DNA of 64,000 bases, taken from Candidatus Nanoarchaeia archaeon (GTDB lineage Archaea > Nanobdellota > Nanobdellia > Pacearchaeales > GW2011-AR1). Numbering within the stretch: the stretch's first letter is position 1; each line of letters opens with the position of its first letter. The translations under genes and the position numbers were made by a program. Location of the stretch: the NCBI GenBank assembly GCA_028718805.1, contig JAQUKY010000007.1, forward strand, positions 18,176 through 82,175, in the 5' to 3' direction. Of this stretch, positions 1 through 64,000 are shown in pieces. The notes beneath the pieces were generated by a model. The model had not been told where the DNA came from. It saw nothing but the letters and a program-made list of their open reading frames with translations, and made no database searches.

Positions 1-427
1 CTTTTTATTGGAGAATTTGAATATACCCCCGGAGGAATTTGCTTTAATGGGGAAGAGAATGGAACTTTTAGATAAATATGGGCTCTATACTTTCTTTAGA
101 CAAGTTTACAAGCATAACATTTCTTTATTAATGTCTGATGTGTTTCCGGAAATAGAACCCTGTATTATACGAAGGAGGAATAGATGGAAAGGGAGAGAAG
201 GAATAATGAATGCTTACTATGCAATTGGCTGGTTGGCCAGAAAAACAAAAAAACAACCCTCTGAATTGACCAGGGAAGATTTCAAAAGACATAAGCTGTT
301 ACCAATGATAAGAATTCTATTTGAAGATTCTATGAGAAACGCGATAGAATTTCGCTATCCAGGAACATATCCTGGTATGGTTGCTGAATCAAAAAAATTA
401 TGGGATACTTTTAAAGATGGTAATTGA
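1..427 (+). CDS. hypothetical protein, 5'-truncated at the window edge (frame stays open to nt 1; the track's TTG start at nt 8 is probably internal)
   Basis: Open frame with no stop back to the window edge. No recognisable motifs. Confidence 0.35.
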   Translation, partial: FLLENLNIPPEEFALMGKRMELLDKYGLYTFFRQVYKHNISLLMSDVFPEIEPCIIRRRNRWKGREGIMNAYYAIGWLARKTKKQPSELTREDFKRHKLLPMIRILFEDSMRNAIEFRYPGTYPGMVAESKKLWDTFKDGN

Positions 428-484
428 GTATGAAGATATTAATAAAAATTATCTAAATTTACAAGAGGAGGAAAAAAGAAGAAA

Positions 485-1675
485 ATGCGTTTTGCCCACT
501 TATCAGACTGCCATTTAGGAGGATGGAGACAGCCGGAATTGCAGGAATTAAATTTAGAGTCTTTCAGAATAGCTATTAAAACCTGTATTGAGGAAAAGAC
601 TGAGTTTATCCTTTTTTCAGGGGATTTATTTGATTCTGCTTTCCCTCCAATAGAGATCTTAAAAGAAACCTTCTCAGAGTTCAGGAAATTAAAGGAAGCA
701 GGAATTAAATGTTATGTAATAGCAGGAAGCCATGATTATTCTGTTTCCGGAAAAACCTTCCTGGATGTTTTGGAAAAGGGAGGTTTTTGTGAAATATGCG
801 CTTATGAAGAAAAAGGGGAACCAGTAAAAGAAATAATACTAAAACCCTGCATTCACCAGTCTTATTATATCTACGGTTATCCTGGAAAAAAATCAGGTCT
901 TGAGATACCGGATTTAAGGAAGATTAAAATAAATGAGCCATATCAGTCTAATTTCAGGATTTTAATGCTTCATACGACAATTGATGAAGTTAAGGGGGAT
1001 TTGCCAATAGATTCAATTAATTTAACAACCCTGCCTCCGGCAGATTATTACGCCTTAGGTCATATCCATATCAATTTTGAAGAAGAAATAAATAACAAAC
1101 CTGCGATTTATTCAGGGCCTTTGTTTCCAAATAATTTTAAGGAACTTGAGGAATTAAAAAATGGAAGTTTTTACATAATAGATGTAGAGGGTTACACAAA
1201 GGTGACAAAAAAAGAGATTAAATTAAAAGAAATAGTTTCAGTCAACATAGAAATAACTGATGCTATTACAGGAACAGCAAAAATTCTTTCAGAACTTGAA
1301 AAAAGAGATTTAAAAGATAAGATTCTTCTTTTAAGGATTTATGGAGAGTTGGAAAAAGGTAAAACTTCTGACATCAAATTTTCTGAAATTGAGGAATATT
1401 TAAATAAACAGCAGGTATATTCTTTTTTGAAAAATACTTCTAAGCTTGAAACACAAAGGCAGGAATTTCAAAGTCAGATAAATCCAAGTGAGATGGGAAA
1501 GGTTGAGGAGACTCTTGTGCAGAATTATAAAAAGGAAAATCCATCAGATTTTAATAGATTAATATTTGAATTAATGGATTGTCTGAATTTAGAAAAGCAG
1601 GAAGGCGAGAAATCAACCATTTTTGAGCAGAGATTATTTTTAGGGCTAAGTAAATTGTTAAAGGTTGAGCTATAA
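485..1675 (+). CDS. mre11: DNA double-strand break repair nuclease Mre11 (calcineurin-like phosphoesterase)
   Basis: Phosphoesterase motifs in order: HLSDCHLG (D-x-H), GDLFD, AGSHD, MLHTT and GHIH. Length 396 aa. Sits in the same tightly packed gene string as rad50 (guaA is in between). Confidence 0.8.
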   Translation: MRFAHLSDCHLGGWRQPELQELNLESFRIAIKTCIEEKTEFILFSGDLFDSAFPPIEILKETFSEFRKLKEAGIKCYVIAGSHDYSVSGKTFLDVLEKGGFCEICAYEEKGEPVKEIILKPCIHQSYYIYGYPGKKSGLEIPDLRKIKINEPYQSNFRILMLHTTIDEVKGDLPIDSINLTTLPPADYYALGHIHINFEEEINNKPAIYSGPLFPNNFKELEELKNGSFYIIDVEGYTKVTKKEIKLKEIVSVNIEITDAITGTAKILSELEKRDLKDKILLLRIYGELEKGKTSDIKFSEIEEYLNKQQVYSFLKNTSKLETQRQEFQSQINPSEMGKVEETLVQNYKKENPSDFNRLIFELMDCLNLEKQEGEKSTIFEQRLFLGLSKLLKVEL

Positions 1676-1676
1676 A

Positions 1677-3206
1677 ATGATAAAAATAATTGATTGCGGA
1701 AGCCAATTGACACAAAACATTGCAAGAAGAATTAGGGAATTAGGGGTTTTTACAGAAATAATACCTTTCCATACACCTGTCGATAAGATTGAAGGTGAAG
1801 ATCTTGAAGGGATTATAATTTCAGGAGGGCAGTTCAGTGTATATGATAAAGACTCTCCTGTCTATTCTAAGGAAGTTTTTAATCTTGGTGTTCCTGTTTT
1901 AGGGATTTGTTACGGGCAACAATCAATCGCGCACTTATTTGGAGGGAAGGTAGTCTCTTCCCCAAATAGAGAATATGGTGAGACAAAAATAAAATTAAAA
2001 GCAAGAAGCAGATTATTTAACCGTATTCCTTTTTCTGATGAATTTAAGGTTTGGATGAGTCATGGAGATGTTGTTGAACAATTACCTACAGGTTTTGAAA
2101 CTGTTGCTATTTCTCAGAATAATCATATTGCAGCTATGCAGATGCAAGAAAAGAACATTTACTCGGTACAATTTCATCCGGAAGTTGACCATACAAAAAA
2201 TGGAAGGGTTATATTAAATAATTTTATAGAAATTTGCAATGCTCAAAGAACCTGGGACCCTGAAAAAGAGTATGGCAGGATGATAGATGAATTAAAAATA
2301 AAATTAAAAGGAAAAGTAGGGGTTGGTGGGATTAGTGGGGGGGTTGATTCTTCAACAGTTTCTATTTTAGTTAATGAGATAGCAGGTGAAAATTATCATC
2401 CGATTTTTGTTGACAATGGACTATTAAGATTAAATGAAGCTATAAAAGTTCAGGAAAGTTTGAGCAGTTTTAATTTAAATATAAAATATGTAGATGCCAG
2501 TGATAGATTTTTGGAGAAATTAAAGGGCATAGAAGATTCTGACGAAAAAAGAAAAATAATTGGAAATGAATTTGTTGCTGTTTTTGAAGAAGAAGCTAGG
2601 AAGATACCCGGAGCTAGTTATTTAGTTCAAGGAACCTTATATCCGGATGTTATTGAAAGTGTTCCTGTTTATGGTTCTTCATCAAAAATAAAGAGACATC
2701 ATAATGTTGGTGGCTTGCCTGAGAAAATGGGATTAGAGGTCATAGAACCATTTAGAAATTTATTTAAAGATGAAGTTAGGAAAATTGCAGAGCATAGACT
2801 AAGAATGCCAAAGCATATTGTATGGAGACATCCTTTTCCAGGTCCAGGATTAGCGGTTAGAATAATCGGAGAGGTCAATGAAGAAAAGTTAAGGATAGTT
2901 AGAGAATCTGATGATATTTTTATCAGCGAACTTATGAAAGAAGGTTTATATTATCAAATAAGTCAGGCATTTGCAGGTTTTCTTGGAGGAAAAACAGTTG
3001 GTGTTATGGGTGATGCTGGAACATATGAAGGAATTGTTGGATTAAGAGCAGTTGTTACAAATGATTTTATGACTGCTGATTGGTATGATTTTAAAAAATC
3101 ATTCATGACAAAGGTTTCTAATAGAATTATAAATGAAGTAAGGGGAGTGGGAAGTACTTTTTATAACACCTCTCAAAAACCCCCAGCAACAATTGAGTTG
3201 GAGTAA
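1677..3206 (+). CDS. guaA: GMP synthase (glutamine-hydrolysing), with fused GATase and ATP-pyrophosphatase domains
   Basis: N-terminal class-I glutamine amidotransferase motif (GICYGQQ, catalytic Cys). The ATP PPase P-loop is SGGVDSS. A conserved C-terminal dimerisation domain is present. The likely ATG start is at 1677, since the track start at 1665 is a TTG. Confidence 0.85.
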   Translation: MIKIIDCGSQLTQNIARRIRELGVFTEIIPFHTPVDKIEGEDLEGIIISGGQFSVYDKDSPVYSKEVFNLGVPVLGICYGQQSIAHLFGGKVVSSPNREYGETKIKLKARSRLFNRIPFSDEFKVWMSHGDVVEQLPTGFETVAISQNNHIAAMQMQEKNIYSVQFHPEVDHTKNGRVILNNFIEICNAQRTWDPEKEYGRMIDELKIKLKGKVGVGGISGGVDSSTVSILVNEIAGENYHPIFVDNGLLRLNEAIKVQESLSSFNLNIKYVDASDRFLEKLKGIEDSDEKRKIIGNEFVAVFEEEARKIPGASYLVQGTLYPDVIESVPVYGSSSKIKRHHNVGGLPEKMGLEVIEPFRNLFKDEVRKIAEHRLRMPKHIVWRHPFPGPGLAVRIIGEVNEEKLRIVRESDDIFISELMKEGLYYQISQAFAGFLGGKTVGVMGDAGTYEGIVGLRAVVTNDFMTADWYDFKKSFMTKVSNRIINEVRGVGSTFYNTSQKPPATIELE

Positions 3207-3214
3207 AACAAAAA

Positions 3215-5263
3215 ATGCGCATAAAAAGAATACAGATAGAAAACCTGAGAAGCTATGAAAAGCAGGAAATTAATTTTCCAAGAGGTTCAACATTATTATC
3301 AGGGGATATCGGAACAGGAAAAACAAGTATTTTATTGGCAATTGAGTTTGCGTTATTTGGCCTGCAGCCGGGACAAAGAGGAACTTCTTTATTAAGGTCA
3401 GGAACTGAAAATTTAAGAGTAATTCTTGATTTTGAGATAGAAGGTCAGAATGTAACCATTGAAAGAACCTTGAAAAAAGGTAAAACGATTGCCCAGGATC
3501 ACGCTTCAATAAACATAAATGATGAAAAATTTGAAGGTTCTGTGACAGAAGTAAAAAACAAGGTGCTGGAATTGTTAGAATATCCATCTGAATTTGCTAA
3601 AAAAACAAATTTATTGTATAAATTTACAGTTTATACTCCCCAGGAAGAAATGAAGCAGATAATTCTTGAGCCTAAAGACATACGGCTTAATACTCTAAGG
3701 CATGTTTTTGGGATTGATAAATACAAAAGAATAGAAGAAAATGCCCTTCTTTTGACTTCCAGATTAAGGGAGAAAATAAGAATTAATGAAGCAATGTTGC
3801 TGGATTTAGAGTCAAACAAGGAAAATTTAAATCAAAAACAAAATTGTCTTACAATTTTAAAAGAAACCCTGAAAAAAGCAGCAGAAGATTATGAAAGAGC
3901 GACTCAATCAAGAATTAATAAAGAAAAAGAGATAAAGGAAATTCAGGAAAAGATAGATGATAAAAAGAGATTAGAAAATGAAAAATCAAAATCCTCTTTA
4001 TTAATTTCTGAGAAGAAACAGCAGATTACAACTTTTAATAATAATGTCAAAACTCTGTTATTACAAATAGAAGAAGCAAGAAAAATAACTTTCAATGAAA
4101 GCGAGTTTAATTCATTAAACAACCGGATTAAATTTCAGGAAAACAAGTATGATGAATTGCAAAGAGAATACATAAATGTAATCAGCAACCTTAAGACCCA
4201 AGAAGCAAAAAAAAGAGAGACCGAAGAGCTGAAAAATAAGATTTCCAGGCTTCAAAAATGCCCAACCTGCCTTCAGGAAGTAAGTGAAGATTATAAAAAT
4301 AATATTTTTAGAAAAGTTGAAACTGAAGTCCAGGAGATTCAGAAAAAGATCAATGAATTTAATATAAAAAAGAACCAGTTGATTGAGAAAATTGATTCAA
4401 ATAAAAAGATTTTAGATGATTTTAAAAAGCAAAAATCAGAACAGGAACTTTTAAAAATAAAATTTGAAAATCTGAAAGAGAAAGAGCAGAGGATTCTTGA
4501 AATAGAAAACCAAAAATCTTCAGTACAAAAAGATTTGGAAATCCTTGAAAAAATGATTGTTCAGTTAGATACATCAATAAAAGAATATTCTGTATATGAA
4601 AAGATTTTTATTGAAATGGGAAAACAGGCTGAAAAAGCAAAAAAAGAGGAAAATCTTGCAATCATAAAAAAAGCAGAGGTAAACAAAGAAGTTCAGTTTT
4701 CTGAACAGCAGATTTTAGAGCTTGAAAAGCAGATAAAGCAAAAAGAAAAATTAAAAGAAAGCACAGAAAGATTAAGACAGTTAGAATACTGGATTTCAGA
4801 AAAGTTTTTGGAGCTTGTTTTATTTACTGAAAAGCAAGTCATGTTTACTTTAAAAGAAGAATTCTCAAAATTATTTTCCAAATGGTTTGCAATACTTGTT
4901 TCAGATGAATTATCTGCCAAATTAGACGATAATTTCTCTCCTGTTATTGAACAGCAGGATTATGAACTGGATTATTCTTTTCTTTCAGGAGGAGAAAGAA
5001 CAGCAATTGCACTTGCTTATCGCCTCTCGCTCAATCAGGTTATAAATTCCCTGCTGTCAAAAATAAAGACAAGGAACCTTGTTATCTTGGATGAGCCAAC
5101 AGAAGGATTTTCATCTCAGCAATTGGATAAAATGAGAGATGTTTTATCCCAGTTAAAGACAGAACAGCTAATAATAGTTAGCCATGAGTCTAAGATAGAG
5201 GGTTTTGTTGATAATATAATAAAATTCACAAAAGAAGCTGGAATAACAAAGGTCGGGGAGTAA
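3215..5263 (+). CDS. rad50: Rad50 ATPase (SMC-like), compact 682-aa form
   Basis: Walker A is GDIGTGKTS. A long Lys/Glu-rich coiled coil follows, with the CPTC zinc hook mid-protein. The ABC signature is LSGGERTA, Walker B is LVILDEPTEGF and the H-loop is VSHE. Confidence 0.75.
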   Translation: MRIKRIQIENLRSYEKQEINFPRGSTLLSGDIGTGKTSILLAIEFALFGLQPGQRGTSLLRSGTENLRVILDFEIEGQNVTIERTLKKGKTIAQDHASININDEKFEGSVTEVKNKVLELLEYPSEFAKKTNLLYKFTVYTPQEEMKQIILEPKDIRLNTLRHVFGIDKYKRIEENALLLTSRLREKIRINEAMLLDLESNKENLNQKQNCLTILKETLKKAAEDYERATQSRINKEKEIKEIQEKIDDKKRLENEKSKSSLLISEKKQQITTFNNNVKTLLLQIEEARKITFNESEFNSLNNRIKFQENKYDELQREYINVISNLKTQEAKKRETEELKNKISRLQKCPTCLQEVSEDYKNNIFRKVETEVQEIQKKINEFNIKKNQLIEKIDSNKKILDDFKKQKSEQELLKIKFENLKEKEQRILEIENQKSSVQKDLEILEKMIVQLDTSIKEYSVYEKIFIEMGKQAEKAKKEENLAIIKKAEVNKEVQFSEQQILELEKQIKQKEKLKESTERLRQLEYWISEKFLELVLFTEKQVMFTLKEEFSKLFSKWFAILVSDELSAKLDDNFSPVIEQQDYELDYSFLSGGERTAIALAYRLSLNQVINSLLSKIKTRNLVILDEPTEGFSSQQLDKMRDVLSQLKTEQLIIVSHESKIEGFVDNIIKFTKEAGITKVGE

Positions 5264-5269
5264 AAGAAT

Positions 5270-6598
5270 ATGCCAAAAGAGGATTTAACTGTTTTAATAA
5301 TTGGTTCGGGTGGCAGAGAACATACTATTTCTACAGCCTATGAAAAAAGCCCAAATGTTAAAAAGATAGTTGTATCTCCTGGAAATGATTTTATAGCTTA
5401 CAAAAGAGAAAAGGAAGTGATTACTGATAAAAATTGTTCGATTAGAGATCCAAATTCAATTTTGGATGTTGCAAGAAAATATGATCCTGACTTGATTGAT
5501 GTTGCTCAAGATGATGCTTTAGCAAATGGGGCAGTAGATATTTTAGAAAAGAATGGGTTTGTTGCTTTTGGACCTAAAAAAGAAACAGCAAGAATTGAGT
5601 GGGATAAAAGATGGTCGAGAGAATTTATGCAGAGGCATGGAATTTCACATCCGCAGTTTAGATATTTTGAAGACGAATTTACTGCAGAACAATATGTTGA
5701 AGGATTATATTCTATTAATCCAAAAAGAGTTCTCTATGTAAAAGCTGCAGGTTTATGTTCCGGAAAAGGAGCTCTTAAATCTTCAAGCTTAGATGAAGCC
5801 ATTAGAAATATCAGGAAGATGAAGAACTTTCCAGATAGAGCCGGGAGAGTATTTTTAATTGAAGAAAATTTAGAGGGGGAGGAATTTTCTTATTACGCAA
5901 TAAGTGATGGTCGAACATATAAAACATTTAAATCTGCGCAGGACAACAAAACGGTTTTTAATTTTGATGAGGGAAATCAAACAGGAGGTATGGGGGCAGT
6001 TTCTCCTGCCATGGTAACTGAACCGCTAAAAAAAGAAATAGAAAAACAGCAAATTTCTAAGGCAATTAATGGCTTGTTTTTAGAACAAAATCCCTTCATA
6101 GGCATTCTTTATTTTGGTGGGATTGTCATAAATGAAAAACCTATGAACATAGAATATAATGCAAGGTGGGGTGATCCAGAATGCCAAGTAGTTTTGCCTT
6201 CCATTGAAAATGATTATTTAGAAATTGTAAGATTTTGTTTAGAAGGAAAATTAAACCGCTTAGATATTAAACAGGATAACAAAACAAGAGTCTGCTTGGT
6301 TGGAGCTTCAAGAGGTTACCCTAATGATTACTCTTCGGTTAAAGGAAAGAGAATTTTCAATATTGATGAGGCTTTTAAAATAGAAGGGGTAAATGTGTGT
6401 GGGGCAGGTATTAAGATAGTGGATAGAAAAATGTATGCAAATGGCGGCAGACTGTTTAATATTGTAGCCGAGGGCAGGGATATTTTAGAAGCAAGGCAAA
6501 AAGCTTACTCGGCAATTGCTCTTATCAGTATAGAAGGAAACAATCTTCATTATAGAACAGATATTGGTTGGAGAGATGTGGAAAGGTTTAATCAGTAA
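5270..6598 (+). CDS. purD: phosphoribosylamine--glycine ligase
   Basis: N-terminal IGSGGREH motif followed by an ATP-grasp fold. Length 442 aa. Confidence 0.85.
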   Translation: MPKEDLTVLIIGSGGREHTISTAYEKSPNVKKIVVSPGNDFIAYKREKEVITDKNCSIRDPNSILDVARKYDPDLIDVAQDDALANGAVDILEKNGFVAFGPKKETARIEWDKRWSREFMQRHGISHPQFRYFEDEFTAEQYVEGLYSINPKRVLYVKAAGLCSGKGALKSSSLDEAIRNIRKMKNFPDRAGRVFLIEENLEGEEFSYYAISDGRTYKTFKSAQDNKTVFNFDEGNQTGGMGAVSPAMVTEPLKKEIEKQQISKAINGLFLEQNPFIGILYFGGIVINEKPMNIEYNARWGDPECQVVLPSIENDYLEIVRFCLEGKLNRLDIKQDNKTRVCLVGASRGYPNDYSSVKGKRIFNIDEAFKIEGVNVCGAGIKIVDRKMYANGGRLFNIVAEGRDILEARQKAYSAIALISIEGNNLHYRTDIGWRDVERFNQ

Positions 6599-6599
6599 T

Positions 6600-7655
6600 T
6601 TAAGATATCCACTTTTTCTTCTTGAAATAAAGAATCATAGAAGATGCTATTAAGATTACTATTATCCAAAAGAAAAGATAGCCATATTTCCAGTATATTT
6701 CAGGGAAGAACTTAAAATTCATCCCATACATTCCTGCTACAAATGTTAATGGCATAAAAATAGTTGCTATTATGGTTAATACCTTCATAATCTCGTTTAA
6801 TTTATTGCTCATGCTTGAAAGATATATATCAATCATTTCAGACAGTATATCTCTTGTTGTTTCTATATTATCCATGACCTGGACTGCATTGTAATATATG
6901 TCTCTAAGGTAAATTTTTGTTGATTTTTTTATTAATGATGAGTCTCCTCTTTCCAGGCTGTTTATGACTTCTCTTAATGGCCAGACAGATCTTCTTAGCA
7001 CAATGACTTCTCTTTTTAAATCATGCAATCTTTTTATTGTTTCTGTGCTTGGATTAGAAACTAATTCTTCTTCTAAAAGTTCTATTCTCTCTCCAAGATA
7101 CTCAAGAACTGTAAAACAATTGTCTATAACAGCATCAATAATCCTGTAGACAAGATAATCTGCCCCCATTTTTCTTATTTTTCCTTTTGATTTTCTTATT
7201 TTTTCTCTTACTGATTCAAATGCATCTCCCTTTTTACCTGACTGAAAAGAAATTACGAAGTTTTTTCCAAGAATTAAACTTATCTGTTCAACTTCAACTG
7301 TCCCATCTTGCTGATTATAACTTAACATTTTAATCAGCATATAAATATAATCACCAAAGTCCTCTAATTTTGGCCTTTGATTTGTGTTTTTAATATCCTC
7401 CAGAATCAGAGGATGCAATCCAAAGCAAGCATCAAGCTGTTTTATTATTTCAGTATTTTCTGTGTTGTCTATGTCTATCCAGGTTACTGTTGAAGTATTT
7501 TTAAACCATTTACATTCGTCAATTGACTTTGCTTCTCTTTCCTTAAATTTATTCGCATCATAATCTATAATTGTAACTTTTGTATTATTCTCCTTAAAAG
7601 ACATAGATGAATTTTTAGACGAATGGCTTGAATTTTTAGATTTATTTTTAGGCAT
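6600..7655 (-). CDS. corA: CorA-family Mg2+/Co2+ transporter
   Basis: C-terminal two-TM region carrying the YGMNF (GMN) signature, preceded by a cytoplasmic alpha/beta domain. Confidence 0.8.
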   Translation of the reverse strand: MPKNKSKNSSHSSKNSSMSFKENNTKVTIIDYDANKFKEREAKSIDECKWFKNTSTVTWIDIDNTENTEIIKQLDACFGLHPLILEDIKNTNQRPKLEDFGDYIYMLIKMLSYNQQDGTVEVEQISLILGKNFVISFQSGKKGDAFESVREKIRKSKGKIRKMGADYLVYRIIDAVIDNCFTVLEYLGERIELLEEELVSNPSTETIKRLHDLKREVIVLRRSVWPLREVINSLERGDSSLIKKSTKIYLRDIYYNAVQVMDNIETTRDILSEMIDIYLSSMSNKLNEIMKVLTIIATIFMPLTFVAGMYGMNFKFFPEIYWKYGYLFFWIIVILIASSMILYFKKKKWIS

Positions 7656-7825
7656 AAGATACTGAACAGAACATTATTTATAAATTTTTAGAATTAAGTT
7701 TTTGTTTTATTTTTCATCAAAAACTTTATAAACCCTAAGTTATATGAATTATTATAAGTTCTAAGGAGATTATGTAGTTCTGGAATAAAAAGTTCATAAA
7801 AGTAAAAAGTTCATAAAAATATAAA

Positions 7826-8497
7826 ATGGATAACGAATTAAAAAACAGTATTCTTAAAACAGGAACAACTATATTGGGAATTATCTGTAAAAATGGAGTA
7901 ATTATGGCTTCGGATAGAAGAGCTACTGCAGGAAATATGGTTTTAAGTAAGAATACTAAAAAAGCAGTTAAGGTAAATGATTATCTTGTGATGTCTGGAA
8001 CAGGTAATGCTTCTGATATTGAAATGCAGAAGAAAATAATCGCGGCTCAATTAAAATTAAAAGAATTAAAATCAAAGAAAAGGCCAAGTGTAAAAGAAGC
8101 TGCAAATCTAATCGGTATGATAACCTATCAGAATATAAGACAACCAGCAATGATTCCTTCAATTGTAGGAACCTTAGTTGCGGGATTTAATGAAGACGGA
8201 ACAACTGAACTTTATACAATAGAACCAGCAGGAACAGCAATGAAAGTTGAGGATTACGATGCTAATTTTGGTTCAGGAATGCCTTTTGTTCTGGGATTAT
8301 TAGAAAGGCAGTATAAAGAAGATATGACTGTTGAAGAAGCGACTAAACTTGCTGTTGAAGCAATAAAATCTTCAACACAGAGAGATACAGGAAGCGGTTC
8401 TGGAATTGATGTTTTTATAATAACAAAAGAGGGGATTAAACAGGTAGTTGAACAAGAAATAACTGCAGAATACAAAGACAGAAAAAAAACTGCTTAA
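7826..8497 (+). CDS. psmB: proteasome beta subunit with propeptide
   Basis: TTILGIICKNGVIMASDRRAT motif with the catalytic Thr after a short propeptide. Ntn-hydrolase length. Confidence 0.85.
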   Translation: MDNELKNSILKTGTTILGIICKNGVIMASDRRATAGNMVLSKNTKKAVKVNDYLVMSGTGNASDIEMQKKIIAAQLKLKELKSKKRPSVKEAANLIGMITYQNIRQPAMIPSIVGTLVAGFNEDGTTELYTIEPAGTAMKVEDYDANFGSGMPFVLGLLERQYKEDMTVEEATKLAVEAIKSSTQRDTGSGSGIDVFIITKEGIKQVVEQEITAEYKDRKKTA

Positions 8498-8781
8498 GTC
8501 ATATTCATTTTATGAGGTGAAAGAAGATTTAGTTTTTAAAGATAACAAAAATAAATCTATATAAAAATAATACAATATTAATTTAAAATAATAATCGCTT
8601 AAGCTAATTAAATATAACCTAAAGATAGTTTATAGTATTACCAAAAAACTAAGAATAATCAATAATCAAACAACACTAAAACGCTTGGGCAATTGAAAAC
8701 AAAGCGAATAAGGATTTGATATTACCTATAATAAAGTAAATAAAAAGTTAATAAAACAAAAAAACAGAGGAGATTGTAAAA

Positions 8782-10671
8782 ATGTCAACAGATATTCTGA
8801 AAGATGTTCAAAAAGAATTACCAAAAGTTATATCTAGTGCAAACTTTGAAGGAGCAAACATAGTTCTCTACACAGACGATATGGATTTCTTTAGGGATAA
8901 TAATGGCATTATTAAAGAATTGGTTAACAAATTCAAAAAGAGAATTGAATTAAGAGCAGATGAGAAATTACTTTTAAGCCAGGAAGAAACAGAAAAAGAA
9001 ATTAAAAAAACAATACCAGAAGATGCTGGCTTAACTGATATTTTGTTTGACCCTCAAAGAAGCATTGTTGTCATAGAAGCTAAAAGGCCAGGGTTGGTTA
9101 TTGGAAAATCTGGGTTGCTTTTAAAAGAAGTTAAGGACAAAACCTTCTGGATACCTCAGGTTCAGAGAAGTCCTGCAATTAAATCCAAAATAACAGAAAA
9201 TATCAGAGATGTTTTATATCAAAATAATAACACAAGGAAAAAATTCCTTAATTCTGTTGGAAAGAAAATATACAAAGAATGGAATCCTGAAAAAATTGAA
9301 GGATGGATAAGGCTTACAATTCTCGGAGGAGGAAGGCAGGTAGGAAGAAGCTGTATCTTGCTTTCAACACCTCAATCAAAAATTTTATTAGACTGCGGGG
9401 TAGATGTGGCTGGGAGAGGACAGGATAAATTCCCTTACTTAAATGTAAGTGAATTTAAGATAAATGAATTAGATGCAATTGTATTAACTCACGCACATTT
9501 AGATCATTCAGGACTAATCCCTTATTTATTTAAAATGGGTTACAGAGGGCCTGTTTATATGACTGCTCCTACCAGAGATATTGCAGCATTGCTTGCTTTG
9601 GATTTTATTGGGGTTGCATACAAACAAGCATCAGCGCCATTATTCTCTTCGACAGATATTAAAGAGATGGTAAAGCACACAATCTGCCTGAATTTTAATG
9701 AAGTAACTGACATAGCTCCGGACATAAGAATAACTTTGTATAATTCCGGGCATGCTCTTGGTTCTGCCTTAGTCCATATTAATGTAGGGAATGGCGCACA
9801 TAATTTATTATACTCAGGAGATATGAAATTCATAAAAACAAAATTATTAGATCGGGCTATTGCTAATTTCCCAAGATTAGAGACAATGATTATAGAGTCA
9901 ACTTATGGAAGCAAAAATGATGTTCTTCCTTCCAGGCAGGAGTCAGAAGATGAACTAATAAAAACAATTAAAGAAACAATTGAGAAAAAAGGAAAGATAT
10001 TAATCCCAGAATTAGGATTAGGAAGAGCCCAAGAAACAATGCTTGTTTTGGAAGAAGCAATGAGAGAAAATAAATTACCTAAAATCCCAATTTATATAGA
10101 TGGTATGATTTGGGATATTAATGGTATTCATACAGCTTACCCAGATTTCCTTAATTCTAATGTAAGATCAGATATTTTTCAGGATAATAATCCTTTTGTT
10201 TCAGACATTTTTAAGAGAGTAGGTTCTCAATCAGAAAGAAAAGAAGTTATTGAAGGGGGGCCTTGCGTTGTTCTTGCAACTTCTGGTATGCTTGTTGGAG
10301 GTGCGTCTGTAGAATATTTTAAGCATTTTGCTTCAAATAAAAATAATAAAATTTGTTTTGTTTGTTATCAGGGTGTTGGTTCATTAGGAAGGCAGGTTCA
10401 GGATGGATTCAAACAGATTAAAATGAATATTGATGGTAAAGAAGAAATTGTAGAAATAAATATGAGTGTTATAACAATAGCAGGGTTAACAGCTCATGCA
10501 GGAAGAAATGAATTATTAGATTTTGTCAACAGATGCCAGCCACGCCCAAACAGAATTATTATAAATCATGGCGAGCAGAGCAAATGCCTGGACTTAGCAT
10601 CAAGTGTTTACAAACTTCATCACATTGAAACAAATGTTCCAAGAAATTTGGAGACGATTAGATTGAGATAA
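8782..10671 (+). CDS. aCPSF1/FttA beta-CASP ribonuclease (KH domains plus metallo-beta-lactamase)
   Basis: N-terminal KH-like region. The HAHLDHSG metallo-beta-lactamase motif is present, as are beta-CASP motifs. The size of 629 aa is typical of archaeal aCPSF1. Confidence 0.85.
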   Translation: MSTDILKDVQKELPKVISSANFEGANIVLYTDDMDFFRDNNGIIKELVNKFKKRIELRADEKLLLSQEETEKEIKKTIPEDAGLTDILFDPQRSIVVIEAKRPGLVIGKSGLLLKEVKDKTFWIPQVQRSPAIKSKITENIRDVLYQNNNTRKKFLNSVGKKIYKEWNPEKIEGWIRLTILGGGRQVGRSCILLSTPQSKILLDCGVDVAGRGQDKFPYLNVSEFKINELDAIVLTHAHLDHSGLIPYLFKMGYRGPVYMTAPTRDIAALLALDFIGVAYKQASAPLFSSTDIKEMVKHTICLNFNEVTDIAPDIRITLYNSGHALGSALVHINVGNGAHNLLYSGDMKFIKTKLLDRAIANFPRLETMIIESTYGSKNDVLPSRQESEDELIKTIKETIEKKGKILIPELGLGRAQETMLVLEEAMRENKLPKIPIYIDGMIWDINGIHTAYPDFLNSNVRSDIFQDNNPFVSDIFKRVGSQSERKEVIEGGPCVVLATSGMLVGGASVEYFKHFASNKNNKICFVCYQGVGSLGRQVQDGFKQIKMNIDGKEEIVEINMSVITIAGLTAHAGRNELLDFVNRCQPRPNRIIINHGEQSKCLDLASSVYKLHHIETNVPRNLETIRLR

Positions 10672-10844
10672 TTTAAATTCTATTCTTGTTATACTAATAA
10701 TTTATTAAACGAATTTATATGAAGCAATCATTAGTAGCTTAATTTTAATGGCCCATTAGTAAATCGTTTATAAGATTACTAAACAGATTATTAAGGTAAT
10801 TAATCTATACAAATTCTTAAATACCCTGTAATTTTATTTTAGCA

Positions 10845-11315
10845 ATGCCTCACATACATGATAAAGTTGACTTTACAGTGGAAGTTTTTATTGTTTATAA
10901 AAACAAAGTCCTCCTGCGCAAGCATGACAAATATAAAATGTGGTTAAGTGTAGGCGGGCATATTGAGCTGGATGAAGACCCAAATCAGGCAGCAGTCAGA
11001 GAAGTTAAAGAAGAAGTTGGATTGGATATAGAAATTTTCAGCAAAGACATCCCTTTATTTAATCTAAAAGATTACAAAGAATTAATACCCCCAAAATTTC
11101 TGGACAGGCACAGAATAAACCCTAACCATGAGCATGTTGTTTTAGTGTATTTTGCTAAATCTTTTACTGATAAGATTAAGCAGTCTGAAGATGAGTTAAG
11201 CGAAGAGTGTAAATGGTTTACTAAAGAAGAAATTGATAATCCATCATACGGAATTAAAGAAGATATAAGATTTTATGCTAAAAAAGCATTAGAAGAATTA
11301 GGTGTAAAAGATTAA
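10845..11315 (+). CDS. NUDIX hydrolase
   Basis: Nudix box GGHIELDEDPNQAAVREVKEEVGL, i.e. G-x5-E-x7-REVxEExGL. Confidence 0.7.
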   Translation: MPHIHDKVDFTVEVFIVYKNKVLLRKHDKYKMWLSVGGHIELDEDPNQAAVREVKEEVGLDIEIFSKDIPLFNLKDYKELIPPKFLDRHRINPNHEHVVLVYFAKSFTDKIKQSEDELSEECKWFTKEEIDNPSYGIKEDIRFYAKKALEELGVKD

Positions 11316-11451
11316 GTCTATGATAATAATCAGTAATGCCAAAATCTAAACGCTTAAGCAACTAAGAGCAAAACGGATAAGAACAGGAGATATAGAGATC
11401 AGAGGTTTATGTTTTAGAAAATGAATATTATCAAAAAATAAGAATAGATTT

Positions 11452-12021
11452 TTACCCGAACTTATCCAGTTCTGATTTTAATCTGATATATTCTTTGACT
11501 TTTCCAAGTCTCCTGTAGATTTCAAGCATTCTTCTTCTGACATCATTTCTTTCAGCGTCTGTAACAAAATGAACAAGTTTTTCATAAACTTTTAAGGCAG
11601 CAGAGCTTCTGTTTGATTTTTCAAAATTTGATGCCTCTTGCTTGTAAAACGTAACCATATTTCTTTTTATTTGAAATTTTTCTTGCTCATCAACAAGAGC
11701 CATCGCTTTTTTATATAAATAATCAGCAGGATCATACTGACCCGCCTTGGCTAATAATTCTGCTTCCTTAACAATAGCCTCTACTTTCTCTTTAGAACCG
11801 ATGCATAATTCCCCGAACTTTGCGATATATTTTGCAGCTTCTGGGTACATTATCTTCTTTTCATACAGTTCTGAAAGTTTTTTATAACAATACTTAGAGA
11901 CATTAATATCAGGAACAGCTTTTAAGCAGGATTCCAAATATTCCATTTTTAAAAAATCAGACATAGTGTTAGCCTTTGCCTCTATTTCTTCTCTTTTTTT
12001 TTCTAGGACTTGCATGAACAA
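11452..12021 (-). CDS. hypothetical alpha-helical protein
   Basis: ORF only. Helical and TPR-like in character, with no diagnostic motif. Confidence 0.35.
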   Translation of the reverse strand: MFMQVLEKKREEIEAKANTMSDFLKMEYLESCLKAVPDINVSKYCYKKLSELYEKKIMYPEAAKYIAKFGELCIGSKEKVEAIVKEAELLAKAGQYDPADYLYKKAMALVDEQEKFQIKRNMVTFYKQEASNFEKSNRSSAALKVYEKLVHFVTDAERNDVRRRMLEIYRRLGKVKEYIRLKSELDKFG

Positions 12022-12140
12022 ATGATTAATATCATATTTTTAAGCTTTGTTATGATTGTTTATATCATATTTTTACATCAGAAATATATAAACTTAAGAT
12101 AATGCTAAATAGAGCAGCTTAATCTTCCTAATCCAATATT

Positions 12141-12306
12141 AAATAAAAAGAAATCCACATCATTTATGATGTGGTGCTGATAATCGCTAATGCTGTGATT
12201 TAAACGCTTGTGGAAGCAGGTTCAATAAATTGAAGTCCACAGGGCAAAGCGGATAAGAGTAAAGATATAAGGAAGCCCACGCATTTATGCGTGGGAGGAT
12301 GTCACA
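12141..12306 (+). repeat. copy 1 of a ~165-nt structured intergenic repeat, carrying two 9-bp stem hairpins (CCACATCAT/ATGATGTGG and CCCACGCAT/ATGCGTGGG)
   Basis: Near-identical to the copies at 29313, 32069 and 63171. It has no coding capacity on either strand. Confidence 0.8.
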
Positions 12307-12441
12307 ATCGTTTATTGCATTACCAATATAACTTCTCCAAACAATTTAAAAACCTATTTCTGCTATTATAGAAAACTAAAGGTTAAATAAATAGGCTTCA
12401 AAAGGAGATTGAGGCCTTAAAGAACCTTGGTTCTTTAAGCT

Positions 12442-13371
12442 ATGAAACACAATTTAAAAATAACTGTTATTCTGATATTATTGTTTCTTATTACTCAGAT
12501 AATAGGGTTATTTGTTGTTAATTTTTATCAAAGTTCACAGATTCCATATGGAATGGAACCTCCATCAGATATTAACCCTCAAACTTCAATAATTTCAATA
12601 CTTTTTGCTTTTGCTTTGGCAATTACTTTATTTTTTATATTAACAAGGATAAATGCTGAAAAGTTTATCAGGCTTTGGTTTTTTGCAGTTACTGTAATAG
12701 CGATTGGTTTAACAATTAATTTTGTTATTATCTCTATTCTTAAAAATCCGCCAAACCCTTATGAATATCTGAGCATTATTGCTTTAATACTTGCAATACC
12801 TTTAGCATATTTTAAAATATTCAGAAAAAATATTTTGATTCATAATTTTACAGAGTTATTAATATACCCAGGAATTGCAGCTGTTTTTGTTCCTATCTTA
12901 AATGTTTTAGGGATAATCCTCCTTCTTTTGGCTATTTCTCTGTATGATATATGGGCAGTTTGGCATTCAAAATTTATGCAGAATATGGCAAAATATCAGA
13001 TTGATAAGTTAAAATTTTTCACAGGATTTTTTATTCCCTATGCTGGAAGTGAAATGAAAAATAAGATAAAATTATTAAAGCAGAAATATAAAAATAAATC
13101 TGGGAGAGTAAGGGAAGCAGCATTTGCAAAAGCAAAAATAAAAATTAATTTGGCTATTTTAGGCGGGGGGGACATTGTATTCCCGATAATCACAGCAGGA
13201 GTATTCTTTAAATATGCAGGATTAATTCCTGCATTGATAATAACAGTTTCAGCAACAATAGGTTTGTTATTCTTATTTATCTTAGCAAGAAAAGGTAAGT
13301 TTTATCCTGCAATGCCCTTTTTAACAATTGCAATGTATTTAGGAATGATGCTCAGCTGGCTGATATTTTGA
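12442..13371 (+). CDS. presenilin/signal-peptide-peptidase homologue (A22 intramembrane aspartyl protease)
   Basis: Polytopic membrane protein with the YD motif (LSLYDIW), the GxGD motif (LGGGDIVFP) and a PAL motif (IPALII) in the expected order. Confidence 0.7.
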   Translation: MKHNLKITVILILLFLITQIIGLFVVNFYQSSQIPYGMEPPSDINPQTSIISILFAFALAITLFFILTRINAEKFIRLWFFAVTVIAIGLTINFVIISILKNPPNPYEYLSIIALILAIPLAYFKIFRKNILIHNFTELLIYPGIAAVFVPILNVLGIILLLLAISLYDIWAVWHSKFMQNMAKYQIDKLKFFTGFFIPYAGSEMKNKIKLLKQKYKNKSGRVREAAFAKAKIKINLAILGGGDIVFPIITAGVFFKYAGLIPALIITVSATIGLLFLFILARKGKFYPAMPFLTIAMYLGMMLSWLIF

Positions 13372-13689
13372 ATATCCGCATTCTATTAAAACTCTGTCAA
13401 CTAAATCTTTTCCTTTTTGGGCATTTCTTAGTATTTTAGGATTAGCATATTTTAAATATTCTATATAGTCCTGTTCTATTAAAGGGGTTATAACATCTCT
13501 TGTAAATTGCCCCTCATTTTTAATTCCAACATTTTCTTTCAATTCTCGTCTCGGCAATTTCCCCCTAGAATAAAGCTCCATCAATGCTATGGCTCTGTAC
13601 ATTGTCAATCCTTCTTTTTTAAAAGCTCTTGCAATTTTTGTTCCTGTTTTTAGATATCTTAATGAATCTCTGACATTTATTTCTTTCAT
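13339..13689 (-). CDS. hypothetical protein, possibly a winged-helix DNA-binding protein
   Basis: ORF only, with a weak wHTH-like pattern. Confidence 0.3.
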   Translation of the reverse strand: MKEINVRDSLRYLKTGTKIARAFKKEGLTMYRAIALMELYSRGKLPRRELKENVGIKNEGQFTRDVITPLIEQDYIEYLKYANPKILRNAQKGKDLVDRVLIECGYSKYQPAEHHS

Positions 13690-13743
13690 TTTATGGAAAT
13701 TTTTTTAAAATTTACATGATTGAAAATTTCATAAATTTTCATT

Positions 13744-14130
13744 TTACGGATATTTAAAATCTCTGCCTGGTAGGAGAATCTCATTTCTCTTATGATGCTT
13801 TCTTGCCCGCATTTCCTCTTCTTTTCTTCTATTAAAATCATCCACAATCCATTGCAAGTCTCTTTTTTCGGGCAGTGGCCTGATTATTCCCAAAGGCAAA
13901 GGCAATTCTGTTGGGCTATCATTATTGATAGATGCCTGAGAGCAGTTCATATCATAGACTATTGAAGGCATAATATATGCATAGCCATTATCTTTATCAA
14001 TTTGTCTTAAAACCCCCCAAACAGAAGCTCCGTTGAAGGTGCTAAAACATTTAGGTTCGCCATTTATATGTGAATCCCATGGAGATTCTTGTAAATTAAA
14101 ATTTCCAAAGTTTCGGTTGTTGTCATCCAT
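13744..14130 (-). CDS. hypothetical protein
   Basis: ORF adjacent to the signal peptidase gene with a 2-nt gap, suggesting an operon. Confidence 0.3.
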   Translation of the reverse strand: MDDNNRNFGNFNLQESPWDSHINGEPKCFSTFNGASVWGVLRQIDKDNGYAYIMPSIVYDMNCSQASINNDSPTELPLPLGIIRPLPEKRDLQWIVDDFNRRKEEEMRARKHHKRNEILLPGRDFKYP

Positions 14131-14131
14131 T

Positions 14132-14626
14132 TTACCAGATAATTCCGATTGTAATAAATTTTATATCTTTAAATCTTATTTTTCCGTCATTTATAGAGTT
14201 ATTGTCCCCTTTTGTTGTGAAATAAGTTCCTTCACTATCTGTTCCTATATTTACAACTCTATGAACAATCAACATATTATCTTGTTTAAATGTTATTATA
14301 TCCCCTATATGAATATCTGCTTCAGATTTTGGAACAATTCTTATTCCATTGCTTCCTTCATCTAAAACAGGTAGCATACTTCCAGTAGCAGCATATCTGC
14401 TTATACTTGCATTTTCAACATTAATTATGATTTTATCATCATAAATCTGTATTTGATTTTCTTTCACAAAATCAAAAGGAGCAGAATTATTTCCTGAAGA
14501 AAACGAAAAGTTAGTAAATGAAAAGGGAATTTCACTTCCATAAATCAAGAATAATCCTGCGATGTTGGCGCTAAGAAAACCCAAAAGAAATATAATGCTT
14601 ACCTTGATTAACTTTTCAATGTTCAT
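14132..14626 (-). CDS. signal peptidase I (S26, Sec11/SipW type)
   Basis: N-terminal TM anchor. Box B is GSMLP (catalytic Ser), box D is GDIITF, the catalytic His lies in LIVHRV, and box E is KGDNNS. Confidence 0.7.
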   Translation of the reverse strand: MNIEKLIKVSIIFLLGFLSANIAGLFLIYGSEIPFSFTNFSFSSGNNSAPFDFVKENQIQIYDDKIIINVENASISRYAATGSMLPVLDEGSNGIRIVPKSEADIHIGDIITFKQDNMLIVHRVVNIGTDSEGTYFTTKGDNNSINDGKIRFKDIKFITIGIIW

Positions 14627-14922
14627 TTTTTTCTTTTGTGAATATTTATCTCATATAAATCCCCTTTGTTATCTTTATAAGAAGCGGTAAAACCAGATTT
14701 AGTAACAACAAGGTACTGTGGAGAATCTCCTAGAGACCGAGACTTTGTTGCATTTCTATAAGGAACATCTTTCATTATACTAGTTATAGCTTCTGCAGAG
14801 AGAACTATACTCCTAAGATTTTTTCTAATTCTGATTCTTCTTTGTTCTGTTGTTCTATTCTTTGTCATTTTACTACCAAAATATGATACTTTTGCCTTAT
14901 AAATCTTACTGTTTTGTACCAA
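14623..14922 (-). CDS. hypothetical basic protein
   Basis: ORF overlapping the signal peptidase start by 4 nt. Confidence 0.3.
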   Translation of the reverse strand: MVQNSKIYKAKVSYFGSKMTKNRTTEQRRIRIRKNLRSIVLSAEAITSIMKDVPYRNATKSRSLGDSPQYLVVTKSGFTASYKDNKGDLYEINIHKRKK

Positions 14923-15016
14923 TTACATAGTGATAACAAAAGCAAAAGATTTATAAAGGCTTTTTTATTACTTATTTTAGGTGATTTTTAGAGGTTTTAA
15001 AACATATTAAAATAAA

Positions 15017-15433
15017 ATGGATAATCAGACAATAGAAACCAATCAGATTTATAATGCATTTAAGGAAGCAGGTTTAGAAAGTGAAGCAAGGAAATTATCA
15101 ACAACCAAAAATCAAGAAGTAGTTCCTGCAATAGGACGTTATATTGTGTTAATGGAGTCTGCCTTAGAAGAAAGAGCAGATGGTGATGGTCTTCTCGATA
15201 TAGTAGATACTGATGATTCAGGTTTAGAGAGCGAGGACTCAAAAAGGCACAGAGAACTGGCAAATTCCAAATATAATGAAGCAAAAGAGGGTATCTTGGA
15301 TTATTTTAGAAGCTCTGATTATCAGATAGCAATTACAAATCTTATGAGTAAAGATAAATTACGTAAAAACGAAGATTTTTATCAGTTTGAAAATACTGTT
15401 AAAAAACTTATGGAAGTAGAAAATGATAATTAA
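15017..15433 (+). CDS. hypothetical acidic protein
   Basis: ORF overlapping the TrmB gene start, suggesting an operon. Confidence 0.35.
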   Translation: MDNQTIETNQIYNAFKEAGLESEARKLSTTKNQEVVPAIGRYIVLMESALEERADGDGLLDIVDTDDSGLESEDSKRHRELANSKYNEAKEGILDYFRSSDYQIAITNLMSKDKLRKNEDFYQFENTVKKLMEVENDN

Positions 15434-16199
15434 AAACGAACTTGTAAAACAAATAAAGGAATATTTTGGCCTGAATATTTATGAAACTAAAGTCTGGCTT
15501 TCTTTGCTTGGAAAAGGTGTTGCCTCTGCTGGAGAGATAGCAGAGATTTCAGGAGTTCCAAGAAGCAGAACCTATGATGTTCTTGAATCTTTGGAAAAAC
15601 AGGGTTTTGCAATAATAAAATTGGGAAAACCAGTTAAGTATATTGCAGTAAAGCCAAATATAATTATTGAAAAATTAAAATCAAATGCAGTAAAAAATGC
15701 AGATGAAAAAGTTAAGACTCTGGCAAAATTAAGAGATACTTCTGAATATCATGAATTAGAACAGTTGTATACAGTGGGAATACTTCCTGTAAGGCATGAA
15801 GATGTTTCAGGAGCAATAAAAGGGAAGTCAACAATATACAATCATATAAAAGATGTTTTGGAAAATGCAAAAAAAGAAGTGCTTATTTGCACCAGTGTTG
15901 ATGAACTAAAAAACAAATCAAGATTTTTCTCTTCAATTTTTGAAAGATTAAGCAAAAACGGCATTAAGATAAAAATAGCTTTATCTGGTGATGAGAGAGA
16001 AATTAGAAAAATAAACAGCAAGCACAAGTTAAAAGCAAAACACATAGATATTGATGCAAAGTTTTTTATTGCAGATAATAATCAGGTTTTATTTGCAATT
16101 TCAAATGGAAATTCTCCTGAAGAAGAATTAGCTGTCTGGCTTAATACCCCTTTCTTTACATCGGCTCTTGCTTATTTATTTGAAGAAGCGGTTAAGTAA
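15423..16199 (+). CDS. TrmB-family transcriptional regulator
   Basis: N-terminal wHTH (IAEISGVPRSRTYDVLESLEKQGF) and a TrmB-like C-terminal domain. Confidence 0.6.
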   Translation: MIIKNELVKQIKEYFGLNIYETKVWLSLLGKGVASAGEIAEISGVPRSRTYDVLESLEKQGFAIIKLGKPVKYIAVKPNIIIEKLKSNAVKNADEKVKTLAKLRDTSEYHELEQLYTVGILPVRHEDVSGAIKGKSTIYNHIKDVLENAKKEVLICTSVDELKNKSRFFSSIFERLSKNGIKIKIALSGDEREIRKINSKHKLKAKHIDIDAKFFIADNNQVLFAISNGNSPEEELAVWLNTPFFTSALAYLFEEAVK

Positions 16200-16275
16200 G
16201 ACAACAGAAAGAGGTATTAAAGATTTCTAAACAAAAAGATTTTTAAATGAAAAAGTTAGTTCTAGTATAATAAAA

Positions 16276-16629
16276 ATGGCAAATATAACAAAAAACAAAA
16301 TATTGCGTGAAAAAATTAGAAACAGCTCCAGTGTCGGAGCCAATAAGTTACACCGTTCTGTAAGAGGATACTATCATTCTTTAAGTGAAAAATTTGATGA
16401 TTTTGTTTTTATGCATATTGAAAGAGCAACAAATGGATTTAGAAGACTAACTTTAGCTGAACAATTAAATGAACTATCAGCAATAAGGCCTACAATAGAA
16501 AAAATCGCAGACTTAGATAATCCAAATCATCCCCATATCGGGGTTGCAAGAGAATTAGCAGAAGAAACTTTTTATACAATTAGGGATATATATTACCCTG
16601 CTTTAAAATATCCTAGTTTACTTATGTGA
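16276..16629 (+). CDS. hypothetical protein
   Basis: ORF only. Confidence 0.3.
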   Translation: MANITKNKILREKIRNSSSVGANKLHRSVRGYYHSLSEKFDDFVFMHIERATNGFRRLTLAEQLNELSAIRPTIEKIADLDNPNHPHIGVARELAEETFYTIRDIYYPALKYPSLLM

Positions 16630-17880
16630 TTCAATCTTCTTCACACTCATTTCTTTAATTATGCTTTTTTCCTTGGTTTTAAACATTTTAATAAACTCTT
16701 TAAAACTTAAATCATGCTTAATCTTTGCATAGGCAATATGATTTTTAATAAATGCATTTTTATGTACTTTTTTAAATCTGGTCAGGTTATTAGTATTAGT
16801 TACAGGGGGGCCTTTAATTATCTCATCTTTCTTCTTGTCTGAAACAAAATAGAAATAAGCAGTATTTTTATTATCATCATACTCAAACTCCTTTAACTTG
16901 ACCATAAATTCCCTTTCTAATTTTGATACAAAAAATTCAAAGAATTTTTTGCTTTTGCTTCCTGCAATATCTCCCGGTTGTTTGTCTGTCCTGACTTCAA
17001 CAATTTTTAAACCTTTTCCATATTTGTTGCTAAGCTCTTCTTTGGTATTTTTCTGAATAAAGAATTTTTCATTTGGATTTTTTAAGAATTTAGTGCAGAT
17101 TTCTTTAAACTTTCCAAAAGTCTCATTGCTTAATCCTGCGAGGGCATTTCTTTCTTTGAAAGTAGGGTCTATCAAAATAATCGGGCTTTGGGTTTTTGAT
17201 TCATTTAACTCTCTTAAAACCTCATTTTTATTTTTGTAAAATTTTTTATCATCTATGACTATTTTGCCCTTGCTGTTTATAGCAACTTGTTTCAGGAAAT
17301 TCAAAAAACTTCCATAATGGCATATTAATAATTCCAGGCTATACCCAGAAAATCCGTGAATATAGCTCTCTGCTCCATAGCAGTTTTGTGCATGGCAGAA
17401 TGTCTTTGCTAAAAGGATATCTTCTGCAAGTTTATTATTTTTTAATTTCTTTTTGATATAATTAACATGAAAATAAGATAAATCAGTTATATTTCTTGCT
17501 TCATTAATCCTTTTTATCTTTAAGACAGGTATTACCTCTAATATAATCCCCCTTACTATTATTTTGTAATAATCTCTTGAACCATGAATTCTTTTGGCCT
17601 TTCCATTTAATGCTTTTCCAAGCATATTTGAAATCTCATTATCCTCATATTTTTTATCAAACCTGACAAAAACATCAACATCATATTTATTCTTTTTTAT
17701 CAAAGTTCCTTTAGACAAACTTCCCCCAACAAAGACTTCTGCGCGGAAGTTTTTGGATTTCAATTTTTTTTCTAAATTTTTGATGAAATCATTTGTTGTG
17801 GCTTTAATCTCACTTAAAGTATTTCTGTCTGGCTTTATCTGTTCAATCTGCTGTTTAAGAATTTGATTAATGTTTTTCAT
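16618..17880 (-). CDS. cca: CCA-adding tRNA nucleotidyltransferase, archaeal class I
   Basis: Pol-beta nucleotidyltransferase motifs GGSLSKGT and DVDVFV. The archaeal CCA-specific GFSGYSLELL motif is present. Length 420 aa. Confidence 0.75.
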   Translation of the reverse strand: MKNINQILKQQIEQIKPDRNTLSEIKATTNDFIKNLEKKLKSKNFRAEVFVGGSLSKGTLIKKNKYDVDVFVRFDKKYEDNEISNMLGKALNGKAKRIHGSRDYYKIIVRGIILEVIPVLKIKRINEARNITDLSYFHVNYIKKKLKNNKLAEDILLAKTFCHAQNCYGAESYIHGFSGYSLELLICHYGSFLNFLKQVAINSKGKIVIDDKKFYKNKNEVLRELNESKTQSPIILIDPTFKERNALAGLSNETFGKFKEICTKFLKNPNEKFFIQKNTKEELSNKYGKGLKIVEVRTDKQPGDIAGSKSKKFFEFFVSKLEREFMVKLKEFEYDDNKNTAYFYFVSDKKKDEIIKGPPVTNTNNLTRFKKVHKNAFIKNHIAYAKIKHDLSFKEFIKMFKTKEKSIIKEMSVKKIESHK

Positions 17881-17927
17881 TTTTGTTTACATAATAAATA
17901 TAGAATTATCTTATTTAAAATATACTA

Positions 17928-18203
17928 TTAAAGGTATTCAAGGCTTTGCTTTTTAACAGTAATATATCCTTTGTCCCCTGGAGCTTCAAGCATTCTGCCA
18001 GGAAGCTTAATCAATGCTAATTCATCTTTTTCCTCTATGATTGTCACTAGCAATCCTTTGTCTTTTATGTATTCTTTTATATATTCGTCTTCAAAAAATC
18101 CGGAAGTTTCTGTGCCATCATAAGTGGTTACTTGCACTGCTTTTTCACAGGAAAACTGCCCTTTGCTTATTCTAACTGTTTTTAAATATGCTTTTTTATA
18201 CAT
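17928..18203 (-). CDS. hypothetical 91-aa protein, overlapping the end of the upstream radical SAM gene by 8 nt (downstream of it on the minus strand)
   Basis: ORF with the overlap suggesting translational coupling. Confidence 0.4.
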   Translation of the reverse strand: MYKKAYLKTVRISKGQFSCEKAVQVTTYDGTETSGFFEDEYIKEYIKDKGLLVTIIEEKDELALIKLPGRMLEAPGDKGYITVKKQSLEYL

Positions 18204-19059
18204 TTTTCCTCTTTAAAATAATCTTAGACATAAGGCACGCATTATTTTGCTGGCAGTTTCTTTTGTTGAATTCATAATCTTTCTGGAATTTTAGGTTAAC
18301 AACATCATAAGGGCACTGGATAATTTTTCCTCCGATAAGATAATTTGCAAATCTGCATTTGGTATCAGGCAGAGTTTTTGTGCTCTCAAAAACCCCTCTT
18401 TTTGATATATGAATGTTCATATTTCCCTCATATTTCTCAAGAAATTTGTGCACTAATTCCTTATATTTTAAAACCGGCATTGTTATTGCAGTATCATCAA
18501 AAAATTCCTGTCTTGGATTATCTAATTCCCTTATACTTGAGATAAAAAATGTTTTGCAGTTATAATTTTTTTCAACATGATTTGCGCTTAAAATAAGCTC
18601 GTCCAGATCTGTATCTTTTGAAACCATAAAATTTGCATCAAAAGCAAGGCTTGTCTTTGGCAAGCTACAGGCACTTTTTGTTTTTCCCTTATAGCTGTAA
18701 ATAGAGACTCTTAACTTTGCACTCTTAATATCTTCAGGCTTGTATTCTCCAATAAAATACCCATTAGTGTAAATGGTGGTCTTTATTTTATTTTCATCAT
18801 TAATCTGCAATATTTCTTTTAATTTTGGATGAAGCAAGGGCTCTCCACCAAGCAAGTTAATCTGATTTCCTCCTTTTTTCAAAAACTCTCCTATTACTAA
18901 CTGATACTCTCCTAATGTTATATCACAATTATTTTCCTTTATTGCATTTCTGGCAAAACACCCTTCACAATGCAAATTGCACTTATTTGTCATAAAAACC
19001 TGAAGAGTATTTCTTCTTTCTAAAGGAACTTCCTCATATTTATCCCATGGAAACCTCAT
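18196..19059 (-). CDS. radical SAM enzyme with a C-terminal Cys cluster
   Basis: CNLHCEGC is a CxxxCxxC motif. A GGEPLLHP motif is present. Extra C-terminal Cys residues (CRFANYLIGGKIIQCPYD...C...C) resemble a twitch/SPASM-like domain. Confidence 0.7.
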   Translation of the reverse strand: MRFPWDKYEEVPLERRNTLQVFMTNKCNLHCEGCFARNAIKENNCDITLGEYQLVIGEFLKKGGNQINLLGGEPLLHPKLKEILQINDENKIKTTIYTNGYFIGEYKPEDIKSAKLRVSIYSYKGKTKSACSLPKTSLAFDANFMVSKDTDLDELILSANHVEKNYNCKTFFISSIRELDNPRQEFFDDTAITMPVLKYKELVHKFLEKYEGNMNIHISKRGVFESTKTLPDTKCRFANYLIGGKIIQCPYDVVNLKFQKDYEFNKRNCQQNNACLMSKIILKRKNV

Positions 19060-19083
19060 TTTTTTATCACCATTTTGTATTGT

Positions 19084-19536
19084 TTAAATTATTTTTTCTA
19101 AAGTTTTTTTAGCTAAATATCTCCCAAGAGGTTTTTTTAATGAAGAATAAAATGCTTTTCTTAATTCATCTGCGGTAATATGATAATTATTAAAATGATT
19201 TATAATCTCTAAAGCAGCCTCTCTTGCCCCATATCCTTGGTCATTATCGCAAAAATTCTTTCCATCAAATACAAATTTTTTGCCTTTTTTTGAAATATAA
19301 ACATGAAAAGTTTCGTCTTGGGCTATAAACCCCCAAGCAATATATAATATTTTTTCAGGAGATTTATCTTTTTCATCCTCTTTCCATACTTCTTCATCAT
19401 CCCATAAATAAGAATATTCGTTTGAAACCTTTAATATCTCCTTAAATACCTTAGTTAATTCAATCAAATCCCTATCTCTTTTTTGCATAATAGTCGCTTT
19501 GATTAGTTCAGCCATATCCTCACTTCTTTTTGTCAT
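19084..19536 (-). CDS. hypothetical protein
   Basis: ORF only. Confidence 0.35.
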   Translation of the reverse strand: MTKRSEDMAELIKATIMQKRDRDLIELTKVFKEILKVSNEYSYLWDDEEVWKEDEKDKSPEKILYIAWGFIAQDETFHVYISKKGKKFVFDGKNFCDNDQGYGAREAALEIINHFNNYHITADELRKAFYSSLKKPLGRYLAKKTLEKII

Positions 19537-19605
19537 AACAAAGAATTATCCCAAAAATCTTATTAACCTATTGTTTAATAAAAAATAAACCAAAAAGTTT
19601 ATAAA

Positions 19606-20466
19606 ATGTTATATCATATTTACTTTATGACCTTTGAAATTTTGATGCCGGAGATAGACAACAACCCAAAAAATACTAAAGATGCAGTTATAAGCATGCT
19701 AGTAACTGAATGGCCATTAACCTTAAGGAATATTTTTTACAGGATAAAAAAGCAATATGGGTATTCTGCCACATATCAGTCAGTTTATAAGGCTGTTAAG
19801 GAGCTGTGTGATAAAAAAGTTTTGATTGAAAAAGATAAAAAATACGAGATAAATGTCGGCTGGATTAAGAAAGTCCAGTCCTTCACGGATATTGTCGAAA
19901 CTAACTACTATGCAAAGCAAAAACTGCAGAATTTTTCAGGCGTAAAAGAATCCAAATCAGGGGATAATTTAATAATTTTAAATTTTGAAACTGTTTTTGA
20001 TGCAGAAAAATATCTTTATTATTTTATGAAAACAGAATTATTTAAAAAAAAGAATGACAAGGTATGTTTTCAGCTGACTAATGAATGGAGGCCTTTATAT
20101 TATCTGAGGGCAGAGTATAATTATTATAAAAGATTGATTAAAAGAGGGCATAAATTTTATTTTGTATGTTCGGGGCAGTCCGAAATAGAAAAACAAGCAA
20201 GAGATTTTTATAATTCAATAAAAATTAATTATAAAATAATTAATGAGAATTTTCCAAATGATACCTTGATTTTTCAGGATTTTTTCATTCAGATATTCAT
20301 TCCTGAACAATTAAAGATAAAAATGCAAAAATACCTTAAGGGCAATAATAAACTAGAGTTATTAAAAGAGGTTTTGGAAATGAATTCTTCCATAAGGGTT
20401 GTGATTAACAAAGATAAAGACTTGGCAGATGAAGTTCGAAAACAAATCATAAAGAAATTTGTATGA
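19606..20466 (+). CDS. hypothetical protein with an N-terminal wHTH-like region
   Basis: ORF only. The start may be the internal Met at residue 14. Confidence 0.35.
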   Translation: MLYHIYFMTFEILMPEIDNNPKNTKDAVISMLVTEWPLTLRNIFYRIKKQYGYSATYQSVYKAVKELCDKKVLIEKDKKYEINVGWIKKVQSFTDIVETNYYAKQKLQNFSGVKESKSGDNLIILNFETVFDAEKYLYYFMKTELFKKKNDKVCFQLTNEWRPLYYLRAEYNYYKRLIKRGHKFYFVCSGQSEIEKQARDFYNSIKINYKIINENFPNDTLIFQDFFIQIFIPEQLKIKMQKYLKGNNKLELLKEVLEMNSSIRVVINKDKDLADEVRKQIIKKFV

Positions 20467-20564
20467 ATTGCTTTTTTTATCTATGATTTATCAAACGATT
20501 TAAGCTTGGATTTCTATGCTCCCCTAAGTTTTGTATATTATGGATATAGTAAATATAATTAAGC

Positions 20565-21014
20565 CTAGCCTTTATTCTCTTCAGCGTCTTTTGAGAATTG
20601 TGGCATTGCGTTAGGGTCTCTGATTTTTTTGTCGATTTCTTCTTGGCTAACCTTAAGGGAAGCAGCCAAATCAATTATATATTTTCCTTCTTCTAATTTG
20701 TAGATGAGAGGTCTTTTTTTAGAGAAAAGATTAACAATATCAATTTCAAATTTGCCAGGCCTTATTACTTTTATAGATTCTAAATCTAAGATAACAGGTT
20801 TTTCAGGTTCTTTTTCCAATCCAGTTATCTCCCTAATATCTCTTTCAATCTGGGTTTTATCAGATTTTTCTAATTCAACAATAGTATCTTTAACCTCTTC
20901 AGTAGGCATGTCTTTAATGTAGTAGAAAAAATGGCTTCCACAGCTGCACCCTTCTAATATTTCTTTGGCAGCATCAGGAAATATGTTCCCGCAATGAACG
21001 CATTGGTGAGGCAT
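20565..21014 (-). CDS. Zn-ribbon protein (archaeal DUF2072-like)
   Basis: CVHCGNIF...CSCGSHFF four-Cys ribbon at the N-terminus. Conserved neighbourhood with the GTPase below. Confidence 0.4.
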   Translation of the reverse strand: MPHQCVHCGNIFPDAAKEILEGCSCGSHFFYYIKDMPTEEVKDTIVELEKSDKTQIERDIREITGLEKEPEKPVILDLESIKVIRPGKFEIDIVNLFSKKRPLIYKLEEGKYIIDLAASLKVSQEEIDKKIRDPNAMPQFSKDAEENKG

Positions 21015-21162
21015 CTTATTATTTTAGTATCTTTCTTTTATGTTTAATTGAAAATAATGAGGAGACATTGGCATTTTTAAATTTTTAGGTATTTTATTAC
21101 CAAATTTTTGTTATTCTCCTATAAACAAACACATAGAATATATAAAGATTATTAGTCTAAAA

Positions 21163-21546
21163 CTATCTCATCATTACTTCTAATTTCTTGGGGTTTCTTT
21201 TCATCTCTTTTACAATTGTTGCAGGACCGATTATAGTAAGAGCATTCTGCTGTCCTGTAATAGCTTTTGCAATGCCAAATCTAAGTTTTTGTATAGCAGT
21301 GAGGTCATCTCCCTGTTCAATGACAGCCAACTCAACTCCCTTAAATCCCTTGATATTCCCAACCATAATCATTGTATCTTCTATTAATCTTGTTTCTTCT
21401 TCAGAACTAAGTCTTCCCTGCAAAACAACAACCTTGTTGCTTAGAATTATTTTCAATAGTTTCTTAATTCTCTCAACAGATTCTAGTCTTGCAATTTCTG
21501 AATAAGGCATAAAATGCAATGTCAATCCTTTTATCTTTTTTGCCAT
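21163..21546 (-). CDS. archaeal DUF2073-like protein
   Basis: Small conserved protein lying between the Zn-ribbon gene and the GTPase. Confidence 0.4.
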   Translation of the reverse strand: MAKKIKGLTLHFMPYSEIARLESVERIKKLLKIILSNKVVVLQGRLSSEEETRLIEDTMIMVGNIKGFKGVELAVIEQGDDLTAIQKLRFGIAKAITGQQNALTIIGPATIVKEMKRNPKKLEVMMR

Positions 21547-21729
21547 CTCTCACCCTTTTTTTTGTCTTTTACTCATTGTTGTAATGGAATATATACTTTT
21601 AAATGTTATTTATTTTATTTTTTGGTAATTTATTCAACGAATTTAAGTTGTTTTTGAGTTTTTATCAAGCTATTTTTCAGCAGCTTAATTTTCTCAATAT
21701 CATCTTATCTAGTTTTTGATATTACTGAT

Positions 21730-22371
21730 TTATGCTTGTTTTGCTAACCTAAACACAGACTCATAAAATTCATCCATGTTTTTTCCCTTTTTAGCAGATA
21801 TCGCCACCACATCATATTCTGGAAAAGCAGCCTCTATTTTTTTAATCTCTGCTTTTTTTAAATCAGATTTATTAGCAACAACCAAGACAGGTATTTTTCT
21901 TGCAACCAAGTTGCCAACTATAGTTATATTTACTTGTGAATAAGGGTTTTGAGTTGCATCTAAGACAACAATAACAGCATCCATATCATCTAGCCATTGA
22001 ATTGCTTCTATAACTCCCTTTGTTGCTTCTTTAGCTCTTTTTTGAGCCTGTTTCTTATTCATATGCATTTTAACAAAGTCTTCATAATCAATCTTTGTGG
22101 CAATTCCAGGAGTATCAACTAATTTAAATTTAAGGCTCTTTTCTTTATATTTGATTTCAACCTCTTCTTTAAACTGTACATGTCTTGTTTCATGAGGTAT
22201 ATTGCTTACCTTTCCTATTTCTTCTCCAGTCCAGTCTTTGCAAATTCTGTTCGCTAGAGTAGTTTTTCCAGCATTCGGAGGCCCATAAAAACCAAGCCTG
22301 ATTTGTTTTCTTTTTTTAAAGAAAAGGCCAAATAGCCTTCTTGTAAAATTCCTAAGTATTCTTATAGCCAT
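21730..22371 (-). CDS. small GTP-binding protein
   Basis: G1 motif GPPNAGKTT, G3 motif DTPGI and G4 motif NKSD. Confidence 0.7.
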   Translation of the reverse strand: MAIRILRNFTRRLFGLFFKKRKQIRLGFYGPPNAGKTTLANRICKDWTGEEIGKVSNIPHETRHVQFKEEVEIKYKEKSLKFKLVDTPGIATKIDYEDFVKMHMNKKQAQKRAKEATKGVIEAIQWLDDMDAVIVVLDATQNPYSQVNITIVGNLVARKIPVLVVANKSDLKKAEIKKIEAAFPEYDVVAISAKKGKNMDEFYESVFRLAKQA

Positions 22372-22520
22372 TTTTTGTTTTATATCTAATTTTGTTTATT
22401 GTACTTTTATCTGTAATATATAGCTCTATACACTTTGATTTTTGTTGTCATAATGTTTTAGTATTTTTTTATTACTAATTCTCTTTTATAATAAATCTTT
22501 ATTTGCGTTTATTAATATTT

Positions 22521-25307
22521 CTATACTCTTCTGAAACTCTGTAATGGACTCTGTGAACTGCCCCTTCTTTCAAGTTCTCTTTTAACCTGCCTATTTTCAA
22601 CCCACTTGAGTATAGGAATTTCCCACATACCTGTTCTTTTTCCTTGGAATTTATTCCAGGCATATTTTAACTGCTCATTATTCCATCCAAGATCTTTTAA
22701 TTTATCAAACACCTCTGATTTTCTCACCCCTTGATTATTTGAATTATTCATAAAATTAATAAGATTAAACAACTGATTTTTATCAGGGAATAAACGCTTT
22801 TCATAGTTTCTTTTATACCATTCCTGCAATGCAACATAAATGCAAAGAGCAATAAATAACAAAATACAGATCCATAAAACAGTGAGTCCAACAGGTTTGC
22901 AGTCGCTTCTGCAATTTGTATAATCCTCCATTAAATCTTTCTCACATTTTTTATTAAAATTACATATCCCAGGTTCTACTTGAATCTCCAAATTTCTAAA
23001 TTCAGGGGAGATACAAACAGGAAAACTTCCAACGCTAATCTTCCCAGGATATAAAAATTCTATTGTTTCCTGGCTAGTTAATTCTGAGAATATAATGGCT
23101 ACAGCATCATCATAAGATTTAACAGTCTTATCTGTATTAAATTTAATTCTATCAGGGTCTCCATTAACTAAAAAATAAACTTCTCCTAATAACTGGTCTG
23201 GTTTTGGGGTTAGAGTTACCTTAGCATAAGAAAACAAATCTCTGGTTTCATTTTTATAGTATAATGCATAGGTTTTTGACTCTATTGTCATCTGTATAGC
23301 ATTCATAAACCAGTTGGTAACTGCATTAGAATAATCTTCATTTGTTCCATCAACACTTCCTGCTCCGAAATAGTTTAATGCAGCAAGATTAATTTGATTC
23401 GGGTCTGGAAAAGTATTGGAAGGAGTTATTTTCTGACTTAAATTAAAAAATAAAGGGATGTCTAATGCAGCCAATGCTTCCATAATTTTGACATAATCTT
23501 CATCTGTGTTATATGAGCTGTCATCATACTTGTTTTTCTGGGTTTTAATTTGAGATCTTATATTATCTACATCAAATTCTTTTAATATCTCTTTTTGAAT
23601 CCATAATGGAGTTTTATTTATTTCTGCTTCAATTTTATTTAGTCTGGTAGTATAATCCTTAATTGTCGAGTTGATGTAATCTTTAGGAGATATAACAATT
23701 ACACTTATGCTTTTGCTGTAATTCCCCAACTTGTTGCTTAAGCTGACAGTAAGAGTATAATTTCCAAGCTTAGAGTAAGTATGCTCTGTTATCTTGCTGT
23801 TTGTAACCTGTTTACCTGTGTTATCTCCAAAATTCCAGGTATAAGTCAAATTAGAAGCATCTTCATCTAAAAATACCATAAACGGGTAAGAAACAAATGC
23901 AGGAACTTCTTGAGGAATTATACTTATTATTTTTGGAATATTCTTCACGCTGACCTTTTTTTCTAATATCTCGTCATCATTTAATTTTAAGACAAGAGTT
24001 TTATCGCCATAACTGGAAGGAGTTAAAAGATTAGCTTTTTCCAGGTCTAATTTTGAGAAATTAGAGCTAATCAAAACATCAGAGCTTTGAATGTCGTAGA
24101 TAGAAGATGTATCTTTTGAGATACCTGAATCATCATCATAACTTAAATATAAATCAGAAATGCTGATATCCTGATTTATCCCAGAATAAATTCTTATCGG
24201 GATTATGCATTCAGGATTGCAGGTCGTATACCTGCTGTCAATATAATCTTTGATATAATATGCTAAATCGCTTCCGGCGTCTCCATAAACTGTTTGCTGG
24301 TTAAACTGAAAATCATCAACATCATTATATTTAGCAACCTCCACAAAAATGTCAAAATCATGAAGATATGGCGGCTCATCAAATTCTGAATACCCGCAGC
24401 ATTCAGTTTGATTATCTTCCAGACATCCAACATCTTGATATCTTATCTCGTATTTTGTTGTGCCAGAAACCTTGGTTATGCAGACAGTTGCTTGTTCTGA
24501 TTCTGATAACTCTTCATCAAAAATAATCTCACATTTTGCCTTCCCGCTTGTGTTCATAAAAACAGTGCAATCTTTCGATTCTGAAGCATCAATACTCATC
24601 CTAAACTGGGCATTTCCGGTACCAATAACATTCGCACCAATTCTTAATTTCTTATTAACCGGAATTTTTATTTTTTCACAATAAAGGTTGGCTGTTTTTA
24701 TCTCGGTCTTTTCAGCAGAATCACTTGCCTTAAAACATCCTTGTGAATTTGGAATAGTGCATTCAAACAGATCAGACATGTTAATTGATTTCCATTCAAT
24801 ACTATCTCCATCTGTGCTGTCGTCTAATAAATCTATTTTAAGAGGGTTCGTGCAGCTTTTACCTGCATTTGTAGAAACATTAAACCTGAATTCAGTAATA
24901 CTTCCTATTTTGCTTGTTACCCTCAATCCGATTAATTTTTCCCGGTTATAATCCAATGAAAATGTTTTTGAAGATTGCGGTGGGTTGCTGGTAGAATATC
25001 CTTTTTCACAATTACTTGGAAAACAAGAGCAAACTGGACTTGATTCACAGTTAATGTTATTTTTGTCTAAAAAACCAATAAGCTTAATGCTGCTGTCAAA
25101 GCCAGTTAATAAAGAATCAGCAGATTCGCTTTGAAAACTTATATTTATCCATCCCTTAATTGGTTCCTCGCTAGCATATGTGGTTATTATTTCAGAAGAT
25201 TTGTTTCCTAAAACAAAACTAGCACTTATTAAATTTATTAGAAAAATGCCAATTATCAGACTTATAACTATCATCCTCTTTTTCATATTTATTACAGAGA
25301 AAACCAA
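22521..25307 (-). CDS. large secreted surface protein with a PKD domain, one TM helix and a ~115-aa cytoplasmic tail
   Basis: N-terminal signal/anchor. PKD signature WNFGDNTG...HTY...GNYTLTVSLSN. Many Cys residues and NxS/T sequons. TM segment LWICILLFIALCIYVALQEW followed by a basic tail. Confidence 0.6.
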   Translation of the reverse strand: MVFSVINMKKRMIVISLIIGIFLINLISASFVLGNKSSEIITTYASEEPIKGWINISFQSESADSLLTGFDSSIKLIGFLDKNNINCESSPVCSCFPSNCEKGYSTSNPPQSSKTFSLDYNREKLIGLRVTSKIGSITEFRFNVSTNAGKSCTNPLKIDLLDDSTDGDSIEWKSINMSDLFECTIPNSQGCFKASDSAEKTEIKTANLYCEKIKIPVNKKLRIGANVIGTGNAQFRMSIDASESKDCTVFMNTSGKAKCEIIFDEELSESEQATVCITKVSGTTKYEIRYQDVGCLEDNQTECCGYSEFDEPPYLHDFDIFVEVAKYNDVDDFQFNQQTVYGDAGSDLAYYIKDYIDSRYTTCNPECIIPIRIYSGINQDISISDLYLSYDDDSGISKDTSSIYDIQSSDVLISSNFSKLDLEKANLLTPSSYGDKTLVLKLNDDEILEKKVSVKNIPKIISIIPQEVPAFVSYPFMVFLDEDASNLTYTWNFGDNTGKQVTNSKITEHTYSKLGNYTLTVSLSNKLGNYSKSISVIVISPKDYINSTIKDYTTRLNKIEAEINKTPLWIQKEILKEFDVDNIRSQIKTQKNKYDDSSYNTDEDYVKIMEALAALDIPLFFNLSQKITPSNTFPDPNQINLAALNYFGAGSVDGTNEDYSNAVTNWFMNAIQMTIESKTYALYYKNETRDLFSYAKVTLTPKPDQLLGEVYFLVNGDPDRIKFNTDKTVKSYDDAVAIIFSELTSQETIEFLYPGKISVGSFPVCISPEFRNLEIQVEPGICNFNKKCEKDLMEDYTNCRSDCKPVGLTVLWICILLFIALCIYVALQEWYKRNYEKRLFPDKNQLFNLINFMNNSNNQGVRKSEVFDKLKDLGWNNEQLKYAWNKFQGKRTGMWEIPILKWVENRQVKRELERRGSSQSPLQSFRRV

Positions 25308-25435
25308 TTTATAAATATTGTCTTAATATTTATAATTAACTAAAAGGAACTTGAAATCATAAGTGTCTTAGGCACTCATCTGCAAAGCTAGTAATAGTTA
25401 ACATTATTGATATAGTAAAAATATAAAGAACAAAT

Positions 25436-26329
25436 TTATCTCTGCTTTTTCTTCTTTCTTTTCTTTTTAGAAATCAAATAAAGGTAATAAGTAACAACTA
25501 AAATTACAATAACTGCGATTACATTTATCCATGTGAAAAAATTTAACTTTGTTATGTCTGTGCAAGGCTTTGTTTCGGGATCAACAGCACAATTCATATC
25601 TTCATGGGGGTTTATGACTGTCCAATTCCATATAATCATTCCATTAGGTTGAGTGCACTGGCTGTCATCTACAGTTATAGCATATTGGCAGAATCCAAAA
25701 GTATAATTATCTCTGTCATTACAATCCTTTATTTTGCTTGCATCTGCCAGGCATTTTTCTTCTGTTGCATTCCATACACAACTGCAGGAAGTAAAATTAG
25801 AGCAAATTTTGATTCCGACTTCCCAGGGCTTGTCAACAGCCTTATTGCACCACCCCTCTCCGTATACACTGCTGCTTTCAATGCTTTCTATTGCTACATC
25901 AGGGACATAATTTTCACATTCATCTTCTCCATAAGAAGAACAGCTGGTTACATTTGAAATAAGGCACTTGTATTTATCATCATCAATTACATTAGGCAAT
26001 AATTGAACTGATTCTGAAAGCTGACCTGTGATTAACTGGCAGGTATTAAATGTAGAGCCTGTTTTTGGGCAGCAAGCACCCTCCCCAACAAAATCATAAC
26101 CACTCCCAAAATCCCTGCAGTCAAAAACAGGATCTGCCCCAACAGTAGCATAAGAGTTATTTGTAATTGTATCTACCCATTTAGTATGGTTATATTCTGA
26201 AGGGCAAAAAATACCCTCTTTAATAAAAACTGTGGAGCTGGTTTCTCCAAAATAATCTCCAGCAGCCAAAACTGAGATTAGGAAAATAAACAGGAAAAAT
26301 CCTAATCCAAACAATATTCCTTTTTCCAT
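25436..26329 (-). CDS. Cys-rich secreted protein with a C-terminal TM and poly-Lys tail
   Basis: Signal peptide, about 30 Cys residues, TM helix, then KKKRKKKKQR. Confidence 0.5.
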   Translation of the reverse strand: MEKGILFGLGFFLFIFLISVLAAGDYFGETSSTVFIKEGIFCPSEYNHTKWVDTITNNSYATVGADPVFDCRDFGSGYDFVGEGACCPKTGSTFNTCQLITGQLSESVQLLPNVIDDDKYKCLISNVTSCSSYGEDECENYVPDVAIESIESSSVYGEGWCNKAVDKPWEVGIKICSNFTSCSCVWNATEEKCLADASKIKDCNDRDNYTFGFCQYAITVDDSQCTQPNGMIIWNWTVINPHEDMNCAVDPETKPCTDITKLNFFTWINVIAVIVILVVTYYLYLISKKKRKKKKQR

Positions 26330-26340
26330 TTTTCTTTTTT

Positions 26341-26410
26341 TACCAGTAATGTCAAACTCTATTTCGCTTTGTAGATGAGCTGATTAAGCTTACTCTTCTC
26401 ACCAATCGCG
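26341..26410 (-). promoter_or_regulatory. conserved upstream/leader element, instance C, upstream of the 25436 Cys-rich gene
   Basis: taagcttaatcagctcatctacaaagcgaaatagagtttgacattactgg. Confidence 0.45.
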
Positions 26411-26466
26411 TTTTAGTGTTTTTTTGTTACTGATTTTTATATTTATTATTAATATATAGTTTTAAT

Positions 26467-28305
26467 TTAAGTGGTATATTTTGTTTTTAAATTTAATGCG
26501 TGTTTTCCAGGCTCATTAAAGACCTTTATGAATTCAACAACATCACTATGATTAGTGCCATATTTTCCATTTAATTTAGTAGGGCTATTATCAAATGTCC
26601 ATTCCATATCTATTTTATTTTGATTTGTTGATTCTCCTGCCATCAAATAACAATAAATTCCTTCTTTTGTTATTGTATCATTTACTACATAACAAGAAGG
26701 GCTAGAAGCCGAGCATTCACTTAAAGTATAACTGCAGTTAACAACATGAGTTGCACTTGCATTTACCTTAACAAACCTGCCGCTAATCTGCTGCATTTGG
26801 TCAGGGTTAGGATCTGTTATAATTGCAAATACATTTATTCCTTTTCCATAAACATAAACTTCTGTTGCATCATAAGCAGATTGTGTTTCAGTAGGTGTTC
26901 TCGGAGGAGACATTTCGCTTGCAGTCAGTTTTATAGACTTGGTTCCAGAAGTTGTGTAAGAATGAGTTGTGTTTCCTAATCCAGTGGCTATAATATTATT
27001 AAAAGAGGTTATATTGCTGTCCCCAAACTCCCAGGTTAATTTCAAATCATCATCAGAATCAGAACTTGTTTGTTCAAATGGGATGTCAACAGTTTCCAAT
27101 GTTATTTTATTGATAACATAAATATCTTTATACAAAGGACTTTTTATCTGAGTTGTTGGGGGGGCATTATTATAAATACCTTTTTTTACAACCAGATATT
27201 CTGAAGTTTTTCCATCAGCCATAAAATAAAATTCTTCTTCACTTCCCTCTATTTCCAGACCATCTCCTAAGTCAAAATCACTTTGGGTAATTGTCCACTT
27301 TGCAGCAATTTTTCCGTTAAGATTAAAAGTGTTTGTTACTGTTCTAATATCCTCGTCTATAAGAAGTTCAATAAGGTCGTCATATTCTTTTATATTAAAT
27401 TCATTCCCGCCTGTTTCTGAAATCATTAACACAGTTTCTCCTATTTCAGCAGTGGTTATAGGATTCCCGTTCATATCAGCCCAGTAAACATCAGTCACAG
27501 CAGATTTACAGCAGATTTTTATTGGATAATTTGTATCAGAAGCATTTGAAATATGAGAATTGTTATTTTGGTATAATCTTACTACAATCTCTCCTTCGTT
27601 AGTGCATGTATTCCCTCCAGTTGTATCAGCTTCACAACTTAAATCACCATAACAAACATCATAATTGTAAGGAAAAGGCCCATTTGCTGTTTGAGCATGA
27701 GAATTTGTAGATTGATATAACTCAATAATTTTGTTTGTTCCAGTACAAGAATGAGGATTTACTCCTGCATAAGAAGTACCAAAAATTGTAGAATAACAAA
27801 TATCTTGAATATAACTTTGATTCCACAAAGCGCAATGAGAATTTGTTGCAGAATAAAGTTTCATTATTATTTGATTTTGAGGGCAGGGAGGAGGGGCAGG
27901 AGACCCGGAAAAAAACTCATTCGAAAGGTTATATATTGAACTAATCCCTCCGCAACCACTGCAATTACAATCACTTGCCTGAACAGGAACATTTCCATTT
28001 CTTGCGTAACTAGGGCATTCAGACCATCCTGAAATATTAGATTGAGCACAATCTCCAGTGCCAGGAGTGTCACAATCAGAAGGAGAATAAAGAATATAAT
28101 AATCTTCACTTACTCCTCCAGTGCACCCACCCACATCAGAAAACCATCCTCCAGGATTGCTGACAAAAATTGCACCACAAGCATTTGTACAAGTTGGTGT
28201 TTGTGGCTCACAACCCGCAATTCCTGCATTCGCAATCCCGATTAAACTTGCAAATAATCCAAAAGCTAAAACTATTAAAACTAAAAATTTCCAGCCTCTT
28301 TTCAT
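26467..28305 (-). CDS. secreted Cys-rich PKD-domain surface protein
   Basis: Signal peptide. PKD signature WEFGDSN...HSYTTSGTKSIKLTASE. Confidence 0.55.
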   Translation of the reverse strand: MKRGWKFLVLIVLAFGLFASLIGIANAGIAGCEPQTPTCTNACGAIFVSNPGGWFSDVGGCTGGVSEDYYILYSPSDCDTPGTGDCAQSNISGWSECPSYARNGNVPVQASDCNCSGCGGISSIYNLSNEFFSGSPAPPPCPQNQIIMKLYSATNSHCALWNQSYIQDICYSTIFGTSYAGVNPHSCTGTNKIIELYQSTNSHAQTANGPFPYNYDVCYGDLSCEADTTGGNTCTNEGEIVVRLYQNNNSHISNASDTNYPIKICCKSAVTDVYWADMNGNPITTAEIGETVLMISETGGNEFNIKEYDDLIELLIDEDIRTVTNTFNLNGKIAAKWTITQSDFDLGDGLEIEGSEEEFYFMADGKTSEYLVVKKGIYNNAPPTTQIKSPLYKDIYVINKITLETVDIPFEQTSSDSDDDLKLTWEFGDSNITSFNNIIATGLGNTTHSYTTSGTKSIKLTASEMSPPRTPTETQSAYDATEVYVYGKGINVFAIITDPNPDQMQQISGRFVKVNASATHVVNCSYTLSECSASSPSCYVVNDTITKEGIYCYLMAGESTNQNKIDMEWTFDNSPTKLNGKYGTNHSDVVEFIKVFNEPGKHALNLKTKYTT

Positions 28306-28428
28306 ATTCTACAAAGAAAAAACAAGTTTATAAATATTGTCTTATTCTTAACCCTTATTCTTATTTGTTTTTATTGCATTAAGAATAAACTAATACTATA
28401 ATAAAAGATTAAGACAAAATAAAAAAAT

Positions 28429-28455
28429 TTATCATCTGCAAGGCTTAAAATAGTT
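28429..28455 (+). promoter_or_regulatory. same core motif upstream of paralogue A, followed by a TTTAAATA TATA box at about 28474
   Basis: atcatctgcaaggcttaaaatag. Confidence 0.4.
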
Positions 28456-28511
28456 TAATAAATCATTAAAAACATTTAAATATGGCCATTCATTAATAAC
28501 AGTAGAAAAAG

Positions 28512-29309
28512 ATGGTGTCATTAAAAGTTAATATTCATAAAAAAGATTTATGGCTTTTGTCTGCCATAGTTGTATTTCTGGTCGGAGTTGCTTATGTTAT
28601 TGCATATAATCCTAACTGGCAGACATCTCCAGGAAATCCTGCTGTGATGGGACACACTCCTGATGAGATTGAAGGGGGAGGGTGGGTTCATAGTGGGGCT
28701 GTAATATTTAGTGGTGATTGTCCTTCTAATTGGACATCATTAAACACTGGAATTGGAAAAAGAACTTTGGTTATGTTAAAGGTAGAAAATAATCAAGCAA
28801 CTAGTCATGTTATGTATGATTTTAAGCCAAAAGGAGAAAGCAGAAATCTTGGACCTACAGGCAGTTATTCAGGGCAGGTTTCTTCTGCCTTTGTATTTGC
28901 AAGTGATATAGGTTATTTTATGGTTGAAACAGATGCAAATGGTGAATTAGAATGGAGGGGTACTCCTCCTAGTCTCGCAACAGCTATCACTTTGATGGGA
29001 TATTTAAATTCTGGTGGAGGTTCTGGAACAGGTGGAGCACAGATAAAAACAGGAACTTATACTGGAAATGACGGAATCCAGGAGATTAATGTTGGGTTTA
29101 TGCCTGATAGTGTTACGTTTATAAATCATGGGAGTAGTTGGGTTAGCCATAAGACAAAGTATATGCCTAGTGCTTATGCCAAATATGCAGATGCTTATGC
29201 AGATAATTTAGTTAGCTTAACTACTAATGGTTTTAGGCTTGAATCAGGACAAAGTTCTTTTAATGGAAATGGCCAAACCTATTCTTACACAGCAATGAAA
29301 GACGGTTAA
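28512..29309 (+). CDS. signal-anchored surface protein, paralogue A (first 32 aa identical to the 31572 gene)
   Basis: N-terminus MVSLKVNIHKKDLWLLSAIVVFLVGVAYVIAY is shared exactly with paralogue B. The bodies diverge but keep a PxNPAV-GHT-E-EG motif. Confidence 0.5.
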   Translation: MVSLKVNIHKKDLWLLSAIVVFLVGVAYVIAYNPNWQTSPGNPAVMGHTPDEIEGGGWVHSGAVIFSGDCPSNWTSLNTGIGKRTLVMLKVENNQATSHVMYDFKPKGESRNLGPTGSYSGQVSSAFVFASDIGYFMVETDANGELEWRGTPPSLATAITLMGYLNSGGGSGTGGAQIKTGTYTGNDGIQEINVGFMPDSVTFINHGSSWVSHKTKYMPSAYAKYADAYADNLVSLTTNGFRLESGQSSFNGNGQTYSYTAMKDG

Positions 29310-29312
29310 ATT

Positions 29313-29493
29313 AAATAAAAAGAAATCCACATCATTTATGATGTGGTGCTGATAATCGCTAATGCTGTGATTTAAACGCTTGTGGAAGCAGGTTCAATAA
29401 ATTGAAGTCCACAGAGCAAAGCGGATAAGAGTAAAGATATAAGGAAGCCCACGCATTTATGCGTGGGAGGATGTCACATGTATGAAAATCTAT
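29313..29493 (+). repeat. copy 2 of the ~165-nt structured repeat (extended 3' identity with copy 3)
   Basis: Starts 3 nt after the stop codon of paralogue A. Confidence 0.8.
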
Positions 29494-29569
29494 AAAAACA
29501 AAACTATTTCTGCCATATTCAATTATCTTCTTTAGAATTAAAAGCTTAATTCATTTTCTAAAAACCTTT

Positions 29570-30946
29570 TCACCCTTTCATAACAGCAATAGGAATCAAT
29601 TTTGCGACTAAATTTCCAATTCCTGCTTCGTGGCTTACTCTTACAACTTCGTCAATATCCTTGTACATCTGAGGAGCTTCTTCGCTTAATCCTTTCCAGC
29701 TTCCAGCTTCAACATCAATACCCTTTTCATTTAATTGTTTTTTTACATCTTCTCCCCTCACAGATTTTCTTGCAGAAGTTCTTGAGGCAACTCTTCCTGC
29801 ACCGTGGGCAGTGCTTCCAAATGAGACTTCCATTGCTTTTTCTGTTCCGATTAAGACATAGCTTGCGGTTCCCATGCTTCCTGGAATTAAAACAGGCTGG
29901 TTGGGAAAACTTCTTGTAGCTCCCTTTCTCATAACTAAAATTTCTTTTTCTTTTCCATCAATAATGTGTTTTTCAATTTTAGCAATATTATGGCAGACTT
30001 CATAAACAACATCGATTTTAACATTTTTAAAATAATGTTTAAATTGCTCTCTCACCCAGTGAGTTATAATCTGCTTGTTTGCAAATGCAAAATTTGCAGC
30101 ACAATTCATAGCAGAAAAATATTTTTTTCCTAATTCGCTTTTAATAGGAGCATTTATAAGCTCTCTGTCATATTCAGGCCAGCCATATTTATCTTCCATT
30201 AATTTAATATAATCACTTGCAACTTGATGTCCAAGCCCGCGACTTCCACAATGAATCATAATTGTAATCTGGTCTTTCTCTAATCCAAGTTTTTTTGCGG
30301 TTTCAAGATCAAAAATCTTCTCAACTTTTTGGATTTCAAGAAAATGATTTCCAGCTCCAAGAGTTCCCAGCTGCCCGATTCCTCTTTGCCTTGCTCTTTT
30401 TGAAACATCATCTGGATTGCAGGGATTTAAATTTCCATTTTCTTCCAAATGTTTTAAATCTTCTTTATAACCATAACCTTTTTCAACAGCCCATTTTGCC
30501 CCTTTTTTTAAAACTTCATCAAGCTCTTTATAAGTTATATTAACATTGCCCCCTCTTCCAACACCAGAAGGAACTGCCCTGAACAAAGAATGAAGAATCT
30601 CTTTTTTCTTTTTATCATTTAAATCACCAGCTTTTAAGTTTGTTTTTAATAAGCGAACTGAGCAGTCAATATCATATCCAACTCCTCCAGGAGAGATAAT
30701 TCCTTTATCTAAATCAAATGCAGCAACCCCCCCTATACTAAATCCGTAGCCTTGGTGAGCGTCCATAAGAGCAATACTATATTTCAAAATTCCAGGCAAA
30801 GTTGCAACATTTTTAACTTGCTCTAAAGTTTTATCTTCTTTCATTTTTTCCATAAGCTTCTCACTAGCAAAAATCTTCCCAGGGACTAGCATTTTCCCTT
30901 CCTTAGGAATTTCCCATTCATTTTCTGATATTTTTTTTAGTTTCAT
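29570..30946 (-). CDS. rtcB: RtcB RNA 3'-phosphate ligase (tRNA-splicing ligase)
   Basis: Conserved RtcB motifs, for example HQGYGFSIGGVAAFD. Length 458 aa. No intein. Confidence 0.9.
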   Translation of the reverse strand: MKLKKISENEWEIPKEGKMLVPGKIFASEKLMEKMKEDKTLEQVKNVATLPGILKYSIALMDAHQGYGFSIGGVAAFDLDKGIISPGGVGYDIDCSVRLLKTNLKAGDLNDKKKKEILHSLFRAVPSGVGRGGNVNITYKELDEVLKKGAKWAVEKGYGYKEDLKHLEENGNLNPCNPDDVSKRARQRGIGQLGTLGAGNHFLEIQKVEKIFDLETAKKLGLEKDQITIMIHCGSRGLGHQVASDYIKLMEDKYGWPEYDRELINAPIKSELGKKYFSAMNCAANFAFANKQIITHWVREQFKHYFKNVKIDVVYEVCHNIAKIEKHIIDGKEKEILVMRKGATRSFPNQPVLIPGSMGTASYVLIGTEKAMEVSFGSTAHGAGRVASRTSARKSVRGEDVKKQLNEKGIDVEAGSWKGLSEEAPQMYKDIDEVVRVSHEAGIGNLVAKLIPIAVMKG

Positions 30947-31350
30947 ACATCCACCACAACTTGTATTGTGTATTTATCTTTTTCCTTTTTCACAAACATC
31001 TCGCTGTAGGTTATAGCCTTTACATTATTGCTGAATTTATAACTTTCAGCATCATCTCCGATAACTTCTGCGATTAATTTGTTATTTTTAATCTTTATAT
31101 CTTTTATCTTTGATAATAAAAAATCTTCCGCATCTGATAAATATAAAAATTCCTCAAGGAAATTGTATAACAATCTTTCATTATTCTTTCCGCTAATTTC
31201 AAATTTTTTGTTTATTCTGCTTTTAACTTTTATCCCTCTGGTCATTATTTCTTTTAAAGCCAAAGCCGCATTTACAAAAACTTCTTCCAAACTTTTTCCA
31301 AATGCCTGAAATTTTATGTCTGCCGTATGTTCTAAAAATTTGAATTTCAT
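30943..31350 (-). CDS. archease (RtcB cofactor)
   Basis: N-terminal FLEHTADIKF archease motif. The 4-nt overlap with rtcB suggests translational coupling. The probable start is the Met of MKFKF. Confidence 0.8.
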   Translation of the reverse strand: MKFKFLEHTADIKFQAFGKSLEEVFVNAALALKEIMTRGIKVKSRINKKFEISGKNNERLLYNFLEEFLYLSDAEDFLLSKIKDIKIKNNKLIAEVIGDDAESYKFSNNVKAITYSEMFVKKEKDKYTIQVVVDV

Positions 31351-31448
31351 AAATAACATAGAAAATAATGATATTTATAATTAACTAAGATTAATAATGA
31401 AATAAAATGAGCTAATCTATAATAAAAAAAAGAATAAAGCTATGAAAG

Positions 31449-31490
31449 AGAAGCTTAATCTGCTCATCTGCAAGTCTTATTGTAATTGCT
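31449..31490 (+). promoter_or_regulatory. same core motif upstream of paralogue B
   Basis: aagcttaatctgctcatctgcaagtcttattg. Confidence 0.4.
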
Positions 31491-31571
31491 TCTGTTCTAG
31501 AGGCTCTAAACTTTTAGGCCGTATATTAAAAACATTTAAATATGGCCATTCATTAATAACAGTAGAAAAAG

Positions 31572-32021
31572 ATGGTGTCATTAAAAGTTAATATTCATAA
31601 AAAAGATTTATGGCTTTTGTCTGCCATAGTTGTATTTCTGGTCGGAGTTGCTTATGTTATTGCTTATGGCTCAAGCCCTGCAAACCCTGCTGTTTTTGGG
31701 CACACTGCAAATGAAGTTGAAGGGGTGAATAATGCATGGGTTAAATTTAATGGTAGTGCTTCTGTGAGTGGAAGCAGAATATTAGGAAGTAAGGGTGTTT
31801 CATCTGTAACTCATGATGGTGCCGGGATGTATAATATAACCTGGGAAACTCCCTTTGCAAGTTCTAACTATTTAGTTATTGTAGACCCCGGATATATAGA
31901 TGAAGGATCAACGCAATCAGTTACTCCGAATAATGTTGTTGTATGGGTGCATAATAACGGGGGAGCAAGTGGAGGAACCTGGGCAGATACTGATATTGTT
32001 TATGTCATGGCGTCAGAATAA
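31572..32021 (+). CDS. signal-anchored surface protein, paralogue B
   Basis: N-terminal 32 aa and upstream 140 bp are identical to paralogue A. The body diverges. Confidence 0.5.
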   Translation: MVSLKVNIHKKDLWLLSAIVVFLVGVAYVIAYGSSPANPAVFGHTANEVEGVNNAWVKFNGSASVSGSRILGSKGVSSVTHDGAGMYNITWETPFASSNYLVIVDPGYIDEGSTQSVTPNNVVVWVHNNGGASGGTWADTDIVYVMASE

Positions 32022-32068
32022 TAAATTATTATAATCTAATTAATTTAGATCAAAATTTCCTTTTTATT

Positions 32069-32249
32069 AAATAAAAAGAAATCCACATCATTTATGATGT
32101 GGTGCTGATAATCGCTAATGCTGTGATTTAAACGCTTGTGGAAGCAGGTTCAATAAATTGAAGTCCACAGAGCAAAGCGGATAAGAGTAAAGATATAAGG
32201 AAGCCCACGCATTTATGCGTGGGAGGATGTCACATGTATGAAAATCAAT
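32069..32249 (+). repeat. copy 3 of the ~165-nt structured repeat
   Basis: Lies 47 nt after the stop of paralogue B. Its 3' extension gatgtcacatgtatgaaaatc matches copy 2. Confidence 0.8.
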
Positions 32250-32253
32250 ATTT

Positions 32254-32685
32254 TCATTTCATCCAGACAAAAAATCTTAGTTTTTTTGGATTATAATATG
32301 TAAGATTAGAGGTTACTAAAACTTCTGTTGCATAAATATTTTTTTCATATAAAGATGAGTCAGAAGCATATGCAGGGTTATCACATATATCATTTATATT
32401 ACAGATATTGGTTGTAAAGTTCCAGCTATTGGGTATTATCTTAGAAATAGCCTCATTAACTCTTGTATTGCTGTTAATGATTATATCATTTCTTAGGCTG
32501 TCATTCTTGCTTATAATATCTAAAATTTGTCTTTGCTCCTTGTAAATCGAATCAGAGATATCTGTTTCAGGAGCTTTTCTGGAAATGATAACTAACATAG
32601 AACCTACTATGAGTAATATGGCTAGAAACACTTCTAAGATTCTTATCCAAGCTTTCCTGTCTATTTTACTTATTCTTTTCTCCAT
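32254..32685 (-). CDS. pilin-like protein with a putative class III signal peptide
   Basis: DRKA/WIRILEVFLAILLIVG resembles a prepilin cleavage site plus hydrophobic stretch. Confidence 0.4.
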   Translation of the reverse strand: MEKRISKIDRKAWIRILEVFLAILLIVGSMLVIISRKAPETDISDSIYKEQRQILDIISKNDSLRNDIIINSNTRVNEAISKIIPNSWNFTTNICNINDICDNPAYASDSSLYEKNIYATEVLVTSNLTYYNPKKLRFFVWMK

Positions 32686-32700
32686 CTTTTTATTTTTTGT

Positions 32701-32775
32701 CTATAATTTCACTCTTTTTCCGCTTTGCAGATGAGTAGCAAATCTTATTTCTCTCATGCATAACTTACTTCGTCT
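32701..32775 (-). promoter_or_regulatory. conserved upstream/leader element, instance B, upstream of the 32254 pilin-like gene
   Basis: See instance A. Confidence 0.5.
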
Positions 32776-32834
32776 TTGTTTATTACCCACATTCACTTTT
32801 TATTATAAATTAAATAGTGTTATATCTTTTGTAT

Positions 32835-33482
32835 TTACCACACTCTTATATTTAATATTAATTCCTGGATCTGCCCGTTATTGTTGATAACTCTTACTGG
32901 AATATCCCTTGATTCAACATCAATCCCCTGAGGGATGTTTCTGTCAACACTTAGCTCAGCAGTTTCATTTTCAAGCAAATCTCTTGTCTTAAACAAAAAA
33001 TCATTTGTTATTCCTAAATTTTCTTTCAAATTATCATAACTATCATCACTCATTTCATAACTCGTTTTTAATTTTTTAAGATTATCTTCTAAAATCATTT
33101 CTTCTTTGGAATAGACTCCCAATGTATAATTTGTTTGATTACAATTAATATTTTTTATAGTGGCATTATTATTAAAAATATCATTAAAATAAATAGTATA
33201 TTTTATATTGCTCTCTTGAACTTCTTGATAATCCCCATCATAATCTGCTTCATTAAAATAATAACAAGTTCCGTTTACATTTAAAATTATAGAGAGTTTT
33301 CCAACACTATCACTTATGTTATTGATTATTCCCTTCTGAGCATTATCCATAATGTAATTCGGTTCTTCTGTCTTGGCAAAAGGGTTCAGAAAAATAAATG
33401 TAAATATCAGAAATCCAATAAAAATCACAAATGAAATCATAACTTCCACATGCCCCTGTGCGCGTTTTTCTTTTTTTCTCAT
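32835..33482 (-). CDS. pilin-like protein with a putative class III signal peptide
   Basis: KRAQG/HVEVMISFVIFIGFLIF. Confidence 0.45.
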   Translation of the reverse strand: MRKKEKRAQGHVEVMISFVIFIGFLIFTFIFLNPFAKTEEPNYIMDNAQKGIINNISDSVGKLSIILNVNGTCYYFNEADYDGDYQEVQESNIKYTIYFNDIFNNNATIKNINCNQTNYTLGVYSKEEMILEDNLKKLKTSYEMSDDSYDNLKENLGITNDFLFKTRDLLENETAELSVDRNIPQGIDVESRDIPVRVINNNGQIQELILNIRVW

Positions 33483-33496
33483 TTTTATTCTCCCCG

Positions 33497-36400
33497 TTAA
33501 TTTTTATATCTTTTTTTGCTTTTGATTATTGTCAAAGCAATAGCAGCAATTATGATAATAACAATAATATAAATCCAGTATTTCTTCAATAAACTTTCAG
33601 TCTTTCCAGTTGTATATTCTGTCATGTTTTCAGTATTGTTAATTAATGCATTCTGTCCTTCTTCTGTTTCAATCTTTTCATAAACGCTTTTTAACGTTAA
33701 ATTAGCCAGGTTGCTTGTTATGCTGTTTAATTTAACATAAAGGTCATAATAAGAATCATTAGTTAATTCAACTTTCCACTCTTCTCCAGCACTCATTAGT
33801 TTTTCCTGCTTTTCACTTGAAATGCTTATCAGTGCAGTTTTGCTTGTGTAATTGATATCTTTGACTTTCAGTTCATGACTTTTGTTATTAATATTAAAAT
33901 TAAATTTCCAGTTTTCTCCTAGTGATTTTGTATATCCATTAGATAAGCTCTCTTTATTAATAGTATAAACTGGCAGTCCTCCTCCGCCAGAAAGACTTGT
34001 TGCAGGCGTAGGGATATCAATTGAAAAACTGACATTCATTGTATCATTTCTGTTTCCTGCTGTATCATTGCAGTAAAACTTAGCAGTATAGCTTCCATCT
34101 CCCAAAGATTTAGTATAATTAAAATTTCTATTATCTGTTGTGTTCATTGTATAATTCGTAATCCCTGAATCAGTTGAATATAAGCAAGTTCCATTGTCAT
34201 CTAAAGTCACATTAAATAATGTTTGGGAAGTTGTGTATGTTGTTGCAGTTGGAGAGTTGATTGTTACTGATGGTGCAATTGTATCAATCAACAGCTGGTT
34301 GCTTCCAGATGCGGTTTCTATACCAGATATATTTAATGTCAAAAGATTTGTTGTTGTGTTATAGTTATATTCTGATGAAGAATAAGTTTTGTTATATGCT
34401 CCTGTATGTGAAGTGAATCTAGGTGAAGAAGGAATTACCGAGGTGTTTATAATTACTGTTAGATTATTTATAGTATCTGTCAAGTTGCTAGAAATATTTC
34501 TTATATTCCCATCAGAATAACTAAACCAGACAGGGGATTTCTCCCTCGAAGTTCCTTCTGTCATATTAAAGTTGTCTAAAACATAGGAATAATTGCTTGG
34601 TGTTAAGGTGATGTTTATGTCTCCATCATTTGAGTTTATATTTGAACTTCCTGCTATTGAATTATTTGAATAATAAATTAATGCATTCGTTAAATTATAA
34701 ATCTGCAACATATAACTATCTGTCGAGTTTGTATTATTAAGCAGAATATATGTTTCTGTTGTTGGATTATATTTATTAAAGAAAAGATTTACCCAAGAAT
34801 AAAGATACTTGCTTGAAGGTGTGAATACTCCTGTTAAGAGATTTATTGTGTAATCTGCTGTTTCTGCCAGAGTTATATTTATACCATCATTTACCCAGGC
34901 AGGACTAGCTGTCGTGCTTCCTAAACTTCCATTATGCAAACCCCCCCCTGAAGAATCATAAGCTATTGTTCCATTATTCTCATTGAATTTATATCTCAAA
35001 ATTAAATTAGTTGCATTTAAATAAGTCATAATGGAATTGTATGTTTGATTAGTATATCCAGTATAAGAAGGAGCATTATTTGCTGGATTAACAACCCCCC
35101 CATGCCACATGTGAATATAATCATCATTTCCTGTTAAGTTATATAAAAATGTTGGTCTATACAAGCCAACATCCCAGCCAGAATTAGGAGCTTCCATTAC
35201 AAAATTAGAATAAGCAGTAAAATACAGAGGATTTGAAGTTGATGCATTAGCAAAACGAATCCCGCCGTTTCCATTATACATCATCCAATATTCATTTTTG
35301 CTTGGAACTTCTATAACATCTAAATGCCACAAACCAAAAGGATGTACTGAGAATGTTACATTATTTATTAAGGTCCAGTTTAATCCGTCTGTGGAATTAT
35401 AATACATAACTAATTGCGATGCATTCCTGTTTTGGCACCACATGCGCCAGATATTATCACTACCATCTATAATTGAACAGGACCTGCTTGAATCTCCTTG
35501 AGAAAGATTCCATGATGCTGTCAGTATTTCATAATTCCAGGTAATTCCATCTGAAGAATTTTGCGAAAGAAGTGTTATGATAGAACCATTAGTCTCAAAA
35601 TAATATGCCCTTAACATATCATTTGTAGAATCATAAACAATATCGATATCTGCATGATAATTTCCAGCAGAAGTTGAATTTATTGGGTTTGTTAACCCAG
35701 CCGGAACCTGCCATCGGGTAGTCGGGCTTAAGCAGGAATCATTGCATACAAATATTGATGGATTTTCAACTTTAGAACTTCCATCTGCAAGCGGCGTATT
35801 TCCCATCCAGTATTTCCATCCATTCCATGTATTTGCAAAATACAATATAGATGGATGTATTGTTTGATTGCTCCCATCATAAGTTGGGATAAAAGTATGA
35901 TCTGTCTGATTTGGGAAAGTGTAACTTTTAGAAATAAATCCTCCAATTTCTGCAGAAGAATTAGTATATAATTGAGATATTTGCGCAGAAGTTAAAACAC
36001 TATTCCAAAAGCGAAAATCTCTTACGGAACCGTTAAAATATACCCCCAACAAAGGATTACCGCCAATAGTGGAATTATAGTTATATGAAGCGGGGAATTT
36101 TGGGGGGCAGGAAGTAGTCACATTCAAGTTTCCATCAAAAAAAATGCTTATATTAGTCAAATCCCAGGTTACAACTGCATTATGCCATTTAGTTGTCTCA
36201 GTCAAAACTTCATCTGCAGAAATTGCACAGTCTCCGTAGGAGCTGGCAAAATAAAATTGCAAGTCATTTTCATCTGCAAATGCTGTCCTTAAAACATAAG
36301 CATAAGAACTGGCTGCTGAACTCCTGTAAAAAATTGGCTTGGATTTCTCGATTTTATTCAGTTTAAACCACACTGAGAAAGTTGCAGCATGATAACTTAA

Positions 36401-36694
36401 ATCAAGGTCATAACGAGCATCACTTTTAGTATTAACAAAATCATTAGTGCCATCAAAACTAAGCCAAGTTGTATTTTTAACAATAGCAGAAAAATTGCCT
36501 ATATAATTCTGGCCTAGATTATTTGTAGAATTTGTTACGAAACTGCTCGAAAAATTAGATATATTGACATTGGAGGTTACATATTTTAATGCATTATTAT
36601 CATCAGAATAAATTGTCACAGTACTAGTAACAATAACTGATAAGAATGAAACTGCAACAAAAAACATTCCCAATAAAATCAATATTTTTTTCAT
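33497..36694 (-). CDS. giant (1065 aa) secreted surface protein with a C-terminal TM anchor
   Basis: Signal peptide. The body is rich in Asn, Ser and Thr with many NxS/T sequons. A conserved membrane-proximal domain is followed by a TM helix and a KSKKRYKN tail. Confidence 0.55.
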   Translation of the reverse strand: MKKILILLGMFFVAVSFLSVIVTSTVTIYSDDNNALKYVTSNVNISNFSSSFVTNSTNNLGQNYIGNFSAIVKNTTWLSFDGTNDFVNTKSDARYDLDLSYHAATFSVWFKLNKIEKSKPIFYRSSAASSYAYVLRTAFADENDLQFYFASSYGDCAISADEVLTETTKWHNAVVTWDLTNISIFFDGNLNVTTSCPPKFPASYNYNSTIGGNPLLGVYFNGSVRDFRFWNSVLTSAQISQLYTNSSAEIGGFISKSYTFPNQTDHTFIPTYDGSNQTIHPSILYFANTWNGWKYWMGNTPLADGSSKVENPSIFVCNDSCLSPTTRWQVPAGLTNPINSTSAGNYHADIDIVYDSTNDMLRAYYFETNGSIITLLSQNSSDGITWNYEILTASWNLSQGDSSRSCSIIDGSDNIWRMWCQNRNASQLVMYYNSTDGLNWTLINNVTFSVHPFGLWHLDVIEVPSKNEYWMMYNGNGGIRFANASTSNPLYFTAYSNFVMEAPNSGWDVGLYRPTFLYNLTGNDDYIHMWHGGVVNPANNAPSYTGYTNQTYNSIMTYLNATNLILRYKFNENNGTIAYDSSGGGLHNGSLGSTTASPAWVNDGINITLAETADYTINLLTGVFTPSSKYLYSWVNLFFNKYNPTTETYILLNNTNSTDSYMLQIYNLTNALIYYSNNSIAGSSNINSNDGDINITLTPSNYSYVLDNFNMTEGTSREKSPVWFSYSDGNIRNISSNLTDTINNLTVIINTSVIPSSPRFTSHTGAYNKTYSSSEYNYNTTTNLLTLNISGIETASGSNQLLIDTIAPSVTINSPTATTYTTSQTLFNVTLDDNGTCLYSTDSGITNYTMNTTDNRNFNYTKSLGDGSYTAKFYCNDTAGNRNDTMNVSFSIDIPTPATSLSGGGGLPVYTINKESLSNGYTKSLGENWKFNFNINNKSHELKVKDINYTSKTALISISSEKQEKLMSAGEEWKVELTNDSYYDLYVKLNSITSNLANLTLKSVYEKIETEEGQNALINNTENMTEYTTGKTESLLKKYWIYIIVIIIIAAIALTIIKSKKRYKN

Positions 36695-36824
36695 TTTGGT
36701 TTTCCCTATTTTTTGATTTATTTTATTCCTAGTAATTTATTAAACTATTTAAGTTTTATTAATCATATTTTGCTTAACTCTTAGTGATATTTGTCTTTGT
36801 ATATTATCCATCTTTATTTATTTT

Positions 36825-37718
36825 TCATCCTATAAGAACCTTGGCACCCGTACTGATTAATACTGCCAATGCAACTAATATAAACGAATGTTTTAATCCT
36901 GCCATCATTTTCCCTTCAGCTAATTTTCCTATTACTAATCCTGCAAAAAACCCCTGGGCTATTAAAAGCCATAAGAAAGGTTGTGCTAGTTGCTGTGCTG
37001 TTGCAATATCCCCCCTTGTCCCTAGATTGAATCCTGGAATTCCTTCTGCACCTGAACCCATTCCGCTCCCCAAACCCGAAGCAATAGGCAATATCTTAAA
37101 CTGCATAACCAGCATTATTATAATAAATATAAAGAAAATAATATATCCCTGCACCATTAAAGTATACATAGCAGCCCTTCTTTCTTTTTTCAATTTTTCA
37201 ACTTGAGACACAGATTTCGCAACAGCTTCAAGGATATCATCTATTTTCCCTCCTGCTTTTTCAGCTTCGCTTATAATTGTAACAGCTCTGGTGACTGTTA
37301 GGCTGTTAACATCTCGTGAAAATGTTTCTAATGCGCTTTTAACTGGTATTCCAAGAGCAATCTGATTTGCCAACTTATTGATGTGGGGATTTAACTTGCC
37401 ATAATCTTTTTTCCTGACATTTAATATGCTTTTGCTTATAGGAGTTCCTGCTTTAACATTTTCAACAAGGTTTCTTGCAAACTCCAAAAACATCTCTTCC
37501 CTTTCTCTTTCCGCGCTTGTTGTCAAAATTATAGAGACAAAAAACGGAAACATAGCAATAACTATTGCTAATCCAAGGACAAAATAAAATATATCTGTCT
37601 CTTTTAGAAAGATAATTGATAAAACTATCGTAGTAATTGCCACGATTAACCCAACTATCTGCCCCTTGTTTGGCTTGTATCTTCTCCAGTCTATGTTTTG
37701 CAAAAAGTCCATTTCCAT
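36825..37718 (-). CDS. type IV pilus platform protein, TadB/GspF-like half (single T2SSF domain)
   Basis: TM, then a cytoplasmic helical domain, then TMs. This is the typical single T2SSF-domain architecture. Confidence 0.55.
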   Translation of the reverse strand: MEMDFLQNIDWRRYKPNKGQIVGLIVAITTIVLSIIFLKETDIFYFVLGLAIVIAMFPFFVSIILTTSAEREREEMFLEFARNLVENVKAGTPISKSILNVRKKDYGKLNPHINKLANQIALGIPVKSALETFSRDVNSLTVTRAVTIISEAEKAGGKIDDILEAVAKSVSQVEKLKKERRAAMYTLMVQGYIIFFIFIIIMLVMQFKILPIASGLGSGMGSGAEGIPGFNLGTRGDIATAQQLAQPFLWLLIAQGFFAGLVIGKLAEGKMMAGLKHSFILVALAVLISTGAKVLIG

Positions 37719-37740
37719 TTTTTGTTTTGTTTATTTTTAT

Positions 37741-37800
37741 TCTATCTATAATCTCAAACTTTTATTCGCTTTGTTATGATTGCTCAAGCGTTTTAGTTTG
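37741..37800 (-). promoter_or_regulatory. related upstream element, upstream of the TadB-like gene
   Basis: aaacgcttgagc...acaaagcgaataaaagtttgagattatag. Confidence 0.4.
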
Positions 37801-37985
37801 AGTTTTACGGATTATGTTTTTTATTAATTTGTTAAACGATTTAAGCTTTGCAGATTATTTCATTAAGCCTTTTTTTATAGCTTTATGTTGTTCTGTCTTA
37901 GCTTATCGTCTTCTGATATTATTGATTTAGTTTTATTTTTAGTATTTGTTTATTACCGATTTTTATATTTATTTTGATTATCATT

Positions 37986-39347
37986 TTAAAATATTGGTTG
38001 TTTTAATCTTAGGAATAATAAAAATCCTACATTTAAGATTACTAAGCACAATATAATTAATACCGCCATTATTTCGGTTGTTAATCCCAAGAAAAACATT
38101 CCAGTGCTTCCCATTATTATAAACAACATTAATAAAATCATTGGGGCCGCAATAGAAATGCTTATATAAATATCCATCAGGGTTTCAGCTGTTTTGGTGT
38201 ATCTTTCCCTTTCTAGTCTATAATCAAATAATAATCCTTCTGCATGTTTATCTAAAAATTCATGCAAATCCCCACCAGAAGTTATTGTTGTAGCTAGGCC
38301 GTCAAGCAATTCTCTTAATTTTGATGAAGGGCTTGAACCAGCAACTCTCTTCAATGCAGTTACAAGGTCATAACCCTGAAAGTTTATAAGATTAAGAAGT
38401 TTTCTGAACTCCAACCTTGTGTTTTTATATTCTTCACTTTTTATAATAATCTCAAATATTGTTGTAGGTTCAATTCCAGAAGTTGCTATTGCAGACATAT
38501 GAATTGCAACAAAAGGCAGTTCCTGATCTATTTTTGCGCTTATGTTTCTGCCCTCGCTCTTAGGGTAGAAATACATAAACATGCCGGTTCCTATTGGAAT
38601 TGCTAAAACAACCCAGAATATATTAAAAAATCTTAATAATAAAGGTTCATCAATAGGAGTTATGCCGCCAAGGCTTATTTTATAAAATAATAAAAATACC
38701 ATCAAAAGTATGCTAAATATTGCAGCCAGCATCATTGTAAACAGGATCATCGAAGCATAGGTTCCAACAACAAAAGGAGAGTTCATCCTTCTCAAATCTT
38801 TATTTAATGGTTCTAAATAACCTTTCATTAGCAGCTTGTTTGAAGTGTTTCTGAAAAATTTGTTGGATGTTTTAGCATAAAAACTAGGCTTTCCAAAGGA
38901 AGCAATTGGCCTTTCAACAGAGAATTTGTTTTTAAGCTGATTAATAGTCAGGTTGCTTTTGCTTAGATTTTCGAGGAATTCTCTCCTGTCTTTTTCACTA
39001 ATTGTTATTTCGACCTTTTCTTTATTAATACTTGGTCGATATTTAATTTGTACAAGCTCTTTTTTAGCTTCGGTTTTATGAACTTCAGGAATCCCCTCAG
39101 ATACTGTTAACTTTTTATAGAACATCACATCTCCTATCAGTTCCGGGATTGATTTGTTTAATATTTTTAACTGAACCATAAGTGAATCAATCGCATCATT
39201 TAGAAGCTTTTTCTCTCTGAGGTTTATAACAATCTTGCTTGTAGCTTCAAGATTTTTGATTAAATTTAACTGATTTGTGAATACATACATTTCTCTGATT
39301 ATTTCCTTCATTCTAAGCATGTTTTGTCTTAATGCATCTGTGCTCAT
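37986..39347 (-). CDS. type IV pilus platform protein, TadC/GspF-like half (single T2SSF domain)
   Basis: N-terminal cytoplasmic region, TMs, a T2SSF-like cytoplasmic domain, then further TMs. Confidence 0.55.
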   Translation of the reverse strand: MSTDALRQNMLRMKEIIREMYVFTNQLNLIKNLEATSKIVINLREKKLLNDAIDSLMVQLKILNKSIPELIGDVMFYKKLTVSEGIPEVHKTEAKKELVQIKYRPSINKEKVEITISEKDRREFLENLSKSNLTINQLKNKFSVERPIASFGKPSFYAKTSNKFFRNTSNKLLMKGYLEPLNKDLRRMNSPFVVGTYASMILFTMMLAAIFSILLMVFLLFYKISLGGITPIDEPLLLRFFNIFWVVLAIPIGTGMFMYFYPKSEGRNISAKIDQELPFVAIHMSAIATSGIEPTTIFEIIIKSEEYKNTRLEFRKLLNLINFQGYDLVTALKRVAGSSPSSKLRELLDGLATTITSGGDLHEFLDKHAEGLLFDYRLERERYTKTAETLMDIYISISIAAPMILLMLFIIMGSTGMFFLGLTTEIMAVLIILCLVILNVGFLLFLRLKQPIF

Positions 39348-39350
39348 TTT

Positions 39351-39523
39351 TAATTCACCTCCGTGATCTCCGAGATTCTCTGATAAAAGTCAAAAATAAC
39401 TTTTTTAGCCTTTTCAAAATTCTCACTGTCATTATCCTGGTAAGCTCTTTCTAGTCTGTTTATTGCTACTTCCATGCTGTCTATCAACTGGGCTAATAGT
39501 TGTAAATGTTCTAAATCCGCCAT
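39351..39523 (-). CDS. small ORF (57 aa) between the ATPase and the platform gene
   Basis: Missed by the ORF track because of its size. Its stop overlaps the start region of the platform gene. Confidence 0.3.
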
Positions 39524-39640
39524 TTTTTTGTTTGTATAAATTGAACTTTATTCAGTAATCTATCAAACGATTTAATATGAGGCAATCATCTTCTTGCTTA
39601 ATTGCTCCTTATTGATTCGTATTTGAAGTTACCAATACAG

Positions 39641-39805
39641 TTAAATTTTTATTTTGTTATTTTTAACCTCCTCTTCTATTTTCTCTAAAACAGCAATATT
39701 AACAAATTGCCTGGCATTTGAATATTTAATTTTCATAGAACCATCTTTGATTAATTTCTTTATTTTCTTCAGTAATTCCTCATCTATCTTTACTACATCT
39801 GTCAT
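39641..39805 (-). CDS. small ORF (54 aa), possibly a ribbon-helix-helix protein
   Basis: MTDVVKIDEELLKKIKKLI... has an RHH-like pattern. It is preceded by the conserved leader element. Confidence 0.3.
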   Translation of the reverse strand: MTDVVKIDEELLKKIKKLIKDGSMKIKYSNARQFVNIAVLEKIEEEVKNNKIKI

Positions 39806-39810
39806 TTTTT

Positions 39811-39890
39811 GTCAGTAATTTCACTCTTTTTCAGCTTTGCAGATGAGTTCGTTAAGCTTAATCTTCCCATCCATAACTTATTTCGTTTTT
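39811..39890 (-). promoter_or_regulatory. conserved ~70-nt upstream/leader element, instance A, upstream of the small RHH ORF and platform genes
   Basis: Shares cgaaRtaagttatgSatg...taagcttaa...ctcatctgcaaagcKgaaaaagagtgaaatta with instance B, with 1 mismatch over the 33-nt core. Confidence 0.5.
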
Positions 39891-39995
39891 ATTTATTACT
39901 AATCCTTTAAACTGTTTATATCTAGTTACTAAAAATAACTTTAAATAACTATCAATAACTTATAGTAACCTATATTTAAAAATCTTGCTGTTCTG

Positions 39996-42900
39996 TCAAT
40001 AAGCCTGTTCATATGCAGGATTTTCATACTCCGGAGGGGCACTTTCTGTTTCAAATGGTATTCCAAATGCCTTTAATACTGCAACCGGATCTTTATGATA
40101 TTCATTGAATATCTTCTGATTCTGATTGAAATCAAAAATTCTCCTTTTTTGCATTTCGTATAGCAGCTTTGTCCTGAACTCAAATTCTTTGCCTAATTCT
40201 TCCAAGGTTAAACCATATCTTTCTGCAATTTTCTCAAAAACCTTACTGTCTTTTTTAAAATAAAAAACATCTTCTCTGGCATTCCATACAAAAGGAGTGT
40301 TTGTTAAAGCAATTCCTTTAGGGTCAACATTTATAATTTCAACAATCTCTCTTAATCTTCTTGTTTGCTGTTTGTTTACAATAGCATGGGTCATGACTGC
40401 AACACAATCTAATGTATTCAAAAGAGTAGGAGATAGTTCTATTGGAGGCGTTTCCAGTCTTTTAACTAATGTATCCACAGAATCTGCATGCATTGTGCTT
40501 ATAGATGAATGTCCCGAAGCCATTCCCTGGAACAGTACAAATGCTTCTTTTCCTCTGACTTCTCCTACAATTACATAATCTGGATTTTGCCTAAAAGAGT
40601 TTTTTAGTAAGCTAAACAAGTCAACTTCCCCGAAATTGCCTAATCCTAATGAGGTTCTTGAAACACTTGGCAGCCAGTTTTCTCTTGGAAGATTAATTTC
40701 CCTGGTATTATGGACAAAGATATTATCAACAATAAATTTCTCATGATCTGGTATGCTTAAGTCAAAAACCTCTGTTTCTTTAGGTTCTATTTTATTTATT
40801 TTTTTAACTCTATCCCAAAATATATCTGAATGTGACAAATCATTAAACAATGAGCCAGGTATTGCTATTTTCTGCAGGTAATCTCTTCCAATATTTTGCA
40901 TTCCCTGCAAATAAGGCCAGGATAATATCTTATTTGTATTAACATCTTTTAGCTGGTTTATGCTTAAAGGAACTATATCTGAATGGGTGTGCCAAGATTT
41001 TTTTCTTAACATTTCTATTACTTTTTCATTCTTTCTTTCCTGCAGAAATCCAATATCCGTGAATTTACTAATATTAGCAGAATCGGAAATTGACATGTTA
41101 ATACATTTATCTTTCCTGTCAAAATCATTGATTCTTGATATTATCCCAAATCTTAGAAGTAATGTCTGCAAGGTTTCAAGAATGTTTATACTTTGAGATG
41201 CGCAGGAAACTTCTGATTTTTTTGCACAGCCATCAGCACTAAAATACCCTCTTATAAAATGTTTTACCTGCTCATTTGAAAGCCCAAATATAAAATCAGG
41301 AATTTTTTTTGAATTTGAGCATCCATCAAATCTAAGGACATTTTTCATAAATTTATAGAAAATAGTGCTGTGTATTCTTAATGAAACTCCTCCGTCATTC
41401 ATCTCGGAATATCCTGCTTTAAGATATTCAGCCACATTTTTTAAAACATTTCTGCATTCTTCATCAATATTAGATAATATAACTGAATTTCCATTGTAGT
41501 TATCATAACTTCCATCTCCAAGCCATAGCCCGCAAAATTCTAGGAAATTATTACTTACATTAAAAATCACAGGTATTGAAGAGGTATTTTTGCTTTTTAT
41601 TCTTAGCTCTTTCAACTCATCATATGAAAAATTCTCCCTAATTTTTTTGAAATCCTCAATTTTTATAATATCATGTTCTTTCCACCATCTATATTTTTCT
41701 TTTTCAACTTTAAAGTCCTTTAATTTATATTTTTCAAAGATTTTTTTTATAGGTTTTCCAGCCAAGAAATCACCTTCAAAATATTCTAAATAACTCATTA
41801 AATTTATTTCTTTTATATTCTGCCCTTCAATTGGAAGTGCTCTTGGAACTGCTATAAACGATTCTCCTTCCTTGAGTTCAGTTGGTTTTATCTCTATTAA
41901 TCCATTTTCACCTAAGGAAAACAGGGAATGGTCTTGAGTTACTTTAACTTTTCTCCCTGTGCGAGTTAAAATTTCATAAATATCTTTTTTAACAGTGTGT
42001 TTTATATGGGAATAGGGTTTGACAAATATTATTTTCCCATTTTCATTTAAGGTCATTACTTCAGCATCTATTTTATTGTCTACAAATTCTTTTATTGTAA
42101 TATTCCTTATTTTTTCATTTTCTTTAATAATTATTTTTGAATCTCCTGTAACACTGTCTTCAATTGAAACAACTCTTGATTCTGGAGGGATAAAAAAAGC
42201 AATAGCATTCAACAAAGTTGTTTTTCCAGAGGCTGTTCCTCCTGAAATCAAAATGTTTGATTTATGTTCAAGCAAAATCCAAAAATAAGCAAGCATCTCG
42301 GGAGAAATTGTTTTCATGCTTAACAATTGAATTGGCGTCCATGGAACTTTTGTAAACTTTCTTATTGTAAATGTAGGTCCTCTCGAGGTTACGTCTACTG
42401 TGTAAGTTGCGTTTACTCTTGAGCCATCAGGCAAACTTCCATCCAGAATAGGGGATGCATAGGAAATATACTTCCCGCATCTTTGTGCTATTTTTTCAAC
42501 AAAACTTGATATTTTATCCATAGAATCAAATTTAATATTGGTTTTCATGTTTCTGTATAATCTATGGACAATGAAGATAGGGGTATTGATTCCGTTGCAT
42601 TCTATATCTTCTATAAAAAAGTCTCTCATTAAAGGCTCAATTTCATTTAACCCTACAAAATTTCTAAACAAATAATAAAATATTTTTTTATAAGATTCCT
42701 CACCAACAGTTAGAGCAAGCTCTTCAATCAACAATCTTGAAGTTTTGTCTATATAGTCTATCATGGCCTCTTTTGTTTTTTCAACAAGAATATTAACATT
42801 AATCATTTCTTCCAGGCTTCTTTCTAACACAACAAGCAAGGATTTCTCATTGTCGCTCAAAACCGGTTCCTCAATATTATAGAGAAGTTCTCCTACTCTT

Positions 42901-43028
42901 TGATCCCAATAAATATGGACGCTAACATAGGGAGAAATAAGGACATACCTGACATTAATTTTTGTTTTGTCCTCCATTTTAGGCAGGGCAGGTATTGTGG
43001 GGTTTAAATTTATTTCTATGCGTTGCAT
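39996..43028 (-). CDS. FlaI/TadA/VirB11-family secretion ATPase interrupted by an intein (527-aa extein)
   Basis: Walker A GGTASGKTT. The Asp box reads IED, then the intein, then TREINLP in place of IEDTPEL. Downstream His-box and VirB11-like motifs are present. Confidence 0.8.
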   Translation of the reverse strand: MQRIEINLNPTIPALPKMEDKTKINVRYVLISPYVSVHIYWDQRVGELLYNIEEPVLSDNEKSLLVVLERSLEEMINVNILVEKTKEAMIDYIDKTSRLLIEELALTVGEESYKKIFYYLFRNFVGLNEIEPLMRDFFIEDIECNGINTPIFIVHRLYRNMKTNIKFDSMDKISSFVEKIAQRCGKYISYASPILDGSLPDGSRVNATYTVDVTSRGPTFTIRKFTKVPWTPIQLLSMKTISPEMLAYFWILLEHKSNILISGGTASGKTTLLNAIAFFIPPESRVVSIEDSVTGDSKIIIKENEKIRNITIKEFVDNKIDAEVMTLNENGKIIFVKPYSHIKHTVKKDIYEILTRTGRKVKVTQDHSLFSLGENGLIEIKPTELKEGESFIAVPRALPIEGQNIKEINLMSYLEYFEGDFLAGKPIKKIFEKYKLKDFKVEKEKYRWWKEHDIIKIEDFKKIRENFSYDELKELRIKSKNTSSIPVIFNVSNNFLEFCGLWLGDGSYDNYNGNSVILSNIDEECRNVLKNVAEYLKAGYSEMNDGGVSLRIHSTIFYKFMKNVLRFDGCSNSKKIPDFIFGLSNEQVKHFIRGYFSADGCAKKSEVSCASQSINILETLQTLLLRFGIISRINDFDRKDKCINMSISDSANISKFTDIGFLQERKNEKVIEMLRKKSWHTHSDIVPLSINQLKDVNTNKILSWPYLQGMQNIGRDYLQKIAIPGSLFNDLSHSDIFWDRVKKINKIEPKETEVFDLSIPDHEKFIVDNIFVHNTREINLPRENWLPSVSRTSLGLGNFGEVDLFSLLKNSFRQNPDYVIVGEVRGKEAFVLFQGMASGHSSISTMHADSVDTLVKRLETPPIELSPTLLNTLDCVAVMTHAIVNKQQTRRLREIVEIINVDPKGIALTNTPFVWNAREDVFYFKKDSKVFEKIAERYGLTLEELGKEFEFRTKLLYEMQKRRIFDFNQNQKIFNEYHKDPVAVLKAFGIPFETESAPPEYENPAYEQAY
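40707..42155 (-). mobile_element. intein (483 aa) with a LAGLIDADG homing-endonuclease domain
   Basis: Block A is SVTGDSKI with Ser1. Block B contains VTQDH. The two LAGLIDADG motifs are LWLGDGSYD and IRGYFSADG. The C-terminal HN is followed by Thr+1. Junction codons were checked against the DNA. Confidence 0.75.
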
Positions 43029-43188
43029 TTTTCCTCTTTTTTGTTTTATCAGTAATCTATAAAACGAGGCAGTATGTACCTGAGTAGATTAAGATGTTAT
43101 TCATAAGCTTACTGCCGATTGCTCCTTATTTCCTCGTTTTTTGCATTACTGGTTTAGTTTTTATTTATATCTTAATATCCTTTTATAT

Positions 43189-43722
43189 TTAAATTATGCT
43201 AAATTCAATATTTGTATTTTGTCCTGGGCTAGAAGTTTCTTTATTCTGCATTACTATTTTATAAGGGGTTGTTCCTGCCTGCAAGGTTTTTATCCCTCCG
43301 TCCCCGTTTTTATTAGTTATGTCCAGGTTTGGATAATTCATTGTTAAGATTATTCTAAATCTTGCAGGCATTTTTTCAGTTCTGAGAACAATATTCCCCT
43401 GAGTAATATTTTCCCCAATTTCAGACAATTCTAGTTTAGTATCCTCTAAGGTGTATTTTATTAAATTGTTGTCAGCATCAATATCCAATCTCCCTTTAGA
43501 TATACCTAATTCAACAACTCTTGAATTGCCAGGCGCTTGTTCAACTTCTGAAATCTTTTTATCCAGGATATTAAGAGCAGTTACAGTTTGTTCTATTAAT
43601 GCCTTGTCCTTGGATTTTTCAATTTGAGGCAAAGCCATTGATAAAATTATTGCGATTACTGTTAATCCAATTAAAGTATAGACAACAGTTTCCACCCAGA
43701 TTTGGCCTTTTTTTCTAAACAT
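43189..43722 (-). CDS. type IV pilin-like protein (class III signal peptide)
   Basis: Start taken as the internal Met: MFRKKG/QIWVETVVYTLIGLTVIAI. Confidence 0.5.
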   Translation of the reverse strand: MFRKKGQIWVETVVYTLIGLTVIAIILSMALPQIEKSKDKALIEQTVTALNILDKKISEVEQAPGNSRVVELGISKGRLDIDADNNLIKYTLEDTKLELSEIGENITQGNIVLRTEKMPARFRIILTMNYPNLDITNKNGDGGIKTLQAGTTPYKIVMQNKETSSPGQNTNIEFSII

Positions 43723-44260
43723 TTGGACATCTTTGGAAAGCAGAGCAATCTTCAATAACAGTTGCTGTATCAGAAGCATCACATGCCTTACCGCCTTTTA
43801 AAATAGGATATACTCTTATTATATTAGGTTTAGTAGCAGTAATCACATAAGTTCTTTCTGTATTATCACTTAGAGGAAGCTCAATAGTTGTGCTTCCGTT
43901 ACACATAGAAACTCCGGTTATATTATTTCCGTTTTTTATCTTGTAACTATCAGTAGATGCTCCTCCCAGCTCAATGGAAACTCCTTCGATTAAATCTCTT
44001 ATTTCTAAAACATGAACCTGAACCTGCATTGCAGTGCCATTCCAGCAGGTATAACCAGAACTTATCTCTATTTTTCCTGTAACATCCAGGCAATCTCCTG
44101 AATTAAGTTTGTTCTTAACAAAGGGGATTACAAAAGCGATTATTAGCATTGCTGCAATTATTACGATTAAGATTAATAATACTGATGATATAATCTCAGA
44201 CTGTGCATTTGATTTTGAAAGTTTCGAATTTGTTTTCATTTTAAGCTTCCCACAAAACAA
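43715..44260 (-). CDS. type IV pilin-like protein
   Basis: KSNA/QSEIISSVLLILIVIIAAMLI. The start may instead be the Met at residue 8. Confidence 0.45.
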   Translation of the reverse strand: MFCGKLKMKTNSKLSKSNAQSEIISSVLLILIVIIAAMLIIAFVIPFVKNKLNSGDCLDVTGKIEISSGYTCWNGTAMQVQVHVLEIRDLIEGVSIELGGASTDSYKIKNGNNITGVSMCNGSTTIELPLSDNTERTYVITATKPNIIRVYPILKGGKACDASDTATVIEDCSAFQRCPNV

Positions 44261-44705
44261 AAGCAGCCTGTTCAGGACAGGTAAATTCTTTTATTCCCCC
44301 TTCTTTATTTTTTCCAAGAAGAATAGGTATTATTTTAACTTCAGTAGTAGTTGTAGGATCTATTGCTTCAACACTTAATTTTGTAGAGAGCCCGATATCT
44401 ACTTGCCCATTTTTAGTTTGGTCAGCACGAACAATTCTGGAATTCCCGCCCTCACTTATCTTCACATCAACTGCATATATTGGGACATTTCCAATGTTAG
44501 TAAATCCATAAGTATAATCTTCATTAACAAAAGTTTTAATACTTACCTCACTGCAGACATTTTCAATAGGCTTGTCAAATTTCAAAAGCTTTTCTTTAAT
44601 AAATCCCTGGCTCCATAACAAGATTATAATTGCGATTATAATCACAATCATAATTAAAAGAACTGTTGCAATAACAGGACTAACTCCCTTTTTACCTCTT
44701 TTCAT
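44241..44705 (-). CDS. type IV pilin (class III signal peptide)
   Basis: MKRGKKG/VSPVIATVLLIMIVIII is a canonical prepilin site. Confidence 0.6.
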   Translation of the reverse strand: MKRGKKGVSPVIATVLLIMIVIIIAIIILLWSQGFIKEKLLKFDKPIENVCSEVSIKTFVNEDYTYGFTNIGNVPIYAVDVKISEGGNSRIVRADQTKNGQVDIGLSTKLSVEAIDPTTTTEVKIIPILLGKNKEGGIKEFTCPEQAAFVLWEA

Positions 44706-44743
44706 ATTATTATCTTGTTTTTTTAATTTAAATATTTATTGTT

Positions 44744-45427
44744 TTAAACTGTGCATAAAGAAGTATTGAAAGTGCATTCTAGAGGGTCTTCCTGCGGATA
44801 GCATGATAATGTCCCTCCTGTGAATCCTCCAGGGATTGTTGTACAATTATTCCCATTTAAGTCACTTCCGTCACATAATTCAGTTCCATTTATTATATTA
44901 TCCCCGCAATATGAAAGTATCCCGCATCCGCTAACATCCTGCTTGATCAAGGCCTGTTCGCAGACAATTATTTTTCCTTTTTCATTTATTATATATGGTT
45001 GTATCTGGATAATTTCAATAAATCCTTCTTTTGTAAAACTAATCTCTCTTGGTTCATCACTTGGTTTAAATGTAGTATTAAAATCATAATAGCCTGGTGT
45101 AGTGGGAATTGCTCCATCCGGATATATTGCAGAAAGTTTTGTTGTAGGAATTCTGTTAATATCATCGCTTGCAAGAATTATGAATCCATTAACATTAAAA
45201 TTACCATTATTTTTGAGTTTAATTGTAATTATATTTGAATTGCAGGTAACATCATCTATCCTTAAAGAAGTTCCATCTCTGCAGTCAATTTTAGGATTTA
45301 CATTAGCTAAATCCTTTAACCATATAAAAACCCCAATTGAAATCCCAATTGCAATTGCAATTAAGATTACATAAGAAATCATCTCACTTACTCCTTTCTT
45401 ATTCATTCCTATTCTTTTTAATTTCAT
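44744..45427 (-). CDS. type IV pilin (class III signal peptide)
   Basis: NKKG/VSEMISYVILIAIAI. Confidence 0.55.
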   Translation of the reverse strand: MKLKRIGMNKKGVSEMISYVILIAIAIGISIGVFIWLKDLANVNPKIDCRDGTSLRIDDVTCNSNIITIKLKNNGNFNVNGFIILASDDINRIPTTKLSAIYPDGAIPTTPGYYDFNTTFKPSDEPREISFTKEGFIEIIQIQPYIINEKGKIIVCEQALIKQDVSGCGILSYCGDNIINGTELCDGSDLNGNNCTTIPGGFTGGTLSCYPQEDPLECTFNTSLCTV

Positions 45428-45574
45428 CTCTTTTTTGTTTATCTTTTGGTAATCTGTTAAGCGATTTTAATATGTTCTTGAGTAGCATAAGCTTCTCATA
45501 CATAGCTTATTTCATTTTTGTTTGTTATTAATGTTCACTTTTTTTATTAATTATATAAATTTATGTTAACTTTT

Positions 45575-46111
45575 TTAATTTCTCTCAATATAAACTTCTC
45601 CTTCTTTTTCCTGGGTTATAAGGAAATAAAACATTTCATTATTTCTGATTTCAAATTCAAAATTTCTGTTTAAGATTGTGACATTAATTGTTTCTCCAAA
45701 ACCGGTCAATCTTGTTCTATTGGCATAGATAGTTATTTCATTCCATGAAGGTGAAGCCCCCCCCAAAGTAGCATAAACATCTCCGGTATGTTCAGGTTTA
45801 TATTGGACAGAATATAATTCATCTGCATCACCATAAATAAAGACTATGCTTGTATTATCTGTTTTTTTTAAAAAATAGGGTGCAAATTCAGAATCAGTAA
45901 AATTATTCAAAACTCTTGTTAAATTATCCTTTGAATAAACCCCATAATCAACAATTCTAACAGTTTCTTCTCTTAATTCGCTTCCAATATCCTGTATTTT
46001 TCTTGGTTCTGATTTTACAGAAGCATAAGTTTTAACACTGGCAATTCCAGATACCGCCAGGATAATTATTATTGCTGCAACTAAGTAGTACTGCCCCTTT
46101 TTATTTCTCAT
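45575..46111 (-). CDS. type IV pilin (class III signal peptide)
   Basis: MRNKKG/QYYLVAAIIIILAV. Confidence 0.55.
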   Translation of the reverse strand: MRNKKGQYYLVAAIIIILAVSGIASVKTYASVKSEPRKIQDIGSELREETVRIVDYGVYSKDNLTRVLNNFTDSEFAPYFLKKTDNTSIVFIYGDADELYSVQYKPEHTGDVYATLGGASPSWNEITIYANRTRLTGFGETINVTILNRNFEFEIRNNEMFYFLITQEKEGEVYIERN

Positions 46112-46164
46112 TTTATAAATAAATCAAGTAATTTAACATATATAAATATTTAGAAATAAAGTGC

Positions 46165-46440
46165 AGACCCGGGAGTTTGCTTCATATCTATCAAAAAGCT
46201 ACCTCAGTACATTCTCGGAATTGCTACCCCTCAAGCATCTTAAACTAATGTTTAGGGCTGCTCCGATCAAGGCCTGACCCATTTCGCAATAGCAAGATCA
46301 AGAAGGACAAAACTTCAACGTTTGTATAGAGACTTAATGACAAATATGTCACTTACCCCCTTGCAGCTTGCTTAAAGCTCACTAGCAAATGGCAGAGAGC
46401 TACACTGCCAGCCTAGTCTGCAGAAATCATAAGAATTAAC
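46165..46440 (-). ncRNA. ffs: signal recognition particle RNA (7S/SRP RNA), putative
   Basis: A GC-rich ~270-nt non-coding island in an AT-rich genome. The minus strand reads GGUCAGGCC..GGAGCAGCC, matching the conserved SRP54-binding (helix 8) motif GGUCAGG..GGAAGCAGCC. Terminal complementary segments (cugcagac/gucugcag) can close a helix. Confidence 0.55.
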
Positions 46441-46445
46441 TGTTT

Positions 46446-46655
46446 TTAAGGTTTGTGATTTAAACTGTTAATTATTTTATCAATGTGTAATCCTTCGCCT
46501 TGTGAATTACAAGCCCTCAATAATGCTTCAATACTCTCTGCCTGGTCATCTTGTATTTCCATTGTCTTAGTCCCGCCAAATAATCCTGCTAATAAAGGTT
46601 CTTCAACTATTCCTGTTACATATCCTTGTGGATTTGTCTGTACATATTTTGTCAT
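46446..46655 (-). CDS. hypothetical small protein (69 aa)
   Basis: ORF only. Confidence 0.25.
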   Translation of the reverse strand: MTKYVQTNPQGYVTGIVEEPLLAGLFGGTKTMEIQDDQAESIEALLRACNSQGEGLHIDKIINSLNHKP

Positions 46656-46734
46656 TTTAATTTATCAGAACTCAATTTCCCTGGGTAATAAATCTAAAAA
46701 ATACCCCTATTTAAAACTTACTTTCCAGCCTATT

Positions 46735-48294
46735 TCATCTCATTATCAAAAAAACAATAAGAATTAAGATTAAAATTATAATTATAATCAAAAAACCAAG
46801 CAGGAACTTGTTTGTATAACCTGGACTTTTTGAATCCCCCAGGACATCTGATTTTTCAGAAGTACTATTAAGGCTTATAGCCCAGCCCTGATTCTGGCTG
46901 TTTAATTCTGAGTCTAATCCTAATAAAATTGACTGATGAGTTGAAGAAGAATCATCAAACTCCTTGCATCTGTCATGAGTGTAATAATATTCACTGCATT
47001 CCTCATCATAACAGCATCTGTGCTTATTTTCCTTATCATCCTCTTCTTCACTAGCGCATACTCCATCTTCACAACCATTGTCACATTCTTTAACAAGCTC
47101 TTTTACATTGCTTGAAGAACATGCTCCATTTGCACATCCTGGGATTATATGGTCTTTGTAAACATCCCCGTTATAACAATAATTATCAGAATAACTTTCA
47201 TTTCCGCAGTCCTGGAACAATTTCTGGATTACATTAATCACACATGTTTCATTTCCTCCGCAGGACCAGTCATTTAAATTCCAGTAAACATCACTATTAT
47301 AGCAGTATTTGTCAGAATATGAATCATTAGGACATTGTTCATCTGAACAGCAGGGTATAATCTCAATCTTGCATTCAGAGGAGCATCCATCTCCATTAAC
47401 ATTATTTCCGTCATCACACTCTTCACCTGCTTGGTTTACAAAGCTATCACCGCAGTGATGTTCAGGTTCAGGCGCGCAATTTCCGTCTTCACATCCATAA
47501 GTACAGTTTTCAACAAATTCATTCTTATAATCAGGAGTGGTAAAGCATGATGCACCAGAACATCCTCTTAAAACATCTGTCTTGTTTTTCCATACTTCTT
47601 TTCCTATGCAGTAATTATCCCAGGCCCCATATGAATTGCTTCCGCAATTCTCAAATAATTGAGGGGTTATGTTAAGAAGGCAATTTCCATCCTCGCAAAA
47701 ATGATTTATGAAATCATGGTAAATATTATTGCTAATACAGTATTTATCGCTATAAGTATCAATAGGGCACTGTGTGTCTGAGCAACATCCTTCACTTTCA
47801 ATTATGCAAAATTCATTGCATCCATCTCCATTTACTAAATTTTCATCATCGCATTCCTCTCCTGCATCTAGATTTCCATCACCACACTCAGGCTCTGGTT
47901 CATCAACACATTCTCCATTAAAACAGCCATATTCACACTCTTTTTTTAAGACGGAATTTATGTCCATATGGCAATAGCTGTCAAGTTCTCCTGGATTCTT
48001 GCATTCAAATGTTTTATACATCTGGTAAACATCATTATTATAGCAGTAAGGGCTTAAAATCAGACCAGAATCTCCGCAGTCAGAATTTGAAGAGCATATT
48101 GGCTCAAAACAGTTAAATCCAAAGCTGCTGCAGTTAAATTCAAAATTACAGAAATCACATTCAAAATCATCAAAATTAAACCCAAAATCATCAAAATTAA
48201 AACCGCATCCAGTATCGCATGCGCTGACAAGACTTATTAACATGACAGTTAATAATCCAAATATTCCAAAAAGCAATATATTTTTTGTATTCAT
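46735..48294 (-). CDS. Cys-rich secreted modular protein with a C-terminal TM anchor
   Basis: Signal peptide. Repeated CGDGxxxxGEECDDGNxVNGDGC and CCSDxQCPxDxYSDKYC modules also occur in the 53304 gene. C-terminal TM. Confidence 0.55.
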   Translation of the reverse strand: MNTKNILLFGIFGLLTVMLISLVSACDTGCGFNFDDFGFNFDDFECDFCNFEFNCSSFGFNCFEPICSSNSDCGDSGLILSPYCYNNDVYQMYKTFECKNPGELDSYCHMDINSVLKKECEYGCFNGECVDEPEPECGDGNLDAGEECDDENLVNGDGCNEFCIIESEGCCSDTQCPIDTYSDKYCISNNIYHDFINHFCEDGNCLLNITPQLFENCGSNSYGAWDNYCIGKEVWKNKTDVLRGCSGASCFTTPDYKNEFVENCTYGCEDGNCAPEPEHHCGDSFVNQAGEECDDGNNVNGDGCSSECKIEIIPCCSDEQCPNDSYSDKYCYNSDVYWNLNDWSCGGNETCVINVIQKLFQDCGNESYSDNYCYNGDVYKDHIIPGCANGACSSSNVKELVKECDNGCEDGVCASEEEDDKENKHRCCYDEECSEYYYTHDRCKEFDDSSSTHQSILLGLDSELNSQNQGWAISLNSTSEKSDVLGDSKSPGYTNKFLLGFLIIIIILILILIVFLIMR

Positions 48295-48429
48295 GTGGTT
48301 GATTGTACCTCGCTAATCACCCCAGAGTACTAAAAAAGAATAGATTATTTGTTTATAAACAAACTTATTCTTTTGAATATACTTTATTTTATCACTGATA
48401 TGTGAAACACTAATATCCCCAAAATAAGA

Positions 48430-48708
48430 TTATTTAACTTCATTAAAGAAGTAGTTTGGGTCTGTCATAGTTATGCTATATCCACAACTACATTCAACTA
48501 CATATTGCGGCGGAAGTGATTCAAGAGTGTTTGTAACTTTAAGACCGCTGTGTCTCTTGTCAAATAAACATGCTTCAGGGATTTCTCCATCTGCTTGAAG
48601 CCTTGTTATTATACCATCCACTTCGGCTTCTAATTGAAAAACTGGTTTTTTTTCACTTTCACTGCCTTCTGGCATAGTATTTTTAAAAACTTTTCCTGTT
48701 AGTTTCAT
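48430..48708 (-). CDS. hypothetical small protein with a possible Zn ribbon
   Basis: ORF with Cys pairs CLFDKRH ... CSCGYS. Confidence 0.3.
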   Translation of the reverse strand: MKLTGKVFKNTMPEGSESEKKPVFQLEAEVDGIITRLQADGEIPEACLFDKRHSGLKVTNTLESLPPQYVVECSCGYSITMTDPNYFFNEVK

Positions 48709-48772
48709 TTTAATTTCCTCCTTTCATCTTTATTAATAAAAGGATAATTTCTTCTTTTATCTAATGCAAATT

Positions 48773-49018
48773 TTAACCCCTGATAATCTTCACACTTTTA
48801 ATTAGCTTAGCTTTATCGCCTATGGTTTTGATTAACCTCTCAATTTCATCAGGCCTGAACTCTATTAACCCAGAAGTTGAGTTATTCCTAAATGCTATTT
48901 CAAATTTTTCATTTTTAGGATTCACCATATCCTCATTAATCATAATCTCTTCAATATGGACCTGATTTTTTACTTTTCTTGGCCCATTTCCTGTTTTGTA
49001 TTTTGTTTTTATTATCAT
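48773..49018 (-). CDS. hypothetical small protein
   Basis: ORF whose end sits against the start of the giant gene upstream. Confidence 0.3.
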   Translation of the reverse strand: MIIKTKYKTGNGPRKVKNQVHIEEIMINEDMVNPKNEKFEIAFRNNSTSGLIEFRPDEIERLIKTIGDKAKLIKSVKIIRG

Positions 49019-52000
49019 TTTTTATTGTTAAAACCTCCTTTTAAGATAAATAAAATTGCAGTAAGAGCAAGAAGTATGGTAAGTATAGGTATAATAACAC
49101 GGGCTTTATTTGCGGTATTGCCGGTTTTTGCTTCTGTATTGCCTGTTTGCAATGAAATTTTTTCTATTTCAGAAATATTTTCTTCAATCTGCTTGCATTC
49201 AACAGTTAGAGTTTTTGTGACAGAATCATCTCTCCCTCCAAAATAAGCTGTTATCTCAATTTCATAATTTCCTTCTTCTGCATTTTCTGGAATGTTAATG
49301 CTGAGAGTTTTAGTTTCAGTATCATCTTCATCATATTTTTCTAGTTCAAATTTCTCAGTTTTCTCGCTTATATTTAAATCAGGATTTTCAACAAGCAAAT
49401 AAACATCTTCGTCTTTGCTTCCTATGTTTTTAACCTTTATTTTTGCATTAAAATAGCCGCCGCATGTGGCTTTAGAATCAATATCTGCCTTTTGGATAAT
49501 AACATCATACTTTTCTCTTTCAATATTAATAGGAATGTAATCTTGATTGCAGTTATTTTCATCCTCATCTATTACTTTTACAAAAAGAGCATATTCATCT
49601 TTCTCATCTAAATCATCAGGAATTGTAATTTCAAAATCTAAATTTTCATTCTCTCCTTCATCAGCAGAAATCGAATCTTCATAATTTTCAATTTCTTCGT
49701 CATTTGTAATATCATATAAATAGACATTTACATCAAAATCTAAATCCTCATTCAGATCATTTTCTACTCTTATTTCTCCGGTAATTATGTCTCCAATGAT
49801 AAACTCATCATTTTCATCAGGATTTTCAATCTCGAATTTTAATTTATTGCTCAAATTCTCGCATCTGTCGACACTTGAAAATTTAGGCTGTCCTGCAATT
49901 GAACAGCATGTAATTAAATTGGAGTCAGAAGTTCCAAGCAAATCTCCCAAGCAAATTTGATTTTCCCTGGTTATATATCCATCAACTTCCTGGCACGTAA
50001 AGTCAGAAATATCACCGACAAATACATTCCAGATATGTTCATCTTCAAATTCATTATCAGTGAGTATTGCTTTAATCTCATAATTTCCTTTTGTATTATT
50101 AAAAATATAATCCTTCCCGCTTCCTGACTCATTTCCATCAACAAACCAGGTAATGTCTAATTCATCACCATCCACATCAAAAACATTTATTGAAAATTCA
50201 TAATCTGTGTTTTCCATCAATTTTGGAGTTCTAAGAGGACTGTAACTTCTTATTTTCGGAGCATCATTAACAGGGGTAATATTCACATTTAACAAATATT
50301 CATCATATCCATTTGCGTCACTAGCAATTAGATTGCAGTTTGCCTCTCCGTTATAGTTTAATTCAGAAGAATAAGTTAATTCATTTCCGTTTATATTGCA
50401 ATTTAAATTATTTTTGTCACCAACGGTGAATTCAATGCTGTCATTTTCAAAATCACTTGCATTTAATATGCAGGTATACTCAGTATCTTCATCAATATCC
50501 AATTGACAATCTATCAAGGCAAATTCAGGAGACTCATTCATATCATTAACTGTTATATTAACTTCATTTGAATTTCTTGTTTCTGTCCCATCAGATGCTG
50601 AAAAACTGACAATCTCACTTCCCCACCAGTCAGCATCTGGAATAAAGCTGGCTAATCCATTATCAATTATAACATTAATATGATTATTCCCAGTAACGTC
50701 AAATGTCAGTTCATCTTCATCTGCATCATAAAAATAATCATTTAAATCAAAATAATCAGTTTTATTAGTGTCTTCATCAAAATTTATATCACCAATATTT
50801 CCAATAAATCTCGGAGCATCATTTACAGAATTAACTACTAGGGTAACATTATTTGATATCAGATCTATGTCTTTTGCTTCATCATGTACCCCAAAGATAA
50901 CCCAATCATTTTCATGCCAGTCTTTATCAGATGAGAAGTTAAATATGCCATTTTCCATAATATCAACAGAGATATATTTGTCTTCAGAAGTGTCATAAAT
51001 ATAATATATTAATTCACTGCTTCCAGGATTCCAGATATAAGATGATAAATCAAAGCTTTTTGTTTCATCTTCATTCCATTCTATATTATTAATTTCAGAA
51101 ATCCATTCAATAGCATTATCACAATTGCTGTCGGTCATATCATACTGCATTTCTTCTGCATCAGGATTTATTTCATTATTTGAATCATTGCAGTCAATAT
51201 TATCATTTACATAATTCTCAGGAGCATCACAGGCTCTTTGCGATAACAGAGGATTTCCATAACCATCAGTATCAGAATCTAGATATTTTAACAGATCACA
51301 ATCCAAATTGCATGAAGCTGCTGAATCATCGCAATCACCATCAATATCTGAGTATCCAGCAATAAGCTCATCCCCAGAACAAACATCCAATAAACTTCCT
51401 GTTCCATAACCATCTTCATCATTATCAACATAACCTTCAAACAACTGCCATTTATTATTATCAGCGTCATTGCAATCTCCACCAATATCAGAATAACCTG
51501 CAGGAAGGCTGTATCCAGAACAAACCTGTAATAACCCTCCAGCCCCATATCCATCTTTATCGCTGTCTAAATAACCTTCTAGTAATTGCCATTTATATTT
51601 ATTTGAATCATTGCAATCACCATCAATTTCAGAATATCCTTCAAGCAGATTCTCTCCAGAACAGACATCCAGTAAACTTCCGCTTCCATATCCATCCCCA
51701 TCATTATCAGCATATCCTGGAAGATTCTGCCATGTTTGATTGTTATTATCATTGCAATCATCATCATAATGATATCCATCTTCATCTTTATCCTCTCCAT
51801 ATAAAATCCATTCAATTGAATTCAAGAATAAGGTGTTTGCATCATCATTCCACAAGCTTGCTTTTGACAATCCAAAAAACAGGTTTCTTTCAGATATAGA
51901 AACATTTTTTTTAAGGCAATTTCCATCATTTAATAATAAAGCATTTTTTTCTAAGAGTAAAATTGCACTGTTGGCAGTGTCGCTTCTGTAAGCAAGGCTC

Positions 52001-52464
52001 TGAGAATTTAATGCTTTGCATCCTGTGAGATAGCCTATGTTATCTATATTATTATAAACAGTCAAGTCTCCTAATAAAAATCCTTCTGTTATTAAATAAT
52101 TATTGCTTGAAATTGTTATTTTGCTATTTGTGGTAACCCCCTGATATTTTGCAAGTCCTGCATTTTTAGCAGCCTCCTGGCTTAGAAAAATAGTTTTATG
52201 ATTTTTATTATCAAATATTCCAGATGTGCTTGTTACATCTTCTCCAACAATGATTATATCATATAAATTAGGATTAAACAGGATATCATCTAATAAGCTG
52301 ACTGTATGCCCATTTTCTTCTAAAATATTTATTATAGTAGTTTCGTCAGCATTAATAGGATAAGGTGTTTTGACAATGTAACCTATATTTGCAGCAGATA
52401 CAAAACAAACAACAAAAATAAGAAACAAAAATGCAGATAAAACTAAAAATGATTTCTTAAACAC
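49015..52464 (-). CDS. giant (1149 aa) acidic surface protein
   Basis: Signal peptide. Three tandem ~40-aa Asp-rich DGYGxGxLLDVCSG...GYSDIDGDCND repeats. VNDAP motifs in a cadherin/Big-like region. C-terminal TM followed by a KK tail. Confidence 0.55.
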   Translation of the reverse strand: MFKKSFLVLSAFLFLIFVVCFVSAANIGYIVKTPYPINADETTIINILEENGHTVSLLDDILFNPNLYDIIIVGEDVTSTSGIFDNKNHKTIFLSQEAAKNAGLAKYQGVTTNSKITISSNNYLITEGFLLGDLTVYNNIDNIGYLTGCKALNSQSLAYRSDTANSAILLLEKNALLLNDGNCLKKNVSISERNLFFGLSKASLWNDDANTLFLNSIEWILYGEDKDEDGYHYDDDCNDNNNQTWQNLPGYADNDGDGYGSGSLLDVCSGENLLEGYSEIDGDCNDSNKYKWQLLEGYLDSDKDGYGAGGLLQVCSGYSLPAGYSDIGGDCNDADNNKWQLFEGYVDNDEDGYGTGSLLDVCSGDELIAGYSDIDGDCDDSAASCNLDCDLLKYLDSDTDGYGNPLLSQRACDAPENYVNDNIDCNDSNNEINPDAEEMQYDMTDSNCDNAIEWISEINNIEWNEDETKSFDLSSYIWNPGSSELIYYIYDTSEDKYISVDIMENGIFNFSSDKDWHENDWVIFGVHDEAKDIDLISNNVTLVVNSVNDAPRFIGNIGDINFDEDTNKTDYFDLNDYFYDADEDELTFDVTGNNHINVIIDNGLASFIPDADWWGSEIVSFSASDGTETRNSNEVNITVNDMNESPEFALIDCQLDIDEDTEYTCILNASDFENDSIEFTVGDKNNLNCNINGNELTYSSELNYNGEANCNLIASDANGYDEYLLNVNITPVNDAPKIRSYSPLRTPKLMENTDYEFSINVFDVDGDELDITWFVDGNESGSGKDYIFNNTKGNYEIKAILTDNEFEDEHIWNVFVGDISDFTCQEVDGYITRENQICLGDLLGTSDSNLITCCSIAGQPKFSSVDRCENLSNKLKFEIENPDENDEFIIGDIITGEIRVENDLNEDLDFDVNVYLYDITNDEEIENYEDSISADEGENENLDFEITIPDDLDEKDEYALFVKVIDEDENNCNQDYIPINIEREKYDVIIQKADIDSKATCGGYFNAKIKVKNIGSKDEDVYLLVENPDLNISEKTEKFELEKYDEDDTETKTLSINIPENAEEGNYEIEITAYFGGRDDSVTKTLTVECKQIEENISEIEKISLQTGNTEAKTGNTANKARVIIPILTILLALTAILFILKGGFNNKK

Positions 52465-53125
52465 GCTTTTTCACTTTCTTTTTTAGTTTAGTTTTCACAA
52501 CCTTTTCTTTTTCAATTTTTTCATCTCCATTCTTAATTTTTTTCTTGGGTCTATAATAAATAATCAGCACAACAATAAAAACTAAAGCAACAATCAAAGT
52601 TGTTCCCAATGCAATCATATTTTTGTCTAATTTTCCAATAACATTTCCAGTAATCCCTGTTGAAGAGCTATTGGTATGGTCATTAGAATTGCCAGTATTG
52701 GTATCTGCGTTAGTATCCTCTCCGTCATTAACGTCTTCCCCGCTTGCAACAACAATAATAGTAGAGCTTAATCCAGCCCCGTTCTTTCCATCAACAGGTG
52801 TGAATTGGACATTTATCTTGCTTTCTGTTTCTCCTGCTTTTTTTACCTTAATTGTGAAAAAAGCTTTTTTCTCCTCTCCTGCATTTAAGGTAAAATTATC
52901 ATCTTTAATTTTTATATCCTCTGCTAAATCTCCTGTAGCGAACAATTTTATTTTTACTGCAACATCATTTGTATTCTTAACAGCAATTGACCTTTCAATA
53001 GTATCCCCAGTTTTGGCATCATCCAGAATCATTCTAGCATTTCCAATACTTGCGGTTATGGCAAGAACACTGCCAATAAGCATAAGAGTCATCAATAAGC
53101 CAATAAGCACAAATTTTTTGTCCAT
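52457..53125 (-). CDS. membrane-anchored surface protein
   Basis: Signal peptide, beta-rich domain, STGITGNVIG motif, TM, Lys-rich tail. Confidence 0.45.
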   Translation of the reverse strand: MDKKFVLIGLLMTLMLIGSVLAITASIGNARMILDDAKTGDTIERSIAVKNTNDVAVKIKLFATGDLAEDIKIKDDNFTLNAGEEKKAFFTIKVKKAGETESKINVQFTPVDGKNGAGLSSTIIVVASGEDVNDGEDTNADTNTGNSNDHTNSSSTGITGNVIGKLDKNMIALGTTLIVALVFIVVLIIYYRPKKKIKNGDEKIEKEKVVKTKLKKKVKKRV

Positions 53126-53303
53126 TTTTTAGTCAATCTTTACAGGATTACTACGAAGTTACAGCATTTTTTTAATATTTAAACATTATTATGTTAAGAA
53201 GTATATTAACTAAAATAAGTTATAAGTTGTCCTTATAATCGACGATAAAATAATGATTAACAACAAAACTAAATAATAAGAAGCAATTAACATTACCAGA
53301 TTT

Positions 53304-56300
53304 TTAGATAGGCTCTCCCCAGAAGTATATATTCCCATCTTCGAAATTTCCATTGCATGGTTCTGGCATATTCAGTTTGAATGTCAGTGACATTTCAGAG
53401 CCTGGAGTCAATACATTACCAACATTGTTTGCAATATGTGTACTGTATCCTTCTGTACCGATTATCTCCTTAGCTTCTTTTATGTCATCTCCATATGGAA
53501 TTTCAGAATAACCTTCATCATCTATGTTATAAGGACCTGCTCCACCAACATTTGCTGTTGAGTAGTATCCGTTTGTAGCAAAGTATCTGAAGTTTTTCAG
53601 GTCAAGAACATTGCTTGTCGGGCACATTGCACCTGAATGTGATGAATCAAAGAAGTTTGTACCTGCGATATACATTTCAAGTCTAACTCCAGAGTTTTCA
53701 TCAGCATCATTTTCAATAGTTATTGTTGAATAAGCAGTTGTTCCTGGCATAATAATATCATCGCCAAACGACAAATCTCCCTCAATATTTAGGTTAATAA
53801 GAGGGTTAAAAAACCAGTATTCATTTTCATCCATTGTTCCTGATAATCCGCTTAAGTCATCTGCTTCAACAGTCACCCAGTATTGTCCATACATGCTCTC
53901 AGCTGTTTCTACATTTAAAGTACATTCATAATAACCAGCTACCTGGGACAGATCTCTGCCTGTTAAATTCTCTTCTCCTATCCTTGCATTACAGCTTTCA
54001 TCAACTTCTGTTGCTGTTCCGATAAAATGGCAATTAGATTCTATATCATTTCCTTCTCCTTGTTCATCCCCAATTGTAACAAAAACATCCCCCATCTTTT
54101 CAATACCATTCTTATCCATTACAAGGACTTTCCATTTTATCTGCTCTCCTTCAAAAGCATAGTTCTGTTGTCTTTCAATAAGCTCTTCTCCTGGTGTTGT
54201 TCCGGGTTGCCATTGGTCATCATAAACAACTCTGCTGTCGCACATCCAGACTATGGGAGGGAAACCTTCTTTTTTGCATTTAGAAGAGCATCCGTCTTTG
54301 CTTACATTATTTCCGTCATCGCACTGCTCTCCAGAATCTAAAATATTATCTCCACATTTAGGCAATATACAATTATTTCTACATTCATCAAAATTATTTA
54401 AATTCCCATCGTCACATTGTTCAGAAATCTGGTTTACAATTCCATCTCCACAATAGGGTTCAATGCATGATCCATTAATACAGGCATATCCGCATATCTG
54501 AAATTCTTTTTCTGCATGAGAGCTGTTGAAACAGCTTCCTGATGAACATCCCTTGTCATAACATGTTCTTAGCCTTGTCTTATTTTTTCCATCGCAAAAA
54601 TATTCTCCCCAATCATCACACCCATCTTCTCCACACTCTTGAATATTTTCTGTTATATTTTCAAAAAAACATTCTCCATCTGAGCATCCAGGGATTAAAT
54701 GATTTCTTACAACATCTTCCTCTTTGCAGTAATTATCAGAATAACTTTCATTCCCGCAATTCTTTACAAAAGTTTCATTTACAAAAGAATTATTAAAACA
54801 TCCTCCTAATTCACATCCTCTGTCATAACAAGTCTGGTTTTTGTAAACATCAATGCCTTTGCAATACTGGTTTCCAAAATTATCGCAGCTGTCATTTCCA
54901 CAATTCTCAAATAATTGGGAAGTTATATTAAACATGCAATTTCCGTCTTTACAGAAATAATCAGTTAGGTTTCTATAAACATTATTGTTTATACAATAAT
55001 TATCAGAATATGAATCATTAGGGCAATCTCCGTCTGCACAGCATTCTTTTATAATTATTTTTCTCTTAGCATAATTATCACTCATATTACAATCTGTTTC
55101 ATTAATCTTCTCGGCATAAACACTGATGTTGTGTTCTCCAAGCAAACTTGAAGTGCTTATATTAATAGATTTTGAATGTTCATGATCTATTGGAGAATTA
55201 TAATCTGCAATAATAGTTTCATCTATTTTCACAATAACATGTATATTATTTGTTGTGTTAGCTATTTTATTATCTATATAATATTTTATAGTATAATTTT
55301 TCCCCTTTATCAGTTCAACAGGGTCATGCAGCCAGGTTCCATTTGTAAGCCCTATAGCAATTCCTGTTTCAAATGAGTTTCCGTAAGAATATCTTATTCC
55401 AACATCATGTTCGCATCCCGTACAATTTCCATTCTTACATCCAAATTCACAAACACTCACATTTTCATTTTGATAATCAGGAGTAGTATAACATGATGCA
55501 TCAGAACATCCTCTTAAAATATCTGTCTTGTTTCTCCAGACCTCTTTTCCAATGCAGTAATAGTTCTCTGTTCCATATGAATTTTCACCGCAATCTTCAA
55601 AAAGGCTTTTGTTTACAAAAGAATTATTAAAACATCCTCCTAATTCACATCCTCTGTCATAGCAAGTCTGGTTTTTATAAACATCATTATTTTCACAATA
55701 GTTTATAGGGGCATCACAGCTGTCATTTCCGCAATCCTGAACAAGGATTTTGCTTATATTAAACAAGCATTCTCCATCATCACAGAAATAATCAGTTAAG
55801 TTCCAGTAAATGTCATTGTTATAACAGTATTCATCAGAATAAGAGTCATTAAGGCAGTCGCCATCATCACAGCATTCATCTACACAGCTTCCGTCTTCAC
55901 ATCCATAAGTGCAGTTTTCAACAAATTCATTTTTATAATCAGGAGTGGTAAAGCATGATGTACCAGAACATCCTCTTAAAACATCTGTTTTGTTTCTCCA
56001 TACTTCTTTTCCAATGCAGTATTTATTCCATGTTCCTTCTTCATCTTCTCCACATTCATCACTCTTTTCACTTGTAAAATCATGAGAATGAGTGCAGCTT
56101 CCTGCCTCGCATCCTCTTAATTCCTCAGTGATATTTTTCCATACATCATTATCATAGCAATATTCTACTTCTTCATGTGAATCTTCCCCGCAATTCTGGA
56201 CAAATGTATCATTTAAAATAGAATTATTAAAGCAAACTCCTGTGCCTAATACACATCCTCTGTCATAGCAAGTTTGCTTTGTCCATAAATCATTCTCTTT

Positions 56301-57680
56301 GCAATAATCTTCCCATTCTGTACAGCTGTCTTTCCCGCAATCTTGTTTTATTTTTAATTCAGTTGAATTAGTGCAATAAGAGTCTGCTGTTCCAGGATTT
56401 TCACATTCAAATTCATTCCAGAAATCCCAGATATTTTTAGTGCATACACAGCGGTCCTGATTTACCCATCCATCTTCTCCGCAATCTGAATTCTCATCGC
56501 AGGTTATTGTCATGCAGTCTGCATCACAGGTTGAAGTGTTAGGAGGTTCGCACTCTTCATCATCATTTACAATTCCATCTCCGCATTCAGATTCTGTGCA
56601 GTTTCCATCAACGCACTCATAGTCGCATGTTGTTATAAATTCATTTTTATAATCCTCATCTTCAAAACATCCTTCTTCATTGCATCCTCTTAAAACATCT
56701 GTCTTGTTTTTCCATACCTCTTTTCCTATGCAGTATTTATTCCATGCTCCTTCTGAATTGCTTCCGCATTCGTCAGACAATTCAGGAACCACATCAAAAA
56801 GGCAATTTCCATCATCACAGAAATAATCAGTTAAATTCCAGTAAACATCATTGTTATAACAGTATTCATCAGAATGAAAATCTTTAGGACAATCAGTGTC
56901 ATTGCAGCATTCTGGTTCTTCAATGCATATGCAGGCATTGCAAGTATAGCCTTCATCGCAGTCATCATTTATTTCACATTCCTCATCACCTTCTTTAACT
57001 CCATCACCACATTCAGGCTCTTGTGTCTCATTATATCCGCAGAAAATAATATAATCTATTTCTTTTCCGTTTATTTTCCCTAAAATTCCGCTTGTTCCAT
57101 TAACAGTTACAAATTTCAATCCACCTTTTGCAATAATCCCATCAGCTCCGCTTGTTCCAGCATTCCAGGTTGCATTGCTGCAGCATCCTGTAACTGAACT
57201 TCCTGGATATTTTTGCTCTTTTAAAACCCAGCTGCCCCATCCACAGCATGTTCCAAAGCATTCCCATTTAGCAACACCAAAATCAAAACCATAATCTCTG
57301 CATTCTTTATCAATATTTATGCCGCATCCGCTCCAGCACATAGTAGAAAGGTCTGGAGAAGAATCATGATGTGATGAGCCAGAAGAATGTGAAGAGGATG
57401 AACTTGAAGAAGAGCTTGTGATTATATTATCATCCATTATATTGTTCTCGTCTAAGAGAGTATTAACATAAGCATTTTCAGTTGAACTTGTTGTTGCAAT
57501 ATTCCTTAAAACATCAGTTTTATCTCCTGTTGATATTGGAATTACAAGATAAACTGCAATAATCACAAGATTTACAATTAAAAATAATATTAGGACAGTT
57601 AATAATACCCCTTTGCTGTTATTTGCGTTATAATCCCCTTTTGATGGCATATTTTTTGTTATATGTTTACTAGCCATCAC
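53304..57680 (-). CDS. giant (1458 aa) Cys-rich modular surface protein with an N-terminal signal anchor
   Basis: N-terminal TM, then a poly-Ser stretch, then at least 8 repeats of a ~45-aa Cys module (CCxDxDCPxDxYSDxYCxNNDVYxNLTDYFCxDGNC) interleaved with CGxNSxGxWNKYCIGKEVWxNKTDxLRGC modules. Confidence 0.55.
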   Translation of the reverse strand: MMASKHITKNMPSKGDYNANNSKGVLLTVLILFLIVNLVIIAVYLVIPISTGDKTDVLRNIATTSSTENAYVNTLLDENNIMDDNIITSSSSSSSSSHSSGSSHHDSSPDLSTMCWSGCGINIDKECRDYGFDFGVAKWECFGTCCGWGSWVLKEQKYPGSSVTGCCSNATWNAGTSGADGIIAKGGLKFVTVNGTSGILGKINGKEIDYIIFCGYNETQEPECGDGVKEGDEECEINDDCDEGYTCNACICIEEPECCNDTDCPKDFHSDEYCYNNDVYWNLTDYFCDDGNCLFDVVPELSDECGSNSEGAWNKYCIGKEVWKNKTDVLRGCNEEGCFEDEDYKNEFITTCDYECVDGNCTESECGDGIVNDDEECEPPNTSTCDADCMTITCDENSDCGEDGWVNQDRCVCTKNIWDFWNEFECENPGTADSYCTNSTELKIKQDCGKDSCTEWEDYCKENDLWTKQTCYDRGCVLGTGVCFNNSILNDTFVQNCGEDSHEEVEYCYDNDVWKNITEELRGCEAGSCTHSHDFTSEKSDECGEDEEGTWNKYCIGKEVWRNKTDVLRGCSGTSCFTTPDYKNEFVENCTYGCEDGSCVDECCDDGDCLNDSYSDEYCYNNDIYWNLTDYFCDDGECLFNISKILVQDCGNDSCDAPINYCENNDVYKNQTCYDRGCELGGCFNNSFVNKSLFEDCGENSYGTENYYCIGKEVWRNKTDILRGCSDASCYTTPDYQNENVSVCEFGCKNGNCTGCEHDVGIRYSYGNSFETGIAIGLTNGTWLHDPVELIKGKNYTIKYYIDNKIANTTNNIHVIVKIDETIIADYNSPIDHEHSKSINISTSSLLGEHNISVYAEKINETDCNMSDNYAKRKIIIKECCADGDCPNDSYSDNYCINNNVYRNLTDYFCKDGNCMFNITSQLFENCGNDSCDNFGNQYCKGIDVYKNQTCYDRGCELGGCFNNSFVNETFVKNCGNESYSDNYCKEEDVVRNHLIPGCSDGECFFENITENIQECGEDGCDDWGEYFCDGKNKTRLRTCYDKGCSSGSCFNSSHAEKEFQICGYACINGSCIEPYCGDGIVNQISEQCDDGNLNNFDECRNNCILPKCGDNILDSGEQCDDGNNVSKDGCSSKCKKEGFPPIVWMCDSRVVYDDQWQPGTTPGEELIERQQNYAFEGEQIKWKVLVMDKNGIEKMGDVFVTIGDEQGEGNDIESNCHFIGTATEVDESCNARIGEENLTGRDLSQVAGYYECTLNVETAESMYGQYWVTVEADDLSGLSGTMDENEYWFFNPLINLNIEGDLSFGDDIIMPGTTAYSTITIENDADENSGVRLEMYIAGTNFFDSSHSGAMCPTSNVLDLKNFRYFATNGYYSTANVGGAGPYNIDDEGYSEIPYGDDIKEAKEIIGTEGYSTHIANNVGNVLTPGSEMSLTFKLNMPEPCNGNFEDGNIYFWGEPI

Positions 57681-57956
57681 CTCTTGCTTATATCACCCCT
57701 AACCAATTAAAACATATAGGTTTTCTTTATAAACAAAATTAAGATTTGAAATATATCTCTTATTTTCCCAATACAAGAAGTATATTTTCTTGAATATGAT
57801 TAGTGTGATTACTTTTTTTTGATGAAACTTTTAAAAAAGTAATTAGGTTTGTGATGAAAATTCATCTGATAAAAGTAGTAAATTAGGTTTATATATCAAA
57901 GAATATTATCCATCATAGATATTAGACAATATATTATAAAAAGAAGGTGATAACGT

Positions 57957-58508
57957 ATGAAAAGAGAAATTAAATTAATTTTAAGTCTTTTAATCTTTGT
58001 TGCGTCTATAATCCCAATAATCCATGCACAGCCATATTCAATTAATGTGGAATTTAATGGTAATTTCATAAATGGAACAACCCTTTATAGTGATGTGTAT
58101 ATCATTGATGGGTATCTTTATGGCAAGGATGTTTATCCAATAAGAGACTCAAGCCAAAACCAAAGGCAAAAAATATGCGAAATCTATTACAAAAATAAAA
58201 CAAAGGCAGAGTGTACATGGTTGCCGGGCCCAAAAAGGATATGTACTAAAATACCTTATGTAAAAGAATACCAAAAGTGTAAATGGATAATAATAAATCC
58301 GGTTAAAATAGCATGTAATAACACAATTAAAGGTTATAAAAATCAGCTTAAACTGGAGAATTTTAAATACAGTCTTGATAACTCAACTTGGCAGGAAATT
58401 CCCTATCATGAAATCAGCATTAATTCAACTTCAGTTTATTTTAAATTGGATATCCCTCAATTATGTTCTCCAGAATATTATATGAACAAAGCTATTTTTA
58501 TTAGGTAG
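57957..58508 (+). CDS. small secreted Cys-containing protein
   Basis: Signal peptide MKREIKLILSLLIFVASIIPIIHA. Confidence 0.4.
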   Translation: MKREIKLILSLLIFVASIIPIIHAQPYSINVEFNGNFINGTTLYSDVYIIDGYLYGKDVYPIRDSSQNQRQKICEIYYKNKTKAECTWLPGPKRICTKIPYVKEYQKCKWIIINPVKIACNNTIKGYKNQLKLENFKYSLDNSTWQEIPYHEISINSTSVYFKLDIPQLCSPEYYMNKAIFIR

Positions 58509-58533
58509 AAATCACATTTAAAAATTATTCTTT

Positions 58534-59991
58534 CTAGCCCTTTCTGACGTTATAAGAAATTAATGCTAATATTGCAATTATAATAACAAATCCTAATGCA
58601 ACAGGTATTTTGTTATTCTTAGCAAATCCAATAGCGTTTCCAGTAATTCCAGATAAACTGCTTTGGTCCTGGGTTGTTAATTCATTTGTTTCAATTTTAT
58701 TTTCAGTTTCTTTTGAGCTTGAGCTTGAAGTCTTTCCTAAGATAACTTCTGAAATTCCTTTGACTGTAACTTTTGCCTTGCTGCCTGTTATGCTTTCTAA
58801 TTTAACTGATAAGTCATAGGTATTATCACCATTAACATCTACTTTCTTTTGATCTCCTGCATTAAGAGTAAATGTCTGAGGTGTGCTTGATACTGTTATT
58901 GAAGCATTTGTTTTTGTCATGCTGTTTACAGTTACATAGTGAGTTTGGTTTGCAATTTTAAAACTGAATTTTGCTCCTTTTGTCATGTCTTTTGTTGCTC
59001 CATCATTTAATTGAGTCTGAGTTAAAATATAAACAGAGCCTCCTCCGCCCCCGCCTCCACCTCCTCCACCTCCTCCGCCACCCCCGCCTCCGCCGCCATT
59101 ATTATTTCCTCCATTATCAGCAGCAGGTTCACTTATTGTTAAATTTCTTGATTCAGATAAAATAGTGCTTGTCCCCTTTGTACATTCTATTTTCCAGGCG
59201 TGATTTCCAACAGGAACAGATTGTGTTATTGTATTGTCAGCATTTATGCTTGTTATTGCTGTTAATTGATCATTTAGATTTAAATTACACTGGCTTATTC
59301 CTGTTAAATTCCCAGAAATACTGAATCCAAAAGCTATGTCCTGTTGTCCTGTAGCAGAATAGGCATTTGCAGGGCTTGTTAAAGTTATTGTATTTCCAGT
59401 ATCACCTTGTCCGCTTTCTGTGATTGTGAAACTTCTAGAATCTGAAAATATTACATTTCCCCCAGAACCGGATTTTTGCGTACATTTTATCTTCCATATA
59501 TAAATTCCAGGTATTGCATTATAATATAATTTTTGAGTAGTACTGCCTACTGGAGCATTTTTTGTCGCAACACTATCCCCATTAACAAGTAACTCGCATT
59601 TTTGAACTTCAGAGCTTTTTGTAACTTTAAATGTGAATTCTAGTTTTATAGGATCTTCAGATTCTACTGAGAATTTATCCAAAGGATTGAATAATGTTAT
59701 TACAGGAAGGTCTACGGGAGGAGGCAGTGGTTCTTCATATAAATAAGTGCATTCCCCGATTTCATTGCATGAGTTAATGCCTGTAGGGCAATAAACTTCA
59801 TTAGAAACTTCATTAACGCATAACTGGCATTTTGTTGTATCACATGTGTAATCTGATATCTCTTCATTACACTCAGAAAAATGTATTATCTCTCCTTGCC
59901 TCAAACAGATTAATGATTGTGCGCTAACAATGCTAAACACGCTTAATAATAAAAACAATCCAGTAATACCTAGTGTTATTTCTTTTTTCAT
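58534..59991 (-). CDS. secreted surface protein with a 22-residue poly-Gly linker and a C-terminal SGITGNAIG motif plus TM anchor
   Basis: The start is taken as the internal Met of [24 protein letters not shown], a signal peptide. The upstream 56 codons of the track ORF carry no signal. Confidence 0.5.
   Translation of the reverse strand: [485 protein letters not shown]
59041..59097 (-). repeat. GC-rich GGN codon run encoding Gly x22
   Basis: A ~57-nt tccDccNcc low-complexity tract inside the CDS. Local GC is above 70% in a ~30% GC genome. Confidence 0.7.
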
Positions 59992-60149
59992 ATCATTACT
60001 TCCCAGTAATTCTTTATAAACAAATTTGTAATCCAAAATCAGTAATGAAAAATCTATAATATGAAAATATATAATAGTAAATAAGAAATTATTTGTTACT
60101 TCTTTTGACAAAGATTGAATTAAAAGAAATCTGCATACTTCAGTATAAC

Positions 60150-60220
60150 TGATAATCAATAATGCTGTAATTTAAGCGATTTAGCAACAGAAGATTAAGC
60201 GGGTGAGTTTATATGTTATT
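60150..60220 (+). repeat. degenerate partial relic of the 165-nt repeat family
   Basis: ctgataatcaataatgctgtaatttaagcgatttagcaac matches ctgataatcgctaatgctgtgatttaaacgcttgtggaag at 33 of 40 positions. This is followed by aagcgggtgagtttatatg, which resembles aagcggataagagtaaagatata. Confidence 0.5.
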
Positions 60221-60249
60221 AGAAAGTTAACAAATTTAGTAGTAGAATG

Positions 60250-60477
60250 TTAAACTCTTTCTTCAATGATCCGGGAAATAGGTTTCCCTGTTTTTTCCTT
60301 GAGTTTTTTTAATTTGTTTATAGTTTCAACAGAGAGAGTTACATCTATTCTCTTCCTTTGGAAAGGCAATTCATGAGTTTTATCATAATTTTCAAGAGCT
60401 TCAAATACATCTTTGTATTTTTTCAATATTTTTTTTGTTTGTGTCTGTTTCATTTTATACAACTTTTTAATCTCCAT
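60250..60477 (-). CDS. ribbon-helix-helix protein, candidate antitoxin partner of Doc
   Basis: C-terminal KRIDVTLSVETINKLKKLKEKTGKPISRIIEE has an RHH pattern. Overlaps the Doc gene by 28 nt. Confidence 0.4.
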   Translation of the reverse strand: MEIKKLYKMKQTQTKKILKKYKDVFEALENYDKTHELPFQRKRIDVTLSVETINKLKKLKEKTGKPISRIIEERV

Positions 60478-60791
60478 TCAATTTGTCTGATATTAGTTAT
60501 GTTTTTACTTGCAATAGATAAGACATGATGAACAATTAATTCCCTGTCTATTTGTTTTTGGTTTTCTTCTGCGAATTTTAAAGCAAAAAATGTTGCAGTT
60601 CTCTTGTTTCCATCTGAAAATGGATGATCAACAAGTATAGCTCTCCATAAATAAGCTAATTTCTTATAATCTCCAAGCTTTTCATTTTCCTGCATTTCAA
60701 TAGCAAAATCAATGCTTGAATCGCTTCTTAAGTTTCCTCCAAATCCATCATTTATTCTTAGTAGATCTTCCTTACTAATTTTCATACACAT
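60450..60791 (-). CDS. doc: Doc (death-on-curing) / Fic-family toxin
   Basis: HPFSDGNKRTA matches the Doc variant of the Fic motif, HxFx(D/N)GNKR. Length 113 aa. Confidence 0.6.
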   Translation of the reverse strand: MCMKISKEDLLRINDGFGGNLRSDSSIDFAIEMQENEKLGDYKKLAYLWRAILVDHPFSDGNKRTATFFALKFAEENQKQIDRELIVHHVLSIASKNITNIRQIEWRLKSCIK

Positions 60792-60871
60792 AAATAATGG
60801 TAAGCAGTATTTAAATCTTTCTATCTCGCAATCACAACAATGATTATATAATCTTCATGCTTTAATTCAGG

Positions 60872-61303
60872 ATGCCCAGACAGATACAGACCCTGATGCT
60901 TAAAGAGCATGAGAGGATAAGCAGATTTCTTGGACAGCTTGAAAAAGAAATAGACAATTATGACAGGACAAAAATTAACTTTAACAAGTTTAAATGGAAC
61001 CTGGAAAAGCATTTTTTTGTGGAGGAAAAGGTAATATTCAATATGTTTGTGAATATTTCAGGAAAAGAAACAACAGACACCTTCCATCTTCTGAGCGATC
61101 ATGTCAGGATAATTGGCATGATAAATAATGTAGATGAAAAGCTGAGAAAAAAGATAAGACCTGATCTGTCCAGGCTGAAAGAGGTGCTGACTGCTCATAA
61201 AGATTTTGAAGACCATTATTTTTATCCAAGGTTAGATGAAAGATTAACTCTTGATCAGAAAAAGGAAATCTCAGAAAGAATTCAGGAAATCATTCCTGGG
61301 TAA
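60872..61303 (+). CDS. hemerythrin-like (HHE cation-binding) protein
   Basis: Spaced H/E pairs: LKEHERI, LEKHFFVEE, LSDHVRI, LTAHKDFEDH. Confidence 0.45.
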   Translation: MPRQIQTLMLKEHERISRFLGQLEKEIDNYDRTKINFNKFKWNLEKHFFVEEKVIFNMFVNISGKETTDTFHLLSDHVRIIGMINNVDEKLRKKIRPDLSRLKEVLTAHKDFEDHYFYPRLDERLTLDQKKEISERIQEIIPG

Positions 61304-61490
61304 GATAGCCTTTATCTCAAACTTCTGATAATATTGGCATAAGTCGTCAGGTTTATTTTAAGGAAGTCAGCAAGTGAAGTTAAAATAAATAAGCCCAAAA
61401 CAGCAATCAGCAAAATGATTACAACCCTGATACTGTTTGATTTGTGTTTCATCTTTTTATTCTCTTGTTTTTAATATTCATCTTCCTTTT

Positions 61491-61811
61491 TTAAGGCCAG
61501 TGATTATGAGCAAATCCTTCATAAAATCTTCTTGGATCCTGGGGGCATGTTCTTTGGACACCCATAAGAAAGTCATATGTTTCAGCATGAGGTTCAGAAG
61601 CATCAATTCTTTTGCCAACCATTATTTCCATAGAACTCCAGCCATTATTTTCATTTTGTAAAACCAAAGCAGCTTCTAATCTTTGTCTTCTTGTTGGATT
61701 TTCTAAATCAACCTTAATATTATGTTTTTTAACAGCCCGTTCTAATAATCCTCTTACATAACCATCAACTGGCTGAACTTCATCTAATGGGTTTATTATT
61801 TGTTTATTCAT
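61491..61811 (-). CDS. hypothetical protein
   Basis: ORF only. Confidence 0.3.
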   Translation of the reverse strand: MNKQIINPLDEVQPVDGYVRGLLERAVKKHNIKVDLENPTRRQRLEAALVLQNENNGWSSMEIMVGKRIDASEPHAETYDFLMGVQRTCPQDPRRFYEGFAHNHWP

Positions 61812-62197
61812 TTTTTGTGTTTTTTTACCTTTTTCTGAACAGTATAATCAAGCTTTTTGCACAGCGCGCTATGTTCGGTCTTAAATTCATTGAGATATTT
61901 TAGTAGATCTCTCGCTACGCTATGGTCCCCATAATTTTTTCTTATTTGTCTTATCATTTTTTCAGTTTCATTACCGGTGGTATAAGATGAATCAAGAAGA
62001 TCAGTTATACTGCTTCTTCCATAGCTTGAAGGATGTTCTGTTATATTTTTAATTTTCGTTGTTGCCATTCTAATTCCAAAATACATCATGCCGGCATTAC
62101 ATCCTAATGAAAGCGCCTTAGAAACTTCTGCTTTAGCTAAAGCGTTAGTTAAATCTTTATGAGAATAAGTTTTTTTAGTGTATGTTTTCTTTGCCAT
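61808..62197 (-). CDS. hypothetical basic protein
   Basis: ORF overlapping the downstream gene by 4 nt. Confidence 0.3.
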   Translation of the reverse strand: MAKKTYTKKTYSHKDLTNALAKAEVSKALSLGCNAGMMYFGIRMATTKIKNITEHPSSYGRSSITDLLDSSYTTGNETEKMIRQIRKNYGDHSVARDLLKYLNEFKTEHSALCKKLDYTVQKKVKKHKK

Positions 62198-62221
62198 TTT
62201 TAATCTTTTAGAAATAATTTA

Positions 62222-62962
62222 TTAAATACTTTCCCTCTCTGTAATCGCCTTTCTCTTTCTGATAAACCTGACAATCAAGGATAAAACTAATATCCCAACA
62301 ATAAATACAATAATTACAACCCAGCCTGTTCCTAATGTTCCGACAACAGCCCCTGTAATTCTTGATACTCCCCCAAGGGTTGTAGTCTGGTTATTCCCTG
62401 TTAAAGTTTGTGTTTCATTGTTTGAACTTTCATCTCCGTTTCCGGCATTCTGGCTTGGTTCACCCGTTATATTATTATTTATGAAGATCTTGCAGTCTCT
62501 TGGGCATGTAGTTACGCTCTCTCCCGAGTCGCATTTATCATTTCCGCATAAATAATATCTATTGTTTCCTCCGTTATTATGATTAGTAGTTTGTTTGGGC
62601 TTAATGGCTAGGTTTATGATTGAAACAAATCCTTCTGCGCAATCACCCCTATCATTGCATTCAATTACAACCCCTGAATCAGAGCCATACAGGCTTCCTT
62701 TTGCACCCTCTGCATTAACATTAGCACCTTCTCCACACTCATCAACATCAAACCTTACTGCATATGTTCCGTCGTCAAGGCTGTCTGTCTCTAAGACATG
62801 AGAATTGCATGTTACTGTAACATCAGCATCTGAAATAATATCAGAATATTCAGAATTGTATATTTTTCCTGCAACAAGAGTCTGTGCAGATGTGATACTG
62901 ATTAAAAATACAAATAAAAATAATCCGGCAATCAATAATCCTGATGTCTTTGCGGTTTTCAT
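62222..62962 (-). CDS. secreted Cys-containing surface protein with a C-terminal RITGAVVG motif, TM and basic tail
   Basis: Signal peptide. Shares the C-terminal motif family with the 52457 and 58534 proteins. Confidence 0.45.
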   Translation of the reverse strand: MKTAKTSGLLIAGLFLFVFLISITSAQTLVAGKIYNSEYSDIISDADVTVTCNSHVLETDSLDDGTYAVRFDVDECGEGANVNAEGAKGSLYGSDSGVVIECNDRGDCAEGFVSIINLAIKPKQTTNHNNGGNNRYYLCGNDKCDSGESVTTCPRDCKIFINNNITGEPSQNAGNGDESSNNETQTLTGNNQTTTLGGVSRITGAVVGTLGTGWVVIIVFIVGILVLSLIVRFIRKRKAITERESI

Positions 62963-63170
62963 TTTTTGTTTTGTTTATCGTTCCTTTTCAGGCCTCAAAA
63001 CCTCTAAACCACCTCAGAACACCCCAACACCTCTCTTTTTTTAACACGTTTGTCCCCTAGAAGAATCTTCTCCTAGTATAATAAAAATATGAATAAATGC
63101 CCATATTTAAACCTTACTGTTGTATTAATTTTAAAGTAACAAATTTTAATATTTATTTGTTACAAATATT

Positions 63171-63339
63171 AAATAAAAAGAAATCCACATCATTTATGAT
63201 GTGGTGCTGATAATCGCTAATGCTGTGATTTAAACGCTTGTGGAAGCAGGTTCAATAAATTGAAGTCCACAGGGCAAAGCGGCGGATAAGAGTAAAGATA
63301 TAAGGAAGCCCACGCATTTATGCGTGGGAGGATGTCACA
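63171..63339 (+). repeat. copy 4 of the ~165-nt structured repeat (3-nt gcg insertion)
   Basis: Near-identical to copies 1 to 3. Confidence 0.8.
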
Positions 63340-63346
63340 ATAATAA

Positions 63347-64000
63347 TTATATCCCAAATATTACTTTAAGAATTTTCCTTAAAAATGAATCTTCGTTTTC
63401 AGAATTTATAACTCCCCCTGTTACTACTACATTTTCTCCTCCTCCCCCGCTGCTTTCACTTCCGCCCCCACTTCCAGAATCTCCATTGCTACCTGAATCT
63501 ATAACTACATTACTTCCTCCGCCCCCACTGCTTCCACTTCCGCCACTATCTCCCACAATCCCTTGTGGCCCTGAATCTACATCATTATCAACTGTGTTTG
63601 GAGCAGGTGATACATCTTCATTTTCTTTATCCATTGAAGGTTTATCAATATCATTATTTTCATTATCCATACTTGGCTCTTGTAGATCTATTGTTCTAAT
63701 AGCATTATCTATAACATCAATTTCCTGCTTTATTTCATCTGCTCTTCCTAAATCCTGCCCAGTTTCCTGAGATTTTTTTTCAGAATCATCTGCAATTTTT
63801 TCAATCTGCTCCGGGTTAATATAATCAACTTTTCCATTTTCATCAACAATAATTTTTTCTCCGTTTTTTATTCTCTCTTCATTAACTCTTCCTGCAATCA
63901 TCTTGCAATCAGTAACATCAGAAACACCCATCTGCATGCATTCTTTTGGCAGGGTTACTTCTTCATATCCTCCAGATTCTTCTTCACAAGTTTCTCCTTC
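63347..64000 (-). CDS. Gly/Ser/Asp-rich hypothetical protein, 5' end beyond the window
   Basis: The frame stays open past the track's Met at 63937 to the window edge. Low-complexity SGGSGSSGGGGS segments. Confidence 0.35.
   Translation of the reverse strand, partial: EGETCEEESGGYEEVTLPKECMQMGVSDVTDCKMIAGRVNEERIKNGEKIIVDENGKVDYINPEQIEKIADDSEKKSQETGQDLGRADEIKQEIDVIDNAIRTIDLQEPSMDNENNDIDKPSMDKENEDVSPAPNTVDNDVDSGPQGIVGDSGGSGSSGGGGSNVVIDSGSNGDSGSGGGSESSGGGGENVVVTGGVINSENEDSFLRKILKVIFGI

What the first reader, a model, noticed from the sequence alone, without database searches (positions are those of the whole stretch)
52457..62962. Three surface proteins share a C-terminal sorting-like signal, and three share a conserved membrane-proximal domain
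Three proteins end with (S/T)-G-I-T-G-N-[AV]-I-G, or the variant R-I-T-G-A-V-V-G, roughly 10 to 15 residues before a single TM helix and a Lys/Arg-rich tail. They are 52457-53125 (STGITGNVIG), 58534-59991 (SGITGNAIG) and 62222-62962 (RITGAVVG). The 58534, 52457 and 33497 proteins also share a membrane-proximal beta-domain motif, for example FTLNAGxxKK...YDLxVKLxSITxxxAxVTVK. A motif plus TM plus basic tail is the format of exosortase/archaeosortase (PEP-CTERM, PGF-CTERM) and sortase substrates. But the motif is neither PGF nor PEP, and no archaeosortase lies in the window. This may be an unrecognised C-terminal processing or anchoring signal family.
Basis: seen in the sequence. Interest (0 to 1): 0.6.

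Follow-up and report, generated by a model that had tools for sequence, protein, structure and literature searches.

The report
Conserved membrane-edge motif in nanoarchaeal proteins
Three surface proteins of a tiny DPANN archaeon carry the same eight-residue tag (GITGN[V/A]IG) just outside their membrane anchor, and this tag is widespread and apparently undescribed in that lineage; because it also sits next to N-terminal anchors, in two-helix hairpins and in linkers of giant proteins, it is a general membrane-edge recognition motif rather than a strictly C-terminal sorting signal.

Summary
The motif is real. ITG[NA][AV][IV]G occurs three times in the window's 54 proteins, against 0.0009 expected. 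Each copy lies 5-8 residues before a C-terminal TM helix and basic tail.

It is not local paralogy. DNA-pattern scans of genome and metagenome collections find the same 8-mer, in frame and next to a TM helix, in many Woese-/Pace-/Nanoarchaeota contigs. This includes full-length members of NCBIfam NF033506 ("PACE-CTERM-PROT", putative S-layer protein).

It is not C-terminus-specific. It also occurs:
- directly after N-terminal anchors of DsbA- and cupredoxin-like proteins;
- in the loop of tiny or C-terminal two-TM hairpins;
- in tandem clusters in linkers of giant proteins.

Within the orthologues of the 52457 protein it is facultative (28%) and decays gradually.

The shared domain is real only for the 58534 and 33497 proteins. 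It belongs to a large family (3224 clusters) of about 100-residue all-beta membrane-proximal domains with no Pfam or PDB match. The 52457 protein does not share it.

No archaeosortase, sortase or rhomboid lies in the window.

Best reading (confidence 0.4): an extracytoplasmic membrane-surface recognition peptide, used here in an LPXTG-style tripartite anchor and read by an unidentified processing or attachment enzyme. Non-covalent docking or self-assembly is nearly as likely.

The parts
52634..52663 (-). Motif STGITGNVIG (aa 155-164) of the 222-aa protein encoded at 52457-53125
   Evidence: Identical in the closest orthologues P0187-P0189 and P0191.
52460..52633 (-). Rest of the tripartite tail of the 52457 protein: spacer KLDKNM (52616-52633), TM helix IALGTTLIVALVFIVVLIIYY (52553-52615) and a 31-aa Lys/Arg-rich cytoplasmic tail (52460-52552)
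58627..58653 (-). Motif SGITGNAIG (aa 447-455) of the 485-aa protein encoded at 58534-59991
   Evidence: Orthologue P0034 has SGITGNVVG. Subfamily members P0044, P0059, P0060, P0115 and P0146 have GITG[AG]VIG.
58537..58626 (-). Spacer FAKNNKIP, TM helix VALGFVIIIAILALISY and tail NVRKG of the 58534 protein
62339..62362 (-). Variant motif RITGAVVG (aa 201-208) of the 246-aa protein encoded at 62222-62962
   Evidence: The N-to-A variant (GITGAVIG) recurs in unrelated relatives.
62225..62338 (-). Spacer TLGTG, TM helix WVVIIVFIVGILVLSLIVRFI and tail RKRKAITERESI of the 62222 protein
58741..59037 (-). Membrane-proximal all-beta 'stalk' domain (aa 319-417) of the 58534 protein
   Evidence: BLASTP to 33497 gives E=5e-18. 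The family has 3224 cluster representatives. AF2 model pLDDT is 94. No Pfam or PDB match.
33671..33973 (-). The same stalk domain (aa 908-1008) in the 1065-aa LamG protein encoded at 33497-36694. It is followed by a C-terminal TM helix (33524-33580) without an ITG motif.
49015..57680 (-). Conserved three-gene surface-protein operon that holds the 52457 gene: a Cys-rich 1458-aa protein (53304-57680), the 52457 protein, and a 1149-aa cadherin/MopE protein (49015-52464, 8-nt overlap) that partly matches NF033506
   Evidence: The same gene order is seen in L245 and L246.

Best explanation
GITGN[V/A]IG is a short linear motif of Nanoarchaeia (the DPANN group that includes Woese-, Pace- and Nanoarchaeota). 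The looser consensus is [small]-G-[IL]-T-G-x-[AV]-[IV]-[GS]. It is displayed on the outer face of the cytoplasmic membrane within a few residues of a TM helix.

In the three window proteins it is the signature element of an LPXTG-style tripartite C-terminal anchor: motif, short hydrophilic spacer, TM helix, basic tail. The putative S-layer family NF033506 ends in the same format.

The mechanism I think most likely is this. The motif is read in trans by a so far unidentified membrane-associated enzyme whose active site sits at the outer membrane surface. That enzyme cleaves at the motif, or cleaves and re-attaches the protein, probably at the small-residue positions ...ITG|N or ...VIG|. This sheds or re-anchors ectodomains.

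Shown: the motif, its topology, its spacing, its spread across the lineage and its four contexts. Inferred: recognition in trans. Purely conjectural: cleavage or attachment, and the identity of the enzyme.
For: 1. The 8-mer has sharp edges and sits in otherwise unrelated proteins. Flanking positions carry only 0.3-0.9 bits of information. Syntenic orthologous tiny genes in L123 and L124 keep little besides the motif.
2. Spacing to the membrane is tight: 0-5 aa after an upstream TM and mostly 2-7 aa before a downstream TM.
3. The tripartite format with a basic tail and stop codon is seen in the window, in 7 of 9 DPANN-labelled genome loci and in 13 metagenome loci. TM-adjacent in-frame hits number 31 of 110 in low-GC loci against 5 of 131 in high-GC loci, where hits are mostly chance (p=9e-8).
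4. Several unrelated carriers occur per genome stretch: 3 in this window and 3 in the 20 kb of L123.
5. The putative S-layer protein family NF033506 'PACE-CTERM-PROT' ends in GITGNV[IF][GA]-TM-R (468 and 415 bits). This parallels the Haloferax S-layer glycoprotein, the model PGF-CTERM/ArtA substrate (PMC6098224).
6. A hydrophilic spacer between motif and TM is typical of LPXTG-type signals (Haft preprint 10.1101/2023.06.07.544157).
7. I/V at -3 and G at -1 fit the small-residue rule for membrane-surface peptidases (established knowledge of signal peptidase specificity).
Against: - About a quarter of TM-adjacent instances follow an N-terminal anchor with no downstream TM. Examples are the DsbA-like L154, L219 and L150 and the cupredoxin L208.
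- Many instances are TM-motif-TM hairpins on tiny proteins or on cytoplasmic-domain proteins, where cleavage has no obvious purpose.
- Tandem clusters lie far from any TM in giant proteins.
- Only 24 of the 86 TM-bearing orthologues of 52457 keep a recognisable motif. It decays stepwise: ITGNVIG, VTGKVIG, ITGNIAVG, ITTRINIG, ISGRIFVG, then none.
- Only about 10 of 146 C-terminally anchored stalk-domain proteins have it.
- No archaeosortase, exosortase, sortase or rhomboid Pfam hit occurs in any window ORF or in the neighbourhoods L121, L123 and L124.
- Archaeosortases are reported only from some Euryarchaeota.
- The core of the motif logo is inflated, because most instances were found with a strict pattern.
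Confidence: 0.4

Rival explanations
1. The motif is a non-covalent docking or assembly peptide. It binds a common partner at the outer membrane face, for example the inner side of the S-layer, or it pairs with other copies of itself by beta-strand or glycine-zipper-like association ([S/T/A]xxxGxxxG). Proteins are clustered or tethered without being cleaved. The tiny hairpin proteins would be membrane 'pegs' that do nothing but display it.
For: - It explains all four contexts equally well: after TM1, before TM2, in hairpin loops and in tandem clusters in giant proteins.
- The only conserved feature of the tiny hairpin genes, which occur in tandem arrays, is the motif.
- The motif is facultative and evolutionarily labile within families.
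- The pattern small-xxx-G-xxx-G is present in all three window copies (read directly from the sequence).
- AF2 places the motif at the end of TM1 and in the hairpin turn.
- The S-layer-like family carries it too.
Against: - No partner has been identified.
- The AF2 model is weak at the motif (pLDDT about 58).
- The strict conservation of I, T and G is not explained by a glycine zipper alone.
- I know of no precedent for such an 8-mer docking tag in prokaryotes.
- Polar, variable spacers separate the motif from the TM, so it is not a continuous TM packing face.
Confidence: 0.3
2. The motif is a site of post-translational modification, such as glycosylation or lipidation of the invariant Thr or the frequent Asn. 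A membrane-embedded transferase would act as the chain emerges from the translocon.
For: - All contexts are extracytoplasmic.
- Tandem clusters in Ser/Thr/Asn-rich linkers resemble multi-site modification regions.
- The spacers after the motif are rich in N, S and T and often hold N-x-S/T sequons.
- S-layer proteins are typically heavily modified.
Against: - The motif is not an N-x-S/T sequon.
- Asn at position 5 is replaceable by A, G, H, Y or S.
- No transferase is linked to it.
- Hairpin 'pegs' have no obvious need for modification.
Confidence: 0.12
3. The motif is a purely cis-acting structural element with no trans partner: a turn, hinge or helix cap at the membrane boundary, or an alternative signal peptidase I site (ITG|N, VIG|) that works only where it follows an N-terminal hydrophobic segment.
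For: - The Gly/Asn-rich sequence favours turns.
- It directly follows TM1 in the hairpin and N-terminal-anchor contexts.
- The -3/-1 residues fit signal peptidase I rules.
- An archaeal signal peptidase I is encoded in the window at 14132-14626 (TIGR02228, 58 bits).
Against: - A generic turn or cap would not need a near-identical 8-mer across orders.
- The window's own signal peptides end in xSA| (VSA|QS, TSA|QT, VSA|AN) and not ITG|.
- Signal peptidase I cannot explain copies that lie upstream of a C-terminal TM, or internal copies.
Confidence: 0.13
4. The three window copies reflect only recent paralogy or chance. Alternatively, they are divergent members of a known system (PGF-CTERM/archaeosortase, PEP-CTERM or LPXTG/sortase).
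For: The three genes lie within 10.5 kb. Two of the three tails align weakly with each other.
Against: - Chance expectation is 0.0009 per window proteome.
- The same motif occurs in unrelated proteins of many other MAGs.
- No hit reaches the cut-off of any curated CTERM model. The best are Heimdall-CTERM at 13.7-13.9 bits against a cut-off of 24 and LPXTG_anchor at 14.4 bits against 15.9. Both matches fall on the TM segment only.
Confidence: 0.02

Closest known systems
NCBIfam NF033506 'PACE-CTERM-PROT' (putative S-layer protein)
   Same: Full-length members (L059, L133) end in SGITGNVIG-GG(S/N)xYLW...TM...R(V)A(K/R). This is the same motif-spacer-TM-basic-tail format. Profile positions 575-627 cover it. 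The model's name shows that curators noticed a C-terminal region in this one family.
   Different: It is a whole-protein model of 627 positions, not a sorting-domain model. The three window proteins do not match it. Only the window's 49015 protein matches its middle part, below cut-off. No publication or cognate enzyme was found.
LPXTG cell-wall sorting signal / sortase
   Same: Tripartite C-terminal design with a short hydrophilic spacer between motif and TM, a basic tail and a Thr-Gly pair inside the motif. Many unrelated surface proteins per genome carry it (for the design rules).
   Different: There is no Leu-Pro. No sortase was found in the window. These archaea are not known to have a peptidoglycan acceptor. 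The motif also occurs after N-terminal anchors and internally. TIGR01167 reaches only 14.4 bits, on the TM part of one hairpin.
PGF-CTERM / archaeosortase A (and PEF-, VPXXXP-, PIP-, CGP-CTERM)
   Same: Archaeal. An S-layer protein and other surface proteins share one C-terminal signal. A non-C-terminal tripartite substrate is known for ArtA.
   Different: In those signals the motif abuts the TM without a spacer. The motif sequence is unrelated. No HMM match was found. Archaeosortases are reported only in some Euryarchaeota.
WGxxGxxG-CTERM (NF038039), an orphan putative sorting domain
   Same: A glycine-spaced signature before a C-terminal TM, with no sorting enzyme identified.
   Different: The sequence and taxonomic range differ. 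The NCBIfam scans gave no match.
Lipobox / signal-peptidase cleavage regions
   Same: [ILV]-[ST]-G directly after a hydrophobic segment resembles the -3/-2/-1 positions of a lipobox or a signal peptidase site (own knowledge; lipobox consensus quoted in PMC12462473).
   Different: Asn or another residue replaces the obligatory Cys. A real lipobox (VSAC, LIGC) coexists with the motif in P0001 and L199. Most copies lie upstream of a TM, not downstream.

Membership tests
Tripartite C-terminal protein-sorting signals (Haft-type: LPXTG, PEP-, PGF-, GlyGly-, MYXO-CTERM...) | Short conserved signature motif | tested here: met
   GITGN[VA]IG in the window and across DPANN contigs.
Tripartite C-terminal protein-sorting signals (Haft-type: LPXTG, PEP-, PGF-, GlyGly-, MYXO-CTERM...) | Motif followed by a hydrophobic TM segment and then a basic cluster at or near the C-terminus | tested here: met
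   All three window proteins. Also 7 of 9 DPANN genome loci. A 2-12 aa hydrophilic spacer is present, as in the LPXTG type only.
Tripartite C-terminal protein-sorting signals (Haft-type: LPXTG, PEP-, PGF-, GlyGly-, MYXO-CTERM...) | Restricted to the extreme C-terminus of exported proteins | tested here: not met
   The motif also directly follows N-terminal anchors with no second TM, sits in hairpins on cytoplasmic-domain proteins, and lies internally in giant proteins.
Tripartite C-terminal protein-sorting signals (Haft-type: LPXTG, PEP-, PGF-, GlyGly-, MYXO-CTERM...) | Several otherwise unrelated target proteins per genome | tested here: met
   3 in this 64-kb window. 3 in the 20-kb L123 and 3 in L124.
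Tripartite C-terminal protein-sorting signals (Haft-type: LPXTG, PEP-, PGF-, GlyGly-, MYXO-CTERM...) | Cognate sorting enzyme that co-occurs with the signal across genomes | not testable with these tools
   Whole proteomes were not available. No archaeosortase, sortase, rhomboid or CPBP hit was found in the window or in L121, L123 and L124. Only the general enzymes signal peptidase I and PSH are present.
Tripartite C-terminal protein-sorting signals (Haft-type: LPXTG, PEP-, PGF-, GlyGly-, MYXO-CTERM...) | C-terminal cleavage and attachment of a new anchoring moiety | not testable with these tools
   Needs proteomics or biochemistry.
PGF-CTERM / archaeosortase system | Match to the PGF-CTERM (or PEF/VPXXXP/PIP) signature and HMM | tested here: not met
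   NCBIfam scans of the full proteins and of the C-terminal peptides gave no such hit at E<=1.
LPXTG / sortase system | LPXTG-like signature and match to TIGR01167 | tested here: not met
   No window protein matches. One hairpin protein reaches 14.4 bits (cut-off 15.9), on its TM and tail only.
NCBIfam NF033506 PACE-CTERM-PROT | Whole-protein score of at least 110 bits | tested here: not met
   The three motif proteins gave no hit. The window's 49015 protein scores 76.5 bits on profile positions 230-458 only. L059 and L133 are true members at 468 and 415 bits.
Membrane-proximal 'stalk' domain family (defined here, alignment A3) | Significant match to the ~100-aa profile, located just upstream of a C-terminal TM | tested here: met
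   Met for the 58534 and 33497 proteins. Not met for 52457 (hhalign probability 5%).

The most novel reading that the evidence does not exclude
Nanoarchaeia possess an undescribed protein-sorting or attachment system. Its signal, GITGNxIG, works from either side of a membrane anchor and also inside giant surface proteins. Its substrates include the putative S-layer protein. Its enzyme belongs to no known sortase, exosortase, archaeosortase or rhombosortase family. Such a system could organise the whole cell surface of these episymbionts.
Probability: 0.3. Interest if true: 0.8.

Novelty: new variant of a known kind. Interest (0 to 1): 0.6.

Why it matters
DPANN archaea live attached to other cells, and their surface proteins are thought to mediate that contact. 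Yet no S-layer protein or anchoring mechanism has been established for them, and archaeosortases are reported only from some Euryarchaeota.

An 8-residue tag that marks the membrane-proximal end of many unrelated surface proteins, including the putative S-layer protein, gives a concrete and searchable handle. It can be used to:
- list the tagged surface proteome of any Nanoarchaeia genome;
- find the factor that reads the tag by phylogenetic profiling;
- design peptides or antibodies for enrichment cultures.

If the tag is a processing signal, it would add a new branch to the sortase/exosortase family of systems. If it is a docking tag, it would be a new principle of surface-layer tethering.

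A by-product is a very large ~100-residue membrane-proximal domain family (3224 clusters at 50% identity). It has a confident model and no Pfam or PDB counterpart, and deserves a family definition.

Tried and rejected
- Word-indexed homology search with the C-terminal 167 aa of the 58534 protein gave 0 hits. The exhaustive HMM search later found the family.
- The profile of 10 C-terminal tails (A1) against 5.8 billion proteins returned only proteins of 88 aa or less, because the score depends on length. This was useful for finding the hairpins, but it is not a census.
- Pfam and NCBIfam gave no sorting-domain hit.
- Literature searches for the motif strings, 'PACE-CTERM', and sortase plus Woesearchaeota gave nothing. 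Papers that combine DPANN with sortase or archaeosortase only give background.
- Neighbourhoods of hairpin genes (L121, L123, L124) show no conserved enzyme.
- The AF2 model of a hairpin protein has low confidence at the motif and was not decisive.
- Rejected: that 52457 shares the stalk domain.
- Rejected: that the ITG inside the last strand of the stalk domain (LESITGSKAKV) is related to the motif. The family consensus there is NSIxxNKA.
- Rejected: that ITG|N is the organism's normal signal-peptidase site. The window's signal peptides end in xSA|.
- Rejected: the 63347-63937 protein ('VVVTGGVI', no TM, no signal peptide) as a fourth instance.
Full report
**Source and setting**

The window is low in G+C (about 32%) and clearly archaeal. 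It encodes a proteasome subunit, FttA, RtcB with archease, OapB/OapC, TrmB and an archaeal CCA-adding enzyme. It also holds a type IV pilus-like locus. That locus has KKGQ-type pilins, two T2SSF proteins and a T2SSE ATPase split by an intein. Exact-sequence look-up assigns the 52457, 62222 and 33497 proteins to a MAG named 'Candidatus Nanoarchaeia archaeon' (locus tags PHH54_04990 and PHH54_05040, contig of 84,385 bp). All are annotated as hypothetical or LamG-domain proteins. The organism is therefore a DPANN archaeon of the Woese/Pace/Nanoarchaeota group.

**Check of the observation: the motif**

- STGITGNVIG at aa 155-164 of the 222-aa protein (52457-53125, minus strand);
- SGITGNAIG at aa 447-455 of the 485-aa protein (58534-59991, minus strand);
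- RITGAVVG at aa 201-208 of the 246-aa protein (62222-62962, minus strand).

Each protein has an N-terminal signal peptide. Each motif is followed by a 5-8 residue polar spacer, one TM helix and a basic tail. Shuffling the residues of the 54 window proteins gives 0.0009 matches on average to ITG[NA][AV][IV]G. No shuffle out of 20,000 reached three.

Only three of the seven window proteins with a signal peptide and a C-terminal TM have the motif. No further copies hide in small ORFs.

**Check of the observation: the shared domain**

The 58534 and 33497 proteins share a real ~100-residue domain (BLASTP E=5e-18, 40% identity). The 52457 protein does not share it:
- it aligns to 58534 only over FTLNAGxxKK and the C-terminal tail;
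- it has no significant match to 33497;
- it scores 5% probability against a 28-sequence profile of the domain.

The claim of 'three proteins, one domain' therefore reduces to two.

**The motif is lineage-wide and not local paralogy**

Of the 80 loci returned with titles, nine come from MAGs named Woesearchaeota, Pacearchaeota, Nanoarchaeota or 'archaeon'. In seven of those nine the match is in frame and is followed by a short spacer, a TM helix, a short basic tail and a stop codon. None of the roughly 110 bacterial matches has that format. They are out of frame, or they lie inside polytopic membrane proteins (some appear LrgB-like).

The same pattern in the metagenome collection gave 13 more loci with motif, TM and stop, all on low-GC contigs. 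Taking both scans together, TM-adjacent in-frame hits are 31 of 110 in loci below 46% G+C against 5 of 131 above (Fisher p=9e-8).

That criterion is not met, so paralogy alone is excluded.

**The motif is not C-terminus-specific**

Four contexts appear.

(a) Secreted proteins with motif, spacer, TM, basic tail and stop, as in the window. Examples are L047, L059, L075, L133, L188 and L199.

(b) TM-motif-TM hairpins. Some are proteins of 38-88 aa that consist of little else; all 31 hits of the tail profile were of this size. Others form the C-terminal end of 250-300 aa proteins whose N-terminal domains lack a signal peptide and are cytoplasmic. One of these looks like a phosphoribosyltransferase (L024, L043, L151, L155, L209). 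Such tiny genes occur in tandem arrays. In L124 the successive copies read GLTGQVTS, GITGYAVA and GITGNVIG. In L123 they read GITGHAIS and GITGNVIS. The syntenic orthologues in L123 and L124 conserve little besides the motif.

(c) An N-terminal anchor immediately followed by GITGNVIG and then a soluble exported domain, with no second TM. Examples are the DsbA-like L154, L219 and L150, the cupredoxin L208, and L228.

(d) Tandem clusters in inter-domain linkers of giant proteins. An example is FVTGSVVRGITGNSISNSGITGNVIRSFGITGNVVSGSC in L013. There are three or four clusters per protein in L013 and in L042 (same protein as L189), and further cases in L197, L172 and L242.

In every case the predicted topology puts the motif outside the cell. 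The motif lies 0-5 residues after an upstream TM and mostly 2-7 residues before a downstream TM. The flanks carry almost no information. One caveat applies: most instances were found with the strict pattern, so the conservation of the core is overstated. Independently found variants show that position 5 can be N, A, G, H, Y or S. The steadiest part is [small]-G-[IL]-T-G followed by [AV]-[IV]-[GS].

**Behaviour within families**

The 52457 protein has 92 detectable homologues in Nanoarchaeota and Pacearchaeota MAGs. Of these, 86 have the C-terminal TM. Only 24 (28%) have a recognisable motif within 30 residues upstream of it.

The motif fades stepwise with divergence: ITGNVIG, then VTGKVIG, ITGNIAVG, ITTRINIG, ISGRIFVG and VTTNIIIE, then nothing.

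The gene sits in a conserved three-gene operon: a large secreted protein, the 52457-family protein, and a large MopE/cadherin protein. This order holds whether or not the motif is present. The motif is therefore an optional add-on and is not required for anchoring this protein.

**The shared domain**

An exhaustive HMM search with the two window copies finds 3224 cluster representatives at E<=0.001 and 1532 at E<=1e-10. In 146 of the best 150, the domain is followed by a 20-60 residue polar linker and a C-terminal TM. It is thus a genuine and widespread membrane-proximal 'stalk' domain.

AlphaFold2 with a 28-sequence alignment gives a confident model (pLDDT 94) with nine strands and one short helix. 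The domain has no counterpart in the libraries that could be searched:
- Foldseek finds no PDB match better than E=0.12;
- profile search of PDB sequences gives only marginal titin Ig hits;
- no Pfam family is shared by more than one of the 28 members.

Only about 10 of the 150 carry an ITG-type motif between domain and TM. These include the 58534 orthologue P0034 and a subfamily with GITG[AG]VIG. Domain and motif are independent modules.

**Relation to what is known**

Neither Pfam nor NCBIfam release 20 has a sorting-domain model that matches the three tails. The only weak hits fall on the TM segment.

However, two motif-bearing proteins found in the scans, L059 (639 aa) and L133 (562 aa), are full-length members of NCBIfam NF033506. 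That model is labelled 'PACE-CTERM-PROT, putative S-layer protein' (468 and 415 bits against a cut-off of 110). Short fragments ending in GITGNV[IF][GA]...TM...R match its last 50 positions. The label suggests that curators noticed a C-terminal region in that one family. I found no separate domain model and no paper on it. The window's 49015 protein matches the middle of that model but has a different tail.

Haft's description of tripartite sorting signals gives the defining features. The window proteins meet three of them: motif, TM and basic cluster. They also have the hydrophilic spacer that is typical of LPXTG signals but absent from exosortase-, archaeosortase- and rhombosortase-type signals. 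The motif fails the 'C-terminal only' feature. The cognate-enzyme and cleavage features could not be tested.

Archaeosortases are reported only from some Euryarchaeota. No S-layer protein has been determined experimentally for DPANN.

No window ORF hits an archaeosortase, sortase or rhomboid family. Only the general enzymes are present, about 38 kb away: signal peptidase I (14132-14626, TIGR02228 at 58 bits against a cut-off of 51.85) and a presenilin-type protease, PSH (12442-13371).

**Interpretation**

The data show a sharply bounded peptide that is kept in unrelated proteins across orders, always outside the cell and within a few residues of the membrane. That pattern argues for recognition by something else at the outer membrane face.

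In this version the motif is a processing or attachment signal read by an unidentified membrane-surface enzyme. Three points favour it:
- the tripartite LPXTG-like format;
- the several carriers per genome;
- the parallel with the Haloferax S-layer glycoprotein and PGF-CTERM.

The N-terminal-anchor, hairpin and internal contexts, the gradual decay within a family, and the lack of any linked enzyme weigh against it. Those same observations are handled more naturally by a non-covalent docking or self-association tag (0.3). In that model the tiny hairpins would be display pegs.

A modification site (0.12) and a cis-structural element or alternative signal peptidase site (0.13) remain possible. 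Chance, recent paralogy or membership of a known system is essentially excluded (0.02).

**Verdict**

As far as the searchable literature shows, the motif is undescribed. It is best classed as a new variant of the family of membrane-anchor-associated signals. There is a realistic chance (about 0.3) that it marks a new sorting system of DPANN archaea.

Noticed in passing
window 58741-59037 and 33671-33973 (minus strand); relatives P0032-P0181: The ~100-aa membrane-proximal all-beta domain shared by two window proteins belongs to a family of 3224 cluster representatives at 50% identity. The AF2 model is confident (pLDDT 94). There is no Pfam family and no Foldseek PDB match below E=0.1. This is a candidate new domain family.
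   Followed up: partly
window 39996-43028 (minus strand): The T2SSE (FlaI/VirB11-like) secretion ATPase of the pilus-like locus is interrupted by an intein with a LAGLIDADG homing-endonuclease domain (Intein_splicing E=8e-26, LAGLIDADG_3 E=3e-16).
   Followed up: partly
window 12442-13371 (+) and 14132-14626 (-): A presenilin-type intramembrane aspartyl protease (PSH, E=7e-17, below the curated cut-off) and an archaeal signal peptidase I (TIGR02228, above cut-off) lie 1 kb apart. They are the only membrane-associated proteases found in the window and are generic candidates for processing juxtamembrane sites.
   Followed up: partly
window 49015-57680 (minus strand); L245, L246: Conserved three-gene operon: a Cys-rich giant secreted protein, a small PapD/Cep192_D3-like TM-anchored protein (the 52457 family), and a large MopE/cadherin protein. 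The last two genes overlap by 8 nt. The 1149-aa protein partly matches the putative S-layer model NF033506.
   Followed up: partly
L013:2-7999(-), L042:1385-7999(+): Giant surface proteins (over 2200 aa and running off the contigs) of Pace- and Nanoarchaeota carry three or four tandem clusters of ITGN-type motifs at roughly 370-640 aa intervals. The flanks (CTKNGVR[ST]FVTGSV...) are repeated, which suggests modular repeat units separated by the motif.
   Followed up: partly
L123:9780-10192, L124:9145-10210: Tandem arrays of two or three tiny (63-167 aa) TM-motif-TM genes occupy syntenic positions in two related contigs, next to a conserved 467-aa soluble protein of unknown function and an ABC transporter.
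   Followed up: partly
window about 59038-59103 (minus strand): The 58534 protein contains an uninterrupted run of 22 or more glycines (NNGGGG...GGGS) directly upstream of the stalk domain. This is presumably a flexible linker and possibly a slippage-prone tract.
   Followed up: no
window 28512-29309 (+) and 31572-32021 (+): Two paralogous genes share an identical N-terminal 32 residues (MVSLKVNIHKKDLWLLSAIVVFLVGVAYVIAY, including the TM anchor) and then diverge. They flank the RtcB/archease genes.
   Followed up: no
window 63347-63937 (minus strand): A Gly/Ser-rich 196-aa protein ends in ...ENVVVTGGVINSENEDSFLRKILKVIFGI. This is a loose match to the motif, but the protein has no signal peptide and no TM. 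It was not counted as an instance.
   Followed up: partly
window 58534-60159 (minus strand): The mechanical ORF starts at a TTG (60159, 541 aa). The signal peptide begins at the ATG at 59991 (485 aa), which agrees with the 480-aa orthologue P0034. This exact 485-aa sequence is not in the protein collection, so the gene may have been called differently in the source annotation.
   Followed up: partly
window 46735-48294 (minus strand); P0001; L199: Lipobox-like signal peptide ends (LVSAC, VVSAC, LIGC) occur in this lineage. In P0001 and L199 they coexist with the GITGNVIG motif, so the motif does not replace the lipobox.
   Followed up: no
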